Source: an uncultured Erysipelotrichaceae bacterium (GTDB lineage Bacteria; Bacillota_I; Bacilli_A; Erysipelotrichales; Erysipelotrichaceae). Taken from it: 64,000 nucleotides of DNA. The stretch is taken from the NCBI GenBank assembly GCA_949289855.1, contig CASEPS010000003.1, positions 6,587 to 70,586 of the forward strand, written 5' to 3'. Shown one piece after another: positions 1 to 64,000 of the stretch; position 1 is the first letter of the stretch, and every line of letters begins with the position of its first letter. Under the pieces are notes generated by a model. It was not told the origin of the DNA. It worked only from the letters and a program-made list of their open reading frames with translations, and did not search any database. The translations under genes and the position numbers were made by a program.

Positions 1-157
1 CTATGAGAATCATTATGTCAGACAACAATACCTCCCGGACAGAATCAAAGACATGCCATTTTACTGCATGTCAGATGTTGCCTATGAAGGCAGGTTACAG
101 AAGTATTATCAGATGATTGGCAAGCCATACCATCATGAGGAGAAAAGAAAGAAATGA
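1..157 (+). CDS. rarA: Replication-associated recombination protein A, C-terminal fragment (partial, runs off window start)
   Basis: Frame from position 2 reads YENHYVRQQYLPDRIKDMPFY...KRKK*, matching the MgsA/RarA C-terminal motif; its TGA overlaps the next ATG. Not in the ORF track. Confidence 0.8.
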   Translation, partial: YENHYVRQQYLPDRIKDMPFYCMSDVAYEGRLQKYYQMIGKPYHHEEKRKK

Positions 158-720
158 AACTGAAGGAATTATTAAAGAATTGCAGAACAATCCGAAGATT
201 CAAACAGACATGTATACCTGAAACGGATATCCTCGATATCCTGGACAATGTCCGCTATGCCCACTCTGGCAACAACAGACAAAAGCTGCGCTATTATGTT
301 GTTCAATCAGATGAAGGGCGTTACATCATGGAACAGCTTGTGCACTATGCTGCACTTCTTCCAAAGGAAATGGGTGAACCAAATGAAGGTGAACGACCAG
401 ATACGTATATTGTGATAGCTTCTGATGAGGATTCCAAAATCATTCATTTTGATGCGGGAATTGCGGCTGAAATCATTTGTGAAAGTGCTTATGAAAAAGG
501 GATTGGCAGCTGCATTATTGCTAACTTTGCACCTTCTGTTCTCGATGAAGCAATCCATATTGCGGAAGGATATCATTCTCTGCTTGTCATCGCACTTGGC
601 TATCCGGCATGTACTTCGGTTGTTGAAGATTATTCAGACAGCACAGCTTACTGGGTTGATGAAAATGGTGGCTGGCATGTACCGAAACTGAATGTGAAAC
701 AGATTATGCGAAAAAGATAG
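154..720 (+). CDS. Nitroreductase family protein
   Basis: 188 aa; N-terminal RTIRRF, AHSGNNRQ and GIGSCII...ALGYP motifs of the nitroreductase fold. Confidence 0.85.
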   Translation: MKLKELLKNCRTIRRFKQTCIPETDILDILDNVRYAHSGNNRQKLRYYVVQSDEGRYIMEQLVHYAALLPKEMGEPNEGERPDTYIVIASDEDSKIIHFDAGIAAEIICESAYEKGIGSCIIANFAPSVLDEAIHIAEGYHSLLVIALGYPACTSVVEDYSDSTAYWVDENGGWHVPKLNVKQIMRKR

Positions 721-748
721 TTTACAGTTTAGAATCTTGTGGTACTAT
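721..748 (+). promoter_or_regulatory. Sigma-A promoter for the MATE locus
   Basis: TTTACA (721-726), 16-nt spacer, extended -10 TG-G-TACTAT (740-748). Confidence 0.55.
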
Positions 749-828
749 TTTTTAGCAATGTCAAACTTCTTCGCTAAAACGTCAGAAACTCTCGAAGAGG
801 GTCGGTTGTACGAAGGAGGTTTTTTATT

Positions 829-2169
829 ATGAACAAAATGGAATCCATGGAAATCAAAAGACTTGTTTTCAGCATGTCTTTGCCGATTATCATTTCCATG
901 CTTGTACAGGCACTGTACAACATTGTCGACAGTATTTTCGTCGCTGGTATCTCCCAACAGGCACTGCTTGCGGTATCCCTGTGCTACCCTATACAAACTA
1001 TCATGGTGGCGATTGCCTGTGGTCTTGCGGCAGGTTTTAACACCGTACTTGCTGGTTACCTTGGCGAAAAGAACTTCAAAATGGCAGATGCCACATTAAC
1101 CCATGGTATTTATCTTTCATTGCTTTGTGCAGTCATATTTGCCATATTTGGTTTAACCTGCGCAGAATGGTTCCTGCATTTCTTTACAGTTGATACGGAA
1201 GTCATCGCCATGGGTGCTTCCTATATCCGTATTTGTACATTGTTTTCCTTTGGCGTCTTTGTACAGATTACGTATGAACGCATCATGCAGGCAACGGGAA
1301 ATGTCATCTATAACATGATTCTGCAGGGGGCAGGGGCATTGATCAATATCATCCTTGATCCAGTATTGATCTATGGTTACTTTGGATTTCCACAACTTGG
1401 GGTTGCTGGTGCTGCTATTGCGACAGTCATTGGCCAGCTTGCAGCAATGGGCATCGGTATTCTGCTTGTCAGATGCAAAGTCAGAGAACTTCATGTAAAA
1501 CTCTTCCCTGTTTCCTTTTCTGCTCTGATCACAAGAAAAATACTGGTCATTGCCATTCCTTCCATGTTAATGCAGTCGGTATTAAGCTTTATGACCGTCT
1601 TCATGAATATGATCCTTTCCGCTTTCTCGGCAATGGCAATTTCGGTATTCAGCGTCTATTACAAATTACAGCAATTTGTCTTTATGGCCGTTTCTGGTAT
1701 GACAAATGCATTGATCCCCATCATTGCTTATAACCATGGGGCAAAGCGGTATGACCGTATCATACAGGCTGCTGATTTTTCATTGCTGTTGGCAGCAGGC
1801 ATCATGTTATGTGGAACAATCCTCTTTGAACTGTTTCCAAAAGAACTGCTAACCATGTTCAATGCGGATAGTGAGATGTATGCCATCGGCATACCGGCAC
1901 TCCGCATCATTAGTATAAGTTTTATTGCGGCAGGACTGACCATGGTCATCTGTTCCATCCTGCAGGCATTAAACCTTGCCAGGGCGTCCCTTGTGCTTAC
2001 CCTGTTAAGACAGATGGTCATTCTTCTGCCATTAACCTATATGCTTGCCCGTTTTGTTTCTCTTTCCTTTGCCTGGTGGGCATTTCCCATTACAGAAGTA
2101 TTCACTGCCGGATGTGCATTGTTGTTTTACCGGAAGGTGAAAGGGAATCTCAAATTACAATTGGCATAA
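829..2169 (+). CDS. MATE family efflux transporter
   Basis: 446 aa, about 12 hydrophobic segments; LYNIVDSIFV, NIILDPVLIYG and GVAGAAIAT MATE motifs. Confidence 0.92.
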   Translation: MNKMESMEIKRLVFSMSLPIIISMLVQALYNIVDSIFVAGISQQALLAVSLCYPIQTIMVAIACGLAAGFNTVLAGYLGEKNFKMADATLTHGIYLSLLCAVIFAIFGLTCAEWFLHFFTVDTEVIAMGASYIRICTLFSFGVFVQITYERIMQATGNVIYNMILQGAGALINIILDPVLIYGYFGFPQLGVAGAAIATVIGQLAAMGIGILLVRCKVRELHVKLFPVSFSALITRKILVIAIPSMLMQSVLSFMTVFMNMILSAFSAMAISVFSVYYKLQQFVFMAVSGMTNALIPIIAYNHGAKRYDRIIQAADFSLLLAAGIMLCGTILFELFPKELLTMFNADSEMYAIGIPALRIISISFIAAGLTMVICSILQALNLARASLVLTLLRQMVILLPLTYMLARFVSLSFAWWAFPITEVFTAGCALLFYRKVKGNLKLQLA

Positions 2170-2220
2170 TGTTTCAGTTCTTTGTCCGTATAATAATCAT
2201 TTGGAAAGAAGGTAGTACGA

Positions 2221-3579
2221 ATGGAAAAAACAAAGGGGAATGTAGACCTGCTTCATGGTCCTATTTTGAAATCACTGATGCTGTTCATGATTCCGATTGT
2301 GATCTCCAGTGCATTTCAGCAGCTGTATAATGCCGCTGATACGGCAATTGTCGGTAATTATCTCGGTGAAAACAGCCTTGCCGCAATTGGTTCATGTGCA
2401 TCGGTCTTTGAATTATTTGTCGGATTTGCAATGTCTTTAGCAAATGGTTTCTGTATTGTTGTAGCACGTGCTTATGGCAGTGGTGACAGCCTGAGACTGC
2501 GTAAGGCAGTTGCCGGATCGATGATCATCGGTTTTGCAACAACCATTTTCATCACCATTGCTTCAATGTTTCTGTTGAGTCCATTGTTACAGCTCATCCA
2601 GACACCGGCAGAAATCTTTGATGAATCTTTGACATATATCACATGGATTGCCATGTTCATTGTCATCATGTTTGCCTATAACCTGTTTTCGGGTTTATTG
2701 CGTTCGATTGGCAACTCTGTAATGCCGCTTGTGTTCCTTGTTTTCTCTTCTATTTTGAATATCTTCCTCGATATTCTTCTCATCACAACATTTTCCATGG
2801 GCATTGCGGGTGCTGCTATTGCGACTGTCATTTCCCAGGGTGTTTCCGTTGTCCTCTGTGTGATTTACATTTATGCCAAAACACCATTCCTTGTTCCGCA
2901 TAAGGAAGACTTTGCTGTGGATGGAGAACTGATGAAGGACCTTGCCGGACAAGGCTATGCCATGGCTGTCATGGGTTCCATTGTTTCCTGTGGTTCCATC
3001 ATCCTGCAGTCTGGTATCAACTCACTTGGTACAGATATCATTGCAGGTCACGTTGCAGCAAGAAAGATCTATGCCGTATGCAATCTGCCATTTATTTCCA
3101 TCGGTACTGCGATTTCAACATTTATCGGACAGAATATGGGTGCTGACCAGCCAGACAGAATTCTCAAATCATTGCGCATTGGTGTGATTTATAACATCAT
3201 TGCGGCGACTGTTGTGACCGTGTTCCTGTTCTTTGCGGCAAGACCTCTTGTTGCCCTCATTTCCGGTTCAACAAATGATGTCATTTTGTCCAATGGTTCA
3301 TTGATGTTATATGTCGTTGGTCCGTTCTATGCTGTGCTTGGCATTCTCATGCAGTCACGCTTTGCCCTGCAGGCACTTGGTGAAAAACTGTTACCGATGA
3401 TTTCGAGTGTCATTGAATTTGTTGGCAAGATTCTGTTTACTGCGATATTTATTCCAATGTTTGGCTATACGGCTGTCGTATTCTGCGAACCGTTGATCTG
3501 GTGTGCCATGACGGCACAGCTGTTGTTCTGCCTGAACCGGAATCCATATATCCGCCGGGCAAGACAGATGCTTAAGTAA
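2221..3579 (+). CDS. MATE family efflux transporter (second, tandem)
   Basis: 452 aa; FQQLYNAADTAIVG, NIFLDILLI and GIAGAAIAT motifs. Confidence 0.92.
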   Translation: MEKTKGNVDLLHGPILKSLMLFMIPIVISSAFQQLYNAADTAIVGNYLGENSLAAIGSCASVFELFVGFAMSLANGFCIVVARAYGSGDSLRLRKAVAGSMIIGFATTIFITIASMFLLSPLLQLIQTPAEIFDESLTYITWIAMFIVIMFAYNLFSGLLRSIGNSVMPLVFLVFSSILNIFLDILLITTFSMGIAGAAIATVISQGVSVVLCVIYIYAKTPFLVPHKEDFAVDGELMKDLAGQGYAMAVMGSIVSCGSIILQSGINSLGTDIIAGHVAARKIYAVCNLPFISIGTAISTFIGQNMGADQPDRILKSLRIGVIYNIIAATVVTVFLFFAARPLVALISGSTNDVILSNGSLMLYVVGPFYAVLGILMQSRFALQALGEKLLPMISSVIEFVGKILFTAIFIPMFGYTAVVFCEPLIWCAMTAQLLFCLNRNPYIRRARQMLK

Positions 3580-3627
3580 AACTGATTCGCATTGACTAAC
3601 TCTATCAGCGTATGTAAATATATTGAT

Positions 3628-3775
3628 GTTCGTGAGGGAGTAGTGAGCACATTGTGCAGCAAGTCAACATACTGGCATTTGCCTGGCTTGCTTTAAAACG
3701 CGAGACTTGCGTAGAGCTTTTTGCTGTACGTGAGAAACAATTGTCTTTGAGTACAGCAATACGCTGTACTTTTTT
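3628..3775 (+). ncRNA. yybP-ykoY (Mn2+) riboswitch with terminator expression platform
   Basis: GAGGGAGTAG (3634-3643), GTCAACATAC loop and GCGAGAC (3700-3706) fit the yybP-ykoY consensus. Terminator AGTACAGC-aatac-GCTGTACT-TTTTT at 3750-3775; competing strand TTGCTGTAC at 3721-3729; directly upstream of mntP. Confidence 0.85.
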
Positions 3776-3788
3776 GTTGGGAGGAACT

Positions 3789-4376
3789 ATGAATTTTGAT
3801 GCAGTTTTTTTTCTGAACAGTATTCTGCTTGGTACAGGCCTTGCTATGGATGCCTTTTCCGTATCGATGGCAAATGGTCTCAATGAACCGCGTATGAAAA
3901 GGGGAAGGCAGGGACTGATTGCCGGTGTATTTGCCTTATTCCAGTTTGCCATGCCGATGATCGGCTGGATTTGTGTCCATACTGTATTACAGTTGTTTGA
4001 ACAGTTTTCTATTCTTATTCCCTGGATTGCCCTCATTCTGCTTTGCTACATTGGTATTTCCATGATCAGAGAAGGCATGTCTGGAGATGAAGAGGAAGAA
4101 GCAGAAAAGGAAGTTGGTAATGGAAAGCTCTTTGTACAGGGCATTGCAACATCCATCGATGCCCTTTCGGTTGGTTTTACCATTGCCCATTACAATATGT
4201 TCATGGCACTGATTTCTACACTTATTATTGGTGCAGTAACATTTGTAATCTGCCTTGCTGGTCTTGAAATCGGCAAGAAGTTCGGTATGAAGCTGGCTGG
4301 CAAGGCTTCCATCTTTGGTGGTGTAATTCTCATCCTCATCGGTTTGGAAATCTTCATTTCTGGTGTATTCTTTTAA
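3789..4376 (+). CDS. mntP: Manganese efflux pump MntP
   Basis: LAMDAFSVS and ATSIDALSVG repeats; start moved to ATG 3789 after the GGGAGG RBS. Confidence 0.9.
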   Translation: MNFDAVFFLNSILLGTGLAMDAFSVSMANGLNEPRMKRGRQGLIAGVFALFQFAMPMIGWICVHTVLQLFEQFSILIPWIALILLCYIGISMIREGMSGDEEEEAEKEVGNGKLFVQGIATSIDALSVGFTIAHYNMFMALISTLIIGAVTFVICLAGLEIGKKFGMKLAGKASIFGGVILILIGLEIFISGVFF

Positions 4377-4391
4377 CAAGGAGGATTTGTT

Positions 4392-4751
4392 ATGGAAATA
4401 TTGCGTTATAAAGACCGCCCTGGAACAACCATGGAAAAACCAAAGGGTGGCGAAGGTGTAGTAGAATTCACAGCTGTTTTGCGTGATCCATCTGTTGTAG
4501 GAAACGAAATTGAGAAATTCAACATTGGCAAGCTTGCACCAGGTCATGGCCTTGGCTGGCATAGACACGAAGGCAACACAGAGACAATCTGTATAATTTC
4601 CGGAACTGCCGACTATACGGGCAATGAAGGAAAGCATTACACACTTGAAAAAGGGGACACTGCATTTTGTGACAATATGGAATTCCATTCCATGTATTGT
4701 ACAGGTGATGAACCACTGACTTTTATTGCATTGATTGTAAAGAAGGCATAA
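4392..4751 (+). CDS. Cupin domain protein
   Basis: 119 aa; GWHRHEGNTETICIISG and G-D-x(7)-H-S cupin metal motifs. Confidence 0.85.
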   Translation: MEILRYKDRPGTTMEKPKGGEGVVEFTAVLRDPSVVGNEIEKFNIGKLAPGHGLGWHRHEGNTETICIISGTADYTGNEGKHYTLEKGDTAFCDNMEFHSMYCTGDEPLTFIALIVKKA

Positions 4752-4753
4752 GA

Positions 4754-4777
4754 AAACGGTCAGCAATTGCTGGCCGT
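4754..4777. terminator. Terminator-like hairpin between convergent genes
   Basis: AACGGTCAGC-aatt-GCTGGCCGTT. Confidence 0.6.
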
Positions 4778-5415
4778 TATTCTATCGAAGCGAACATATC
4801 AAGATAAATCTCTTTTAATTCTTCCCGTTGTGCATCTGTGACCTGATATTCATCCAGGTGATCAGGGTCAAGGGAGAAGTCATCGACTACACCCATATGG
4901 TGGCTTACAATTTCACCATCTTTGACAGCGACAACTTCCGGTACCTGCATGACAGCTTTGTCTTCGCCGGTTTCCGGATCTTTTTCTCTTTCCAGTATTG
5001 GATCAAGACACTGGTAAAGGGCATTGATCTGGTCGCTCTTTTCCTCTGCAGTTAAAGCCATGAAAGCATCGGAATAGATGTTGACATAGAATACTTCAGT
5101 GCCATATTCCTTAGCGGCTTCGTCGAGAATCGGCAGAATTCTGTTGCACCATGGACAGGTTTCATAGCTATAGACAACAACACCTGTGCCATTGACAAAC
5201 ATTCTGAGGGATTCTTCGGTTGATACTTCAAGGAAAGCAGGATCATCATCTTCCATGAACACATAGGCAGACATATCTGCTTTGGTTGCATCGAGGTTGA
5301 TTTGTCCTGCATTATTTGTATTTTCGGGTGTACTTGTTGCGGATGGCTGGTTAGCTGTGGTATTACAGCCAGTCAAGAGCATAGCAGCAAGTATCGCTGA
5401 AATTGTCTTTTTCAT
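4777..5415 (-). CDS. Thioredoxin-like lipoprotein (CPWC)
   Basis: Start reassigned to MKKTISAILAAMLLTGC (lipobox, AGGAG RBS); low-complexity linker; YETCPWCNRILP and QVPEVVAVKDG thioredoxin motifs. Confidence 0.75.
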   Translation of the reverse strand: MKKTISAILAAMLLTGCNTTANQPSATSTPENTNNAGQINLDATKADMSAYVFMEDDDPAFLEVSTEESLRMFVNGTGVVVYSYETCPWCNRILPILDEAAKEYGTEVFYVNIYSDAFMALTAEEKSDQINALYQCLDPILEREKDPETGEDKAVMQVPEVVAVKDGEIVSHHMGVVDDFSLDPDHLDEYQVTDAQREELKEIYLDMFASIE

Positions 5416-5492
5416 ATGAGACTCCTTTCCTGCATACCCGGATATTATATGTGATCTTTCTGAACAAATGGTGAAGAAAAAGAGGCTGAGCC

Positions 5493-5864
5493 TCATTTTT
5501 TCCGGTTATCGATGATTTTGCCATTGGGAAGACGTACTTCCAGTGTATCTGACAATGACTTGTCAAACAGTTCATCCAGTTTGTCTTCCAGTGTTTCAGG
5601 CTTGCTGCTTTTGAAAAGATCACCCGATTCCGTAATGATCGGAATCTTCAACGTATCTTCACGGACTGCTTCATGCATACGGATAATACGATAAGAAGGT
5701 ACCTGTGAACTCTGCAAACCATTCACAAGAATGATGTCAAGGTCCCCATCACCTGCCATCTTTATTTCCTCAGCATTGGATATATAGCCGGAAACTTCGC
5801 TTCCATCATCCAGTTCTGCTGTTACAAATTTCGATAGATATAGTGCGATTTCGTTTGTTTTCAT
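5493..5864 (-). CDS. Hypothetical protein (possible Sm/SH3-like beta-barrel N-terminus)
   Basis: 123-aa ORF filling the gap, stop overlap-free, preceded by TG-T-TATAAT. Confidence 0.65.
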   Translation of the reverse strand: MKTNEIALYLSKFVTAELDDGSEVSGYISNAEEIKMAGDGDLDIILVNGLQSSQVPSYRIIRMHEAVREDTLKIPIITESGDLFKSSKPETLEDKLDELFDKSLSDTLEVRLPNGKIIDNRKK

Positions 5865-5949
5865 ACATGCATATTATAACAGTCTTTGTGAAAATATGCT
5901 CAATCAGTTGAACAATACGGTATAATTCTGACATCAACAGGAGGTGACT

Positions 5950-6972
5950 ATGTTCACATTTGAAAGTGATTATGTAGAAGGCTGTCATGAAAATATACTT
6001 GCGGAACTTTCCAGAAGTAACATGGAACAGCTTCATGGATATGGTAATGATCCATATTGTGAAAGGGCAAAGAAGAAAATTCTGGAAGCCTGTGGACTGA
6101 CACATGGATCCGTTGCTTTTCTTTCCGGGGGTACACAGACTAACCAGATCATCATCGATGCTTTTTTGAAATCCTATGAAGGTGTATTGTCCACAAGTTC
6201 AGGGCACATCAACTGTCATGAAGCAGGTGCGATAGAATTTGGTGGTCATAAGGTACTTGTTCTTCCAGAACATAATGGCAAGATGGATGCGGGTGAATTA
6301 AATGCATATCTGGAAAACTTCTATGGTGATGCCAACCATGAACATATGGTCTTTCCGGGCATGGTTTATATCACCTATCCGACCGAATATGGAACACTGT
6401 ATTCCCTTGATGAGCTGCAGGCAATCCGTACTGTTTGTGACAAATGGAAACTGCCTCTGTTTCTTGATGGTGCCCGCCTTGGTTATGGACTTGCGGCGCA
6501 GCCGGAAGTGACATTGCACGATATTGCGCGCCTTTGTGATGTTTTCTATATCGGTGGAACAAAATGTGGTGCATTGATTGGTGAAGCGGTTGTCTTTACA
6601 CATGATAATGAGCCGGCCCACTTCCAGACAATTGTCAAACAGCATGGTGCCATGCTTGCCAAAGGAAGGCTCATTGGTATTCAGTTTGATGTGTTGTTTA
6701 CGGATGATCTTTATACATCCATCTGTAAACATGCCATTGTTCTTGTCATGAAACTCAAACAGGGACTTGTTAAAAAAGGGTATGAACTCTTTATTGATTC
6801 CCCCACAAACCAGCAGTTTATCGTCTTGGAGAATACAAGAATGGAAGCGTTGAAGAAACAGGTTGGTTTTGGCTTCTGGGAAGCAGTAGATGAAAACCAT
6901 ACAGCGGTCCGTTTTGCCATCAGCTGGGCAACAACGGATAAAGCTGTGGATGAACTTCTTGCTCTGTTGTGA
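5950..6972 (+). CDS. ltaE: Low-specificity L-threonine aldolase (PLP)
   Basis: FESDY, GYGNDPY, SGGTQTN, HINCHEAGA, LDGARLGY and GGTKCG (PLP Lys) motifs; ATG 5950 after GGAGG. Confidence 0.88.
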   Translation: MFTFESDYVEGCHENILAELSRSNMEQLHGYGNDPYCERAKKKILEACGLTHGSVAFLSGGTQTNQIIIDAFLKSYEGVLSTSSGHINCHEAGAIEFGGHKVLVLPEHNGKMDAGELNAYLENFYGDANHEHMVFPGMVYITYPTEYGTLYSLDELQAIRTVCDKWKLPLFLDGARLGYGLAAQPEVTLHDIARLCDVFYIGGTKCGALIGEAVVFTHDNEPAHFQTIVKQHGAMLAKGRLIGIQFDVLFTDDLYTSICKHAIVLVMKLKQGLVKKGYELFIDSPTNQQFIVLENTRMEALKKQVGFGFWEAVDENHTAVRFAISWATTDKAVDELLALL

Positions 6973-7091
6973 ATGTTGTGATTCTATTATTTGTTTTGTG
7001 AGATAAATAGTGGTAATAATTATGAACTTTGTTCATTAATATTTGCATTCTTTCCATAAAAGGATAAGAATGCTAGAACAGAGGTGAAGAA

Positions 7092-7469
7092 ATGAGTAAG
7101 AAAAAAACTGGAACGATTGCCATGCTGAGAGTATTACAAAAATATTCTGACAGCGAACACATTTTATCAACGAGGGACATGATGCATTACCTTCATGATG
7201 ACTATGGCATCGATCTTGAAAGAAGAACGATGTATGACAACATGAATGTTCTGGAGAGCTTTGGATATAAGATCCACAGATATGAATCCGGTTCACTCGG
7301 CTACTATCTTGAAGAACGTACTTTCACAACTGCTGAGATTATTTCCACAAACAATTCTCTTTTGCATAATCCGGAAGTTTCTGATGAAGAACGTCATTCC
7401 ATCATTGACCGCATGCTGGGTGATTATAGTATCTACCAGAGAGAAGAAATCGAAAAAGAACTTGCGTAA
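7092..7469 (+). CDS. Stand-alone winged-HTH protein resembling the N-terminus of WYL-domain regulators
   Basis: LRVLQKYSDSEHILS...YGIDLERRTMYDNMNVLESFGY...GYYLEER pattern; GAGGTG RBS; ends before any WYL domain. Confidence 0.65.
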   Translation: MSKKKTGTIAMLRVLQKYSDSEHILSTRDMMHYLHDDYGIDLERRTMYDNMNVLESFGYKIHRYESGSLGYYLEERTFTTAEIISTNNSLLHNPEVSDEERHSIIDRMLGDYSIYQREEIEKELA

Positions 7470-7474
7470 AAGCC

Positions 7475-7505
7475 ATGACATCTGTATTACAGATGTCATT
7501 TTTGT
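7475..7505 (+). terminator. Intrinsic terminator
   Basis: ATGACATCTGT-att-ACAGATGTCAT followed by TTTTGT. Confidence 0.8.
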
Positions 7506-7519
7506 TAGAATAACCAGGT

Positions 7520-8233
7520 ATGAAACTGACATATGTGACAATGTTTCCGGAAAACTATGATGGATTTCTTGAAACAGTTCAAATCAAAAGAGCGAGAAAT
7601 AAAGGTATTCTTACTACGCAAATCGTAGATATCCGCGACTATGCGGATGGTAGTTTCCGTCATCTCGATGATTCACCATGTGGTGGTGGGGCTGGCATGG
7701 TTATGCGGTGTGAACCGGTTATCAAAGCCATCCGGGCAGCTTCCAGTGATAACAGCCGCATTATTCTGATGGATCCCTGTGGCAAGCCATTTACACAAAA
7801 GAAGGCACATGAGCTGGCAGAGCTTGAAGATATTGTCTTTGTGGCAGGACATTATGAAGGCTTTGATGCAAGGGTTTATGACGAGGCGGATGAATGCATA
7901 TCCATCGGCGACTATATTCTCACCGGTGGTGAGCTGGCAAGCCAGGTCATCAGCGATGCCATTGTAAGACTGCTGGATGGTGTCATACGCAAGGAAAGCC
8001 TTCAGGAAGAGTCATTTGAAACAATGCGCCTTGAATATCCCCAATATACACGACCGATTGAGTTTGAAGGGAAACGTGTGCCCGATGTGCTTTTGTCAGG
8101 CAACCATGCAAAGATCAATGCATGGCGCAAAAGGAAGGCACTGGAAAGAACAATGCAATACCGCAAGGATCTGATTGAGAAATACCCTTTGACAGATGCA
8201 GAAAGGGAAATATTGCGTGATCATTCTGATTGA
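7520..8233 (+). CDS. trmD: tRNA (guanine-37-N1)-methyltransferase
   Basis: DDSPCGGGAGMV, GHYEGFDAR, SIGDYILTGGE, LEYPQYTRP and VLLSGNHA motifs. Confidence 0.97.
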   Translation: MKLTYVTMFPENYDGFLETVQIKRARNKGILTTQIVDIRDYADGSFRHLDDSPCGGGAGMVMRCEPVIKAIRAASSDNSRIILMDPCGKPFTQKKAHELAELEDIVFVAGHYEGFDARVYDEADECISIGDYILTGGELASQVISDAIVRLLDGVIRKESLQEESFETMRLEYPQYTRPIEFEGKRVPDVLLSGNHAKINAWRKRKALERTMQYRKDLIEKYPLTDAEREILRDHSD

Positions 8234-8283
8234 CAATGCAAAAGATTCCGCAATAATAGCTTGTGGAACCTGAAGGAGGAAAT

Positions 8284-9477
8284 ATGGGAAAAAAGATAAC
8301 TGATCTTGTCACATGGGTTGGCAAGATTGACTGGCAGTTAAAGACATTTCATGGTGATGAACTTTCTACAAATCATGGTTCATCCTATAATGCATATCTC
8401 ATCCGCGATGAGAAGACTGTATTGATTGATACAGTATGGCAGCCATTCGATAAGGAATTTGTTGCAAGACTGAAAGAAGAAATCAATCTGCATGACATTG
8501 ACTACATTGTCATGTGTCACAATGAAGTAGACCATTCTGGTGCACTTGTTGAACTGATGCGTGAAATTCCGGATACACCGATTTACTGCACAGCAGCAGG
8601 TGAGAAGATTCTGCGCGGCATGTATCATCAGAACTGGAACTACATCAATGTCAAGACTGGTGATACACTCAACATTGGCAAGTCCACATTGACATTCATC
8701 CAGGCACCATTCCTGCACTGGCCGGATACAATGTTTGCGTATCTTGACTCTGAAGCAATTCTCTTCTCGAATGATGCTTTTGGTCAGCACTATGCAACAG
8801 AGTCTTTGTTCAATGATGTCAATTGCAAAGAAGAAATCTTTGCGGAAGCAATCAAGTATTATGCAAATATCGTCGCACCTTACAGCAACCTTGTTACAAA
8901 GAAGGTCAATGAAGTACTTGGCATGAACCTGCCAATTTCCATGATTGCACCAAGCCATGGTGTCATCTGGAGAGAAAACGTCACTGAGATTGTAGAGAAG
9001 TATCTTGAATGGGCTGATAACTATCAGGAAAACCAGGTTGCTATCATTTACGATACCATGTGGAATTCCACACGTATCATGGCTGAATGCATTGCGGATG
9101 GTATCCGTAACTATGATGAAACAATCAAAGTCAAGCTCATCAATGCCGCCAAGGAAGACAAGAGTGATATTCTGACAGAAGTATTCCGTTCCAAGGCTGT
9201 ATTGCTTGGCTCACCAACATACAACCACGGTTACCTTTACAGCATTGCTGGTATGATTGAAATCATCAAGGGCAGTGCCTTCAAGAACAAGAAGGGTGCA
9301 GCATTTGGCAGCTATGGCTGGAGTGGTGAAGCTGTCAAGAAACTCAGTGATGAACTTACTGCATGTGGCTTTGAAGTGGTAGATGAAGGTCTCAAAGGCA
9401 TCTGGGTACCAGATGATGCGATGATTGAAAACTGCCGCAAATATGGCTATGATTTCGCAAAGAAGATTTCTGAATAA
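8284..9477 (+). CDS. fprA: Flavodiiron protein (FprA/NorV-like; beta-lactamase plus flavodoxin domains)
   Basis: SYNAYLI, HNEVDHSG, LHWPD, FSNDAFGQH, PSHG, DTMWNST and FGSYGWSGE motifs; ATG 8284 after GGAGG. Confidence 0.92.
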   Translation: MGKKITDLVTWVGKIDWQLKTFHGDELSTNHGSSYNAYLIRDEKTVLIDTVWQPFDKEFVARLKEEINLHDIDYIVMCHNEVDHSGALVELMREIPDTPIYCTAAGEKILRGMYHQNWNYINVKTGDTLNIGKSTLTFIQAPFLHWPDTMFAYLDSEAILFSNDAFGQHYATESLFNDVNCKEEIFAEAIKYYANIVAPYSNLVTKKVNEVLGMNLPISMIAPSHGVIWRENVTEIVEKYLEWADNYQENQVAIIYDTMWNSTRIMAECIADGIRNYDETIKVKLINAAKEDKSDILTEVFRSKAVLLGSPTYNHGYLYSIAGMIEIIKGSAFKNKKGAAFGSYGWSGEAVKKLSDELTACGFEVVDEGLKGIWVPDDAMIENCRKYGYDFAKKISE

Positions 9478-9493
9478 TATGACTGCTATAAAG

Positions 9494-9524
9494 AAGGACT
9501 TTAGTTTAACTAAAGTTCTTTTTT
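9494..9524 (+). terminator. Intrinsic terminator after fprA
   Basis: AAGGACTTTAGT-tta-ACTAAAGTTCTT plus T-run. Confidence 0.75.
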
Positions 9525-9613
9525 GGACAAATATGAGAGTATGTGAATAGAAGTTTGCGTACTCTCTTTTTCTTTTCTATGATGCTATAATAGAGTACGG
9601 AATCGAGGTATTT

Positions 9614-10042
9614 ATGACACTGATAAAACATGAAAAATCCTGTGGTGCTGTTATTCTCAATCGTATTACAGACAAACCAGAAGTGCTTCTGATCCGCCAA
9701 AAGCAGGGACACTGGTGTTTTCCAAAAGGACATGTGGAAGATGGGGAAAGCGAACATGATACCGCAAAGAGGGAAGTAAAAGAAGAAACCGGCTATGATA
9801 TTTCTTTCATTGATGGTTTCCGTGAGAAGACGATGTATTCTCCAAAAGAAGACGTAGAAAAGGAAGTGGTATATTTCCTTGCCTGCAAGAGTGGTGGAGA
9901 AGCCAAAGTACAGGAAGAAGAAGTCAGTGAAATGAGATGGGTATCATTGATCGATGCTTCAGCTTTGATGACATATGATAATGATGCGGATATATTGCGC
10001 AGGGCAGTTTATGTCATCCGTCATCTTGGCAGCGAGGAATGA
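9614..10042 (+). CDS. NUDIX hydrolase, Ap4A hydrolase-like
   Basis: EKSCGAV and HWCFPKGHVEDGESEHDTAKREVKEETG Nudix box; TG-C-TATAAT promoter upstream. Confidence 0.88.
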   Translation: MTLIKHEKSCGAVILNRITDKPEVLLIRQKQGHWCFPKGHVEDGESEHDTAKREVKEETGYDISFIDGFREKTMYSPKEDVEKEVVYFLACKSGGEAKVQEEEVSEMRWVSLIDASALMTYDNDADILRRAVYVIRHLGSEE

Positions 10043-10866
10043 TGAAAATCCGTTTTCGTAACATACATGCGGCAGATCTGCCGCATTTTATGGATGTGCT
10101 GGAATTGCAGATGGATGGTAGTCCGGTATGTTTTGTTCATATTGAACACAAGGATGATGCACTTGTTGTTTCTCTTGACACAAGTAATGTACCTTCCGAT
10201 TCTTTAAGAGATGTCGTCATGTGTCTGAGTGCACTATGCACTTCCCGCTACCATCCATCCCGTATCATCTATGAGCATCCGGATGCTGTATTGCGCAATG
10301 TTCTTTCCACAAACCTTTACTTTGAAAAAGGCAGAAAGATGGTCCGTATGATGGATCCCTGGCGCAGTATTGTCAAAGATGCGGCGTTTGATGAAGAAGG
10401 ATATATTATCAACCAGTCTCTGTTTTCTGCGATTCCTTTTGGTTATTTTGATACAAAGCGGAAAGGTTGTGGCTGGATTGCGGCCTATAATCTGATGAAG
10501 ATGTATGGATATGAACCCTTCATGCAGGAAACAGCAGAAGGATTGAATAAAGGTACATTTTTGCAGGGCACTCTTGGTGTCAATGTATTGCATTTGTACC
10601 GCTATCTGAAGCAAAGGAGACTGCCTGTCACATTGCATTGTGGAACTGTGAATCGTGTTCTGCAAGTAATGGAACAGTCTTCCATGGGCATTGTGCTCTA
10701 CTTTCATTCATCTGGTGCGCATTATGCAACATACCAGAAAGAAGAAGGTGGGTTGCTGCACTTTTATAACAGCAGGTATGGAAGGCGCAATGACTGTCTT
10801 TCACCAGCCTCTTTTTTCAAAGAGCGTGCAAAGCTTCCTGTTGCGTATGTTATTGTCATCCCGTAA
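10039..10866 (+). CDS. Hypothetical protein with C-terminal papain-like (peptidase C39-like) domain
   Basis: 275 aa; NQS...GCGWIAAYN Cys motif and AHYATY His motif; unassigned N-terminal ~110 aa; overlaps the NUDIX stop. Confidence 0.6.
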   Translation: MMKIRFRNIHAADLPHFMDVLELQMDGSPVCFVHIEHKDDALVVSLDTSNVPSDSLRDVVMCLSALCTSRYHPSRIIYEHPDAVLRNVLSTNLYFEKGRKMVRMMDPWRSIVKDAAFDEEGYIINQSLFSAIPFGYFDTKRKGCGWIAAYNLMKMYGYEPFMQETAEGLNKGTFLQGTLGVNVLHLYRYLKQRRLPVTLHCGTVNRVLQVMEQSSMGIVLYFHSSGAHYATYQKEEGGLLHFYNSRYGRRNDCLSPASFFKERAKLPVAYVIVIP

Positions 10867-10893
10867 AAACTCGGGTATACTTTGGCGCGGGTT

Positions 10894-11169
10894 ATGATTA
10901 ATACTATTGTGAATCTCTCTGAAATTGAATATGAACCATGTGATCCTGGAATGCTATTGGAAAGCATCAGGAAACGGGGTGTTGCCATACCGGTAGAAGT
11001 GAATCGCAAAGATGGAGGCTATGTGTGCATTGATGGCAGAAAACGGCTTTCTGCCTGTGCCATACTTGCCAAAAGCGATGTGCGGTTTGCCCGCATTCCG
11101 GTTGTGCTCATGAATGATTATTCACATGCTGGCAGCGCATTCTGGGGAAATACCCAGAATCACCACTGA
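10894..11169 (+). CDS. Small ParB/Sulfiredoxin N-terminal domain protein
   Basis: LLESIRKRGVAIPVEV...YVCIDGRKRLSA...IPVVL fits the ParB/Srx motif; no HTH; ATG 10894 preferred over the TTG at 10882. Confidence 0.7.
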   Translation: MINTIVNLSEIEYEPCDPGMLLESIRKRGVAIPVEVNRKDGGYVCIDGRKRLSACAILAKSDVRFARIPVVLMNDYSHAGSAFWGNTQNHH

Positions 11170-11181
11170 AAGGAGTAAAGG

Positions 11182-11928
11182 ATGGAAAGACTGCAAAAAG
11201 TTATGGCAGAAGCAGGTATTGCTTCACGCCGCAAGTCTGAGGAATTGATCAAAGCAGGACGGGTGAAAGTCAATGGCGTCACGATCAAAGAAATGGGCTT
11301 TAAAGTATCGAAAGATGATGAAATAGTCGTTGATGGACATAAAATAGAAAAAGAACAGAAGGTTTACTACCTTCTGAACAAACCAAAGCAGTGTATTTCT
11401 GCAGTCAGGGATGATAAGGGCAGAAGAACAGTGATGGACTGCTTTGGACCGATGAAGGAAAGAATTTTCCCGGTTGGAAGACTTGACTATGAAACAACAG
11501 GTCTTTTGGTGATGACCAATGATGGTGAGTTTGCCAATGCGATGATGCATCCAAAGTTCCATCTGCCAAAGACATATGAAGTGGCTGTTAATGGTGTATT
11601 GAGTGATCAGATGTTGAGGATGCTGTCACGTGGCATAAAGCTCAATGATGGTATGACATTGCCATGTGATATTGAGCTTGTTTCCCGTCTTGAAGGAAAG
11701 AAAAAGACCGTGATACGCATCACGATCTATGAAGGCAGAAACAGGGAAATCCGCCGTATGATGGAATACTTCCATTGTGAGGTGACAAGGCTGAACCGCA
11801 TCGGTTACGGCTTCCTTGAAATCGGCAATCTGAGACAGGGGCAGTACCGCAAGCTGCGTATGTTTGAAGTGCGCAAACTGCTCAATATGGTCAGTCATCA
11901 GAGCGATATGCCAAGTTCTGAAAGCTGA
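11182..11928 (+). CDS. rluB: 23S rRNA pseudouridine synthase RluB (RsuA family)
   Basis: S4 domain ERLQKVMAEAGIASRR; PVGRLDYETTGL; EGRNREIRRM. Confidence 0.93.
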   Translation: MERLQKVMAEAGIASRRKSEELIKAGRVKVNGVTIKEMGFKVSKDDEIVVDGHKIEKEQKVYYLLNKPKQCISAVRDDKGRRTVMDCFGPMKERIFPVGRLDYETTGLLVMTNDGEFANAMMHPKFHLPKTYEVAVNGVLSDQMLRMLSRGIKLNDGMTLPCDIELVSRLEGKKKTVIRITIYEGRNREIRRMMEYFHCEVTRLNRIGYGFLEIGNLRQGQYRKLRMFEVRKLLNMVSHQSDMPSSES

Positions 11929-13544
11929 TCATCATCAGGATCAATATAGATCGTGTGATAATTTGTCAATTGTACCATTCCGGGTTTTGCGCCCGGAATT
12001 TTTTTGAGCTGTCTCACTTTACAGTAGTTGACAGGTACACTTGAAGAATTTCTTCCCTTGGAATAGTAAGCAGCAATGTTTGCACCAATGCGCATTGTCT
12101 CTTCGTCCGGGTTTTCATCATGAATGACAACATGGGCACCATGGTAATCCTTGGCGTGCATCCAGACTTCTTCCTTGCGGGCGGTATGCCATGTTAATGC
12201 ATCATTCTGCATATTGTTTCTGCCCCAGCTGATCCGGATTCCGGAAGGGGTAGTCACTTCAGATATATGCAGTTTTTCTTCTTTACCTTTTTTCCGTTTT
12301 CCCTTATGTGTCTTTGCTTTGAGATAACCGAGTTTTTCCAGTTCTTTTTCAATTTCCTTTGCGGTTTCTACATCTGCCTGGTCAAGCTGTTCCAAGAGTC
12401 CTGTAAAGTAATCGATTTCCTTTTCACAGATGGCAATCTGTTCCTTCATGTACTGCTGACCCTTTTTGAGCTTGTTATAACGGATAAAGCATCGCTTGGC
12501 ATTTGTTGTTCCATCAAAGCGCTCATCGAGAGGGACTTTGATCATTTCACCGGTCTCATAATCTTCCAGCTCAATTTCCTGCATACCCTTGGTGTCACAT
12601 ACATTCCATGTATAGAGCAGGTCTCCATACTTCTTCCATTTGTCACAATCCAGGGCATTATCATATTCCTTATAGAGGCGTGGCAGCTTCTGAGATTCAT
12701 GTTTGAGACTTCTCTTGCAGAAATGTACAAGGTCACCGCTCATCATCCGGATTCTCTCTTTTTCTTCCCGATGGTAGTAAAGGATGTCAAACGCTTCAAA
12801 CAATGGATAACTCTTGCATCTGCCAACATGTGTCAGCTCAATGCAATGGAACACAGGCTTGTCTTCATCATTTGCAATATACAGTTTATCAGAAGCATCC
12901 ATTTCTTCCATGATGGACGCAAAGGACTGTCCATGATGCATGCGGTATTCTACTTCTCTTGAAAGAAATGGAGAGAAACCACCAAACTGGGCAGTCAGAG
13001 ACTTGTTGGGATCTACTGTTTTCTCAACAAAAGGATCTTTCTTATGCTGTGGGTCAACTTCTGTAAATTGTGCACCTGCCTGGATGGTTCTACGGTTATT
13101 TTCAAAAGGGGGAATGCGCTTGAGCGCATCGATAATCCTTCCATCTGCACCAACCAGGATGATGTTTGCATAGTTGCCCATCAGTTCTACCACAAGACGC
13201 AACTTCTCCAGGTCACCGAGATTGTTTCTTCTGCGGATGGTGAATGTGCACCAGCGGTCAAGTTCTGCCTGCTGTACATCTTCAATAGAAGCACCTTCCA
13301 GGTGTTTGCGCAGAACCATGACAAAATTACCCGGTTCCATTGGCGCAGGGTAGCTTCGTTTTGTTAACAGCATCCGGTTATATACGGAATGACAGCTGAT
13401 CAATAACTGTTTTCTGCCATCAGCCCCATGGAGCTGAAACAGGATTTCCATTGGGGAAATTGCATATATTTTCTGAATTCTCGCTGGCAGTACTTCTCTT
13501 ATGCCTGCGGTTATTTTGTGTAATATAATTCCATCTAATGCCAT
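11898..13544 (-). CDS. rqcH: Ribosome quality-control factor RqcH (NFACT/FbpA)
   Basis: MALDG start, FVMVLRKHLEG, ELMGNYANIIL, WMHAKDYHGAHV and AAYYSKGRNSSSVPVNY motifs. Confidence 0.92.
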   Translation of the reverse strand: MALDGIILHKITAGIREVLPARIQKIYAISPMEILFQLHGADGRKQLLISCHSVYNRMLLTKRSYPAPMEPGNFVMVLRKHLEGASIEDVQQAELDRWCTFTIRRRNNLGDLEKLRLVVELMGNYANIILVGADGRIIDALKRIPPFENNRRTIQAGAQFTEVDPQHKKDPFVEKTVDPNKSLTAQFGGFSPFLSREVEYRMHHGQSFASIMEEMDASDKLYIANDEDKPVFHCIELTHVGRCKSYPLFEAFDILYYHREEKERIRMMSGDLVHFCKRSLKHESQKLPRLYKEYDNALDCDKWKKYGDLLYTWNVCDTKGMQEIELEDYETGEMIKVPLDERFDGTTNAKRCFIRYNKLKKGQQYMKEQIAICEKEIDYFTGLLEQLDQADVETAKEIEKELEKLGYLKAKTHKGKRKKGKEEKLHISEVTTPSGIRISWGRNNMQNDALTWHTARKEEVWMHAKDYHGAHVVIHDENPDEETMRIGANIAAYYSKGRNSSSVPVNYCKVRQLKKIPGAKPGMVQLTNYHTIYIDPDDDQLSELGISL

Positions 13545-13636
13545 ACAGACCTTCTTTCTGCACGATTATACCACATATGCTTTGCATTGACGGAAACACA
13601 AGAATTGAGTAACCTATTTGAAAAAGGAGTAACACT

Positions 13637-14218
13637 ATGGCAAAAGGTCTTTTGATTGTACTCAGCGGTCCTTCAGGTGTAGGCAAAGGGACAATTCTCA
13701 AACAGTTTATCAACGATCCTGATCTGAACCTTGGTCTCAGCATTTCCATGACAACAAGGAAGATGCGCGAAGGGGAAAAGGACGGTGTGAATTACTATTT
13801 CGTTTCAAAGGAAGAATTCCTGCGCACACGTGATGAAGGCGGTCTTCTTGAATGGGCACAGTTTGTTGGCAACTACTATGGAACACCACTGAAAGAAGTA
13901 GAACGTCTGCGCAATGAAGGCAAGAATGTCCTGCTTGAAATTGAGGTGGAAGGCTGTAAGCAGATCAAGGAAAAAGTACCGGATGTTTTGACGATTTTTA
14001 TTGTTCCACCAAGCATGCAGGAACTTGAAAAGAGAATCCGTGGCAGGGGTACAGAAGCGGAAGAAGTAGTACAGCAGCGTCTTGCCAAGGCCGAAAAGGA
14101 ACTGGATATGATGCGGGAATACAAGTATTGCGTATGCAATGATGATGCACGCCTTGCGGCTGATATCATCCGTGCAATCATTCTGCGTCATATGGAGCTG
14201 AACAAGAATGAAGGTTGA
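13637..14218 (+). CDS. gmk: Guanylate kinase
   Basis: SGPSGVGKGT P-loop; TTRKMREGEKDGVNYYF; YYGTP. Confidence 0.96.
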   Translation: MAKGLLIVLSGPSGVGKGTILKQFINDPDLNLGLSISMTTRKMREGEKDGVNYYFVSKEEFLRTRDEGGLLEWAQFVGNYYGTPLKEVERLRNEGKNVLLEIEVEGCKQIKEKVPDVLTIFIVPPSMQELEKRIRGRGTEAEEVVQQRLAKAEKELDMMREYKYCVCNDDARLAADIIRAIILRHMELNKNEG

Positions 14219-14765
14219 TCTTACATTGCTTGTCACACCTGCGCTTGTAAAAGATGCTCAAAATAATGAGAAGAAAGCATTTACCGGTCATCTTGGTACG
14301 CATTTTGATGTGATGAACAAGACATTTCCGTTGGACTATACAGAACGAAAAGGCATTGTCTTTGATGTCAATCATATCAAAGACAGGGACATCGAGATTT
14401 CTGATATTGCGCTTGAACAAGCAGAAAAGGATATGTTTGTGGCGTTTCATACCGGTTTCATTGAAGAAACAGGGTATGGTACAAATACTTATTTCAAAGA
14501 ACATCCCCAACTGTCGGATGATCTGATCAAAGCCCTTGTCGAAAAGAAGGTATCCATCATCGGTGTGGATTGTGCAGGTGTACGAAGAGGCAAAGAACAT
14601 GTTGTGGCTGACCAGTATTGTGCAGACCATGGTGTGTTTGTGGTAGAAAATCTTTGTAATCTCAAAACATTGTTACAACATGGTCAAACATTTATGGCAC
14701 ATACCTATCCCATGCATTTTGCAGAGATGACGGGACTTCCCTGCCGTGTTGTTGCGGACATCTGA
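14208..14765 (+). CDS. Cyclase family metal-dependent hydrolase (kynurenine formamidase-like)
   Basis: HLGTHFD (HxGTHxD) motif; IIGVD; VVENLCNL. Confidence 0.82.
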   Translation: MKVDLTLLVTPALVKDAQNNEKKAFTGHLGTHFDVMNKTFPLDYTERKGIVFDVNHIKDRDIEISDIALEQAEKDMFVAFHTGFIEETGYGTNTYFKEHPQLSDDLIKALVEKKVSIIGVDCAGVRRGKEHVVADQYCADHGVFVVENLCNLKTLLQHGQTFMAHTYPMHFAEMTGLPCRVVADI

Positions 14766-14775
14766 ATTCATATAC

Positions 14776-14805
14776 ATGAGGCATCTATGAGGTGCCTCAT
14801 TTGTT
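14776..14805 (+). terminator. Intrinsic terminator
   Basis: ATGAGGCATC-tatga-GGTGCCTCAT followed by TTGTT. Confidence 0.7.
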
Positions 14806-14828
14806 AGTTTGCGGTATAATGCATACAT

Positions 14829-16832
14829 ATGGACCTCGCTGATAAAAGTCTGAAACTGACGAAAAAGAAAATTGAAGTGTTAAACAGGCTTGGTATTTAT
14901 GATACAGATGCTTTGCTTTCCTATTACCCGACCAGGTATGATGTGCTCAATACAGCACCGTATGAACAGTGGAAGGTAAAGGAACATGTGACCTTTGAAG
15001 GAGAACTTGTTTCCAGGGTCAGATCATTCCGCAAGGGAAAGCTTGTGACAAGCAGTTTTGAAGTGATGGTGGATGAACATGTGCTGCGCATAACCATCTT
15101 TAATCGTCCCTGGGCTTCAAAACTCAGAGAAGGTGACAGGATAACCATTACTGGTGTCTATATGGGCAAAGACAGGGTCACTGCCATGAATTATGATACA
15201 AAACCATTAACAGACCATCCTTTGATTACACCTGTCTATGCATTGCGTGCCGGCATTACACAGAAGATGGTGCGTGATGCGATCAGTCGTGTCTATGAAT
15301 CCTGTCAGAATGAAATACATGATATTGTGCCAGAGCCTTTCATTGCCCGCTATCGCCTCATGCGCAGGTTTGCGGCTATCCGGGCCGTACACTTTCCTTC
15401 AACCATGCAGGATGTCAAAGCTGCCTACAGGACATTGAAGTATGAAGAATTTCTGAAGTTCTTTACGGCAATGATATTACTGAAAAATGAGAATTCTACC
15501 GGGTTATATAAAGAGCCGCGCAGATTTGATGTACAAACGATCAAAGCAGCAGTAGACCGCCTTCCTTTTTCTTTCACAAAGGACCAGAGCACCGTGCTCA
15601 ATGAAATCCTTGCGGATATGAGCAGTAACCATGTGATGTACAGGCTGGTGCAGGGAGATGTCGGCTGTGGCAAGACAGCTGTGGCTGCTTTTGCGATGCT
15701 TGCCTGTGTCAATAGTGGTTACCAGGCAGCACTTCTTGCGCCAACAGAAATCCTTGCGAGACAGCACTATGAAAGTATCAGCTCCTTATTGAAAGGTGAA
15801 AACCTGCATATTGCCCTGCTGTACAGTGGGATGAGTGAAGCAGAAAAAGAAGAAGTGAAGCGTGGGCTGATGGAAGGAACGATTGATATCGTGACTGGTA
15901 CCCATGCATTGCTGGAAGAAGATGTGAGTTTCCAAAGGGTTGGACTTGTCATCGCAGATGAACAGCAGCGCTTTGGTGTAGAACAAAGAAGGGTATTGCG
16001 GGAAAAGGGTGTCATGTGTGATTTCTTATTGATGTCTGCTACACCAATTCCAAGAACCCTTGCTTCAACGGTCTTTGGTGATATGGATATTTCGACCATT
16101 GAAACAATGCCGGAAGGAAGAAAGATACCTGTTACCTGCTATATTGAAGAGAACAGTTTCCGTAGTGTGCTCGATGAAGTAAAGGCTTTGCTTGCCAAGG
16201 GAAGGCAGTTGTATATCATCTGTGCAGCAGTTGAAAAGAATGAAGAATTTCATGTACGCAATGTGGCAGAAGTCAAAGAGAATGTGCAGAAGCTTTTCCC
16301 AGAGTACAAGGTTGCCATGCTGTATGGAAAGATGAGTTCACAGGAAAAGCAGGACATCATGCGGGCATTTGCGGCTAATGAAGTGCAGATTCTTGTCAGT
16401 ACGACAGTTGTGGAAGTTGGTATGAATGTCGTCAATGCGACTGGCATGATTGTCTATGATGCGGACCGGTTTGGTCTTTCCCAGTTACATCAGCTGCGGG
16501 GCAGAATACAGCGTGGCAGTGAGAAGGGTTATTGCTGGCTGCTGAGTGATACGCGGGATGAAAAGAGCATGGAAAGACTGCGTGTTTTAGTAAAGACATG
16601 CAATGGCTTTGAGATTTCATATGAAGATTTACGACTTCGCGGTCCTGGTGATATACTTGGAACAAGGCAGAGCGGTCTGCCGGATTTTATCATTGGCAAC
16701 CTCGTCACTGATACTGCCATTATCAATACGGCAAGAAGTGATGCACAGATGATTGTGAATGATATGGAAAATAGTGCTTATAGTGCTTTGCTCGATGAAG
16801 CACAACGGAAAAATACTGCGTATACAGATTAA
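14829..16832 (+). CDS. recG: ATP-dependent DNA helicase RecG
   Basis: RLVQGDVGCGKT, APTEILARQH, DEQQRFG, MSATPIPRT, QLHQLRGRIQRG and DLRLRGPGDILG motifs. Confidence 0.97.
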   Translation: MDLADKSLKLTKKKIEVLNRLGIYDTDALLSYYPTRYDVLNTAPYEQWKVKEHVTFEGELVSRVRSFRKGKLVTSSFEVMVDEHVLRITIFNRPWASKLREGDRITITGVYMGKDRVTAMNYDTKPLTDHPLITPVYALRAGITQKMVRDAISRVYESCQNEIHDIVPEPFIARYRLMRRFAAIRAVHFPSTMQDVKAAYRTLKYEEFLKFFTAMILLKNENSTGLYKEPRRFDVQTIKAAVDRLPFSFTKDQSTVLNEILADMSSNHVMYRLVQGDVGCGKTAVAAFAMLACVNSGYQAALLAPTEILARQHYESISSLLKGENLHIALLYSGMSEAEKEEVKRGLMEGTIDIVTGTHALLEEDVSFQRVGLVIADEQQRFGVEQRRVLREKGVMCDFLLMSATPIPRTLASTVFGDMDISTIETMPEGRKIPVTCYIEENSFRSVLDEVKALLAKGRQLYIICAAVEKNEEFHVRNVAEVKENVQKLFPEYKVAMLYGKMSSQEKQDIMRAFAANEVQILVSTTVVEVGMNVVNATGMIVYDADRFGLSQLHQLRGRIQRGSEKGYCWLLSDTRDEKSMERLRVLVKTCNGFEISYEDLRLRGPGDILGTRQSGLPDFIIGNLVTDTAIINTARSDAQMIVNDMENSAYSALLDEAQRKNTAYTD

Positions 16833-16846
16833 GGGGGGAATCAGTC

Positions 16847-17521
16847 GTGGATATTACAGAATGGCTTTCAAACAGAGGGATTACAGTCAGAAATACGGAT
16901 CTTGTCCATCAGGCTTTTATGCATTCCTCTTATGCCAATGAACATCATGGCAAACATGATAATGAACGTCTTGAATTCATGGGAGATGCGGTTTTGCAGC
17001 TATGGAGCAGTAATGCCATCTGGCCACTCAATCTGTCGGAAGGACAGATGACAAGGCTCAGAAGCCAGCTTGTTTGTGAAAAAGCACTTGCCATGTATGC
17101 AAGAGAATTACATCTCAATGACTTTCTGCTGCTTGGTGCAGGGGAAGAAAAATCTGGTGGCAGAGAAAAGGATGCCATCATTGCGGATATGATGGAAGCC
17201 TTTCTTGGCGCATTGTTTCTCGACCAGGGTATTTCAGCAGTCGATAATATTCTGGATGAAGTGATCACACCACGCCTTGCCCATCCGGAAGATGTTGGTG
17301 TCATACATGATTACAAGACAAAGCTGCAGGAATATGTGCAGGCTGACAGCAGCCGTCAGGTACACTATGTCCTTGTCAAAGAAACAGGACCTGCCAACAG
17401 TCCGGAATTTGTCATGAACTGCATGATTGATGGTCTTGTCATGGGAACAGGAACCGGTTCAAGCAAAAAACAGGCAGAGCAGAATGCGGCTCGCAGTGCC
17501 TTTGCCAAATTGAGCCGTTAA
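16847..17521 (+). CDS. rnc: Ribonuclease III
   Basis: NERLEFMGDAVL signature; dsRBD DYKTKLQEYVQ; GTG start. Confidence 0.97.
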   Translation: MDITEWLSNRGITVRNTDLVHQAFMHSSYANEHHGKHDNERLEFMGDAVLQLWSSNAIWPLNLSEGQMTRLRSQLVCEKALAMYARELHLNDFLLLGAGEEKSGGREKDAIIADMMEAFLGALFLDQGISAVDNILDEVITPRLAHPEDVGVIHDYKTKLQEYVQADSSRQVHYVLVKETGPANSPEFVMNCMIDGLVMGTGTGSSKKQAEQNAARSAFAKLSR

Positions 17522-17542
17522 GTATTTTGTGAAAGACATGAT

Positions 17543-17572
17543 ACAGGGCAGGATAAACTGCCCTTGTTTTTC
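17543..17572 (+). terminator. Intrinsic terminator after rnc
   Basis: AGGGCAG-gataaa-CTGCCCT plus TGTTTTTC. Confidence 0.75.
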
Positions 17573-17607
17573 TTCTCTTATGGTACAATAGCGATTCGAG
17601 GTGTGTT

Positions 17608-20600
17608 ATGAGTGAATTATTGAAGGATATCGATCACGGAAAACTGGTAAATGAAGATCCGGTGCTTTGTGAAGCAGGCATTGAGGCATTGCGTTTTTAT
17701 CGTGCGGAGAACAGGCTTGACATTGAGCTGCATGTTCCAGAGCTTCTCAGCCGCAATTCCTATGAATATCTTTCTGACAGAATCAGTGATCTCACTGGTT
17801 CATCTGTTAATATACTCATCCATGCGGACCGTGCGGATTGTTCACTTGCAATGCTTTCTGCATATCTTGATTACTTTTTTGCGCGACACGGCACAATGCT
17901 TGCCGGCAAGGTATTTACCTATGACAGTGAAAAGCGGAAGATTGATTTCTTATGCATCTCACAAAATGAAGCAGACATTTCTTCTTCCTACCTTCCGGAA
18001 ATGCAGGAATTCCTCAATACTGTCGGTATTGGCGAAATGCATTTATCGTGTTCTTTGCAAAAGCAGGTACAGCAGGACATTCCGGATGTCATGTTAAATA
18101 TCATTCCGGAAGCACCAGCTCCTGCAGAAGCCAAACCAAAGAAGAAATACTACCGCCTCAAAGAAGAAGACTATGAAGTGATTGCATTGAAAGATGTCCA
18201 ATCCCCGATGAATGACATCCAGTTTGATGCGGATATCTTTTCATTAGAAGAAATTGAAACAAAGTCTGGCAAACTCATCCAGACCATGAAGGTCTATGAC
18301 GGTACAGATGCGATTCTCGTCAAGCGGTTTGAAGGCAGATCACTTGATCGGGAAACGATGCATGAAATCAGCAATGGTGACAGGGTGCGCATCTATGGGC
18401 GCATTGAAATGGACAATTTTGCAAGAGACCTCTGCGTGATGGCATCCGGTATCACAAAGCTGGAAAAACCTGCCATGCCGAAGGACAATGCGGAAAACAA
18501 GCGCATTGAGTGGCATATGCATACAAATATGTCAGAAATGGATGCGGTATGTGATGTCAAAACCGTCATCCAGTATGCCTATGACATTGGTCATGAAGGC
18601 ATAGTCATCACCGACCATGCGGATGTACAGTCCTTCAAAAAAGCATATGACCAGTGCCTTTCTGTCAGAAAGAAAGATCCGGACAGATCCTTCAAAGTCG
18701 GTTTTGGCTGTGAGATGAACATGGCCAATGACAGGCTGACCATTGTGCGCAATGCTACAGATGAGAAAATCGATGATTGTGAATATGTTTCCTTTGACCT
18801 TGAAACAACCGGTCTTTCCTGTTACTTTGACTCGATCATTGAATTTGGTGCGGTCAAAATCAAAAACAGTACGGTTGTGGACAGATTACAGATGTTCATC
18901 AAACCACCACATCCAATTCCTGCTTTTATCACCAATAAGACAAACATCACCAATGCCATGGTAGCTGACGCAAAGTCCTTTGCGGAATGTTGTGATGAAA
19001 TTGTCAACTGGATTGGAGATGCGGTACTTGTTGCCCATAATGCAACATTTGACTACTACTTCTTCAATGAGGAATTAAGAAAAATTGGCAAGCCGCCACT
19101 GACCAATACGGTCATCGATACACTGGACATGGCACGTGCCATTCTCAAGGACAAGCGTGCCTACAGACTTGGCAACATTTCCCGTTATTACCGGGTTGAA
19201 TACAATGAAGAAGTTGCCCACCGTGCTGACTATGATGCTGAGGCATTGGCTGGTGTGTTTATGTGCATGTTAACGGACGCAAGGGAAAAGTTTAACTGCG
19301 TTACCATCCGTGACCTTGATGAAAAGACACAGGACTTTGATGCCTATAAGAAGGTGAGAAAGTCACATATCTGTGTGGTTGCGAAAAACCATGATGGTAT
19401 CAAAGACCTGTATAAACTTGTGACAGAGTCCAATATCCGTACACTTGCCGTACTTGGCAAATCTGCCAAAGATGGCGCAGGGGATGTTGCGGCAGAACCA
19501 AGAATACTGCGTTCAACCCTTGCCTCTCATCGCAAGAATCTCCTGTTTGGTACAGCCTGCTACAACAGCGATGTATTTGAACTTGCCTGCAATGGGGATG
19601 ATGCGCGTCTTGAAGAGGCGATGTCCTTCTATGACTATGTTGAACTGCAGCCGCTATCCAACTTCTCTGTCTTCCTGGCCCTTGGCAATGTGCCATCTGT
19701 GGACAGACTCAAAGAAGTTATGAAACGCATTATCCGCATGGCTAAAAAACTCAATAAGCCAGTCATTGCGGATAGTGATGCACACTATTGCCGCAAAGAA
19801 GAAAAGATCTTCCGCGATGTGTATATCATGGCCCAGGGCGTAGGCGGGGTAGCTCATCCGCTCTATATCCGCGATGATGCATTGCGCTTCAAGACAAAGA
19901 ATCCCGAGCAGCATATCCGTTTTACCGATGAGATGAAACAGGAATTCGCATGGCTGGAAGACCCGGAACTCATTGATGAGATTGTTATCAAAAACCCGCA
20001 TAAACTGTTTGATGAACTGGAAGATTATCGTCCGGTGCCGGATGGAACCTTCCCACCAACGATTGAAGGTTCTGATGACAAGCTGAGAAAGATCTGTCAT
20101 GACACAGCTATGCGCATGTATGGCTTTGAAGGCAAAGTGCCAGAGATTGTTACGGAAAGACTGGATGGAGAGCTCGATAACATCATCCGCAATGGTTTTG
20201 GTGTGCACTACTACATTGCCCATCTGCTTGTCAAAAAGAGTAACGAAGATGGCTATGTTGTCGGCTCACGTGGTTCGGTAGGTTCTTCCTTTACTGCAAC
20301 GATGGCTGGTATTACAGAGGTCAATCCGCTTGAACCACATTACCTCTGCCCTGATTGCCACTATAGTGAATGGATCGATGATCCGGAAATCAAATCCGGT
20401 TTTGACCTGCCTGACAAGGTATGCCCACATTGTGGAGCCATCATGAAGGGCAATGGTCATAACATCCCATTCCAGACCTTCCTTGGCTTTAATGCGGACA
20501 AGGTACCGGATATCGATCTGAACTTCTCCAATGAATACCAGTGGCGTGCTCATGCCTTCATTCGTGAGATATTTGGTGAAAAACATGCTTTCCGTGCCGG

Positions 20601-21954
20601 AACGATTGGTACTGTCGCAGAAAAGACTGCCTTTGGTTATGTCTCTGGCTATTGTGAAAAGATGAATATTGACAATATGAGGAGACCGATGAAGGAATAT
20701 CTTGCGTCGCATTGTCAGAATGTCAAGCGTACAACTGGTCAGCATCCGGGTGGTATTATCATCATTCCGGAAGACCATGAGGCAGAAGACTTTACACCAG
20801 TCCAGTTTCCGGCAAACGATCCACAGTCACCGTGGATGACAACCCATTACGACTTCCATGATATTCATGATAATGTCCTGAAGTTTGATATTCTCGGTCA
20901 TGTTGACCCGACCGCGATGCGGTTGTTGCAGAATGTGGCAGAGAAGAAACCGATGGATATACCGATGAATGACCCGGAAACATTGTCCTTATTCTCAAGT
21001 GATGAAGCACTACGGGCAGATCCTCGGATTTATAAGAAAGAAACCGGTGCACTTGGTCTGCCGGAGTTTGGTACCCGTACGACAAGAAAGGTATTGGAAG
21101 AAACAAGACCGAAGAAATTCAGTGACCTGGTTATTATTTCTGGTCTTTCCCATGGTACAGACGTATGGGCAGGTAATGCCCAGGAACTTGTCAGACAGGG
21201 ACATCCTCTGTCAGAAGTTATCGGATGTCGTGATGATATCATGACATATCTCATGGAAAAGAAACTCGAGCCATTGGATGCGTTTAAGACCATGGAAGAT
21301 GTCCGAAAGGGTAGAGGCCTGCGTCCAGACCAGGAAGAAAACATGAAGAAACACAATGTACCTGACTGGTATATTGAGTCCTGTAAGAAGATCAAGTACA
21401 TGTTCCCGAAGGCCCATGCGGTTGCCTATGTTATGATGGCCGTGCGCATTGCCTGGTATAAGGTACATGAACCGCACAGCTTCTATGTGCAGTTTCTTTC
21501 ATTACGGTGTGATGCCTATGAAATTGAAACGATGACCAAGGGCTTTGAAGCAATACAGGAAAGAATGAAGGATATTGCGGAAAGACAAAATGACCGCAAT
21601 GCCCTGAATCCTGTGACCAATAAGGAAAAGGCATTGTATACAACATTGGAAGTCTGTGAAGAGATGTATGCCCGTGGTTACAGCATTGCCAATGTGGATA
21701 TCAATACATCTGAGGCAACCCATTTCTCTGTTTCCAAAGAGGACAAGCATGTCATCATTCCGCCATTTACGGCAATTGATGGTCTTGGTGCCAACGTTGC
21801 CAAAAGTATTGTGGAAGCCCGTAATGCCCATCCATTCCTTTCGAAGGAAGATATTCTCAAGCGCACCCAGCTGTCTGGTACAATGCTGAAAAAACTGGAA
21901 ACACTTGGGGCAATTGGCGAAATGTCAGAAAGCAACCAGATGTCATTATTCTGA
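17608..21954 (+). CDS. polC: DNA polymerase III PolC-type alpha subunit
   Basis: 1448 aa; PHP HMHTNMSEMDA, exonuclease FDLETTG...HRADYD, SRGSVGSS, Zn finger CPDC/CPHC, PDIDLNF, YMFPKAHAVAY. Confidence 0.98.
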   Translation: MSELLKDIDHGKLVNEDPVLCEAGIEALRFYRAENRLDIELHVPELLSRNSYEYLSDRISDLTGSSVNILIHADRADCSLAMLSAYLDYFFARHGTMLAGKVFTYDSEKRKIDFLCISQNEADISSSYLPEMQEFLNTVGIGEMHLSCSLQKQVQQDIPDVMLNIIPEAPAPAEAKPKKKYYRLKEEDYEVIALKDVQSPMNDIQFDADIFSLEEIETKSGKLIQTMKVYDGTDAILVKRFEGRSLDRETMHEISNGDRVRIYGRIEMDNFARDLCVMASGITKLEKPAMPKDNAENKRIEWHMHTNMSEMDAVCDVKTVIQYAYDIGHEGIVITDHADVQSFKKAYDQCLSVRKKDPDRSFKVGFGCEMNMANDRLTIVRNATDEKIDDCEYVSFDLETTGLSCYFDSIIEFGAVKIKNSTVVDRLQMFIKPPHPIPAFITNKTNITNAMVADAKSFAECCDEIVNWIGDAVLVAHNATFDYYFFNEELRKIGKPPLTNTVIDTLDMARAILKDKRAYRLGNISRYYRVEYNEEVAHRADYDAEALAGVFMCMLTDAREKFNCVTIRDLDEKTQDFDAYKKVRKSHICVVAKNHDGIKDLYKLVTESNIRTLAVLGKSAKDGAGDVAAEPRILRSTLASHRKNLLFGTACYNSDVFELACNGDDARLEEAMSFYDYVELQPLSNFSVFLALGNVPSVDRLKEVMKRIIRMAKKLNKPVIADSDAHYCRKEEKIFRDVYIMAQGVGGVAHPLYIRDDALRFKTKNPEQHIRFTDEMKQEFAWLEDPELIDEIVIKNPHKLFDELEDYRPVPDGTFPPTIEGSDDKLRKICHDTAMRMYGFEGKVPEIVTERLDGELDNIIRNGFGVHYYIAHLLVKKSNEDGYVVGSRGSVGSSFTATMAGITEVNPLEPHYLCPDCHYSEWIDDPEIKSGFDLPDKVCPHCGAIMKGNGHNIPFQTFLGFNADKVPDIDLNFSNEYQWRAHAFIREIFGEKHAFRAGTIGTVAEKTAFGYVSGYCEKMNIDNMRRPMKEYLASHCQNVKRTTGQHPGGIIIIPEDHEAEDFTPVQFPANDPQSPWMTTHYDFHDIHDNVLKFDILGHVDPTAMRLLQNVAEKKPMDIPMNDPETLSLFSSDEALRADPRIYKKETGALGLPEFGTRTTRKVLEETRPKKFSDLVIISGLSHGTDVWAGNAQELVRQGHPLSEVIGCRDDIMTYLMEKKLEPLDAFKTMEDVRKGRGLRPDQEENMKKHNVPDWYIESCKKIKYMFPKAHAVAYVMMAVRIAWYKVHEPHSFYVQFLSLRCDAYEIETMTKGFEAIQERMKDIAERQNDRNALNPVTNKEKALYTTLEVCEEMYARGYSIANVDINTSEATHFSVSKEDKHVIIPPFTAIDGLGANVAKSIVEARNAHPFLSKEDILKRTQLSGTMLKKLETLGAIGEMSESNQMSLF

Positions 21955-21983
21955 TTGACAATCAATTTGGTAAAGTCCATAAT
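21955..21983 (+). promoter_or_regulatory. Sigma-A promoter for the thrS leader
   Basis: TTGACA (21955-21960), 17-nt spacer, CATAAT (21978-21983). Confidence 0.8.
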
Positions 21984-21989
21984 ATGCAT

Positions 21990-22209
21990 GAAATGCAACG
22001 ACCAGGACATGGTTTTGGAACGGACAATATAGAGAGTTCTGCGGCTGGTGTAAGCAGAATGCGTCATTTCAGAATTACTCCCTGCAAGCAGCACCCGAAA
22101 GGGAAGGCCGTAAGCCGCGTTAAGGCACAATGAGCGTCCATGCAATGCATGGGAATTAAGGTGGTACCGCGCAATACAACAGCGTCCTTATGTTGAGGAT
22201 GCTGTTTTT
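21990..22209 (+). ncRNA. T-box riboswitch (Thr)
   Basis: AGAGAG and GCTGGTG stem I motifs; probable specifier ACT (22077-22079); T-box AAGGTGGTACCGCG (22158-22171); terminator ACAGCGTCCT...AGGATGCTGT-TTTT. Confidence 0.92.
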
Positions 22210-22226
22210 ATGTTAAGGAGGAGACA

Positions 22227-23978
22227 ATGATCAATTTCAAAAATGATGAAAAGCTTGCTATGCTGAATCATTCCTGCGCCCATGTCATGGCACAGGCTAT
22301 CAAACATCTGTACCCACAGGCAAAATTCTGGGTAGGACCGGTTGTAGAAGAAGGTTTCTACTATGATGTGGACCTTGGCGATGATGTCATCCGTGATGAT
22401 GACCTGGCTAAGATTGAAAAGGAAATGAAGAAGTGCTGCAAGGCGGACAAGCGCATTGTAAGACATGAAATTTCCAAAGAAGAAGCACTGGAACAGTTCA
22501 AGGATGATCCATATAAGATTGACCTCATTGAACGTATGGAAGATGGCACAAACATCTCCATGTATACCCAGGGTGACTACACAGACCTTTGCCGTGGTCC
22601 TCATGTTGAAAGCACAAAGCAGTGCCGTTACTTCAAGCTGACAAAGCATTCTGGTGCCTATTGGAAGGGTGACAAGAACAACAAGGTTCTGCAGAGAATC
22701 TATGGTGTATGCTTGCCTACTGAAGAAGAACTCAATGCCCATCTTGCAGATCTTGAAGACGCAAGGGCCAGAGACCACAGAAAACTCGGTAAGGAACTGG
22801 AAATGTTCATGTTCTCCGAGACGGTTGGTGGTGGTCTTCCGATGTGGCTGCCAAATGGTTTTACCACAAGACGTATTCTTTCCGACTACATCATGAACAA
22901 GGAAATCAGCGAAGGTTATGTCCATGTCAAGACACCTTCTGTTGCGTCCACTAAGCTCTATAAGGTTTCTGGACACCTTGCCCACTATAAAGAAGACATG
23001 TTCCCGATCATGGAAAGAGATGGCGATGAATATGTGCTTCGTCCGATGAACTGCCCGGAACACATGGTCATGTATAAGGCAAAGCTGCATTCTTACAGAG
23101 ACCTGCCAGTGCGCATTGCAGAAATTGCGGATGACTTCCGCTTTGAGGCAAGTGGTGCACTGACTGGTATTGAAAGAACACGTGGCTTTACCCAGAATGA
23201 TGCTCATCTGTTCTGCAGACCAGACCAGATTGCCTCTGAAATCAAGGCCATCACAAAGATGATTCTCGATGTTTACAATGACTTTGGTTTCAAGGAATAT
23301 TCCTTCCGTCTTTCCTTAAGAGACAAAAACAATACCGACAAGTATTTCGGTAATGATGAACTCTGGGAAAGAAGTGAAGCAGAACTCAGAGAAGTACTGA
23401 AGGAAATGGGTGTCAACTACTATGAAGCAGAAGGTGAAGCTGCTTTCTATGGTCCAAAGATTGACGTACAGGTCAATAGTGCTATTGGTCATGAAGTAAC
23501 CCTTTCTACCATCCAGCTTGACTACCAGCTGCCAGAACGTTTTGAACTGGAATATGTTGACAAAGATGGTTCCAAGCAAAGACCAGTTGTCATTCATAGA
23601 GCCATCCTTGGTTCCCTTGACCGCTTTGTGGCCTTCCTGCTGGAAGAAACAAAGGGTATTCTCCCACTCTGGCTTGCGCCTCGTCAGGCCGTAGTCATTC
23701 CGGTCAACAGTGAAGTCCATGGTGACTATGCCGCTGAAGTAACACAGCTTCTCAAGAAGAAGGGTATTCGTGCAGAGCTTGATGACCGCAATGAAAAGCT
23801 TGGTTACCGCATCCGTGAGGCTCAGATGCACAAGATTCCACTCGAACTGGTTGTCGGTGATGGTGAAATTGCTGAATGTGCAGTCACCGAAAGAAGATTT
23901 GGTTCTAAGGAAGCAGTGAAGAAGTCTCTGGATGATTTCATCACGGATATCCTTGCTGAAATTGAAAATAAGAAATAA
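22227..23978 (+). CDS. thrS: Threonine--tRNA ligase (short form lacking the N-terminal TGS domain)
   Basis: HSCAH and DLCRGPH editing motifs; RDHRKLG, LRPMNCP, FYGPKID and HRAILGS motifs. Confidence 0.98.
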   Translation: MINFKNDEKLAMLNHSCAHVMAQAIKHLYPQAKFWVGPVVEEGFYYDVDLGDDVIRDDDLAKIEKEMKKCCKADKRIVRHEISKEEALEQFKDDPYKIDLIERMEDGTNISMYTQGDYTDLCRGPHVESTKQCRYFKLTKHSGAYWKGDKNNKVLQRIYGVCLPTEEELNAHLADLEDARARDHRKLGKELEMFMFSETVGGGLPMWLPNGFTTRRILSDYIMNKEISEGYVHVKTPSVASTKLYKVSGHLAHYKEDMFPIMERDGDEYVLRPMNCPEHMVMYKAKLHSYRDLPVRIAEIADDFRFEASGALTGIERTRGFTQNDAHLFCRPDQIASEIKAITKMILDVYNDFGFKEYSFRLSLRDKNNTDKYFGNDELWERSEAELREVLKEMGVNYYEAEGEAAFYGPKIDVQVNSAIGHEVTLSTIQLDYQLPERFELEYVDKDGSKQRPVVIHRAILGSLDRFVAFLLEETKGILPLWLAPRQAVVIPVNSEVHGDYAAEVTQLLKKKGIRAELDDRNEKLGYRIREAQMHKIPLELVVGDGEIAECAVTERRFGSKEAVKKSLDDFITDILAEIENKK

Positions 23979-24052
23979 GTGTAATGACCTGACCGCAAAG
24001 CAGTGCTGAACGGAAAGCGACCATACAACAGTTCACATACAATACTGTTTTC

Positions 24053-24085
24053 ATGGTTCCTGTTCAGGCAGGAACCATTTCTTTT
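24053..24085 (+). terminator. Intrinsic terminator abutting the RBS of the next gene
   Basis: ATGGTTCCTG-ttcagg-CAGGAACCAT-TTCTTTT, followed immediately by GGAGG and ATG 24095. Confidence 0.8.
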
Positions 24086-24094
24086 GGAGGACAT

Positions 24095-24367
24095 ATGGAA
24101 GGAAACAGAATGGCACTCATCGCTATCATCGTAGAAAATCCTGATAGCACAAATGAAATGAATGCTGTATTGCATGAATATGCATCGTTTATCATCGGCA
24201 GAATGGGTATTCCGTACAGGGAAAGAAACATTGCCATGGTTTCCATAGCAATGGATGCACCGATTAATACGATCAATGCATTGACAGGAAAACTTGGTCG
24301 TATTTCCGGTATCACAGCGAAAGCGGTCTGTTCCAATGCAATACAGAAAGAAGGTAAATCGAAATGA
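24095..24367 (+). CDS. TM1266 family ACT-like small protein (annotated as iron-only hydrogenase system regulator)
   Basis: RMALIAIIVE...NAVLHEYASFIIGRMGIPYRERNIAMVSIAMDA...INALTGKLGRISGITAK; ATG 24095 after GGAGG. Confidence 0.8.
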   Translation: MEGNRMALIAIIVENPDSTNEMNAVLHEYASFIIGRMGIPYRERNIAMVSIAMDAPINTINALTGKLGRISGITAKAVCSNAIQKEGKSK

Positions 24368-25317
24368 AAAAACAAATTGCAACATTACTTGTTGGCATTA
24401 TGCTTGCTGGCTGTGGTTCTGCCACACCACAAACAACTGCCACTCCATCTGCTGAAGCAACAGCAGAAACAGCAGTCACCGTTGAAGGACTCAACATCCT
24501 TGCCCCGACTGGTGCACCTGGTTATGCGTTGATGCCAGTTGTCAAAGCTGGTAACAATGAAGTGACCATGGTAGATGGTTCTGATCCTTTACAGGCAGCG
24601 TTTGTCAATCCAAATCCGGAATATGATGTGATCATTGCTCCGACAAATCTTGGCGCAAAGCTTTCTTCTGCTGGCAAGACAACGTATAAGCTTGCTGGTA
24701 TTATCACAACAGGTAACCTCTATATTGTGGCAGAAGATGAAGCAGTGCTGGAAGGTGATGGTAACCTTGCCCTGTTTGGAGAAGGGGCAGTTCCAGGACT
24801 TGTCTATAACAGCCTTTATCCTGAAACTTCGATGAATGCGACATGGTATCCATCTGTTTCTGAAGCGCAGGCAGCACTGCTTTCTGGTAATGCGGATGCT
24901 GCATTGCTTGCAGATCCGGCAGCGACTGCTGCCATTGCCAAAGGCAGTGAGTCTGGACTTAGCCTCAAGAAGGTAGCAGATCTGCAGGCTGAATGGGGGG
25001 AGAATGGTTACCCGCAGGCAGGACTTTTCATAGAAGAAAGTACAATAGAAGAAAACAAGGCAATGTACAAGAGCCTCATGGATGAAATCATTGCTTACGC
25101 AGATGGTGTGAAGGATGGTTCAAACGATATTGCCAAAGACCTGGAAGAAGTGGGCAGTGAACAGTTTGGTGCAACTCCTGCCGCAATGGTTTCCAAGGCA
25201 TATGCAGGTATGGGCATCAATCCATATTATGCAGAAGAAGATACTGATAACCTTTCACAGTTCCTTGAACTGTTTGGAGTGACACTTGGTGAAGATACCG
25301 TTGTTTCCTTACAATAA
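24364..25317 (+). CDS. ABC transporter substrate-binding lipoprotein (SsuA/NMT1-like)
   Basis: Lipobox MLAGC; LAPTGAP, DVIIAPTNLGAKL, ADAALLADP and YPQAGLF motifs. Confidence 0.8.
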   Translation: MKKQIATLLVGIMLAGCGSATPQTTATPSAEATAETAVTVEGLNILAPTGAPGYALMPVVKAGNNEVTMVDGSDPLQAAFVNPNPEYDVIIAPTNLGAKLSSAGKTTYKLAGIITTGNLYIVAEDEAVLEGDGNLALFGEGAVPGLVYNSLYPETSMNATWYPSVSEAQAALLSGNADAALLADPAATAAIAKGSESGLSLKKVADLQAEWGENGYPQAGLFIEESTIEENKAMYKSLMDEIIAYADGVKDGSNDIAKDLEEVGSEQFGATPAAMVSKAYAGMGINPYYAEEDTDNLSQFLELFGVTLGEDTVVSLQ

Positions 25318-26065
25318 GAAGCGGATTGGAAAAAGGATATTGTGCATAGTTGCAATATTGCTTGTATGGCAGATCATTGCTATACAGGTCAATAACAATA
25401 TCCTGATTCCTTCACCCATCGAAACCATTTCTGCTTTATTTTCGCTTCTCATCAAACCAGCCACATGGTCTTCCATTGGTATTACACTTGTACGTGTAAT
25501 CAGAGGATTATGTATTTCTCTCTTCCTTTCGCTTGTATTACTGTTTCTCTATGAAGCAAACCAGCGCACTGAAAAAATATTTACGCCAATAGTCACACTG
25601 ATTTCTTCCATTCCCAACATCAGTTATATGATTCTTGCGATCATATGGTTAGGCAGTGAAGGCAGTGTTTCTGTAGTGACGATGATGGTTCTGTTTCCGG
25701 TTACATTCCAGGGGCTCTTTTCAGCCATACTGGATGAAGATAAGAGTCTGAAAGATGTACAGGTTCTCTATAAGGAAAGTTTCATCTTCAGAGTGAGATT
25801 TCATCTGTTACCAATGTTATCCTTTACCATATTAAGAACGATGAAGACAGCTTTGCAATTAGGTTTCAAGGTAGGCATCATGGCAGAGATCGTTGCTTCA
25901 GTAAGAGCAGGGATTGGCAGAAGTATGCACTTTGCCAACCTCAACCTCAATACAGCAGAAGTACTAGCCTGGACACTGATCATCATACTGCTTTCTATGT
26001 GCATAACAGCTTTATTGGATACATTGTTAAAGCTGAGAATGCAGCACGAGGAAAAAGCAGGCTGA
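25286..26065 (+). CDS. ABC transporter permease (SsuC/TauC-like)
   Basis: LLVWQ, IPSPIET, TLVRV, SSIPNISY, KVGIMAEIV and GIGRSM motifs; start uncertain. Confidence 0.82.
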   Translation: MVKIPLFPYNKKRIGKRILCIVAILLVWQIIAIQVNNNILIPSPIETISALFSLLIKPATWSSIGITLVRVIRGLCISLFLSLVLLFLYEANQRTEKIFTPIVTLISSIPNISYMILAIIWLGSEGSVSVVTMMVLFPVTFQGLFSAILDEDKSLKDVQVLYKESFIFRVRFHLLPMLSFTILRTMKTALQLGFKVGIMAEIVASVRAGIGRSMHFANLNLNTAEVLAWTLIIILLSMCITALLDTLLKLRMQHEEKAG

Positions 26066-26087
26066 CACAACCAACCAATTACACAGG

Positions 26088-26122
26088 ATCCAAAGCCAGA
26101 AGATGGTTTTGGATTCTTTTTG
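26088..26122 (+). terminator. Intrinsic terminator closing the uptake operon
   Basis: ATCCAAAGCCA-gaaga-TGGTTTTGGAT plus TCTTTTTG. Confidence 0.75.
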
Positions 26123-26178
26123 TTATTGTGGTTTTATTCATATACTGTAAAGCAATAGTAAAATATATGCAAAAAAAC

Positions 26179-26192
26179 ATATATATATATAT
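26179..26192. repeat. (AT)7 dinucleotide tract
   Basis: ATATATATATATAT at 26179-26192, running into the -35 hexamer. Confidence 0.9.
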
Positions 26193-26220
26193 TGACGGTT
26201 GTTATAGATGACGATATATT
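26192..26220 (+). promoter_or_regulatory. Sigma-A promoter of the low-GC cassette
   Basis: TTGACG (26192-26197), 17-nt spacer, TATATT (26215-26220); preceded by A7 and (AT)7. Confidence 0.7.
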
Positions 26221-26264
26221 GAGCATAGAGATTAACGATTGTCTATCAAAATTGGGAGAACAGT

Positions 26265-27167
26265 ATGATCAGGAAATATACAAAGATTATTTCTGCGTTT
26301 GTAAGGGATTTCTATAAAGCAAATACATTTTTTGTATGGATTTCTGTAATATGTCTATTTATTCTGGTTTTATGGTCTTTTTTTACAATGGATCTCTACT
26401 GGATGATTGGTACTTTTTTTACGAATGAACAATATAGAAGTCAGGCAGGGTATGGAAACTCTGTTTTCTGGCCATTAGGCATATTTCCAATGATATGGGA
26501 TTGGTTAATAAATTCTTATATTAATTTCGAGTCTACCATCATCTTTGGTACTAACCTTGCGCAGATCTTTGTGCCTGTACTTGCGTCTGTTGCAGGTATC
26601 TATTTCTATCGTCGTTTCCATTCTGTGTTCGATATGGTCTTTTACAGGGTGAAGAAGTATGATTACTATCTCATCAAAGAAATAGCTGTTTATGCAGGAA
26701 AGATGGCACTGGCTTTCTTTGTGGCATATCTGCTGTTTTATGCATTTGTATACAATATTTCCAACGGTTCACTGATGGATAATGCGGGAAGAGAATTATT
26801 GCTCGATATATTGGGAGATAGTTTCTATAATAATCACACCTATCTCTATTATATTCTTGATGGTATGATTCGGTTTTTATTCATGCCATTTGTCTATGCG
26901 TTTCTTTCCTGTACACTTGCGGTGGCATGCAAAAGTGAAAAACAGGTTTTCCTGCTATCCAACATTTACTATTATGGAATGACAATCGTAGGCTTTGCGA
27001 CATATATGTCTTTGGGAGAATTCTCTTTATATATAAATCCATCGGTCATTATGGCATCTGGTTCATACTATGATATCAATACCTGGCTTCTCTTATTGAA
27101 TAATTCTGTGCCAGTGTTGATTTCTTTTGTATTGCTTTATGTGAGAAGAAAAGCGGTGGATATATGA
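26265..27167 (+). CDS. Multi-pass membrane protein (putative ABC-2-type permease), low-GC cassette
   Basis: 300 aa, about 6 hydrophobic helices, Tyr/Phe-rich; GGGAG RBS. Confidence 0.7.
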   Translation: MIRKYTKIISAFVRDFYKANTFFVWISVICLFILVLWSFFTMDLYWMIGTFFTNEQYRSQAGYGNSVFWPLGIFPMIWDWLINSYINFESTIIFGTNLAQIFVPVLASVAGIYFYRRFHSVFDMVFYRVKKYDYYLIKEIAVYAGKMALAFFVAYLLFYAFVYNISNGSLMDNAGRELLLDILGDSFYNNHTYLYYILDGMIRFLFMPFVYAFLSCTLAVACKSEKQVFLLSNIYYYGMTIVGFATYMSLGEFSLYINPSVIMASGSYYDINTWLLLLNNSVPVLISFVLLYVRRKAVDI

Positions 27168-27781
27168 AGAGGGTCATTCAACAGCTATATTGGAAGATTT
27201 TGCTATATGCTGTATTGGCGCTTGTATTCTTATTTTGCATACCTGAAGAACAGGCAGTAATGGAACTTGCCTATACAGATATGTATCTGTTTACGATCCT
27301 GTTTCTTATTTATGGAAGTGTTATGCTTTCTTTGCCATTTGAGATGATAGAAGCATATCGATTTAATAAATTGTCTCGGTATTTTCTGTATAAGTTCAGA
27401 CAGTTTACTATGTACAACATTGTACTTATTGTCAGTGTTGCTTTGATCCACTCTCTTGTTGTGATGCTGCAGGGAAATGTGATTGGTTATGTCTGGTGGT
27501 TTACGTTGCAGCAGTTTCTGGTTTTTTCCATTCTGTATATAACAGTGCTTTCCTTTTCCCTGTTACCACATCATAAGGTATTTACATATGTGACATTGTT
27601 TCTTTATTATGGCATGTTTCTTCTCTATATCATGAGTGGTCCTGAAACAACTATTCTGCTGAATATCTTCACGGGATGGTTTATGGCGGGTGACTTTCTG
27701 TCCATCGCCTTGCAATACCTTGTGTGGCTTGCCATACCGTTATTGATCATCTATAACCGAAAGGATGGATATATATGTTAA
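27164..27781 (+). CDS. Multi-pass membrane protein, low-GC cassette
   Basis: 205 aa, strongly hydrophobic; ATGA overlap with the previous gene. Confidence 0.7.
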   Translation: MKRVIQQLYWKILLYAVLALVFLFCIPEEQAVMELAYTDMYLFTILFLIYGSVMLSLPFEMIEAYRFNKLSRYFLYKFRQFTMYNIVLIVSVALIHSLVVMLQGNVIGYVWWFTLQQFLVFSILYITVLSFSLLPHHKVFTYVTLFLYYGMFLLYIMSGPETTILLNIFTGWFMAGDFLSIALQYLVWLAIPLLIIYNRKDGYIC

Positions 27782-28461
27782 GCAGGGGAATGCGGTATGG
27801 TGCTGTTGTGATGGCAACGGTCATTATACTTATCGCAGATGTATGGTTTGTCCAGGCACCAGATACTTTGAAGGCATATACTGACCTGTTCTTCTTGAAT
27901 ACAGGTACATTTCCCGGTTATATGCTCGATACGTTTAACATTCAATACATGGTCGCCTTTATACTGTATCTGAATTTGTTGGAATACTGTGTTCTTTCTG
28001 AAATAAACGAGTCACCATCCTTTATTTCACTTATGCAATATCGATGTGGCAATCACAAGACATTTCAGATGTTGATGAAAATGCAGGTGAAAGAACTTGT
28101 CCTGTTTACTTGTCTTTCGATATTCACAATCGTTAGTGTCTGTTGTCTGAAAGGGGGAGTGGATGTCCTCAATATGCAAGATCTGCTCTTATTAGTATTG
28201 TATGCAATACGATTTATGCTGGTGATAGTTATATTTCTGATTTTCTATAACAGCACATCCATTTCCGGCAGCAGTACAAAAGGATTATTAACAGTATCTG
28301 TTGGGTTGATTGCTTTACTGATACTGGATGTCATCAGTGGTCTGCACTGCCTTACGTTTGCGGGCGTTTTGTTTACTGAATTATCATTGCTTTGTGTGAC
28401 ATGTGCCATTTGTATTATTATGTATCGCTATTCACTTTGGCGTGTAAGAAGGGAGAAATAA
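27775..28461 (+). CDS. Multi-pass membrane protein, low-GC cassette
   Basis: 228 aa, hydrophobic; overlaps the previous gene. Confidence 0.7.
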   Translation: MLSRGMRYGAVVMATVIILIADVWFVQAPDTLKAYTDLFFLNTGTFPGYMLDTFNIQYMVAFILYLNLLEYCVLSEINESPSFISLMQYRCGNHKTFQMLMKMQVKELVLFTCLSIFTIVSVCCLKGGVDVLNMQDLLLLVLYAIRFMLVIVIFLIFYNSTSISGSSTKGLLTVSVGLIALLILDVISGLHCLTFAGVLFTELSLLCVTCAICIIMYRYSLWRVRREK

Positions 28462-28462
28462 T

Positions 28463-29098
28463 ATGATTCAGCTTGAAGATGTTTCCAAGAAGTTTAAAAA
28501 TGTGGAGCTGTTTTCACATGTGAATGTGACATTTGAACAGGGAAAGAAGATACAGATCAAAGGTGTTAATGGATCTGGTAAAAGTGTTTTACTGAAGATG
28601 ATTGTTGGCTACAGTGGATGTGATGAAGGAAGCGTCATAGTGGATGGAAAGGTAATCCGGAAAGATGTTGACTTTATTCCTGATGCTGGTGTGATGATCA
28701 ATGCGCCAGAATTCATTGGAAATATGAGCGGTCTGGATAATCTACTCTATCTTGCGGATATCCGCAAAAGGGTAACGAAAGAAGAAGTAATGCAATATGT
28801 CGAACAATTTGGTTTAACTGCTGATATAGAGAAGAAATACCGGACATATTCACTTGGCATGAAGCAGAAAATGCGTATTATTCAGGCAGTGATGGAAAAA
28901 CCATCATATCTCATCCTGGATGAACCATTTGATGCTTTGGACAACAAAGGAAGAGCAATGGTTATTAATATCCTGAATGACTATATGAAAAGTGGTGAAA
29001 GAACATTATTATTTACGAGTCATATGTCGGAAACCGATGGACTTGCGGATATTGTCTATGAGATAGAAGACAAGAATCTCATTTTACGAAAAGGGTAA
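28463..29098 (+). CDS. ABC transporter ATP-binding protein (CcmA/multidrug-like)
   Basis: Walker A GVNGSGKS, signature YSLGMKQK, Walker B LILDEPFDALD, H-loop FTSH. Confidence 0.92.
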   Translation: MIQLEDVSKKFKNVELFSHVNVTFEQGKKIQIKGVNGSGKSVLLKMIVGYSGCDEGSVIVDGKVIRKDVDFIPDAGVMINAPEFIGNMSGLDNLLYLADIRKRVTKEEVMQYVEQFGLTADIEKKYRTYSLGMKQKMRIIQAVMEKPSYLILDEPFDALDNKGRAMVINILNDYMKSGERTLLFTSHMSETDGLADIVYEIEDKNLILRKG

Positions 29099-29126
29099 TG
29101 AAAAGACGGGGTTGTTCCCGCCTTGC

Positions 29127-30818
29127 TTATTCAGCTAATGCTCTGATCATAGCATCCACTGCTTCATCAATGGATACTTCCTGCTTGTCACCAGTTCTTG
29201 CTTTGAGTTCAACTTTGCCTTCGCTGATACCTTTACCAACAGTAATGCGGTAAGGAATACCAATGAGGTCCATATCCTTGAATTTGACACCAGGACGCGC
29301 ATCTCTGTCATCGAGAAGAACATCAATGCCTTTTGCTTTAAGGTCATTGTAGAGTTTCTCAGCAATTTCTACCTGTTCTTCGCTCTTTGTGGAAATGATG
29401 ACAATAGCACACTGGAATGGCGCGAAGTCCTTTGGCCAGTTGATACCATTTTCATCCGCATTCTGTTCTGCCATAGCAGCCATTGCACGGGCAGGACCAA
29501 TGCCATAAGAACCCATCCAGACATACTGTAACTGGTTATTTGCGTCAAGGTACTTGAGATCAAGTGCCTTGGAATACTTTGTGCCGAGCTTGAATGTATT
29601 ACCGACTTCAATACCATGGGCGAAGTGAATTCTGCCACCACACTTCGGACAGATATCACCTTCCATAATATTTCTGAGGTCTGCATACGCTTCTACCTTG
29701 AAGTCCTTTGTATTGACATTTGTATAGTGGTAGTTTGTCTTGTTTGCGCCGACAATGAAGTTCTGCATGTATTGTACTTCTTCATCCGCATAGACAGGGC
29801 AGTCAATACCAATCGGACCAGCAAAACCCACTTCCGCATGGGTTACCTTCATAACTGTCCCTGCATCTGCCAATTCTACTTCATTTGCATTGAGCAGTTT
29901 TCTGAGCTTTGTCTCATTGACATCTCTGTCACCACGTACCATAACCGCAACAGGTTTACCATCTACGCTATAGACAAGTGTTTTGACAAACTTCTTTGCG
30001 TCTTTATGGAAGAAAGCAGCGACTTCTTCAATGGTTCTGCTTTCTGGTGTTTCCACCATTTCCTTTTCCAGCTCTTCTTCTTTGACAGATGGGATTTCCG
30101 GTTTGCATGCCGCAACTTCGATGTTGCTGGCAAAGTCACAGGAATCACAGAGTACAAGAATGTCTTCACCAAGCGGTGTTACAGCCTGGAATTCTTCGGA
30201 AAGAAGACCACCCATGACACCTGTATCAGCACGGACAATCTTGTAGTCAAGGTGCAGTCTGTCCATGATGTTCTTATAGGCATTGAACTGCTTCTGGTAA
30301 GCAACATCAAGACCTGCTTCATCCTTATCGAATGTATAGGCGTCCTTCATGGCAAATTCCCTGACACGGATCAGGCCATAGCGTGGACGTGGTTCATCGC
30401 GGAACTTTGTTTGGATCTGATAGAGGGAAAATGGCATGTCCTTGTAAGATCTGATCTGCATCTTTGCAGCAAGGGCAAAGAGTTCTTCATGGGTAGGACC
30501 AAGCACATATGGCATACCTTTGCGGTCTTTCAATGAGAACATGGATGCACCAAAACCCTCACGTCTTCCAGATGCGACATAAACATCTTCTGGAATCAGG
30601 GAAGGCATGAGCAGCTCCTGGCAGCCTGTCTTATCCATTTCATCACGGATGACCTCTTCAATTCTCTTTAATACTTTGAGACCCATTGGCAACATCATAT
30701 AGACACCACTGGAGCTCTTCTTGATAAAACCGCCTCTGACAAGGAGGTTTGAACTGACGGAATCTTCATCTTTTGCATCTTCACGCAGGGTGAAGAAATA
30801 ACTGTTGTTTAAACGCAT
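29127..30818 (-). CDS. proS: Proline--tRNA ligase (with editing insertion domain)
   Basis: LGPTHEE, KFRDEPRPRYGLIRVREFAMKDAY, GIEVGNTFKLG and SYGIG motifs. Confidence 0.98.
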   Translation of the reverse strand: MRLNNSYFFTLREDAKDEDSVSSNLLVRGGFIKKSSSGVYMMLPMGLKVLKRIEEVIRDEMDKTGCQELLMPSLIPEDVYVASGRREGFGASMFSLKDRKGMPYVLGPTHEELFALAAKMQIRSYKDMPFSLYQIQTKFRDEPRPRYGLIRVREFAMKDAYTFDKDEAGLDVAYQKQFNAYKNIMDRLHLDYKIVRADTGVMGGLLSEEFQAVTPLGEDILVLCDSCDFASNIEVAACKPEIPSVKEEELEKEMVETPESRTIEEVAAFFHKDAKKFVKTLVYSVDGKPVAVMVRGDRDVNETKLRKLLNANEVELADAGTVMKVTHAEVGFAGPIGIDCPVYADEEVQYMQNFIVGANKTNYHYTNVNTKDFKVEAYADLRNIMEGDICPKCGGRIHFAHGIEVGNTFKLGTKYSKALDLKYLDANNQLQYVWMGSYGIGPARAMAAMAEQNADENGINWPKDFAPFQCAIVIISTKSEEQVEIAEKLYNDLKAKGIDVLLDDRDARPGVKFKDMDLIGIPYRITVGKGISEGKVELKARTGDKQEVSIDEAVDAMIRALAE

Positions 30819-30920
30819 AATTTCTTTATTCTCCTGCCGGACATTATACCATGAACATCCCTTTACTTTAAGATTAAAAAATGTATAATAGTTACAATTT
30901 CAAAGAGGAGGAAAGAATAC

Positions 30921-32432
30921 ATGGCAACATATTACGATGGACCAAGCCATACGTTTAGTGAATATCTGCTTGTTCCGGGTCTTACAAAAAAGGAAAACAC
31001 ACCGGACAAGGTTAGTCTGAAAACACCGCTGGTCCGTTTCAAGAAGGGTGAAGAACCTGCAATTTCCCTGAACATCCCAATGGTCTCTGCTGTTATGCAG
31101 TCTGTTTCCGGAGACCGCCTTGGTGTAGCACTTGCCAAGGAAGGTGGTATGTCTTTTATCTTCCAGTCTCAGACGATTGCTTCACAGGCCCAGATGGTTG
31201 CCCGTGTAAAGAATTATAAAGCTGGTTTTGTTGTCAGTGATTCCAACATCAAACCAGACACAACACTGAATGAAATCCTTGCCCTTGTCGAAAAGACAGG
31301 ACATTCCACGATGCCGGTTACGGTTGATGGTACACCTGATGGCAAGCTTGTTGGTCTTGTGACAAGCCGTGATTACCGCGTATCCCGCATGACAGGTGAA
31401 GAAAAGGCAGAAAGCTTCATGACACCACGTGAAAAGCTTGTAACAGCACCTGTTACAGCTACACTATCTGAATGCAATGACATCATCTGGGAAAACAAGC
31501 TGAACACATTGCCAATTGTGGACAGTGAAGACCATCTCTGCTACCTGGTATTCCGTAAGGACTACTCTTCCCATAAGGAAAACCCACTTGAACTGCTCGA
31601 TGATGAAAAGAGATTCATGGTCGGTGCCGGTATCAACACAAGAGACTATCAGGAACGTGTTCCAGCACTTGTTAATGCTGGTGTAGACTGCCTTGTACTC
31701 GATTCTTCTGATGGTTACTCCGAGTGGCAGGCTGATGCCCTGGATTGGATCAAGGGCAAGTATGGCGATTCTGTCAAAGTTGGTGCTGGTAATGTCGTTG
31801 ATGCGGATGGCTTCAACTATCTTGCAAGCCATGGTGCTGACTTCATCAAGATTGGTATTGGTGGCGGTTCCATCTGTATTACCCGTGAAACAAAGGGTAT
31901 CGGCAGAGGCCAGGCAACATCTGTCATCGATGTCGCAAAGGCACGTGATGAATGGTTCGAAAAGACAGGTGAATACATTCCGATCTGCTCTGATGGTGGT
32001 ATCGTCTATGACTACCACATTGTCCTTGCCCTTGCGATGGGTGCTGACTTTGTTATGCTCGGCAGATACTTCTCCAGATTTGAAGAAGCACCTGGTGAAA
32101 AGCTCACTGTCAATGGTGCATTCGTCAAGGAATACTGGGGTGAAGGTTCCAACCGTGCTAAGAACTGGCAGAGATATGACCTTGGTGGTAAAGGAAAGCT
32201 CTCCTTTGAAGAAGGCGTAGACTCCTATGTACCATATGCTGGTTTCCTGCATGATAACGTACAGATGACAACAGCCAAGATTCGTTCCACGATGTGCAAC
32301 TGCGGTGCACTCACAATCAAGGAACTGCAGCAGAATGCAAGACTCACACTTGTGTCCGCAACTTCTATCGTAGAAGGTGGTGCACATGACGTCATTGTCA
32401 AAAACAATGACCAGTCTTACAAAGGCAACTGA
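30921..32432 (+). CDS. guaB: IMP dehydrogenase
   Basis: PMVSAVM, CBS pair, [20 protein letters not shown] (catalytic Cys), DGGI and KEYWGEGS motifs; TTTACT/TATAAT promoter upstream. Confidence 0.96.
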
Positions 32433-32454
32433 TCAATAACACAATTGAGATTAT

Positions 32455-32487
32455 GAAAAGAGGCATTTCTTCGGAAGTGCCTCTTTC
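32455..32487. terminator. Bidirectional terminator between guaB and GNAT
   Basis: GAAAAGAGGCATTTC-TTCG-GAAGTGCCTCTTTC with a C(UUCG)G tetraloop. Confidence 0.85.
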
Positions 32488-32929
32488 AATTTGTCTTATG
32501 CCATACCATCACATAATCTGCTTCATTAGTCTCTTCATCTGTTCCAGATGCCTGGATAGTAAATCCGGCATGCTTGTAAAAGCTAATTGCCTTTGTATTT
32601 TTTGCATAGACATAAAGGGTGAGCGAATCTTTGTGCGCTTTCAGGTAATCTAATAATTGTGTACCAATACCTTTTGATTGCATGTCTGATGAAACAAAAA
32701 TACCTTCGATAGAATTGCCATACAACCCGGCAAAACCAGCAACTGTTTCCTTGTTTATAGCGACATAGACTTCCGCTTGTGATAGTGCTTCCTTTACGTA
32801 TGGAACATGGCTTTGCCAATAGTCTTCAGGTATGAAATGATGTGCTTTGCAGTTTTCCTGCAGCCAGATGGCAGTGACCGCATCTATTTCATCAGTTTTC
32901 ATCTTTCTGATGCTTATGCCTTTATTCAT
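32486..32929 (-). CDS. GNAT family N-acetyltransferase
   Basis: AHHFIPEDYW, MQSKGIGTQLL (motif A), KNTKAISFYKHAGF. Confidence 0.88.
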   Translation of the reverse strand: MNKGISIRKMKTDEIDAVTAIWLQENCKAHHFIPEDYWQSHVPYVKEALSQAEVYVAINKETVAGFAGLYGNSIEGIFVSSDMQSKGIGTQLLDYLKAHKDSLTLYVYAKNTKAISFYKHAGFTIQASGTDEETNEADYVMVWHKTN

Positions 32930-33515
32930 TGCGGATGGTACCTACTTTGACATAGTGTTCAAGTCTTTCCTTTGTATATTTGAACAGTTCTTCAGAACCC
33001 TTCTTTGTCTGTATCTGCCTTGCCATAACAGAAGAGATGGCAACATCATGTTCTTTCCAATCTCCGCCATTGTTGGCATCATTCAACATCAGTGGCTGCA
33101 GGTTTTCCATGGCATGGGCAAACTTTGCCTCGGGTGTTTCAAAAGCTTCAAATTCTTCAAAGATAGCACGTAACTCTTTTGTCTGATCTTCTGGCAACAG
33201 GGCAAAGATGCGGTCAGCTGCCTTCTGCTCTCTTTCCTTTTGGGATTTCTTTGCTTCTTCATCATAGGCATATGTATCACCGGCATCAATTTCGACAATG
33301 TCATGGATGAGACACATGATCATGACCCTTGCAATATCAATTTGTTCATTGCTGTACTCTTTGAGAAGATAGGCCATGATGGCCATATGCCAGGCATGTT
33401 CCGCATCATTTTCATTTCTTCCATGATTGGATAAATGTGTCTGGCGGAAGATGTTTTTCTCCTTATCAATTTCAAGGGCAAACGCCATCTGCTGTGCGAA
33501 TCTCTTCTTGTCCAT
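32922..33515 (-). CDS. HD domain metal-dependent phosphohydrolase (YfbR-like HD_3)
   Basis: ENDAEHAWH, LIHDIVEIDAGD and TPEAKFAHAME motifs; start reassigned to MDKKRF after GGAAGGA. Confidence 0.85.
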   Translation of the reverse strand: MDKKRFAQQMAFALEIDKEKNIFRQTHLSNHGRNENDAEHAWHMAIMAYLLKEYSNEQIDIARVMIMCLIHDIVEIDAGDTYAYDEEAKKSQKEREQKAADRIFALLPEDQTKELRAIFEEFEAFETPEAKFAHAMENLQPLMLNDANNGGDWKEHDVAISSVMARQIQTKKGSEELFKYTKERLEHYVKVGTIRNE

Positions 33516-33516
33516 A

Positions 33517-34080
33517 TCAGTATTTCCTTCCTGTTTTAAGTTCCTTTTTGAATTGTCTGAATGCTTCCTGTTCACCAACATCTGTAATGAGCTGTAACAT
33601 CTTTTCCATTTCTTTGGCGGTCTCTGGATGCATGTACTTCCTATCAGGCCGCGTATTAAAATAGTTCAATGCACTCTGTTTTGTGTACTTGTCTTTTTCA
33701 TAGGTCATACATGCCGCTACCCTGTCACAGATACTTTCCACAAGGTATTTGTATGGCATGCGCTGTGGTCCAAAGACACCGTTGATCGTGTCATACCAGT
33801 ATTCCCAATGATGTCTGTTACGGCCTTTGTGATGCAGCCAGCCAAGGGAATAGCCCTTGAGTTCCTTTTCCTTCATATAAGGGGAACGATACCCCTGAAA
33901 GTACTTCACACTGACTAGAAATTCAGAAGGGGAGTACTTGGAAAGGTCATGGATCAATCCCTGGTAGTACAGTCCACAGTCAAAGCAGTTCTTCATGACC
34001 ACAAAGCGGTGGTGGTTGACAGTGGAAAGATGTCTGCAGAATCGTTTTATCCAGGATAATGTCTGTTCTTTGTCTTTCAT
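33517..34080 (-). CDS. DUF5662-like His-rich (HD-type) protein
   Basis: HDLSKYSPSEF, GWLHHKGRNRHHWEYW and ESICDRVAA motifs. Confidence 0.75.
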   Translation of the reverse strand: MKDKEQTLSWIKRFCRHLSTVNHHRFVVMKNCFDCGLYYQGLIHDLSKYSPSEFLVSVKYFQGYRSPYMKEKELKGYSLGWLHHKGRNRHHWEYWYDTINGVFGPQRMPYKYLVESICDRVAACMTYEKDKYTKQSALNYFNTRPDRKYMHPETAKEMEKMLQLITDVGEQEAFRQFKKELKTGRKY

Positions 34081-34313
34081 CTATGCAATTTTAGTGCATT
34101 ATGAACATTCCATCAAGAAATGCATGTTGTCTCGTATAGCTCAATTATGTGATCTGTGACACATATTTGCAGCAGCTGCAGTACTATGCATAGTTGTTTT
34201 TTGTACTATGCAGAAATGTATTTGATGAAAATGAAATTCAGTGCTTTCAAACATGCAGTAAATGTGTAAAATATCTTATTGCATGCTAAAATATGGAACA
34301 GGAGATTATTAAG

Positions 34314-34691
34314 ATGAATCGACATGAAGAACGGAAAAATGCCATGATCACGGTATACCAGTATCTGCTTGCCGAAAGAGATATTGATGAACTGATTGTG
34401 AATACGTATGAAAGGGAAGTGGATCAGGTAGATCCGTATTTTGTAAAGGTGATTAAAACAGCGATTGCCAACAAAGATACATATGCTGCCTGGATCGATG
34501 AAGTGCTGACAGACTGGAAGTTTGAAAGACTTGGTATGATAGAAAAGGCAATTCTGCTCAATGGTTGTGCAGAGTTTGCCCTTAAAGAGATCAGTGCAGC
34601 CATCATCATTGATGAATCGGTAGAACTTGCCAAGGAATATTGTGATGATGAAGCCTATAAACTGATCAACAGGGTTCTCGACATCATATGA
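34314..34691 (+). CDS. nusB: Transcription antitermination factor NusB
   Basis: RHEERKNAM, WKFERLGMIEKAIL, IIIDESVELAKEY and INRVLD motifs; ATG 34314 after AGGAG. Confidence 0.93.
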   Translation: MNRHEERKNAMITVYQYLLAERDIDELIVNTYEREVDQVDPYFVKVIKTAIANKDTYAAWIDEVLTDWKFERLGMIEKAILLNGCAEFALKEISAAIIIDESVELAKEYCDDEAYKLINRVLDII

Positions 34692-36103
34692 GCGAAAAGC
34701 GCGTCGTCAGTGTTTCAAGACTTGTCCGCTATCTCAAAGGACAGCTTGAAGGCAATGCAGTTCTGCACAGCCTTTATGTAGAAGGAGAAATTTCCAACCT
34801 GCGCAGACCATACAGTGGTCACTGGTACTTTTCTTTGAAAGATGAACAGTCCAGTCTTCCCTGTGTCATGTTCGCCAGTTCTGCAAGGAATGTGAAATTC
34901 CCGGTGAACAATGGTGACAAGGTGATTGTGCGCGGGGATATTGCGGTATATATGCCAGAAGGCAGAATGCAGCTGATTGTACAAGCCATGCAGCCAGGTG
35001 GTACTGGTGCCTTGTACTTACAGCTTGAAGCATTGAAAAAGAAACTGTTTGCGGAAGGCCTGTTTGATGAAGCACATAAGAAACCTCTGCCTGCATTCCC
35101 GATGCATATTGGTCTTGTGACCGGCAACAATACTGCCGCAAGATCGGATGTATTGATTACGTTAAAGAAACGCTGGCCTGTTGCTGAAATTCATGAATAC
35201 CCCTGTCCTGTACAAGGAGAAGGGGCAGCAGTGAAAATTGTAGAAGCGCTGCATAAGGCGGACGAAGGCAATCATGATGTGATTTTGCTGGTGCGTGGTG
35301 GTGGCAGTCTTGAGGACTTATGGTGTTTCAATGATGAAATGCTTGCCCGTACGGTATATGCAATGCATACACCAGTTGTGACAGGTGTTGGTCATGAAAC
35401 AGACACAACGCTTGTTGACTATGTCAGTGACCATCGTGCCAATACGCCAACTGGTGCAGTAGAAGCTGCCGTACCGGATATTCATGAGGTTAGAAAGCAT
35501 ATCAAAGACCTTGGGGTACGGATGACAAATGCGCTTGGTACAACCCTTCAGCATAAGCGGATGCAGCTGGACAGGCTTTCGAATAGTCCGGTATTCAGAA
35601 GTCCGGATATACTTTATCGGGACAAGGTGATGCGCCTTGATATTCTCAGGGAAAAGCTTGTACATTCGACTTCTGCTGCACAAAGAAAGAAGCTTTTGTT
35701 AAATGGTTTGCGCAACCGTCTTGTTACAATGGCAATGCGTGAATGCCATGTCTTGCAGGCCAAGACAAATGAACATAAGGCTGCCCTTATGCAATACAGC
35801 AGCCAGTCCATTACAAAGGCAAAGAACAGGCTTGACATCGATGCGGAAGCATTACACCGGAATATTGGCTATGTGCTGGAGACAAAGCGGCAGATGCTGG
35901 AAAAGGAAATGCGTTTACTCGATGCCTATTCTCCTTTGAAGGTGTTGGATCGCGGTTACAGCATTGTGACAAAAGATGATAAAGCGGTTATTGATGCGGT
36001 TACATTAAAGAAAAATGATCTTGTGACATTGCGATTTGCCAAAGGCAGTGCACAGGCAAAGATAGAAAAGACGATAGAGGAGGCAGAACATGCAGAAGGC
36101 TGA
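34688..36103 (+). CDS. xseA: Exodeoxyribonuclease VII large subunit
   Basis: VEGEISN, SGHWYFSLKD, RGGGSLEDLWCFN, GVGHETD and ANTPTGA motifs. Confidence 0.96.
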   Translation: MSEKRVVSVSRLVRYLKGQLEGNAVLHSLYVEGEISNLRRPYSGHWYFSLKDEQSSLPCVMFASSARNVKFPVNNGDKVIVRGDIAVYMPEGRMQLIVQAMQPGGTGALYLQLEALKKKLFAEGLFDEAHKKPLPAFPMHIGLVTGNNTAARSDVLITLKKRWPVAEIHEYPCPVQGEGAAVKIVEALHKADEGNHDVILLVRGGGSLEDLWCFNDEMLARTVYAMHTPVVTGVGHETDTTLVDYVSDHRANTPTGAVEAAVPDIHEVRKHIKDLGVRMTNALGTTLQHKRMQLDRLSNSPVFRSPDILYRDKVMRLDILREKLVHSTSAAQRKKLLLNGLRNRLVTMAMRECHVLQAKTNEHKAALMQYSSQSITKAKNRLDIDAEALHRNIGYVLETKRQMLEKEMRLLDAYSPLKVLDRGYSIVTKDDKAVIDAVTLKKNDLVTLRFAKGSAQAKIEKTIEEAEHAEG

Positions 36104-36302
36104 GAAGAAAACATTTGAAGAATCCATGCAGAGACTGGAAGAGATTGTTTCACTGCTTGAAACAAATGAACAGTCTCTTGATGAAACAGTGAAGCTTTTT
36201 GAAGAGGGTCTTACCCTTGTAAAGGATTGCGATGCCTCCCTGAAGAATTTTGAAAACAAGGTCAATGAACTGACTGAGAATGATGGGGGTGAACAGGCAT
36301 GA
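36090..36302 (+). CDS. xseB: Exodeoxyribonuclease VII small subunit
   Basis: TFEESMQRLEEIV...LDETVKLFEEG. Confidence 0.94.
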   Translation: MQKAEKKTFEESMQRLEEIVSLLETNEQSLDETVKLFEEGLTLVKDCDASLKNFENKVNELTENDGGEQA

Positions 36303-37138
36303 GAGTAGAAGACAGGCTTGTTGAAATGATGAATCATGTGGCTGACAGCCGTGTCAAAGAAGCGATGATATATTCTTTGATGGCTGGTGGCAAGCGCATT
36401 CGTCCAAATATGCTCTATGCAGCAGCGCATGGCTATGGGCTGCAGGATGAAGATGTGGATGCTTTTGCCTGTGCATTAGAGATGATTCATACATATTCTC
36501 TGATTCATGATGACTTACCGGCTATGGACAATGATGACCTTCGCCGTGGCAAGCCAACCTGCCATAAGCAGTTTGATGAAGCAACAGCAATTCTTGCCGG
36601 AGATGGTCTTTTGACATATGCATTTGAAACAGCCGCAACATGCAAAGCGGAACCAGCACGTGTGGTAAAGGCAATTGGTGTGCTTGCCAATATGGCAGGT
36701 CCTTCTGGTATGGTACTTGGACAGTGTCTCGATACAGAAGAAGGGGAAACTTCTGTAGACTGGGATGCTTTGATGAACATCCATGCCCATAAAACAGGTT
36801 GTCTGTTGTCTGCTGCATTGATGATTCCTGCTGTACTTGCTGGATGTGATGATAGCGTTGTAGAACAGTGGCATACGATTGGGGATATGATCGGGCTGGC
36901 TTTTCAGATTCAGGATGACATTCTGGATGTCACATTGACAGCTGAGGAGTTTGGCAAGAGTAACAGTGATGCGCGTAATGAAAAGGTGACAAGTGTTACA
37001 TTGCTTGGCCTTGCAGAGGCTGAAAAGAAAATGCATGAGCTTTATGCAGAAAGTGCAAAGAGGATAGAAGCGTTCAAGGGGTTTAAGGCTGAAGAGCTGC
37101 GTGAGCTGATTGAAGAAACAGCAGTGCGCAATAAGTAG
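36299..37138 (+). CDS. ispA: Geranyltranstransferase / farnesyl diphosphate synthase
   Basis: GGKRIRP, LIHDDLPAMDNDDLRRGKPT and FQIQDDILD motifs. Confidence 0.95.
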   Translation: MRVEDRLVEMMNHVADSRVKEAMIYSLMAGGKRIRPNMLYAAAHGYGLQDEDVDAFACALEMIHTYSLIHDDLPAMDNDDLRRGKPTCHKQFDEATAILAGDGLLTYAFETAATCKAEPARVVKAIGVLANMAGPSGMVLGQCLDTEEGETSVDWDALMNIHAHKTGCLLSAALMIPAVLAGCDDSVVEQWHTIGDMIGLAFQIQDDILDVTLTAEEFGKSNSDARNEKVTSVTLLGLAEAEKKMHELYAESAKRIEAFKGFKAEELRELIEETAVRNK

Positions 37139-37155
37139 GAGAGGGTGTATCTGTT

Positions 37156-39015
37156 ATGAATCTCTATGATATCCTTGGACCGCAGGACATCAAACATATG
37201 AACATCCGTGAGCTCAATGAGCTCGCTGGTGATATCCGCCGTTTTCTGATCCATTCGATCAGTGAAACTGGTGGACATCTTGCCAGCAATCTCGGTGTTG
37301 TTGAACTGACGATAGCCCTGCATTATGTGTTTGATTCACCACATGACAAAATATTCTTTGATGTTGGACACCAGTGCTATACCCATAAAATTCTGACTGG
37401 GCGGGCATCTTCCTTTGGAACATTGCGCCGTTACCATGGTCTCAGCGGCTTTGAAAAGCGTTCTGAAAGTGAACATGATGTATGGGAAGCAGGACATAGT
37501 TCGACATCTCTTTCAGCTGCCCTTGGTATGGCTGTGGCACGTGATCTCAATCATGAAAACTATGCGGTTGTGCCAGTGATTGGTGATGGTGCTCTTGGCA
37601 GTGGCATGGCGCTTGAAGCGTTAAATGAAATTGGTGAAGAAAAACGAAAGATGGTCATTGTGTTCAATGACAACAATATGTCTATTTCCAAAAATGTTGG
37701 TGCCATGGCAAAGAGTTTTGCCAATCTTCGTGCATCCAATGGATATAACAGATTCAAGGAAGGCCTGAAGGAAAACCTCAGCCATAATGACCTTGGCCGT
37801 TCGATTTATTCAGGTCTGATGTCATTCAAACAGGGTATCAAGGAAACCATTCTCGATGCCGGTATTTTTGGTGAATTCAACCTGGAATATATGGGACCGG
37901 TAGATGGACATAACATTGCGGACCTCATTCAGGTATTGCGTGTTGCAGAGAAACATGATGGACCTGTTGTTGTACATGTCATCACCCGTAAGGGTAAAGG
38001 TTACCGGTATTGTGAAAATGACCGGGAAGGCAGATGGCATGGTGTTGGACCATTTAACATTGATACAGGCAAGCCATTGCATGGTGTGCCGGAAGGCTAT
38101 GTCAAATGGGCGGATCTTTTCTCCAATACCGTATCTGATTTTGCGGATACAAACAAAGATATCATCGCCCTTACCCCGGCGATGATCCAGGGCAGTGGCT
38201 TGCAGAACTTTTTTGCAAAACACCCTGACCGTTCCTTTGATTGTGGTATTACAGAAGAGCACAGCATGACATTTGCGGCAGGTCTTGCCATTTCTGGCAA
38301 GCGTCCATACATTCCTGTCTACAGTTCTTTCCTGCAGAGGGCTTATGACCAGATCAACCATGATGTCTGCCGCATGGATTTGCCGGTAGTGATCGGTATT
38401 GACCATGCCGGACTTGTCGGGGATGATGGAGAAACCCACCATGGTATCTTTGATATTGGTCTTTTAAGACCAATTCCTAACCTCATCCTTGCCCAGCCAC
38501 GCAATGGTGATGAGGCACGCAATCTTCTCTATACCGCCTTCCATCAGAAACATCCATTCGCAATCCGCTATCCAAAGGGTGTTGTAAGAAAACCAGCAGA
38601 AGAGAATATCCAGGAAATTGCAATTGGTTCCTGGGAAATGCTTTCTGTAACAGATCATGATAAGGCGTATCTTCTTGCATATGGACCAGCGGTCAATACG
38701 ATTTATGAAAAGCTCAAAGGCAATGAGATTCCGGTAACGGTGATTAACTGCCGTTTCTTCAAGCCGATGGATGAAGAGATGTTAAGGGAAATTGCTGAAA
38801 GTGAAAAACCAGTGCTCGTTTATGAGTCTGATATGTTAAGTGGAGGATTAGCTGAAGCAATTCTTGGCTGGTTGTGCGATAATGGACTTACTATGAAACT
38901 GCACAGGATGGGAATTGGTGATCATTATGTGCAGCAGGGGGCTGAGACGCGGTTGCGTAAGGAAATGCATATTGATCTCAATTCCATCATAGATGAATTG
39001 AACAAGATTATATGA
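37156..39015 (+). CDS. dxs: 1-deoxy-D-xylulose-5-phosphate synthase
   Basis: GGHLASNLGVVELT, DVGHQCYTHK, GHSSTS, IGDGA...NDN and CGITEEH motifs. Confidence 0.96.
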   Translation: MNLYDILGPQDIKHMNIRELNELAGDIRRFLIHSISETGGHLASNLGVVELTIALHYVFDSPHDKIFFDVGHQCYTHKILTGRASSFGTLRRYHGLSGFEKRSESEHDVWEAGHSSTSLSAALGMAVARDLNHENYAVVPVIGDGALGSGMALEALNEIGEEKRKMVIVFNDNNMSISKNVGAMAKSFANLRASNGYNRFKEGLKENLSHNDLGRSIYSGLMSFKQGIKETILDAGIFGEFNLEYMGPVDGHNIADLIQVLRVAEKHDGPVVVHVITRKGKGYRYCENDREGRWHGVGPFNIDTGKPLHGVPEGYVKWADLFSNTVSDFADTNKDIIALTPAMIQGSGLQNFFAKHPDRSFDCGITEEHSMTFAAGLAISGKRPYIPVYSSFLQRAYDQINHDVCRMDLPVVIGIDHAGLVGDDGETHHGIFDIGLLRPIPNLILAQPRNGDEARNLLYTAFHQKHPFAIRYPKGVVRKPAEENIQEIAIGSWEMLSVTDHDKAYLLAYGPAVNTIYEKLKGNEIPVTVINCRFFKPMDEEMLREIAESEKPVLVYESDMLSGGLAEAILGWLCDNGLTMKLHRMGIGDHYVQQGAETRLRKEMHIDLNSIIDELNKII

Positions 39016-40655
39016 TCAGACATCTGTATATTAAAAACTTTGTATTGATTGATGAGCTGAATCTCGATTTTGAAGAAGGATTCAGCGCCTTTACTGGTGA
39101 AACAGGTGCTGGCAAATCCATCCTGATCGATGCGATTTCTCTGCTTTGTGCAGAGCGGGCCAGCGCCTCTTTTATCATGAAAGGAAAAGATAAAGCCATT
39201 ATTGAGGGTACATTCACCTTCAATAAGAATTCCCATGCGGCACGTGTATTGGAAGAAGCAGGTTTTGAATTAGAGGAGGAAACGACATTTACACGTGAAC
39301 TGCATGCATCTAACAAAAGTGTTACCCGTATTGATCACAGGGTTGTGACCTTGTCTCTTTTGCGGGAAGCTTTGCAGGATGAAATCGACATCCATGGTCA
39401 GCGGGACAATGCCTATCTTCTCAAGGACAGTCTGCATATTCATCTGTTGGACAGATATCTGCAGGATGATGAATTGTTACGTGAAGTGCGTACAAAATAT
39501 GATGTATTGCGCCGCCTGCAAAAGGAAAAAGAGGAGGCATTAAACAGCACCTATAACGAAAATGATCTGAGTTACTTTTCTTACCAGATCAAAGAAATAG
39601 AAGAAGCAGACCTTACACCAGGTGAAGATGAACAGCTGGAAGCGAAAGAAAGACAGTACAAGGCAGTCAAAGACTCTTATGACAAGCTCAATGCCATCTT
39701 TACAACTTATGATGAAGAAGTTTCGGGTGGTCTCTATAACATGTTGCGGGCTATTGAATCCCTGAAGGCAGATGAAGAGATGGAAAAGGTGCAGTCAGCT
39801 TTCAGCGATGCCTATTACAACATGGTAGATGCTTTGGAAACGCTTGGAAACATGCGTGCTGCATTGGATATGTCAGAAGATGAGATCAATGCCATGGAAG
39901 AGCGTCTCTATACGATACAGAAGCTCAAGCGGAAGTATGGCCGAACCATTGAAGACATCCTGACCAAAAAGGATGAATTGCAGCAGCAGGTGGATATGTT
40001 TGCCCATAAGCAGGAATATCTTGACAGGATTGACAAAGAGATTTCAGCTGCCCAAAAGGCATATGATGCATGTGCAAAGAAACTGCATGATGTGCGCACA
40101 AAGGGATGTAGAAAGCTCGATGAAGAAGTGATGGTTCATCTAAAAGAGCTGATGCTGCCAAATGCAAGATTCAAGACTTCCATTACTGAAGGCAAACCAT
40201 CAGTGAATGGTAGTGACAAGGTTGAGTTCCTGATTTCCATGAATAAAGGTGAAGATCTCAAACCACTTTCCAAAACGGCTTCTGGTGGTGAACTATCAAG
40301 ACTCATGCTTGGACTCAAAGTCATCTTTACAAGACTGCAGGGGATTGAGACCGTCATCTTTGATGAAATTGATACTGGTGTCAGCGGTCCTGTCGCAACA
40401 TCCATCGGTAAGGAAATGCGGGCTTTATCCAAAACATGTCAGGTGTTTGCGGTTACCCATCTTGCTCCGGTCGCAAGTTGTGCTGACACGCAATATCTTG
40501 TTTCCAAAGCAAGTGATGAAACAGATACAAGAACAACTGTGACGCAGCTCAATGAGGATGGCAGAATCCGTCAGCTTGCCCTGATTTCTTCTGGTGAGAT
40601 AACAGAAGCTTCTTTGCAGGCCGCAAGAGAACTGTTTGAAAGGAACAGAAGCTGA
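39012..40655 (+). CDS. recN: DNA repair protein RecN
   Basis: TGETGAGKS, ASGGELSRLML, FDEIDTGVSG and VTHLAPVA motifs. Confidence 0.96.
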   Translation: MIRHLYIKNFVLIDELNLDFEEGFSAFTGETGAGKSILIDAISLLCAERASASFIMKGKDKAIIEGTFTFNKNSHAARVLEEAGFELEEETTFTRELHASNKSVTRIDHRVVTLSLLREALQDEIDIHGQRDNAYLLKDSLHIHLLDRYLQDDELLREVRTKYDVLRRLQKEKEEALNSTYNENDLSYFSYQIKEIEEADLTPGEDEQLEAKERQYKAVKDSYDKLNAIFTTYDEEVSGGLYNMLRAIESLKADEEMEKVQSAFSDAYYNMVDALETLGNMRAALDMSEDEINAMEERLYTIQKLKRKYGRTIEDILTKKDELQQQVDMFAHKQEYLDRIDKEISAAQKAYDACAKKLHDVRTKGCRKLDEEVMVHLKELMLPNARFKTSITEGKPSVNGSDKVEFLISMNKGEDLKPLSKTASGGELSRLMLGLKVIFTRLQGIETVIFDEIDTGVSGPVATSIGKEMRALSKTCQVFAVTHLAPVASCADTQYLVSKASDETDTRTTVTQLNEDGRIRQLALISSGEITEASLQAARELFERNRS

Positions 40656-41827
40656 TGGCAAGGGTGTACTTTCATATTGATATGAACGCCTTCTTTGTCA
40701 ACGCAGAGATCCTTCTTGATCCTTCCCTCAAAGGCAAGCCAGTAGCGGTTTCCGGCACAACAAGAAGAAGTGTTGTCAGCACGGCTTCGTATGAAGCACG
40801 TGCTTTTGGTGTTCATAGTGCCCAGCCGATTCAGGAAGCCATAAAACTCTGTCCAGACCTTGTCATTGTTTCTGGTCATTATCAGTATTACCGTGAACTG
40901 TCCGAACAGTTCATGAATATTGTGAAGCGTTATACTTCAGAAATCGAACAGGCTAGTATTGATGAATGCTATGCGGATGTGACAGATACCATTATGAAGC
41001 TTCAAAGACCACTGGACCTTGCGGTGAGAATTCAAAAAGAAATACTGACAGAACTTGGCCTGCCATGTTCCATAGGGGTAGGACCGAATATGTTTCTTGC
41101 CAAGATGGCAAGTGATATGAAGAAGCCGATGGGTATTACGGTATTGCGCATCCGTGATGTAAAAGACAAGATGTGGCCATTGCCCATTGGGGATATGCGT
41201 GGGGTTGGCAAAAAGACAGAACCATTACTGCTTGCTTTAGGTATTAAAACTATTGGGGATCTTGCGCATTACAAGGATATGACAAAGCTGGAAAAGATCT
41301 TTGGCAAGAATACAGAGTTTATGATGAAACGGGCACATGGATATGATGAACGTGAAATTGTCAAAGAATGGGATGCAAAGTCAATGGGTGTTTCAGAAAC
41401 ACTGCTGGAAGATGTAACGGATTATGAAGAACTCAGAGGCCTTTACAGAACGCTTTCCAGAAAACTTTCCCAGCGGATGAAGAAGGACAGAAAGCTTGGC
41501 ACTACGTTGTCTATCCGTATCAAGTATTTTGACTTCCGCAATGTTGACAGAAGCATACGCCTGGATCAACCGATCTGGAGAGGGGAGGACATCCTCGATA
41601 AGGCGATGGAATTGTTCGATGATAACTGGGATGGAGAACCGGTCAGACTGGCTGGTATTTCCCTTTCAGGCTTGAAGAATGGGGATGAACTTGTCACACA
41701 GCTCAATCTCTTTAACAATCCGGAAGAAGATAAACGGGAAACAGCATTTGTCTTGCAGGACCTTAACCGCCAGTTATCCGGAAAGGTATTCAGAAGGGCA
41801 AGTGACCTTCTCAAGGATAAATCATGA
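40655..41827 (+). CDS. dinB: DNA polymerase IV
   Basis: HIDMNAFF, STASYEARAFGV, SIDECY and AKMASDMKKPMG motifs. Confidence 0.95.
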   Translation: MARVYFHIDMNAFFVNAEILLDPSLKGKPVAVSGTTRRSVVSTASYEARAFGVHSAQPIQEAIKLCPDLVIVSGHYQYYRELSEQFMNIVKRYTSEIEQASIDECYADVTDTIMKLQRPLDLAVRIQKEILTELGLPCSIGVGPNMFLAKMASDMKKPMGITVLRIRDVKDKMWPLPIGDMRGVGKKTEPLLLALGIKTIGDLAHYKDMTKLEKIFGKNTEFMMKRAHGYDEREIVKEWDAKSMGVSETLLEDVTDYEELRGLYRTLSRKLSQRMKKDRKLGTTLSIRIKYFDFRNVDRSIRLDQPIWRGEDILDKAMELFDDNWDGEPVRLAGISLSGLKNGDELVTQLNLFNNPEEDKRETAFVLQDLNRQLSGKVFRRASDLLKDKS

Positions 41828-42759
41828 AACTGGAAAAAGCATTGAAGCAGTACCTTGTACAGCAGAATATCAATGATGGCAAAAGTGAGAATACAATTGA
41901 GGCCTACAGCAGCGATTTAAGGCAATATACGGGCTTTCTGCAAAAGAATGGTATAGATGATACAGAAGATATCATTTATGCCTATATCGATGATTTTATG
42001 CATCAGCAATCCAAATCAAAATCATCCGCTTCTCTTTCCCGTATGGCGGCAGCTATCCGTTCTTTTCACCAGTTTCTTGCCTTTATGTATGATGAAACAG
42101 ATCCAAGTTTAAACCTGCAGGTAAGACAGGCAGAACACAGACTTCCTGTATTCTGTACAAAAGAAGAAATTGCAAGACTCATGGCTTCATTTGATGATCA
42201 TGACCCGGAACAACTCTTACAGCATACGATTCTTGAGCTCATCTATTCCTGTGGCTTAAGAGTCTCGGAAGCAGTGAATCTTGAGATAAACAGAGTGGAC
42301 ATCACTTCTGGCAAGTTAAGGGTTCTTGGTAAAGGCAACAAGGAAAGAATTGTACCAATTCCTTCTGGTACAATTCCACTATTAAAGAACTACATATCCA
42401 AAGCCAGATCAATATTCCTCAAACAGAATACAAACCTGTTCTTCATCAACAGGTTTGGCCGTAAGGTAACACCACAATCTGTGGAACTTCTGTTACAGAG
42501 AAAATGCAACGAACTCAATTTCAAGAAACATATCACACCACATAAGTTAAGACATTCCTATGCCACACATATGTTACAGGGAGGTGCAGACCTCAGAAGT
42601 ATTCAGGAAATGTTAGGACATTCCGACATACAGACAACTGAGATCTATACCCATGTACAAAACCAGCAAATGTTTACAGCTTATGAGAAGTTTCATCCAG
42701 GTGAAATGGATGACACAATTGATAATATTGTTGTCAGTAAAAAGTCAAAAAGTAAATGA
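41824..42759 (+). CDS. xerD: XerD-like chromosomal tyrosine recombinase
   Basis: SENTIEAYSSDL, CGLRVSE (Arg), GKGNKERIVP (Lys), HKLRHSYATH (HxxR), QEMLGHSDIQTTEIY (Tyr); cotranscribed with recN-dinB. XerC versus XerD identity is not certain. Confidence 0.85.
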   Translation: MKLEKALKQYLVQQNINDGKSENTIEAYSSDLRQYTGFLQKNGIDDTEDIIYAYIDDFMHQQSKSKSSASLSRMAAAIRSFHQFLAFMYDETDPSLNLQVRQAEHRLPVFCTKEEIARLMASFDDHDPEQLLQHTILELIYSCGLRVSEAVNLEINRVDITSGKLRVLGKGNKERIVPIPSGTIPLLKNYISKARSIFLKQNTNLFFINRFGRKVTPQSVELLLQRKCNELNFKKHITPHKLRHSYATHMLQGGADLRSIQEMLGHSDIQTTEIYTHVQNQQMFTAYEKFHPGEMDDTIDNIVVSKKSKSK

Positions 42760-42778
42760 TAATTGCATGCAATCTGAC

Positions 42779-42802
42779 AAGCCCTTGGAAACAAGGGTTT
42801 TC
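42779..42802 (+). terminator. Terminator of the nusB...xerD operon
   Basis: AAGCCCTTG-GAAA-CAAGGGTTT followed by TC/ATTT. Confidence 0.8.
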
Positions 42803-42810
42803 ATTTATAA

Positions 42811-42838
42811 ATATTGCATAACATACATTATGCGAAGT
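42811..42838 (-). other. dif-like 28-bp chromosome dimer resolution site
   Basis: Minus strand ACTTCGCATAA-TGTATG-TTATGCAATAT: 11-6-11 layout, resembling B. subtilis ACTTCCTAGAA-TATATA-TTATGTAAACT and E. coli GGTGCGCATAA-TGTATA-TTATGTTAAAT; lies at the gene-orientation switch. Confidence 0.85.
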
Positions 42839-42884
42839 AGAATATCGCTAGTGATGTTATGCATTTTTTTCTGTTTTCATTATA

Positions 42885-42910
42885 AAAACATGCAGTTTTT
42901 CAACTGCATG
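42885..42910 (-). terminator. Terminator of the minus-strand ybjQ-like gene
   Basis: Minus strand CATGCAGTT-GAAA-AACTGCATG followed by TTTT. Confidence 0.8.
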
Positions 42911-42913
42911 CAA

Positions 42914-43525
42914 TTATTCTTCTTCATCGATGACAACACTTGTTCCTGTTGCTGTGATGCCTATCATAGAGCCACAAAAGTTTTCATGTTCAATACGGAC
43001 TCCAACAATGGCGTTACCTTGTAACATCACAGCTTTTTCCTTCATCCTGGCTATTGCTATATTTTCTGCATAAGCCAGTTTATCTCGATATAACGTCGAT
43101 TCTGTGCCAGTAAAGTCCGCAAAACCTGCCGCAAAATCACTGACGAAGCCTGTACCAACAACAGTATGACCAGAGACGATACCACAGTACTTTCTGATTG
43201 GTTTTCCTTCAATGGTATTGGTCGTAGTTAACAGGATTGCTGAACAATCTTCTTGTTTCCTGACTTCTTTACGCTTGCCGTTGAAATGGTTCTTGATGTC
43301 ATCTATGACAGCCTGTGGGAAATTGTTCTGTTGTGCTTTTTCAATTGTCTGCTTTTCATCCGCATCGATTGCTTCAAGAGTTGTGTACTTTTGGGATATG
43401 CGGAATGGCTTGAGCTTCTCAAGACATTCAGAACATAGAATTGTATATACACCAATCTGGTTTGGAATATTTGTAATTCCGTTTGGCTTCTTTCCACATA
43501 CGCTGCATATTGCTTTTGCTGACAT
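42914..43525 (-). CDS. YbjQ/UPF0145 heavy-metal-binding domain protein with N-terminal Zn-ribbon-like region
   Basis: C-terminal LLTTTNTIEGKPIRKYCGIVSG...GNAIVGV...TATGTSV; N-terminal CSVC and CSEC; start reassigned to MSAKA. Confidence 0.8.
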   Translation of the reverse strand: MSAKAICSVCGKKPNGITNIPNQIGVYTILCSECLEKLKPFRISQKYTTLEAIDADEKQTIEKAQQNNFPQAVIDDIKNHFNGKRKEVRKQEDCSAILLTTTNTIEGKPIRKYCGIVSGHTVVGTGFVSDFAAGFADFTGTESTLYRDKLAYAENIAIARMKEKAVMLQGNAIVGVRIEHENFCGSMIGITATGTSVVIDEEE

Positions 43526-43559
43526 ATTCCCTTCTCTCCTTTTGTGAATCAAATCACAT

Positions 43560-43871
43560 TTATTCAGCTGGTTGTAAGAGTATGATGGCATATACAGTGT
43601 TGATCTGCATTGGCCAGCTTTCCGCTATTTTGCCATCACAGAATACTTTCACTTCATCGCCAATGTTGAAGTGCGTCATACTGTCCCCGTTTTCTACGTC
43701 GATTGATACACTATACTCCCCTTTGTTGTTTTCAATGAGTATTCTGTCTTTCCTTGTTTCAATGACTGTACCTTCAATACCCGGCTCATGTTCAATGATG
43801 TAATTCATATCCCTTGAACATCCTGTTAACAGTATTGATGATAACAGGATAGTCTTACTCAGTTTTCCCAT
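43560..43871 (-). CDS. Small lipoprotein, YobA/DUF3221-like OB-fold
   Basis: Lipobox LLTGC; IGDEVKVFCDGKIAESWPMQI motif. Confidence 0.75.
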   Translation of the reverse strand: MGKLSKTILLSSILLTGCSRDMNYIIEHEPGIEGTVIETRKDRILIENNKGEYSVSIDVENGDSMTHFNIGDEVKVFCDGKIAESWPMQINTVYAIILLQPAE

Positions 43872-44779
43872 GGCAATCTTATCCCATTGATTCCGATAAC
43901 AAACGTGTTTTCTGCCTGCTTATAGGTTGGATAAGCATCGGCTTTATGGATGGTGAGTCCTTCAACAGAGTAGTCTTTATTAGTATTACAAACCCCTTTG
44001 AGAACATACTGCACAGCGTCATATGTTATCGTATTGCCTTCTGGTTCTGCTGGTGAAGTATCCAGTGGTTTATTTACATCGATGCCATAGAATGACAAGA
44101 GCTTTGCTGTTGCGGGATAACAGTGACTGAATGACTTACGGAATGCTGTGCAATAGTCACATTCACATTGTTCTGTATCTTCTTTGTACCACGCTGCTGT
44201 TTCTTCTATTTGTGTATTGAGAAACAGTTCTGGTTCTATCATCCAGTGACTGGTCACATTGCGGTAATGTTCATAAACCGGGTGTTCACCATTCAGGTTC
44301 ATCTGGTACATGCGGAAGTTGACCAGGAAATCTTTTGGCATCCAGTTCTCTTCATATGTATAACAGTATTGCATGCCAAGCTTCTGCATGATCCTGCCAC
44401 TTGCAGGGTTCAATGCATCATGGGTAGCAGTGATGTATGGCTGTCCTTCTTCTTTGAGTACAGCAATAAGCGCATTTGCTGCCTCTGTCACATAGCCTTT
44501 GTTCTGGTATGGTTTAAGTATGGCATAGCCAAGGTCATATGGTTCTTTACAGGACAAATTGACATAACCAATGGGAATATTATCTTCCTTCATGCAGATG
44601 GCATATTGTCTGTTCTTTTGTGGATCGCAATGTTTCTCAAACCAGGTTTCTGCTTCTTCCATATCCTTCAATGGATACCATGGCAGGAAACGGTTGATGT
44701 CAGAGCTGCTGTAAATGATGAAAAATGCCTGAAGATCTTCTTTTGTAAATGGTCTGATGATGAGTCTTTCTGTAATCAT
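43859..44779 (-). CDS. RimJ/RimL-type GNAT acetyltransferase fused to a Cys-rich (CxCxxC) domain
   Basis: ITERLIIRPF, LGYAILKPYQNKGY and NPASGRIMQKLGM motifs; C-terminal QCECDYC domain. Confidence 0.8.
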   Translation of the reverse strand: MITERLIIRPFTKEDLQAFFIIYSSSDINRFLPWYPLKDMEEAETWFEKHCDPQKNRQYAICMKEDNIPIGYVNLSCKEPYDLGYAILKPYQNKGYVTEAANALIAVLKEEGQPYITATHDALNPASGRIMQKLGMQYCYTYEENWMPKDFLVNFRMYQMNLNGEHPVYEHYRNVTSHWMIEPELFLNTQIEETAAWYKEDTEQCECDYCTAFRKSFSHCYPATAKLLSFYGIDVNKPLDTSPAEPEGNTITYDAVQYVLKGVCNTNKDYSVEGLTIHKADAYPTYKQAENTFVIGINGIRLPWEN

Positions 44780-44804
44780 AGTATTCTCCTGTATTCATCA
44801 TAAC

Positions 44805-44835
44805 AAAAAAGATCATCGTTGTGTGATGACCTTTA
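44805..44835 (-). terminator. Terminator after hup
   Basis: Minus strand AAAGGTCATC-acacaac-GATGATCTTT-TTT. Confidence 0.7.
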
Positions 44836-44840
44836 TGAGG

Positions 44841-45122
44841 TTATCTGACTTTGTCCTTGAGACTCTTGGAAGCCTTGAAGCCAGGAATCTTAGTTGCTTC
44901 AATGTTGATTTCTTCACCAGTCTGTGGGTTGACACCTTTGCGGGCAGCTCTTGTCTTGACTTCGAATCTGCCAAAACCAGTAATATCTACGCGGTCACCT
45001 CTGACAAGTGCTTCGCTCATGGAATCAAACAATGTATCAATGATTTCAAGAGCATCTTTCTTTGTCATTTTGAAATTGTCAGAAAGTGTTTCCGCAAGCA
45101 TTTTTTTGTTTGTGATATTCAT
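44841..45122 (-). CDS. hup: Histone-like DNA-binding protein HU
   Basis: GFGRFEVKTRAARKGVNPQTGEEINIEA...PGFKASKSLKD. Confidence 0.96.
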   Translation of the reverse strand: MNITNKKMLAETLSDNFKMTKKDALEIIDTLFDSMSEALVRGDRVDITGFGRFEVKTRAARKGVNPQTGEEINIEATKIPGFKASKSLKDKVR

Positions 45123-45207
45123 TATAAAACCTCCGAACAGGCACTATATTACTATACTCACGGATGGTGAAGCAAGCAAAATATAGCGTAGAACAATGAA
45201 ATATCTG

Positions 45208-46158
45208 TTATGCATGTATTGCTTTGTGCAGCTCGATGAGAATGGCTTCAATATCCTCTTTCGTAAGATTTTTGACACCACTTGCATTCGGATGTCCACC
45301 ACCATTAAACTGCTGGGCAATTTCATTGATGATGACATGTTTGGAACGCAATGAACCGTGGTAAAGCCCCGGGTGTTCATCACTTTCCGTAAAGATGGCC
45401 CAGACTTCAAATTCCCGGACATGTCCCAGTTCATCAATATAATTTCTTGCCTGTCCACCTGTCATATGCCACTTTGCAAGGTCTTCCTTTGTAAAGATGG
45501 CATAGGCAATACCATCTTCAAAAGTGACCTTGCTGCGGAGTGCATTCTGAAAGGTAAATACAGCATACGGAACATCAAACAGGTCTCTATTGACATCTGC
45601 GACATCAATTCCCTTAGAAACCAGATAAGCGCCTGTTTCAATGGTATGTGACGTTGTGTTATTTGTCCTGTAACAAAGCGTATCTGTCAGGATACCACGA
45701 TACAGGTATAATGCCGTATCAAAGCTGATGAAATAGTCCTCTTCAAATGTTTTGAAGAAATCGGTGAGAATTTCACATGTAGCTGCTGCCAGAGGATTGA
45801 CAATACATGGATCACCATATGGTTCGCGATTTGGATGATGGTCTACCTTGATGAGGCGTTTTGCACTTGTAGCACGGGCATCATCAATACGGGCTGTATT
45901 TGCTGTATCGAGGACTATGGCAGTGCTGTTTGCGATGACTTCATCTGAAACAACATCACCAACAAGAAAATCACACTGGGTTGTGGATTCATAGCCCAAA
46001 GCATAGACTTTCTTTTCCGGGAAGTTATCTTTGATCCATGAATAGAGCCCCCATTGTGAACCTAGGGCATCACAATCAGGGTGTTCATGGCGGAAGATGG
46101 TGATGATGTCTGCTGTGGCAATCGCCTCAAGCAGTGTATCAAACATGGTATTTGTCAT
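45208..46158 (-). CDS. nrnA: DHH/DHHA1 oligoribonuclease / pAp phosphatase NrnA
   Basis: RHEHPDCDALGSQ, LDTAN, VDHHP, GILTDT and GGGHPNASG motifs. Confidence 0.92.
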   Translation of the reverse strand: MTNTMFDTLLEAIATADIITIFRHEHPDCDALGSQWGLYSWIKDNFPEKKVYALGYESTTQCDFLVGDVVSDEVIANSTAIVLDTANTARIDDARATSAKRLIKVDHHPNREPYGDPCIVNPLAAATCEILTDFFKTFEEDYFISFDTALYLYRGILTDTLCYRTNNTTSHTIETGAYLVSKGIDVADVNRDLFDVPYAVFTFQNALRSKVTFEDGIAYAIFTKEDLAKWHMTGGQARNYIDELGHVREFEVWAIFTESDEHPGLYHGSLRSKHVIINEIAQQFNGGGHPNASGVKNLTKEDIEAILIELHKAIHA

Positions 46159-47354
46159 TACAGATGTAACAGTGATGCCGTGTCACGGGCAATCATCAGT
46201 TCCTCATTTGTCGGAATGACCCATACCTGTACTTTGCTGTCAGGTCTTGAAATCAAAGCTTCTTTGCCACGGATTGTGCTGTTGAGTTCATAATCAATGG
46301 AAAGCCCCATCGCTTCTTCAAGACCCTTGAGAATTCTCTCTCTGATTTCGCTGTCGTTTTCACCAAGTCCTGCTGTAAAGGCAATTGCATCAACATGACC
46401 AAGCTGTGCATAATAGCCACCTGCCACATTGACCACGCGATTTGTGTAAACGTCTACTGTCAGGATTGCACGCTCATTACCTTCATGTACGGCAGCCTGG
46501 ATATCACGGGCATCAGAGGAAATTCCAGAAAGACCGAGCATACCGGACTTCTTGTTGAGGATCGTATCCATTTCATCCGGTGTAAGATTTAGTTTCTTCA
46601 TCATGTAGAAGACAACCGTTGGATCGATATCACCACATCTTGTGCCCATCATAATGCCACCAAGTGGTGTAAGACCCATGGATGTATTGACTACCCTGCC
46701 ATTGCGGATAGCAGTAATGGAAGCACCATTACCAAGATGGCAGGTGAGCATATTCAATGTATTGACATCTTTTCCCATCAGTTCAGCAGTACGTCTGTTG
46801 ACATAGTAATGGGATGTGCCATGGGCACCATATCTTCTGATCTTATGGTCTGTATACCATTCATACGGTACCGGGAAAAGATATGATTCCGGTGTCATTG
46901 TCTGATGGAAAGCTGTATCAAAGACAAAGACATGTTTGATGGAAGGCAGTGCTTCTACAAAGGCACGATAGCATACAAGGTGGGCAGGATTGTGCAAAGG
47001 CGCAAGTTCTGCCAGTTCTTCTACCTTTTCGACAACACTTTCATCAACGACGACAGAGCTGTCAAAGTAGGAACCACCCTGGACAATACGGTGTCCTGCC
47101 GCATCAATTTCACTGAGGTCTTTGATAATACCATTATCAGTAAGGCTCTTGAGAAGCATTTCGACCGCTGCCTTATGGTCAGGAAGAGGCAGTTCAGCCG
47201 CCTTCTTCTCACCATTGTATTTGATGGTAAAAGCACCCATTTCCTGGCCGATTCTCTCGGCCTGTCCACTGCAGAGTACCGTTTCAGACGGCATGTCAAA
47301 CAACTGGAACTTCAGGGATGAAGATCCCGCATTCACTGAAATAATCTTGCTCAC
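46158..47354 (-). CDS. ackA: Acetate kinase
   Basis: NAGSSSLKFQ, GHRIVQGG, LAPLHNP, FDTAFH, GAHGTSH, CHLGNGAS and PTNEELMIAR motifs. Confidence 0.97.
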   Translation of the reverse strand: MSKIISVNAGSSSLKFQLFDMPSETVLCSGQAERIGQEMGAFTIKYNGEKKAAELPLPDHKAAVEMLLKSLTDNGIIKDLSEIDAAGHRIVQGGSYFDSSVVVDESVVEKVEELAELAPLHNPAHLVCYRAFVEALPSIKHVFVFDTAFHQTMTPESYLFPVPYEWYTDHKIRRYGAHGTSHYYVNRRTAELMGKDVNTLNMLTCHLGNGASITAIRNGRVVNTSMGLTPLGGIMMGTRCGDIDPTVVFYMMKKLNLTPDEMDTILNKKSGMLGLSGISSDARDIQAAVHEGNERAILTVDVYTNRVVNVAGGYYAQLGHVDAIAFTAGLGENDSEIRERILKGLEEAMGLSIDYELNSTIRGKEALISRPDSKVQVWVIPTNEELMIARDTASLLHL

Positions 47355-47683
47355 AATTTTCCTCCTTCAATTTCAGTATTGATACATTCCTGTATAAGTG
47401 CATCCATTGTCTCATCTGCGTTTGTACGCATCTGTTCATATAATGCCATACGTTTGTTAAATGAAGCGACAAGATGCAGTTTTTCTTCATAATTGGACAA
47501 TTCCTGACGGCATCTTTTCAATGCATCGGAAACCGCCGCCCGGGAGATACCTTCATTTTCAGCAATTTCTGCAAGTGAATAATCTTCCCGGTAATAATCT
47601 TCAAAGAAGCGTTTCTGTTTCTCAGTCAGTAAAGACCCATAGAAATCGAACAGTTCGTTATAGTCCTCGCGTTTACTGGACAC
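47351..47683 (-). CDS. ylxM: YlxM/UPF0122 sigma-like HTH protein
   Basis: LFDFYGSLLTEKQ...DYSLAEIAENEGISRAAVSD; GTG start 47683 after GGAGG. Confidence 0.9.
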   Translation of the reverse strand: MSSKREDYNELFDFYGSLLTEKQKRFFEDYYREDYSLAEIAENEGISRAAVSDALKRCRQELSNYEEKLHLVASFNKRMALYEQMRTNADETMDALIQECINTEIEGGKL

Positions 47684-48644
47684 CTTTGAGTCCCTCCGAA
47701 ATACTATAGAGATACGAATCAAGATCAAATGGTCTCAGGTCTTCCGCATGTTCACCAAGACCAATAAAGATCACCGGTACATGCAGCTTATGCTTGATGG
47801 CAAGAATGATGCCGCCTTTGGCTGTACCATCCATCTTGGTGAGGATAATACCTGTCAGTTTTGTGCTTTCCGCAAATACTTCTGCCTGGGAAAGACCGTT
47901 CTGACCGGTTGTTGCGTCCAGCACAAGCCAGGTGTTATGTGGTGCACCTTCAATCTCTTTGCCAGATACACGGTTCATCTTGGCAAGTTCCTGCATGAGA
48001 TTTGTTTTGTTCTGCAGCCTTCCTGCTGTGTCACATAACAGAATATCAGCACCTTTTTCTTTTGCAAACCGGCATCCATCAACGATAGCAGCACTTGGAT
48101 CACCATTTTCCCTGCCTTTGATCGTAGGAACATTGAGTCTTTCTCCCCATTTGGCAAGCTGTTCAATCGCACCAGCACGGAATGTATCTGCTGCAACAAA
48201 AGCAACTTTCTTTCCCTGTTTCTGGTACATGAGGGCAAGCTTTGCAGCAGAGGTCGTCTTGCCTGAACCATTGACACCTTCAAGAAGAATGACTGTAGGA
48301 CCATTATCGTTATAGACAATTGGTACATCCGGATATTCTTCATAAATGTCCTTCATAATTTCAAGCAGGAAATTCATTGCCCAGTGAAATGTAATACCAG
48401 GATAGTTATCACATTTTTCCTTCAGCCTTTCACAGATGAGATCTGCTAATTCAATACCAACATCGCTTTCCAGCAAAACAATAGTCAATTGTTCAAGAAA
48501 TTCATCATCCACACCATGAAAGGAATAACTCATTTCATTCAATGCATCAGAGAAAGTCTGCTTTGTTTTCTCAAAACCACTGAGATAAACTGCCTTATCA
48601 TCTTTCTTCTGAAACATTTCCTTCAGTTTGGAAAAGAAACTCAT
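47673..48644 (-). CDS. ftsY: Signal recognition particle receptor FtsY
   Basis: GVNGSGKTT, DTFRAGA, DTAGRLQ and TKMDGTAKGG motifs. Confidence 0.97.
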   Translation of the reverse strand: MSFFSKLKEMFQKKDDKAVYLSGFEKTKQTFSDALNEMSYSFHGVDDEFLEQLTIVLLESDVGIELADLICERLKEKCDNYPGITFHWAMNFLLEIMKDIYEEYPDVPIVYNDNGPTVILLEGVNGSGKTTSAAKLALMYQKQGKKVAFVAADTFRAGAIEQLAKWGERLNVPTIKGRENGDPSAAIVDGCRFAKEKGADILLCDTAGRLQNKTNLMQELAKMNRVSGKEIEGAPHNTWLVLDATTGQNGLSQAEVFAESTKLTGIILTKMDGTAKGGIILAIKHKLHVPVIFIGLGEHAEDLRPFDLDSYLYSISEGLKGVQ

Positions 48645-51586
48645 GCCTGTTCCTCCTTTTCACTATCTGCCATCTGCATGGCATCTTTCAATGTGACCTT
48701 CAGCATCTGGGAAACACCCTGATGCTGCATGGTCACACCAAAGAGTACATCTGCTTTTTCCATCGTACCTACACGGTGGGTGACAACGATGAACTGCGTG
48801 TTATCCGTATAGTTGTGCAGATATTGTGCAAACCGCTCAACATTGCCTGGGTCAAGGGCAGCTTCTACTTCATCGAGAATGACAAGTGGTACTGGTCTGA
48901 CCTTGAGAATGGCAAACAATACACAAAGGGCAATCAATGACTTCTCACCACCGGAGAACAACATATTGTTGCGGATGGTCTTGCCAGGTGGCTGGGCATT
49001 GATATCAATACCGGTGTTCAACAGATCATCCGGCTCACAAAGGATGAGCTCTGCCCTTCCCCCACCATAGAGACTTGTGAATATCGTATTGAATTCACGG
49101 TTGATTTCATCAAAAGTCTCTTTGAACTGCTTTTTCATGACACTGTCCATTTCATCAATAGCAGAAAGAATCTTGTCACGTGAATCGGTGAGTTCAGCTA
49201 TCTGCTGCTTCATCGTTTCATAGCGTTCATTAACTTCATTATACTCCTCTGGCGCATTCATGTTGATATTGCCAAGGCGCTGAATTTCTGCACGCAATGC
49301 GGAAACTTCTTCTTTTGCCTTTGCAAGATCTTCCGTATCCGCATCCTGCATCCTGACACTGGCTGATTCATATGTCAGCTGGTATTCAGACGCAAGGCGC
49401 TGCAGGTTATTGTCAAGCTTTGTTTCAAGACGTCCCTGGTCTACTTCGATGGCATGGTAGGAAGACTCTGCCATGGAGAGGTCTTTGCGGATCTGACGAA
49501 GCTGTGCTTCTTTGCGTTCCGCATCCGCATTTTCCTTTAATCTTCTTTCGCGGTAGGAACGGATTTCTGCCGTCAGGTTGTCACGCTTTGAATAGGATTC
49601 ATTCAAAGCCGTAATCAGACTGTCATCTGTTTCCTCTGTTTCTTCATGCATGGACTCACCAAGCAGAATGAGATCATTCTTCAGCTTTTCATACTTTGCC
49701 TTCTTGGCATCGATGACAGGTTCAATCGCTGCAATAGACCTGGTCAGTTCCTGGTTTCTGTCACGCTGTTGTTCCTGGATGGCATTTGCTTCAGAAAGCT
49801 TCTTGCGGGCAAGTGCTTCCTCAGCATGTTTTGCATCAAGCTTCTGCAGGATTTCTTCATATTCCTTCTGCATCGTCATGATGTTTGTGGCATTGCGCAT
49901 CTTGCCACCAGTCATGGAACCACCGCGGTGGATGACTTCGCCATCAACCGTTACAATCTTGTACATGCGTTTTGTCAAAGCGGAAAGTTCATTACCAGCT
50001 TCCATACTGTCACAGACAAGGACATTGTTCAAAAGGGAATCCACTACCGGATCAAATTGTCTTTCATTTTCGACAAAGTCACTGGCTACCCCAAGGAAGC
50101 CCTTTGTATTTTCACAGATGATCAAAGCATCTTTGGCTACCCATCTTGGCTGACAGACAGTCAAAGGCAGAAATGTTGCGCGGCCTGACTGGTTGCGTGT
50201 CAGAAAGCGGATCGCATCACGGGCACAGGCATCATCGATGGTCACAATATTATTCATCGCTCCACCAAGGGCTGTAGAAACAGCTTCTTCATAGCCGCTT
50301 TTCGGTTTTAATACCTGACCAATAACACCAAGAATGCCATGCAGGGCATGCTGGTGGTCCATGATGGCACGGATACCTGCCTGGTTGTTAAATGGATTTC
50401 TTTGAATCTGTTCGATGACATTTTTCCTGTTTTCCAGATTTCTCACCATCGTAGAAGCCTGCTGCAATGTTGTTTCACAGGTCAGAATCTCCTGTGCCTG
50501 GTGGGCAATCTTCTCACTATTCAGCTTTCTTTCTGTTTCAAGGGTGGAAAGGCGGTTGAGACGATCCTCATATTCGGCTTTTGCTTCCTGGAGAAGCCGT
50601 CTTGTTTCTTCCCTTTTCTGCTCTGCATTACCGGTCTCGATGATATATTTACGCTTTTCATCAAGTTCTGTACGCCTTGCCTCAAGAGACTGGATTTCAT
50701 CCACTGTCTTCATGAGGGCATCCTGCATCGCATTGATTTCCTTATCAAGGGTATTGGATGAATTACGGGCTTCCTGGATTCTTGTTTCAGACACAAGGAT
50801 GTTTGTCTTATACATGGTCATCTTTGCATCAATGTCAAACATCGTCTCTTTGGCACTGTCAATCGCAGCATTGATCTCATGGATGTCCTGTACAAGAACA
50901 GCTATTTCTATCTCTTCCAGCCTGTTTTTCTTTTCCCGGTAGATCTCTGCCTTACGGGCTGCTTTCTTTAAAGGCGAAACCTGTTTTTCCAGCTCCAAAA
51001 GAATATCATTGCTGCGTTCGAGGTTATCCTTTGTCCGCTCAAGTCTTGATAATGACTCCATACGTCTTTTGCGGTATTTGGCAACACCGGCAGCTTCTTC
51101 AAAGATGCCACGTCTTTCCGTTGGCTTTGCGTCCGCAAAAGAAACGACATTACCCTGGGAGATGATGCTCAAAGAATCTCTGCCAAGACCTGTATCCAGA
51201 AACAGATCAACAACATCGCGCAATCTGACGTTTTTCTTGTTGATGAGATATTCCGCATCACCGGAATCCCGATACAGACGGCGGGTGACTTCTATTTCTT
51301 CCAGTTCACTATTCAATACATGACTGCCATTATCAAAAACAAGTGTAACTTCAGCCATGTTGAGTCTTCTTCTGTCCGCACTGCCGGCAAAGATGACATC
51401 GTTCATCTTTTCACCGCGCAGACTTTTTGCACTCTGTTCGCCAAGCACCCATCTTACCGCATCTGAGATGTTGGACTTGCCACATCCGTTCGGACCGACA
51501 ACACCTGTCAGAGGATGGTCAAAGGTGATGACTGTTTTATCCGCAAAGGATTTGAATCCCTGCATTTCTATTCGTTTTAAAAACAT
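48641..51586 (-). CDS. smc: Chromosome segregation protein SMC (short, 981 aa)
   Basis: GFKSFAD, GPNGCGKSN, hinge GEVIHRGGSMTGG, FSGGEKSL and LDEVEAALD motifs. Confidence 0.96.
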   Translation of the reverse strand: MFLKRIEMQGFKSFADKTVITFDHPLTGVVGPNGCGKSNISDAVRWVLGEQSAKSLRGEKMNDVIFAGSADRRRLNMAEVTLVFDNGSHVLNSELEEIEVTRRLYRDSGDAEYLINKKNVRLRDVVDLFLDTGLGRDSLSIISQGNVVSFADAKPTERRGIFEEAAGVAKYRKRRMESLSRLERTKDNLERSNDILLELEKQVSPLKKAARKAEIYREKKNRLEEIEIAVLVQDIHEINAAIDSAKETMFDIDAKMTMYKTNILVSETRIQEARNSSNTLDKEINAMQDALMKTVDEIQSLEARRTELDEKRKYIIETGNAEQKREETRRLLQEAKAEYEDRLNRLSTLETERKLNSEKIAHQAQEILTCETTLQQASTMVRNLENRKNVIEQIQRNPFNNQAGIRAIMDHQHALHGILGVIGQVLKPKSGYEEAVSTALGGAMNNIVTIDDACARDAIRFLTRNQSGRATFLPLTVCQPRWVAKDALIICENTKGFLGVASDFVENERQFDPVVDSLLNNVLVCDSMEAGNELSALTKRMYKIVTVDGEVIHRGGSMTGGKMRNATNIMTMQKEYEEILQKLDAKHAEEALARKKLSEANAIQEQQRDRNQELTRSIAAIEPVIDAKKAKYEKLKNDLILLGESMHEETEETDDSLITALNESYSKRDNLTAEIRSYRERRLKENADAERKEAQLRQIRKDLSMAESSYHAIEVDQGRLETKLDNNLQRLASEYQLTYESASVRMQDADTEDLAKAKEEVSALRAEIQRLGNINMNAPEEYNEVNERYETMKQQIAELTDSRDKILSAIDEMDSVMKKQFKETFDEINREFNTIFTSLYGGGRAELILCEPDDLLNTGIDINAQPPGKTIRNNMLFSGGEKSLIALCVLFAILKVRPVPLVILDEVEAALDPGNVERFAQYLHNYTDNTQFIVVTHRVGTMEKADVLFGVTMQHQGVSQMLKVTLKDAMQMADSEKEEQA

Positions 51587-51642
51587 CTGTTACTCCTCAT
51601 TACCGAAGGTAATTATAACAAAGATCGCAAGTGCTGTGGTTT

Positions 51643-53808
51643 TTACTTGCGGGATGCAAGTTCAGCTTCTGCCTCCGCAATCAGCTTTTGCACGTCTTTA
51701 TCTTCTTTGCGCAATATCATATAGCTTCCATATGCATAAGGATTGTCCCTTGTATATGGTTCCTCTTCGATGATCATAGTTACATTGTCTTTCTTCTCAA
51801 CAATATATCTTTCATCATGAATATCCCTGAAGCCATGGAGGCTTTGCTTTGTGAAAGCATCTTTGACAAACATCAATACCCTTCTGCCATACACAAGCTG
51901 ATAGGTAACAGGTGTAAAGCCATAGCGCTTCGTAAAAGCATCAATTGTCATCTGTATCTGTTCTTTGCTGCATTCTGAGGAAAAGATAGCGCCATCAATA
52001 CCCGGTTTTGATAGTACATAGGCAAGGGCATAAGAATTGGCAATATTCATGGTCATGCCGGCAATGCAATGTTCATGCGTACCATAGAGATTGCCGACAG
52101 AAGAAAGAAGACAATTGTTATAAGGTATTGCTTCCTGCAGGTTTTCATCAATTACCCGGCAGGTACGCGCTTCATCATAAACAGCAATGTTTTCTGCTGG
52201 CTGGATGGAAACATCATGCAGTTCCACAAGCAGTCTATTTCCTGTTTCTATTTTCTCTACTGTAAATGCATAGGGGCGCATACCTTTGCGATCATGGCGT
52301 TTTGCTTTCATTTGGGAAAGCTTTTCCATTGCTTCTCTTCTTGTTTCATTGATGACACTGACCGGCAAAAAGATATTGCCAGCATTTCCATCAACGGTCT
52401 CTACAACAAATGGATAGTCACCTGTTTTTTCCAGTGCTTTCTGGATCCGTTCCTTATCAAGTGGTGCAGACTTTGCGGCTTCAACAAGCGATTTGCTCCT
52501 TGCCTCTGCAACATGACCATCCTTGTCCGCAATCGAAACGACAAATGGTTGTCCTGCTTCTGCTTCATAGTGAATGGATACAGGCACAGTTTTACCATTC
52601 ATGTGGATTTGTTCATCGATGTGTGCAATAAGCTGTGTGTCGCTTGTTTTATGCAATGAATCGCCAATGGAAGGACGTTCACCTTTTGGACAGCCAAGCA
52701 TTACTACATCCCCTGCCTGTGCCTGGTTGACGAGTTTTCCATTTTTATAAATCTTTACAGCTGTGAGTCCAATATCCTGGGACTTATGAAGAATCCGCAA
52801 TCCATCATGCTGGTGCAATGTTTCTGACAATTTTACCGTTACATTGCCCTTGTCAAAACCGGTTACTTTACCAATTTCAATTCCCCTGTGGTTTGGACGG
52901 TAGTGGCTCATGCGGTTTGTCACATCATCATGGAACAGATGTCCTTTGGAAAAGCCGCGGTTGAACATCAGCAATAGTTCTTTTTCTCTCTCTTTGTCTA
53001 TGACATATGTTTTTCCTGCATAATAGGCATCAATTGCTTCACGGAATGTCTTTGTGACAAGATAGACATATTCTGGCCGCTTCATACGACCTTCAATTTT
53101 CAAAGATGATACACCAGCTTTGATCAGATCGGGAATACGTTCAATGGCATTGAGGTCTTTAGGTGACAAAAGATAATCTCCTTCTTTGAACCATGAACCA
53201 TCTTCTTTTTTATATTTGAGACGACAGGATTGTGCGCACATACCACGGTTCGCACTTCTGTTTTTTGTTGCACTGCTCATAAGGCATTGCCCGGAATAGG
53301 AAATACAGATTGCTCCATAGGCAAAGACTTCTATTTCTACCCCTTCTTTACATGCCTGTTCAATGATTTCAATTGGTGTTTCCCTGGCCAGAACCACACG
53401 GGCTGCACCTTCTTCTTTCATATATCTGACACCGGCAATATTGTGGATGTGCATCTGGGTGGAACAGTGGATGTCAAAGTCAGGAAACATCGTTTTCACG
53501 ACATGAAACAGTCCAATATCCTGGATCAGAAGTGCGTCTACATCATTTTCATACAGAAACTGAACGGTTTCCTTTGCTTTTTCAATTTCTGTTTCATAGA
53601 GCATGGTATTCATCGTGACATAGACAGAAACATCCCGTTGGTGACAATAGCGTACTGCTTCAATCAGTTGTTCACTATTAAAATTGCCCGCAAAAGCACG
53701 GGCAGAATATGAGGTCAACCCCAGATATACGGCATCACATCCGCCGGCAACAGCCGCAACAAGTGCATCCATGTTGCCACATGGTGCAAGCAATTCAATC
53801 TTTTTCAT
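51643..53808 (-). CDS. Peptidase U32 family Fe-S protein with DUF3656 (RlhA-like RNA hydroxylase candidate)
   Basis: ELLAPCG, ARAFAGNF, CISYSGQCLMS, NRGMCAQSCR, LSPKDL and KIEGRMK motifs; ATG 53808. Confidence 0.88.
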   Translation of the reverse strand: MKKIELLAPCGNMDALVAAVAGGCDAVYLGLTSYSARAFAGNFNSEQLIEAVRYCHQRDVSVYVTMNTMLYETEIEKAKETVQFLYENDVDALLIQDIGLFHVVKTMFPDFDIHCSTQMHIHNIAGVRYMKEEGAARVVLARETPIEIIEQACKEGVEIEVFAYGAICISYSGQCLMSSATKNRSANRGMCAQSCRLKYKKEDGSWFKEGDYLLSPKDLNAIERIPDLIKAGVSSLKIEGRMKRPEYVYLVTKTFREAIDAYYAGKTYVIDKEREKELLLMFNRGFSKGHLFHDDVTNRMSHYRPNHRGIEIGKVTGFDKGNVTVKLSETLHQHDGLRILHKSQDIGLTAVKIYKNGKLVNQAQAGDVVMLGCPKGERPSIGDSLHKTSDTQLIAHIDEQIHMNGKTVPVSIHYEAEAGQPFVVSIADKDGHVAEARSKSLVEAAKSAPLDKERIQKALEKTGDYPFVVETVDGNAGNIFLPVSVINETRREAMEKLSQMKAKRHDRKGMRPYAFTVEKIETGNRLLVELHDVSIQPAENIAVYDEARTCRVIDENLQEAIPYNNCLLSSVGNLYGTHEHCIAGMTMNIANSYALAYVLSKPGIDGAIFSSECSKEQIQMTIDAFTKRYGFTPVTYQLVYGRRVLMFVKDAFTKQSLHGFRDIHDERYIVEKKDNVTMIIEEEPYTRDNPYAYGSYMILRKEDKDVQKLIAEAEAELASRK

Positions 53809-54286
53809 CAATATTCTCCTTGATAATGGAATATGCCTGGATCAGATCATCCAGCTTCATTCTGGCATTGGCACCAGATGTACTTGGCAGTGCGATATGT
53901 TTCTTTGAACATACGACATATTTCTCATACAGACTGGCAGCCTTGACACCAGTTGTAAATACGGTTTCTATTTTTGTCTTTTGTACAAGTGCTTCAATAT
54001 CATTGACCACAACATCGCGGATGCTGGCATCACTGGAACCGGTAATGGTACAGGAAGCTATCACATCCCATAAGGCAATATGATGGTCATGGACAAAGGA
54101 ACCCGGGTCAATGATTTCTTCATTGTAAATGGCAGCCATCACCTTCCAGAAACGGTTGGCGCGGTTGGCATAGTAAAAGGACTTCTTTCGTGAAATGACC
54201 GAAGGAAAGGAACCAAGGATTAAAACTCTTGAATCCGCATCATAGATGGGTCCAAAGGGATGTTCAAGATGTACGGTTTCAGCCAT
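53795..54286 (-). CDS. Uracil-DNA glycosylase superfamily, family 6 (DNA-deoxyinosine glycosylase-like)
   Basis: HPFGP, LILGSFPSVIS, YYANRANRFW, IALWDV and LPSTSGANA motifs. Confidence 0.88.
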   Translation of the reverse strand: MAETVHLEHPFGPIYDADSRVLILGSFPSVISRKKSFYYANRANRFWKVMAAIYNEEIIDPGSFVHDHHIALWDVIASCTITGSSDASIRDVVVNDIEALVQKTKIETVFTTGVKAASLYEKYVVCSKKHIALPSTSGANARMKLDDLIQAYSIIKENIDEKD

Positions 54287-55277
54287 GACGCACCCCATAT
54301 TTCAACAGATATGCTTCAAAAGAAGCCTTAGGTTCTGCTTCTCCTCTTTTGATTGCCTGTTCCACCTCAGCAAGTGCCACCATGCGTTGCAGAATTCCTT
54401 TTGCACGCAATGTACCCATACCTTTGAGATTCATGCGCACAGCAGAGTCTTTCATCCTTAACCTTACCGCAATAGAGGCATCATCATAGCCAAGATCTTT
54501 CAATGCCCGGATATCATATGCTTTTCTGAGCTGTGAAGCAAGGCGGGGAATCATAGACATAACATCCATGCCTTTGGCATACATCTGGTCTCTGCTTTCC
54601 ATCATGGCAACTGCATTTCCAGAAAGAAAGGCATTGCCAAGCTTCCATATATCAAGATTTGCATCTTCACTGATCAATTGCCGGATGATATTCACGCCAT
54701 ATTTCTTTTCCCCATACAGATGCATCTTTTCAATGGCATTGTGCAGCTGGAATTCATCTGTACCTACCCTTTGTTCAAATTCCCGGCGCGCTTCATTGTC
54801 CAGCACAAATCCATTTTTCTTCAACACTTCCGTAATATGGGCAGGAAACTCCCAGGGTTTGACAGGCTGGGCAACAAACTTATTGACATGGTATTTCTCC
54901 AACAGTTTGTATTCTTTGCGGCGTGTATCCGCATCTATGCCGGAGAGAAAGAAGATCAATGTACAGGCAGGGTTAGGATCTTTGAGATATTGTTCGAGCA
55001 CATCGAGAAGATGTTCCCGCACTTCTTCCTTGCCTTTGGCTTTATCACCGGATTTCAAAAACCATGGATTGCGTATGATGACAACCCTTGCCTGGTTTTC
55101 TTCAAATAAAGAAACAACATTACATTCGTACAATGCAGCATCGATCTGGAACTTCCTTGCATCTTCTCCGTCTATATCAATCACATTGTCTTTGTTACAA
55201 CGCGCTTCTTTGATAATCTGCTTCAGTCTTTCTTCCGCAACATACTGATTTTTACCACTGATGACATAATTGCTCAT
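54279..55277 (-). CDS. holA: DNA polymerase III delta subunit
   Basis: 334-aa ORF directly after comEC; N-terminal YVISG, VSLF...RVVII and EKMHLY; conserved comEC-holA synteny. Confidence 0.85.
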   Translation of the reverse strand: MSNYVISGKNQYVAEERLKQIIKEARCNKDNVIDIDGEDARKFQIDAALYECNVVSLFEENQARVVIIRNPWFLKSGDKAKGKEEVREHLLDVLEQYLKDPNPACTLIFFLSGIDADTRRKEYKLLEKYHVNKFVAQPVKPWEFPAHITEVLKKNGFVLDNEARREFEQRVGTDEFQLHNAIEKMHLYGEKKYGVNIIRQLISEDANLDIWKLGNAFLSGNAVAMMESRDQMYAKGMDVMSMIPRLASQLRKAYDIRALKDLGYDDASIAVRLRMKDSAVRMNLKGMGTLRAKGILQRMVALAEVEQAIKRGEAEPKASFEAYLLKYGVRHG

Positions 55278-55307
55278 AAACACGGATATTATACAATTTT
55301 TCTTTGC

Positions 55308-57224
55308 TTATGCGGGGATAAGTGCAGCTTTTGCGGAAGATGTGATGAAAAGATTCCATCTGCTCACACAAAGAATGGTCATATCCCCTTCTTCTCTTGT
55401 CAGAAAGTATGGAATATGTCTTTTTAACAACCGCTGTATCACATCAGGTGAAGGATGACGGTAATAGTCATATGAACCTGCAGAGATAATGGCAAGATCA
55501 GGTTTCGTCGTGTCAAGAAAATCTTCTGAAGAAGATGTTTTTGAACCATGGTGGGCAAGTTTCAAAATATCAGCTTTGAGATTGCCATAGCATGACAGGA
55601 TTTCTGTTTCAGCCGTTTCATCTATATCACCGGTAAACAGGTAGTCCAATCCGTTGATCCGTACATATTCACATAGGGAACTGCTGTTTTCATCTTCATT
55701 CTTCACAGGATTGATGTCATAAAACATAAATCCTGCTATTTCAACTGGTTCATGGTGTTCTTCTATGACAAGGGATGGATCATATTTATCTATCAATGCA
55801 TCGCGGTTACCACTATGGTCATCATCGGCATGGGTGATTATCAATGCATCGAGCCTGCGGATACCTTTGGCATCCAGCATTGTTTCTACTTTGCTATACG
55901 CAGATGGTTTGCCCGTATCAATGAGAATGTTGCCTGTATTGAATGGAGCACGGATGAGGATGCTGTCACCCTGTCCGACATTGATGAATGTCACTTCCGC
56001 AAATGGATGGAACAGTCCTGTATACTGGAACACAAGCAATATTGCACAAAGGATGACGGACGCATTCTTTTTATGGATAAAGCACATGCAGAATGGGAGA
56101 AAGAACAAAAGACCAGCCCCAAGAAATGAACTATGGAATTCAAACTTGTCCACAAAGGAAAACAGCGTGTCCATCAGGGAAATCAATGAGAATAGAACTG
56201 GCATGTCAAATACAACTGACAGCAGTGTACAACACCAGGCAATGCCTGTCACGGTGCGTAAAGGCATGTAAAAGAATGTCATGATGGGATTGATGGAAGA
56301 AAACAGAATGTTCTGCACAACCATGGAAGTCAATGCCGTACATGACTTTCTTGCCTGAAAAAAGCGGGCAGTGATGCGATAGGCTGCAGGAATGAGGAAT
56401 GAAGCAGACCATGGGGCTTCCGGAAAAAGAAACAATGTCAAAAGGAAGACAATGCCCATACGCTGATCGGATGGCAGGGATGTGAGGGACAACAGACGGA
56501 ATGCCATGGTTGTAAAGATGACAAGCGGAAAATCATAGACGATTAGTCCAAGGATATAAAAACCTGTCATGATGATTGTTCTTGGCTTTCTGTCCAGGAA
56601 GTACCTGAGAATTGTTTCAATGAGTGCCAGCACTGCTGACAAAGAAAAGCCATGCACAAACAGAAAGCTGTCCAGTGCATCCCGGCTGCCAATGCCGCAT
56701 AACAAGCGCAAGGCAAATGTTCTTCGCGTTGCATCTTCGATCTGTTCACAACTTTCTTTGAGATAGTTTCGTATACCACTCCCCTCTTCTTCAACAGATA
56801 CATAGTCTGGATCAAGGGAATAGAAGATGCCCTGCCTTGCACACCATGATGAAAATGAACCACCATAAAAACTATGCGAAGACTGGATGACTTCTCTTGT
56901 ACCATCAAAGTGTACTTTCGCATGATATGGCAGTAATGCATCGGTATAGATGAGCAGTTTATAGCCATCTTCTTCCACAATGGCATAAGATTCTTTTGTA
57001 TCAATGACCCTGCCTGTGGTAATAGCAGGCATATCTTCTTTATAGACAGGTATGCGCTGAACCAGAAGAAGAATCACAAGGACAATCCATGTCTTGTCCC
57101 GACACCTGTATATGGCAAATGCAGTACAGAGGACAAAGGCAGTCAGGGGGAACCTGTCCATGAGTAAAGCATGGAGAAATACAATGCAGGAAAATAGAAA
57201 GAGATGTGGCATGATGCGTTTCAT
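55308..57224 (-). CDS. comEC: DNA uptake protein ComEC/Rec2 (membrane domain plus metallo-beta-lactamase domain)
   Basis: FINVGQGDSIL, THADDDHSGN, LFTGD, LKLAHHGSKTSS and YRHPSP motifs; hydrophobic N-terminal half. Confidence 0.9.
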   Translation of the reverse strand: MKRIMPHLFLFSCIVFLHALLMDRFPLTAFVLCTAFAIYRCRDKTWIVLVILLLVQRIPVYKEDMPAITTGRVIDTKESYAIVEEDGYKLLIYTDALLPYHAKVHFDGTREVIQSSHSFYGGSFSSWCARQGIFYSLDPDYVSVEEEGSGIRNYLKESCEQIEDATRRTFALRLLCGIGSRDALDSFLFVHGFSLSAVLALIETILRYFLDRKPRTIIMTGFYILGLIVYDFPLVIFTTMAFRLLSLTSLPSDQRMGIVFLLTLFLFPEAPWSASFLIPAAYRITARFFQARKSCTALTSMVVQNILFSSINPIMTFFYMPLRTVTGIAWCCTLLSVVFDMPVLFSLISLMDTLFSFVDKFEFHSSFLGAGLLFFLPFCMCFIHKKNASVILCAILLVFQYTGLFHPFAEVTFINVGQGDSILIRAPFNTGNILIDTGKPSAYSKVETMLDAKGIRRLDALIITHADDDHSGNRDALIDKYDPSLVIEEHHEPVEIAGFMFYDINPVKNEDENSSSLCEYVRINGLDYLFTGDIDETAETEILSCYGNLKADILKLAHHGSKTSSSEDFLDTTKPDLAIISAGSYDYYRHPSPDVIQRLLKRHIPYFLTREEGDMTILCVSRWNLFITSSAKAALIPA

Positions 57225-57694
57225 AGTGTAATCATATCCTTCATCTTTTCAAACTTGGCTTCCCCTATGCCTTTGACATTCATGATGTCTTCAATGGTTT
57301 GAAACAATCCATTCGCATTGCGGTAATCAATAATGGATTGTGCCGTAGATGGACCAATACCCGGAAGACTGTCCAGCTCTTCGAGTGTCCCGGTATTGAT
57401 GGAAACGGTGACCGCGGATTCTGCATTGAATTCCGGAACAACAAGAACATCCTGATCACTCAGAATCATGAGTGGATTGAGTGATGAAACATCCGCATTG
57501 TCCAATGGCTTTGCCTCATCCAGAGCATCCTGTACTGTCGCATAGCGGTCCAGTACAAGTGTACCTTCATGTTCTACAGCACCACTGACGGTCACCCGTA
57601 TTTGATCCTGGCTGATTTCATCAAGGGACAAAGGTGTCATATCAATTGTCAGTACTGCGACAAGCAATAAAAAAAGAATAAGTATCTGCTTCAT
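57221..57694 (-). CDS. comEA: Competence protein ComEA (SLBB plus HhH)
   Basis: VTVSGAV, VSINTGTLEELDSLPGIGPSTAQSII and VKGIGEAKFEK motifs; ATG 57694 after GGAGG. Confidence 0.9.
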   Translation of the reverse strand: MKQILILFLLLVAVLTIDMTPLSLDEISQDQIRVTVSGAVEHEGTLVLDRYATVQDALDEAKPLDNADVSSLNPLMILSDQDVLVVPEFNAESAVTVSINTGTLEELDSLPGIGPSTAQSIIDYRNANGLFQTIEDIMNVKGIGEAKFEKMKDMITL

Positions 57695-57746
57695 AATAGC
57701 CTCCACTTATTCTTTTCCCTGAAAATCTCAAAATCCTCAAAAATTA

Positions 57747-58508
57747 TCAAAGATTGTCATATGTGACAAGTTCTATATCACTTCTGTCATTCAGCCACTT
57801 CTGCAAATCTTTGTCACAAGCCATTTCCACTTCCTGTGTACGTGGCACCAGAAGTGAAGATGTATGCAGAATGTAGTCATCGAGATACCCAGGATGACAA
57901 ACCATCACATCGCAGGCATCATCATGACCATTCTCAACCATGTTTTTCAGGAATTGTACAGGATCATATGCAGGTGCCATGGACCCCATCCACATATAGA
58001 CATCTGTATGGTTGAACTTTGCTGGCTTGCCATCCAGTGCCATAGCCATATATTTGAGATTGTGCCGTTTTGCGACCATTTCCAATGCTTCAAAGAAATG
58101 ATTTGAGGCAATGGCATGACCTTCAAAATAGTGTGGATCTTCTCCTGTCAGTTCCTTGAACCGCTCATATTGCGCTTCAATTTCAAGGCAGGCTTCTTCT
58201 ACAACGACAAAGTCATTCCCTTTCTGGAAAGCTTCACGATATTTCTTTGAAGAACGAAACGTACCATCTTCTTTTGTCAAAGAAGGAATATCTTTTGCAT
58301 CACACAACGGTCTTCCTACACAGACATTAGTATGTTGTCCATAGCAGACATCCGCGCCTGCAAGAAGTTTTAAACCATGTTCAACAGACGGCATGTTGGG
58401 CATGACACCAACACTATTGATAATGCCATCAATGACTGATTTTGCTATGCCACAGTTTACTCCTTCACTGTAGCCAAGATCATCAGCACGAACGAGAATT
58501 TTCTTCAT
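57747..58508 (-). CDS. ChbG/YdjC family carbohydrate deacetylase
   Basis: RADDLGYSEGVNCGI, GQHTNV, EGHA and VMVCHPGYLD motifs. Confidence 0.88.
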   Translation of the reverse strand: MKKILVRADDLGYSEGVNCGIAKSVIDGIINSVGVMPNMPSVEHGLKLLAGADVCYGQHTNVCVGRPLCDAKDIPSLTKEDGTFRSSKKYREAFQKGNDFVVVEEACLEIEAQYERFKELTGEDPHYFEGHAIASNHFFEALEMVAKRHNLKYMAMALDGKPAKFNHTDVYMWMGSMAPAYDPVQFLKNMVENGHDDACDVMVCHPGYLDDYILHTSSLLVPRTQEVEMACDKDLQKWLNDRSDIELVTYDNL

Positions 58509-58561
58509 AATAAGAAGCCTTTCATTTGCTTCACTGTATCACAACTGGCTGTGATAATGTG

Positions 58562-58595
58562 AAAAAGAAAACAGAGTATGGATTCCATACTCTGT
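58562..58595 (-). terminator. Terminator after greA
   Basis: ACAGAGTATGG-att-CCATACTCTGT, perfect 11-bp stem with a T-run on the minus strand. Confidence 0.85.
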
Positions 58596-58600
58596 GTGCT

Positions 58601-59074
58601 TTATTTCTTCTTGACGATCTTTACTTCATATGGTGACTTGACATTGACTGTTACAACATCACCAGGTTTGTGATCAAGAATTGCTTTGGCAAGAGGTGTT
58701 TCATTGGAAAGCTTGCCATGCAGTGGGTCTGCTTCTGTAGAACCAACAATGGAATATGTCTGTGTTTCCTTTGTGTCAAGGAACTCAATGGTTACTGTAG
58801 AACCAACAGTTACAGTCTTGGATCTGGAACTGCCTTCTTCAATGATTGTATGGTGCTGCAGAATATCTTCAAGTTCAACAATTCTGCTTTCTACCTGTGA
58901 CTGCTTGTCACGGGCAGCATCATAGTCCGCATTTTCGGAAAGGTCACCAAGAGAACGGGCTTCCGCAAGTTCATGTTTGACTTCTTCACGGACAACATGT
59001 ACAAGGTGATCATATTCTTCCTGGGTCTTTCTGAGACCTTCTTCAGTGAGCAGATGTTTTACTTCTTCTGTCAT
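58601..59074 (-). CDS. greA: Transcription elongation factor GreA
   Basis: ARSLGDLSENADYDAA and LSNETPLAKAIL motifs. Confidence 0.97.
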   Translation of the reverse strand: MTEEVKHLLTEEGLRKTQEEYDHLVHVVREEVKHELAEARSLGDLSENADYDAARDKQSQVESRIVELEDILQHHTIIEEGSSRSKTVTVGSTVTIEFLDTKETQTYSIVGSTEADPLHGKLSNETPLAKAILDHKPGDVVTVNVKSPYEVKIVKKK

Positions 59075-59107
59075 GATATCACTCCTTTTTGTTTAATAGC
59101 CTGCTTA

Positions 59108-59740
59108 TTATAGCATTGTGGGATAAATGACGCTACTGATTTTTGTCGTCAGCAGGTCAATTGCAACAGTATTACTGCCACCTTCAGGGATGATGAGATC
59201 CGCATAGGTTTTGCTTGGTTCCACAAACGAATCATGCATAACACGGACAGTATCCATATACTGATTGACTACCGATTCAAGTGTTCTTCCCCGTTCATTG
59301 ACATCTCTGACAAGTCTTCTGATAAACCGGATATCCGCATTTGTATCCACAAAGACCTTGATATCGAGAAGATCACGAATTTCTTTTGAATACAGAACAA
59401 ACAAACCTTCCAGGATCAATACATCGCATGGCTCACAGTGTTCTGTGACATTGCTGCGTGTATGATTGACAAAATCATAGGTTGGTTTCTCAATTGGTTT
59501 ACCCTGCATCAGAGCATGGATATGTTCGATGAGCAGATCATTATCAAAGGCAAATGGATGATCGTAGTTTGTTTTGACACGTTCCTCCATCGTTTTCTCA
59601 CTCTGGTCTTTGTAATAATCATCCTGACGAATGATAAGGACTTTCTTTTCATCCGCAAATGTTTCCTTGATTTTCAAGGAAATAGTTGTTTTACCAGATG
59701 CACTGCCTCCGGCAATGCCAATGATAACCGGTTTATTCAT
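59108..59740 (-). CDS. udk: Uridine kinase
   Basis: [27 protein letters not shown] and [12 protein letters not shown] motifs; start reassigned to MNKPV. Confidence 0.96.
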
Positions 59741-60215
59741 GTTCTGCCTCCCTTCGCTTATGCTGGATGAGATTGCCTTTGTCATCATAATAGAGATCAA
59801 TACAGAAAGGCTGATAGTCATCTTTCAGCAATCTCTCAAGAAAGATCCTGTCTCCCTCCCAAAGAGAAAGTTGCAGGATCTCATTCTTTTGTATCCAGTG
59901 CAGTTCACCTTCATCACATGGAATGAAATGATCATTCTCACATTGGGCGGTATAAATCCAGATTTTCTCTTCTTCTTCCGTTTCATAATGGAAATAGACA
60001 ATTCCCCGAAACTGAAGCTGTTTCATAGAAACAGAAATACCTGTTTCTTCCTGAATTTCCCGCATCATGCATTGACGTGGTGTTTCATTTTGTTCAAACT
60101 TGCCACCAACACCAATCCACTTTCCACTGTTGACATCATTTTGTTTGGCATTTCTCAATAACATGAGATAACTGCCATCATGCTCAAGATAACCACATGT
60201 ACTGTATTTCATCAT
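59733..60215 (-). CDS. NUDIX hydrolase, MutT/MutX-like 8-oxo-dGTPase
   Basis: [36 protein letters not shown] and LWEGDRIFL motifs. Confidence 0.88.
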
Positions 60216-61339
60216 CCAAGATACTGTGCAACAAGGGCATTGTGCTGATCCAGTGTCTCAGAGAAGTAGACTGTACCATCACCATAGACATCGGCCATGA
60301 AGTAATAGTAATTTGTCTGGTTAGGATTGAGTACTGCTTCAAGGGCATTTGGACCTGCATTGGCTACAGCACCTGGTGGAAGTCCCTGGTGAAGGTATGT
60401 GTTATATGGGCTGTCAAAGTCTGTATTGACTTCACATGCCTGCCAGTTGTCATTGTCACGGTCAAAGTCAATGGCATAACATACAGTGACAGAACTGCCA
60501 AGTGTCATACCGGTATTCAGTCTGTTATAGAAGACACTGGCAATGTTCTTCAACACTTCCATATCGCCTGTACCTTCATACTGGACAATGGAAGCCAGTG
60601 TGAAGATCTGATGTGTGCTGAGCGTTGAAGCAGCAAACTGATCCGCATACTGGTTATAGACAACAAGTGTCTGATCCAGAATCTTTTCGGTGATTTCCTG
60701 TGCTGTAGAGTCTTCATCAAACTGATATGTATTTGGTGCAAAGTAACCTTCAAGATAACACCTTACCCCTTCCTGGAACATCTCTTCTGTCAGGAATGGA
60801 TATTTTGGCATCAGAGAGCGCAGGTATTCCTGGTTATTCCAGAGTGCGATCAGTTCATCATACGACACATTGGTCACAGAGCTGATATTTTCAGCAATAT
60901 GCTTTGCCCAGTCACCATCGATGATGGTAACAGAAATACCACTCTGGTTTGTTGATGCGTTGATATCAGTCAATGTTGTATAGATCTTGTTCAGATCCCA
61001 GCTTTTATCCAGCGTGAATGTGCCGGCAATCAGATTGGAAAAACCTTCAAACTTGGCATAGTAATAACCAATCTGTGAAGAATCTATAATACCCTGTTCC
61101 GCAAGGTCTTCACTGACTGACTTGATAGTCGCACCTTCCGGCACGGTAAAGTTGACTTTTTCACTTTCACTGCTCACAGGCTGAAATCCCTTGTAAACCT
61201 TCCAGCCACCAATACCAATGCAGACAAGAAGAAGGACAATGATCACAAGAACAACGCGTTGCAAAATGCTGTGACGGCGCTTTTTCACCGGTCTGTCCAG
61301 TTCATCTTCAAATTCAACAGATCTGTTCTTATCCCTCAT
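60212..61339 (-). CDS. mltG: Endolytic transglycosylase MltG
   Basis: N-terminal TM helix; LEGYFAPNTY, LASIVQYE, SPYNTY, GLPPG and YYYFMAD motifs; start reassigned to MRDKN. Confidence 0.93.
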   Translation of the reverse strand: MRDKNRSVEFEDELDRPVKKRRHSILQRVVLVIIVLLLVCIGIGGWKVYKGFQPVSSESEKVNFTVPEGATIKSVSEDLAEQGIIDSSQIGYYYAKFEGFSNLIAGTFTLDKSWDLNKIYTTLTDINASTNQSGISVTIIDGDWAKHIAENISSVTNVSYDELIALWNNQEYLRSLMPKYPFLTEEMFQEGVRCYLEGYFAPNTYQFDEDSTAQEITEKILDQTLVVYNQYADQFAASTLSTHQIFTLASIVQYEGTGDMEVLKNIASVFYNRLNTGMTLGSSVTVCYAIDFDRDNDNWQACEVNTDFDSPYNTYLHQGLPPGAVANAGPNALEAVLNPNQTNYYYFMADVYGDGTVYFSETLDQHNALVAQYLG

Positions 61340-61589
61340 TCTCAAATCCCTCATTGTCTTCAAATGTACCAAGCATTTCTTCACACATTTCTCTGTCTTT
61401 TTCGTCAGTCACAAATTCCATATTGCCATCTTCATCATACTGATACGGATAGACATCGCCATCCTGGTCATCCGCAGATGTAAACAAGGCAAACTGCCGT
61501 TTATCCGGTGTTTCGAATGTGAAAAGAAGTCTGACTTCCCTTTCTTCTCCCATTTCGTCGATCACCGTCATACGTGTTGTTTCATCCAT
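61329..61589 (-). CDS. DUF1292 family protein (YrzB-like)
   Basis: Acidic 86 aa (TVIDEMGEE...LFTFE...); conserved position after ruvX. Confidence 0.8.
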   Translation of the reverse strand: MDETTRMTVIDEMGEEREVRLLFTFETPDKRQFALFTSADDQDGDVYPYQYDEDGNMEFVTDEKDREMCEEMLGTFEDNEGFENEG

Positions 61590-61630
61590 AAGTATTCCTC
61601 TTTCATAGTGAAAGGGCGCATTACGCCCTG

Positions 61631-62047
61631 TTAATTTCCCCTGCTGTCCAGGTATCCCTGCAGAATCTGTACAGCAGCCATCTGGTCAATGACTTTTTTG
61701 CGCTTCTTTCGGGAAACATCAGCTTCAAGCAGAATCGCTTCCGCATCCATTGTTGTCTGCCGCTCATCGCGCATGATGACTCTGACACCGGATTCCTGTT
61801 CAAGAACCCTGCCAAATTCCAGGCAGATTTCTGCCCTTTCCCCCACATCACCATTCATATGCAATGGCAGACCAAGCACAATTTCATCCGGCTTTTCCTT
61901 TTCGACAATTTCCAGAATTCTGTCGAGACATGTATCATAATCATCTGGCTTAAAGCGCACGGTACAATACGTCTCGGCAATCATGCCGGTCATGCTCAAA
62001 GAAACACCGCATGTCACACTGCCAAGATCCAATCCGAGAAATATCAT
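61631..62047 (-). CDS. ruvX: Pre-16S rRNA nuclease / Holliday junction resolvase-like RuvX (YqgF)
   Basis: [29 protein letters not shown] and [15 protein letters not shown] motifs. Confidence 0.94.
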
Positions 62048-62316
62048 TGATTCTCCTCTAAATAGAATCTGACGAGCTCTTCAATGATCTCATGTCTTTC
62101 CACAGACTGGATAATGCTGCGGGCATTGTTATGGCTGGAAATATATGCAGGATCATTGGAAATCAGATATCCTGCAAGCTGATTGATGGAGTTGTATCCT
62201 CTTTCTTCCAGTGCTTTCTGCACATGTTTCAGAATTTCCCTGATGTTTGCACGGCGAATCTCTTCAGCATTGTAGCTGACTGTAGTTGTCAGTTCCTGAT
62301 TATTTTTCATATTCAT
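62044..62316 (-). CDS. ireB: IreB/ReoM family phosphoprotein (UPF0297)
   Basis: [25 protein letters not shown]...NAR...[10 protein letters not shown]. Confidence 0.92.
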
Positions 62317-62378
62317 AACGATCCTCCTTAGACGTATTTTATGTCAAATCGCGACAAATGAAAAGGATAATAAACAAT

Positions 62379-63701
62379 TTACAGCTTTGCGGCCTGTTGT
62401 TTTGCCTTTTGATTAAAGTCTGTCATCATATCTGACAAATTCTTCTTCATATCCCTGATACAAACACCTTGTGGAATTCCATTAACAATACGCATCTTTC
62501 CATTGACCATAACATCTTTGACATCCGATGCATTTGCACTATAGACAAGAACAGAATACGGATCATGTACAGGAAACATATGCATGGCATCAAGCGATAA
62601 CGTAATGATATCCGCTTTCTTCCCTTTCTCCAATGAACCGGTATAGCTATCACAACAAAGTGCCTTTGCGCCTTCTATTGTCGCTAAGCGTACAATATCT
62701 TTTGCAGGAAACAGGGAACGGTCATGGTAGTAAGTTTTCTGGGCAACGACAGCAAGCCGCATCAAAGAGAATAGTTCAAGCGTATTCCCACTGGATGGTC
62801 CATCTGTTCCAAGTCCCGTCGCTACACCTGCCTTTACAAGGTCTCTCAGTGGTGTAACACCTTTACCTGCCTTCAGATTGGAACCCGGACAATGGGCAAC
62901 ATGGACGCCTTTTTCTTTCATCAACTGAATATCCTTGTCAGAAAGATGAATGCAGTGCACAGCCAATAGATGTTCATCAAGACAACCGATATCATTCAGC
63001 CATTCAACAGGTGTCATGTCATATGTCTTTTTGAAATATTCCATTTCATAATCCATTTCCGATACATGACACATCAGCTGTACATCATTTTTTCTTGCGA
63101 TGTTCATGCCTTTGGCAAACGTATCCGCTGAAACTGTATTAGTTGCATGCATGGCTATAATGGGTCTGACGAAAGGATGGTCCTTCCACTTTTCGATAAA
63201 TGCTTCCGCAATCGCCAATCCTTCATGAGAATCCTTTGCATCACATGTTGGCTGATCGATGACCGATTCACCAATAAAGGCACGTATGCCTGCCTGCTCA
63301 CATGCGTTAGCAATCGCATCAGGAAAGTAATACATATCCGCAAATGTTGTAATGCCACCCTGCATCATCTCCCAGCATCCATATTCAGCTGCCGACTGTG
63401 CGAGTTCTTTTGTCATACAGGCATTTTCCAAAGGAAACAGAAACCTGCGCAATCTGTCAGGGCAATCATCGCCAAGAGAACGGAATGGAATCATGGAAAT
63501 ATGGCTGTGACAGTTGACCATGCCTGGCATAATAATGCTGTTAACTGCATCAATTTCCTTGTCACAATCAAAATGCAAAGATGGATCATCTTTACCTGCA
63601 TCTATAATTTCATCATCTTCAACAAGCACATATCCTGGATAAAATTCATGCATGGCCTCATCCATGGTCAATACCCAGCCATTACGAAATACGGTTTTCA
63701 T
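62379..63701 (-). CDS. Amidohydrolase (MTA/SAH or 5'-deoxyadenosine deaminase-like)
   Basis: PGMVNCHSH, GGITTFADMY, HVSE, AVHC, HCPGSNLK, GLGTDG and LEKGKKAD motifs. Confidence 0.88.
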   Translation of the reverse strand: MKTVFRNGWVLTMDEAMHEFYPGYVLVEDDEIIDAGKDDPSLHFDCDKEIDAVNSIIMPGMVNCHSHISMIPFRSLGDDCPDRLRRFLFPLENACMTKELAQSAAEYGCWEMMQGGITTFADMYYFPDAIANACEQAGIRAFIGESVIDQPTCDAKDSHEGLAIAEAFIEKWKDHPFVRPIIAMHATNTVSADTFAKGMNIARKNDVQLMCHVSEMDYEMEYFKKTYDMTPVEWLNDIGCLDEHLLAVHCIHLSDKDIQLMKEKGVHVAHCPGSNLKAGKGVTPLRDLVKAGVATGLGTDGPSSGNTLELFSLMRLAVVAQKTYYHDRSLFPAKDIVRLATIEGAKALCCDSYTGSLEKGKKADIITLSLDAMHMFPVHDPYSVLVYSANASDVKDVMVNGKMRIVNGIPQGVCIRDMKKNLSDMMTDFNQKAKQQAAKL

Positions 63702-64000
63702 TGCACTTCCTCCACAAGCGGAATGATGCTTTGTTCACGTGTCAGGACAAGTCCCTTGTCACTGATCTTGATTTCTGGTGAAACAAGCAGAGAAAGCGTA
63801 GAGAAAGACATGATTTCATTATCATGTACATAACCAAGTCTCTGCATGGCACTTCTCACTTCTTCGAGGTCTTTGCCCAGGCTTTCTATTGGACGGCTGG
63901 AGACAATCCCACCAATTTCCAATGGACATATTGCAGTTACTACATGATTTTCAACGGTCACAAATCCACCATCGATTTCCAGCAGTTTATTCTGGGCAAG
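63698..64000 (-). CDS. ade: Adenine deaminase C-terminal domain (partial, runs off window end)
   Basis: LLEIDGGFVTV...CPLEIGGIVS...STLSLLVSPEIKISDKGL, typical of the adenine deaminase C-terminus. Confidence 0.85.
   Translation of the reverse strand, partial: LAQNKLLEIDGGFVTVENHVVTAICPLEIGGIVSSRPIESLGKDLEEVRSAMQRLGYVHDNEIMSFSTLSLLVSPEIKISDKGLVLTREQSIIPLVEEVQ

Follow-up and report, generated by a model that had tools for sequence, protein, structure and literature searches.

The locus raises two questions: whether a 28-bp palindrome lying just past a xer gene is the dif site of a bacterial chromosome, and why the recombinase gene is its neighbour. The window, i.e., the whole 64-kb stretch of DNA analyzed here, belongs to an uncultured bacterium of the Erysipelotrichaceae whose relatives include Bulleidia and Solobacterium and which occurs in gut metagenomes, among them those of chicken. 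We consider it highly probable that the 28-mer serves as the dif of the chromosome, at the terminus of replication, and that a xer gene of the XerD lineage stands beside it through inherited Erysipelotrichales terminus architecture. The relevant features of the window are as follows.

34293..41827, plus strand: conserved cluster upstream of xer, comprising nusB, xseA, xseB, ispA, dxs, recN, and dinB (NCBIfam, Pfam)
41824..42759, plus strand: xer, XerC/D-family tyrosine recombinase of 311 aa (NCBIfam, Pfam, structure match)
41968, no strand: peak of cumulative G-C in the 64-kb window (skew switch), ~850 bp from dif
42779..42810, plus strand: intrinsic terminator of the xer operon, CCCTTG-GAAA-CAAGGG and a T tract, reaching the edge of dif
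42811..42838, minus strand: dif, 28 bp, ACTTCGCATAA-TGTATG-TTATGCAATAT, unique in the window, AT-rich, conserved among relatives with unalignable flanks
42838-42828, minus strand: XerC-arm position of dif, ACTTCGCATAA
42827-42822, minus strand: central region of dif, TGTATG
42821-42811, minus strand: xer-proximal arm of dif, in the XerD-arm position, TTATGCAATAT
42878..42911, minus strand: intrinsic terminator of the ybjQ-like gene, GCATGCAGTT-GAAA-AACTGCATGT and TTTTTAT
42914..44779, minus strand: lineage-specific cargo between dif and hu, encoding a YbjQ-domain protein, a DUF3221 protein, and a GNAT acetyltransferase (Pfam)
44841..51586, minus strand: conserved operon of the opposite replichore, directed toward dif, comprising hu, nrnA, ackA, ylxM, ftsY, and smc

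The 28-mer was recovered where the sequence-only reading had placed it, at 42811-42838 on the minus strand, 51 nt past the xer stop and within a non-coding gap of 154 bp that extends to the stop of a minus-strand ybjQ-like gene (ending at 42914). Properties by which dif sites are recognized include a non-coding location, an 11-6-11 palindrome, low G+C content, a conserved XerD arm, and a single copy (Carnoy & Roten 2009, PMC2731167). The 28-mer is an 11-6-11 palindrome, in which ACTTCGCATAA and ATATTGCATAA (the reverse complement of the right arm) are identical at 8 of 11 positions, and its G+C content is 8/28 (29%), vs ~43% in the window and ~41-44% locally. No further match with up to three mismatches was found in the 64-kb window, and related contigs each contained a single site of this type. 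According to the general rule, the XerD arm is the better-conserved arm of dif (PMC3025954, PMC2731167); the opposite was found here, as five variable positions fell in the XerD-position arm and one in the other arm among eight sites located without using the site sequence. The XerD-position arm of the window dif shares 8 of 11 positions with canonical XerD arms, and in the commonest variant of the clade the two arms, ACTTCGCATAA and AAATCGCATAA, are mirror-symmetric at 9 of 11. Judged by its sequence, the 28-mer is a canonical-type dif site, in agreement with the earlier claim: unique in the window, AT-rich, non-coding, of 11-6-11 structure, and conserved in relatives.

In its surroundings, dif is located exactly where the converging operons of both replichores end. 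Both of the converging GAAA-loop terminators that had been claimed around dif were found again, one on each strand, with the stem-loop and T-tract sequences at 42779-42800 (plus) and 42911-42888 (minus), and terminator-like sites numbered three vs 0.2 expected. By a crude call of non-overlapping ORFs, 33 of 41 genes left of dif were on the plus strand and 22 of 23 on the right were on the minus strand, close to the orientation flip counted before (36 of 43 and 24 of 24, respectively); the sole plus-strand ORF on the right shadows the HU gene in antisense, which leaves every real gene on that side on the minus strand. Within the 64-kb window, GC skew is positive left of dif and negative right of it, and a change from plus to minus is the sign of a terminus. 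In addition, all 14 GNGNAGGG motifs (KOPS/SRS class) in the window are directed toward dif. This 14:0 polarity ranks only 28th among 1738 motif families, and it is confounded with the coding strand because the top-ranked families are codon-driven; skew, gene orientation, and motif polarity in the window are all confounded in this way. When metagenome contigs from four runs were aligned to the locus, no structural variants were found at dif, and contig depth in these runs was flat, so that no marker-frequency gradient could be read. No matches were obtained when the window was scanned with Rfam and for tRNAs. A scan of viral contigs for the dif core returned one match, a canonical-type and unrelated site.

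The product of xer carries Phage_integrase and SAM_1 domains (Pfam), and the catalytic residues R-K-H-R-H-Y are intact in an alignment to E. coli XerD (GLRVSE, GKGNKER, HKLRHSYATH, LGHSD, and EIYTHV). These characteristics of its sequence already place Xer in the XerC/D family, within which XerC and XerD would not be told apart by their fold. Among NCBIfam models, it scored 282.3 bits for XerD (TIGR02225; cutoff 329.6), 272.3 bits for XerC (cutoff 335.2), 270.2 for the NF001399 subfamily (cutoff 279), 215 for XerA (near the cutoff of 220), and only 120.6 for XerS (cutoff 267). Xer is best interpreted as a XerD orthologue that has diverged, because XerD gives the top NCBIfam score, the best match among solved structures is E. 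coli XerD (1a0p), and the syntenic genes of locus L128 and of Thomasclavelia ramosa are XerD-like, the L128 protein reaching 331.1 bits and thus exceeding the XerD cutoff. The residues of E. coli XerD that contact FtsK-gamma are E119, Q123, I127, E184, Y187, W188, and H257, and they diverge even in Haemophilus influenzae (PMC5052618). None of these seven is kept in Xer, a weak test across phyla. By tblastn, neither the window nor 136 loci, all of them terminus neighbourhoods, yielded a second Xer gene, and we found no Xer census for Erysipelotrichaceae in the literature.

To what extent the neighbourhood of xer and dif is shared by relatives was addressed from both sides. A survey seeded by the dif core alone yielded 86 clade-type sites in 53 dereplicated metagenomic lineages. 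Among informative lineages, xer lay within 5 kb of dif in 27 of 33, always in the same relative orientation, and was absent within at least 3 kb in the remaining six, while hu was found on the other side of dif in 25 of 32; the hu-nrnA-ackA-ylxM-ftsY-smc flank is tied to dif about as tightly as xer. The survey in the other direction, from xer to dif, recovered seven related loci (Xer identity of 62-94%) with a near-identical site 40 bp to 7.7 kb downstream in the same orientation, although the flanks around dif were unalignable. Overall, the linkage spans Xer identities of 45-94% and distances between ~40 bp and >10 kb; in some lineages the two have been parted by insertions of more than 10 kb or, in one case, by an inversion. 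These sequence comparisons support the view that the linkage is evolutionarily conserved and not accidental, and the synteny of xer and the 28-mer in relatives, which had been named as a check on the sequence-only reading, was borne out by the 27 lineages.

The neighbouring genes show a comparable pattern. The xer gene, whose start overlaps the dinB stop (ATGA), is the final and translationally coupled gene of the housekeeping cluster nusB-xseAB-ispA-dxs-recN-dinB-xer, and the order from nusB to dinB is repeated in at least 20 related loci. The YbjQ, DUF3221, and GNAT cargo was found only in close relatives (L001, L052, and L130-133); most other lineages lack it, and hu abuts dif there. In L005, a Xer of 81% identity sits behind mobile-looking genes, and when the L005/L006 locus was inspected for a phage or plasmid origin, an HNH endonuclease was the only recognisable gene.

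Contigs of complete T. ramosa genomes have the same layout, xseAB-ispA-dxs-recN-dinB-xerD followed by dif, with a recombinase named XerD by NCBI. Gene order, left arm, and orientation are common to both loci, whereas in T. ramosa xerD and dif are 1.6 kb apart with two intervening genes (51 bp in the window), the centre is TGTATA, the XerD arm has the canonical sequence TTATGTAAATT, and the genome, with a contig of 3.55 Mb, is larger. Because the arrangement also occurs with a canonical XerD and its canonical arm, tight linkage does not imply a single recombinase, and the linkage predates any loss of XerC. One T. ramosa strain carries a tandem filamentous-prophage-like (IMEX-like) element right at dif, with a hybrid site that retains the ACTTCGCATAA arm. 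Such an arrangement is a signature of Xer-mediated integration and lends indirect support to recombination of the orthologous site by Xer.

Compared with known systems, the locus most resembles XerCD/dif of Firmicutes, with which it shares a 28-bp 11-6-11 site at the terminus, a left arm ACTTC...AA, a right arm TTATG..., and a recombinase of the XerC/D family for which XerD is the best model. In Bacillus subtilis, the recombinases are CodV and RipX, dif is ACTTCCTAGAATATATATTATGTAAACT, and xer lies far from dif, whereas 51 bp separate them here. Further differences from the Firmicute system are that the arm in the XerD position, the less conserved of the two, deviates from the canonical TTATGTAAACT, and that Xer remains below the XerD equivalog cutoff. 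Archaeal XerA/dif is an established single-recombinase system that likewise uses a 28-bp site of the canonical kind, and the XerA score of Xer is close to the cutoff, but that system is archaeal.

Streptococci and lactococci also have a recombinase gene adjoining its terminus site. There, the link between xerS and difSL is preserved in all species with nothing else conserved in the terC region, xerS is monocistronic and not part of an operon, XerCD is absent, and difSL is an atypical site of 31 bp with an 11-bp centre upstream of the gene (PMC1914069). In contrast, the window has a canonical 28-bp site whose centre is 6 bp long and which lies downstream of xer past a terminator, xer belongs to an operon, both flanks are conserved, and the link is not universal (spacings of 40 bp up to >10 kb; six of 33 lineages without xer in the nearest 3 kb or more). 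Thus, none of the four features of a xerS-difSL-type module according to Le Bourgeois et al. (PMC1914069) was found here. The compact xer-dif module proposed before is accordingly supported as a conserved linkage but not as a module of the streptococcal type. XerH/difH of epsilon-proteobacteria, for which a single recombinase is established with a site of the difSL type (PMC2731167, PMC5241119), is similar in that the arms of the site are palindromic and that most species, though not all, have the site linked to the recombinase gene; XerH itself, however, represents a distant clade (PDB 5jjv, E = 4e-18 to the window Xer).

If the 28-mer is the chromosomal dif, an FtsK/SpoIIIE-type translocase would bring the two dif copies of a chromosome dimer together at the septum, where arm-bound Xer tyrosine recombinases would swap strands across TGTATG, thereby regenerating monomers. 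The adjacent Xer of the XerD lineage is predicted to bind the variable, xer-proximal arm, and a putative XerC-type partner encoded elsewhere most likely binds the ACTTCGCATAA arm. The architecture [..recN-(dinB)-xerD] -> dif <- [hu..ftsY-smc] would have been inherited, with no cargo gene remaining between xer and dif in the small genome studied here. Counted against this explanation are the scores of Xer below the XerD and XerC cutoffs, the lack of all seven FtsK-gamma contact residues, and the less conserved XerD arm.

Alternatively, the locus may represent a self-contained module similar to XerS/difSL or XerH/difH, in which one Xer binds both arms and selection keeps the linkage, a reading we regard as unlikely. 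It would account for a linkage kept in a single orientation over Xer identities of 45-94%, for a recombinase under both equivalog cutoffs, for one stable and one degenerate dif arm, and for the replacement of the canonical TTATGTAAATT in the XerD position by a sequence mirroring the opposite arm (9/11 in the commonest clade site); it also agrees with the finding of no Xer paralogue in the window or any locus, which covers terminus neighbourhoods. On the other hand, the hu-smc flank is linked about equally well, xer is coupled to dinB in a housekeeping cluster, more than 10 kb of cargo and an inversion between xer and dif are tolerated, and T. ramosa has the same layout, for which reasons we ascribe the adjacency to conserved Erysipelotrichales terminus synteny. 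Arm symmetry was rejected as a weak discriminator, because a symmetry of 8/11 is already found in canonical XerCD-type sites that have this left arm. It is similarly doubtful, at about one chance in a handful, that in a reduced-genome branch of Bulleidia/Solobacterium-like bacteria XerC has been lost and a XerD-derived Xer alone resolves dimers on a dif with a remodelled, near-mirror XerD arm.

Two further readings concern the site itself. That the flip in orientation and skew marks an inversion breakpoint or island boundary, with the 28-mer as an attachment site or relic of a mobile element, appears very improbable. Integrative elements do mimic dif sites (PMC5357621), only 64 kb are visible, and the L005 Xer lies in a mobile-looking context; yet housekeeping operons occupy both sides, the convergent junction is conserved across the order, contigs of the species span dif without structural variants, no second half-site or hybrid site was found in the window, and the skew changes in the direction of a terminus. 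A chance origin would suit a short, AT-rich palindrome, but the site had no match in 100 shuffles and is kept in >100 independent contigs whose flanks have diverged, and these conservation data have already refuted such an origin, leaving it a negligible probability.

Taken together, a chromosomal dif in an inherited architecture would locate both the terminus of replication and the site of dimer resolution in a group of Firmicutes from gut and mouth that has been little studied and is mostly uncultured. In Erysipelotrichales, the gene neighbourhood of the terminus is unusually stable, dif being flanked by xerD and, on the opposite side, by hu-ftsY-smc, and this cautions that linkage alone is a poor ground for inferring a single-recombinase module. 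The canonical arms of T. ramosa and the mirrored arms of Bulleidia-like bacteria may also serve as a natural series for the evolution of Xer-dif specificity. If the loss of XerC were true, it would represent an independent origin of a single-recombinase system, one that arose inside a XerCD lineage rather than through uptake of a foreign module.

The 28-mer in the window has a canonical 11-6-11 architecture and lies where two replichore ends of opposite skew converge. It is single in the window (0 further matches at ≤3 mismatches), as is its 12-nt left half-site, and 0 matches were found in 100 dinucleotide-preserving shuffles. The site starts 51 nt after the xer stop, in a gap of 154 bp whose far edge is the stop of the minus-strand gene at 42914, and two GAAA-loop hairpins point at each other with the site between them (terminator-like matches: 3 observed against 0.2 expected). 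The position, spacing, gap and converging terminators described in the sequence-only reading were all confirmed in the sequence.

Features around the 28-mer in the window
41824-42759, plus strand: xer, 311-aa XerC/D-family recombinase ORF
42779-42800, plus strand: intrinsic-terminator-like hairpin, GAAA loop (terminator scan)
42811-42838, minus strand: 28-mer, ACTTCGCATAA-TGTATG-TTATGCAATAT (sequence read directly)
42911-42888, minus strand: intrinsic-terminator-like hairpin, GAAA loop (terminator scan)
42914-43591, minus strand: Cys-rich N-terminal region (weak DUF4428 match) fused to a YbjQ domain

The proposed flip in gene orientation at this site also held, with slightly different counts: a crude call of non-overlapping ORFs put 33 of the 41 left-hand genes on the plus strand and every real gene on the right on the minus strand, the lone plus-strand ORF there being an antisense shadow of the HU gene. 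The cumulative G-C maximum within the window was at 41968, with a mean skew of about +0.08 to the left and about -0.07 to the right of the switch. When motif polarity, suggested earlier as a check, was scored in the window, 14 of 14 GNGNAGGG motifs pointed toward the site, which is consistent with a terminus but not independent because polarity is confounded with the coding strand. The identification of the 28-mer as dif at the replication terminus is very probably sound.

In Bacillus subtilis, rnc-smc-ftsY-ylxM are adjacent and co-directional. Unlike this arrangement, rnc (16847-17521, plus strand) is on the left arm of the window and smc-ftsY-ylxM (47351-51586, minus strand) on the opposite arm and strand, which points to an earlier inversion across the terminus. 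Four consecutive ORFs without a Pfam match (3605-5864, minus strand) make up one of the few blocks opposing the replichore orientation. A low-GC stretch (24364-29098; 36-38% versus ~44%), containing five consecutive plus-strand ORFs without a Pfam match and then an ABC-transporter ATPase, may be an acquired island. No tRNA genes or Rfam families at the gathering threshold were found across the 64-kb window.

The xer ORF contained Phage_integrase and SAM-like N-terminal domains (Pfam), and its product scored 282.3 bits for XerD and 272.3 bits for XerC in NCBIfam, both under the curated cutoffs. The closest solved structure was E. coli XerD, with all catalytic residues aligning. Judged from its sequence, the product is an intact XerC/D-family tyrosine recombinase. 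The xer start overlaps the dinB stop (ATGA), and recN, dxs, ispA, xseB, xseA and nusB lie beyond dinB. On the other side of dif, all on the minus strand, are genes for a YbjQ-domain protein, a DUF3221 protein and a GNAT acetyltransferase, followed by hu, nrnA, ackA, ylxM, ftsY and smc; the first three are cargo restricted to close relatives of the window. The exact Xer protein was found in metagenomic contigs only, and the DNA was present in chicken-gut and other gut metagenomes. The nearest GTDB genome by Xer was an Erysipelotrichaceae MAG (94% Xer identity), and remoter Xer relatives carried the labels Solobacterium, Bulleidia or Erysipelotrichaceae.

Contigs encoding Xer relatives were fetched and then scanned for the 28-mer. 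In this synteny check, which the sequence-only reading had suggested, a near-identical site was found downstream of xer in the seven loci listed here, always on the strand opposite xer.

Sites downstream of xer in contigs of Xer relatives (Xer identity; distance past the xer stop)
L001: 94%; ~40 bp
L007: 75%; ~420 bp
L009: 68%; ~790 bp
L013, Solobacterium MAG: 62%; ~1.2 kb
L012: 64%; 5.6 kb
L003, Bulleidia: 62%; 7.7 kb
L005: 81%; 1.2 kb, central region variant

No site was found in the downstream DNA at hand of two further contigs (L002, 4.6 kb; L008, 1.6 kb), nor in the 10 kb downstream of xer in each of L010 and L011, where IS elements are located. The intergenic DNA flanking the site was unalignable among relatives, so that the 28-mer stands out as a conserved island. 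Among sites found via Xer without using the site sequence, the ACTTCGCATAA arm varied at one position and the xer-proximal arm at five. In L005 (1-8254) and L006, Xer is 81% identical to that of the window with a nearly identical catalytic half, an HNH/RRXRR endonuclease gene and small unknown ORFs precede xer in place of dinB, and the dif variant ~1.2 kb downstream has a different centre (ACTTCGCATAA-CGTGCA-TTATACAATTT); this locus represents either an inserted island or a mobile copy.

In the reverse direction, metagenome contigs were searched with the 19-nt core TTCGCATAATGTATGTTAT, which fixes 19 of 28 positions, whose conservation is thus not readable from this set. The search yielded 116 stretches, including 86 with a clade-type right arm (TTAT[GA]C[GA]...), which represented 53 lineages after dereplication by flank identity. 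Among 33 lineages with an informative xer flank, xer lay ≤150 bp from dif in 6, at 151-1000 bp in 11 and at 1-5 kb in 10, and was absent within at least 3 kb in 6; the nearby xer (45-94% identity) was on one strand in constant relative orientation. In the dereplicated lineages, hu lay no farther from dif than xer did (32 informative: ≤150 bp, 12; 151-1000 bp, 6; >1 kb, 7; inverted, 3; none within at least 3 kb, 4). The order [nusB-xseAB-ispA-dxs-recN-(dinB)-xer] -> dif <- [hu-nrnA-ackA-ylxM-ftsY-smc] recurred in two deep groups, both Erysipelotrichaceae by NCBI label.

Several loci showed other arrangements. In the metagenome contigs L019 (672-2651), L029 (2704-4683) and L043, a tandem pair of tyrosine-recombinase genes (products of 319 and 338 aa, with 28-31% identity to Xer) interrupts the stretch from xer to dif, ending 192 bp from dif; the pair may be a mobile element targeting the dif neighbourhood. 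In one lineage (L044, L059, L063, L072, L087 and related), dif is inverted relative to the hu-smc operon and xer is missing from the nearest 7.6 kb; hu and dif are separated by a small resolvase-like HTH gene, genes for ABC exporters lie on the other side, and the whole is a rearrangement with one end point at the terminus. An IMG/VR contig classed as viral (L134) has a dif-like site of canonical type at 1603-1630 (AAGTTCGCATAATGTATGTTATGTTAAAT), which is either a phage attachment site or the host's dif where a prophage borders it.

Some core-search matches combined an unchanged left arm and centre with a canonical XerD arm (e.g., TTATGTAAATT or TTATGTAAACT). Locus L128 has a syntenic recombinase gene (recN...dinB...xer) 1.5 kb ahead of dif; its product passed the XerD equivalog cutoff (331.1 versus 329.6 bits), and the nearest named relatives of this protein were XerD of Thomasclavelia ramosa. 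The complete-genome contigs of T. ramosa showed the order xseAB-ispA-dxs-rrmJ-recN-spoIVB-azlCD-dinB-orf-xerD-metalloenzyme-orf, with the site ACTTCGCATAATGTATATTATGTAAATT 1.6 kb past xerD at the convergence point. This layout indicates that xerD-dif linkage is an order-level feature, present also in a species whose XerD and XerD arm are both ordinary. In one T. ramosa strain (L136, 12594-20939; ERZ27273803 contig_60), two tandem 5.68-kb units, absent from L135, begin right next to dif and carry genes for Rep_trans and a Zot-like protein along with small ORFs. These units look like a filamentous prophage put into dif by Xer (IMEX) in a Gram-positive bacterium. The inter-copy junction retains the ACTTCGCATAA arm beside unrelated sequence (ACTTCGCATAATGGTAGGAAATGTA), a pattern expected of an Xer-integrated element and thus indirect evidence that the orthologous dif of T. 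ramosa is recombinogenic in vivo.

If the established mechanism of XerCD/dif (PMC5357621) applies, an odd number of crossovers would be followed by alignment of two dif copies at the septum by an FtsK/SpoIIIE translocase, and recombinases on the four arms would then swap strands across the 6-bp centre. The adjacent Xer is provisionally assigned to the xer-proximal arm because of its position and the co-variation of Xer and arm, the arm being canonical where XerD is canonical and diverged where Xer is diverged. That this Xer works without a XerC partner, as a single-recombinase system, seems unlikely. Arms that nearly mirror each other (9/11 in the commonest variant) favour it weakly, because canonical sites with this left arm are already 8/11 symmetric, and so does the finding that 0/7 of the residues with which E. 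coli XerD contacts FtsK-gamma are retained, because these residues diverge even within proteobacteria (PMC5052618). Equally slight hints are the Xer scores below both equivalog cutoffs and an XerD-position arm less conserved than the other arm, against the general rule that the XerD arm is the more conserved (PMC3025954, PMC2731167). A literature search returned nothing on a XerC partner in this clade.

The sequence-only reading had proposed a compact xer-dif module, of which the conserved linkage stood but the likeness to streptococcal xerS-difSL did not. That module, as described by Le Bourgeois et al. (PMC1914069), is marked by a physical link that never varies, a terC region in which nothing else is conserved, a recombinase gene that is monocistronic and an atypical site just upstream of this gene. 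None of these four features was found here: the clade tolerates >10 kb of cargo and an inversion, both dif flanks are conserved, xer is the end of a housekeeping cluster, and the site is canonical and downstream of a terminator. By the looser usage for XerH, where Carnoy and Roten (PMC2731167) describe linkage "in most species", xer of this clade counts as genetically linked to dif. The adjacency is best read as conserved terminus synteny, compacted here with no gene left between xer and dif. These results make a modest comparative-genomic point, namely that xerD-dif-hu/smc synteny is order-wide.
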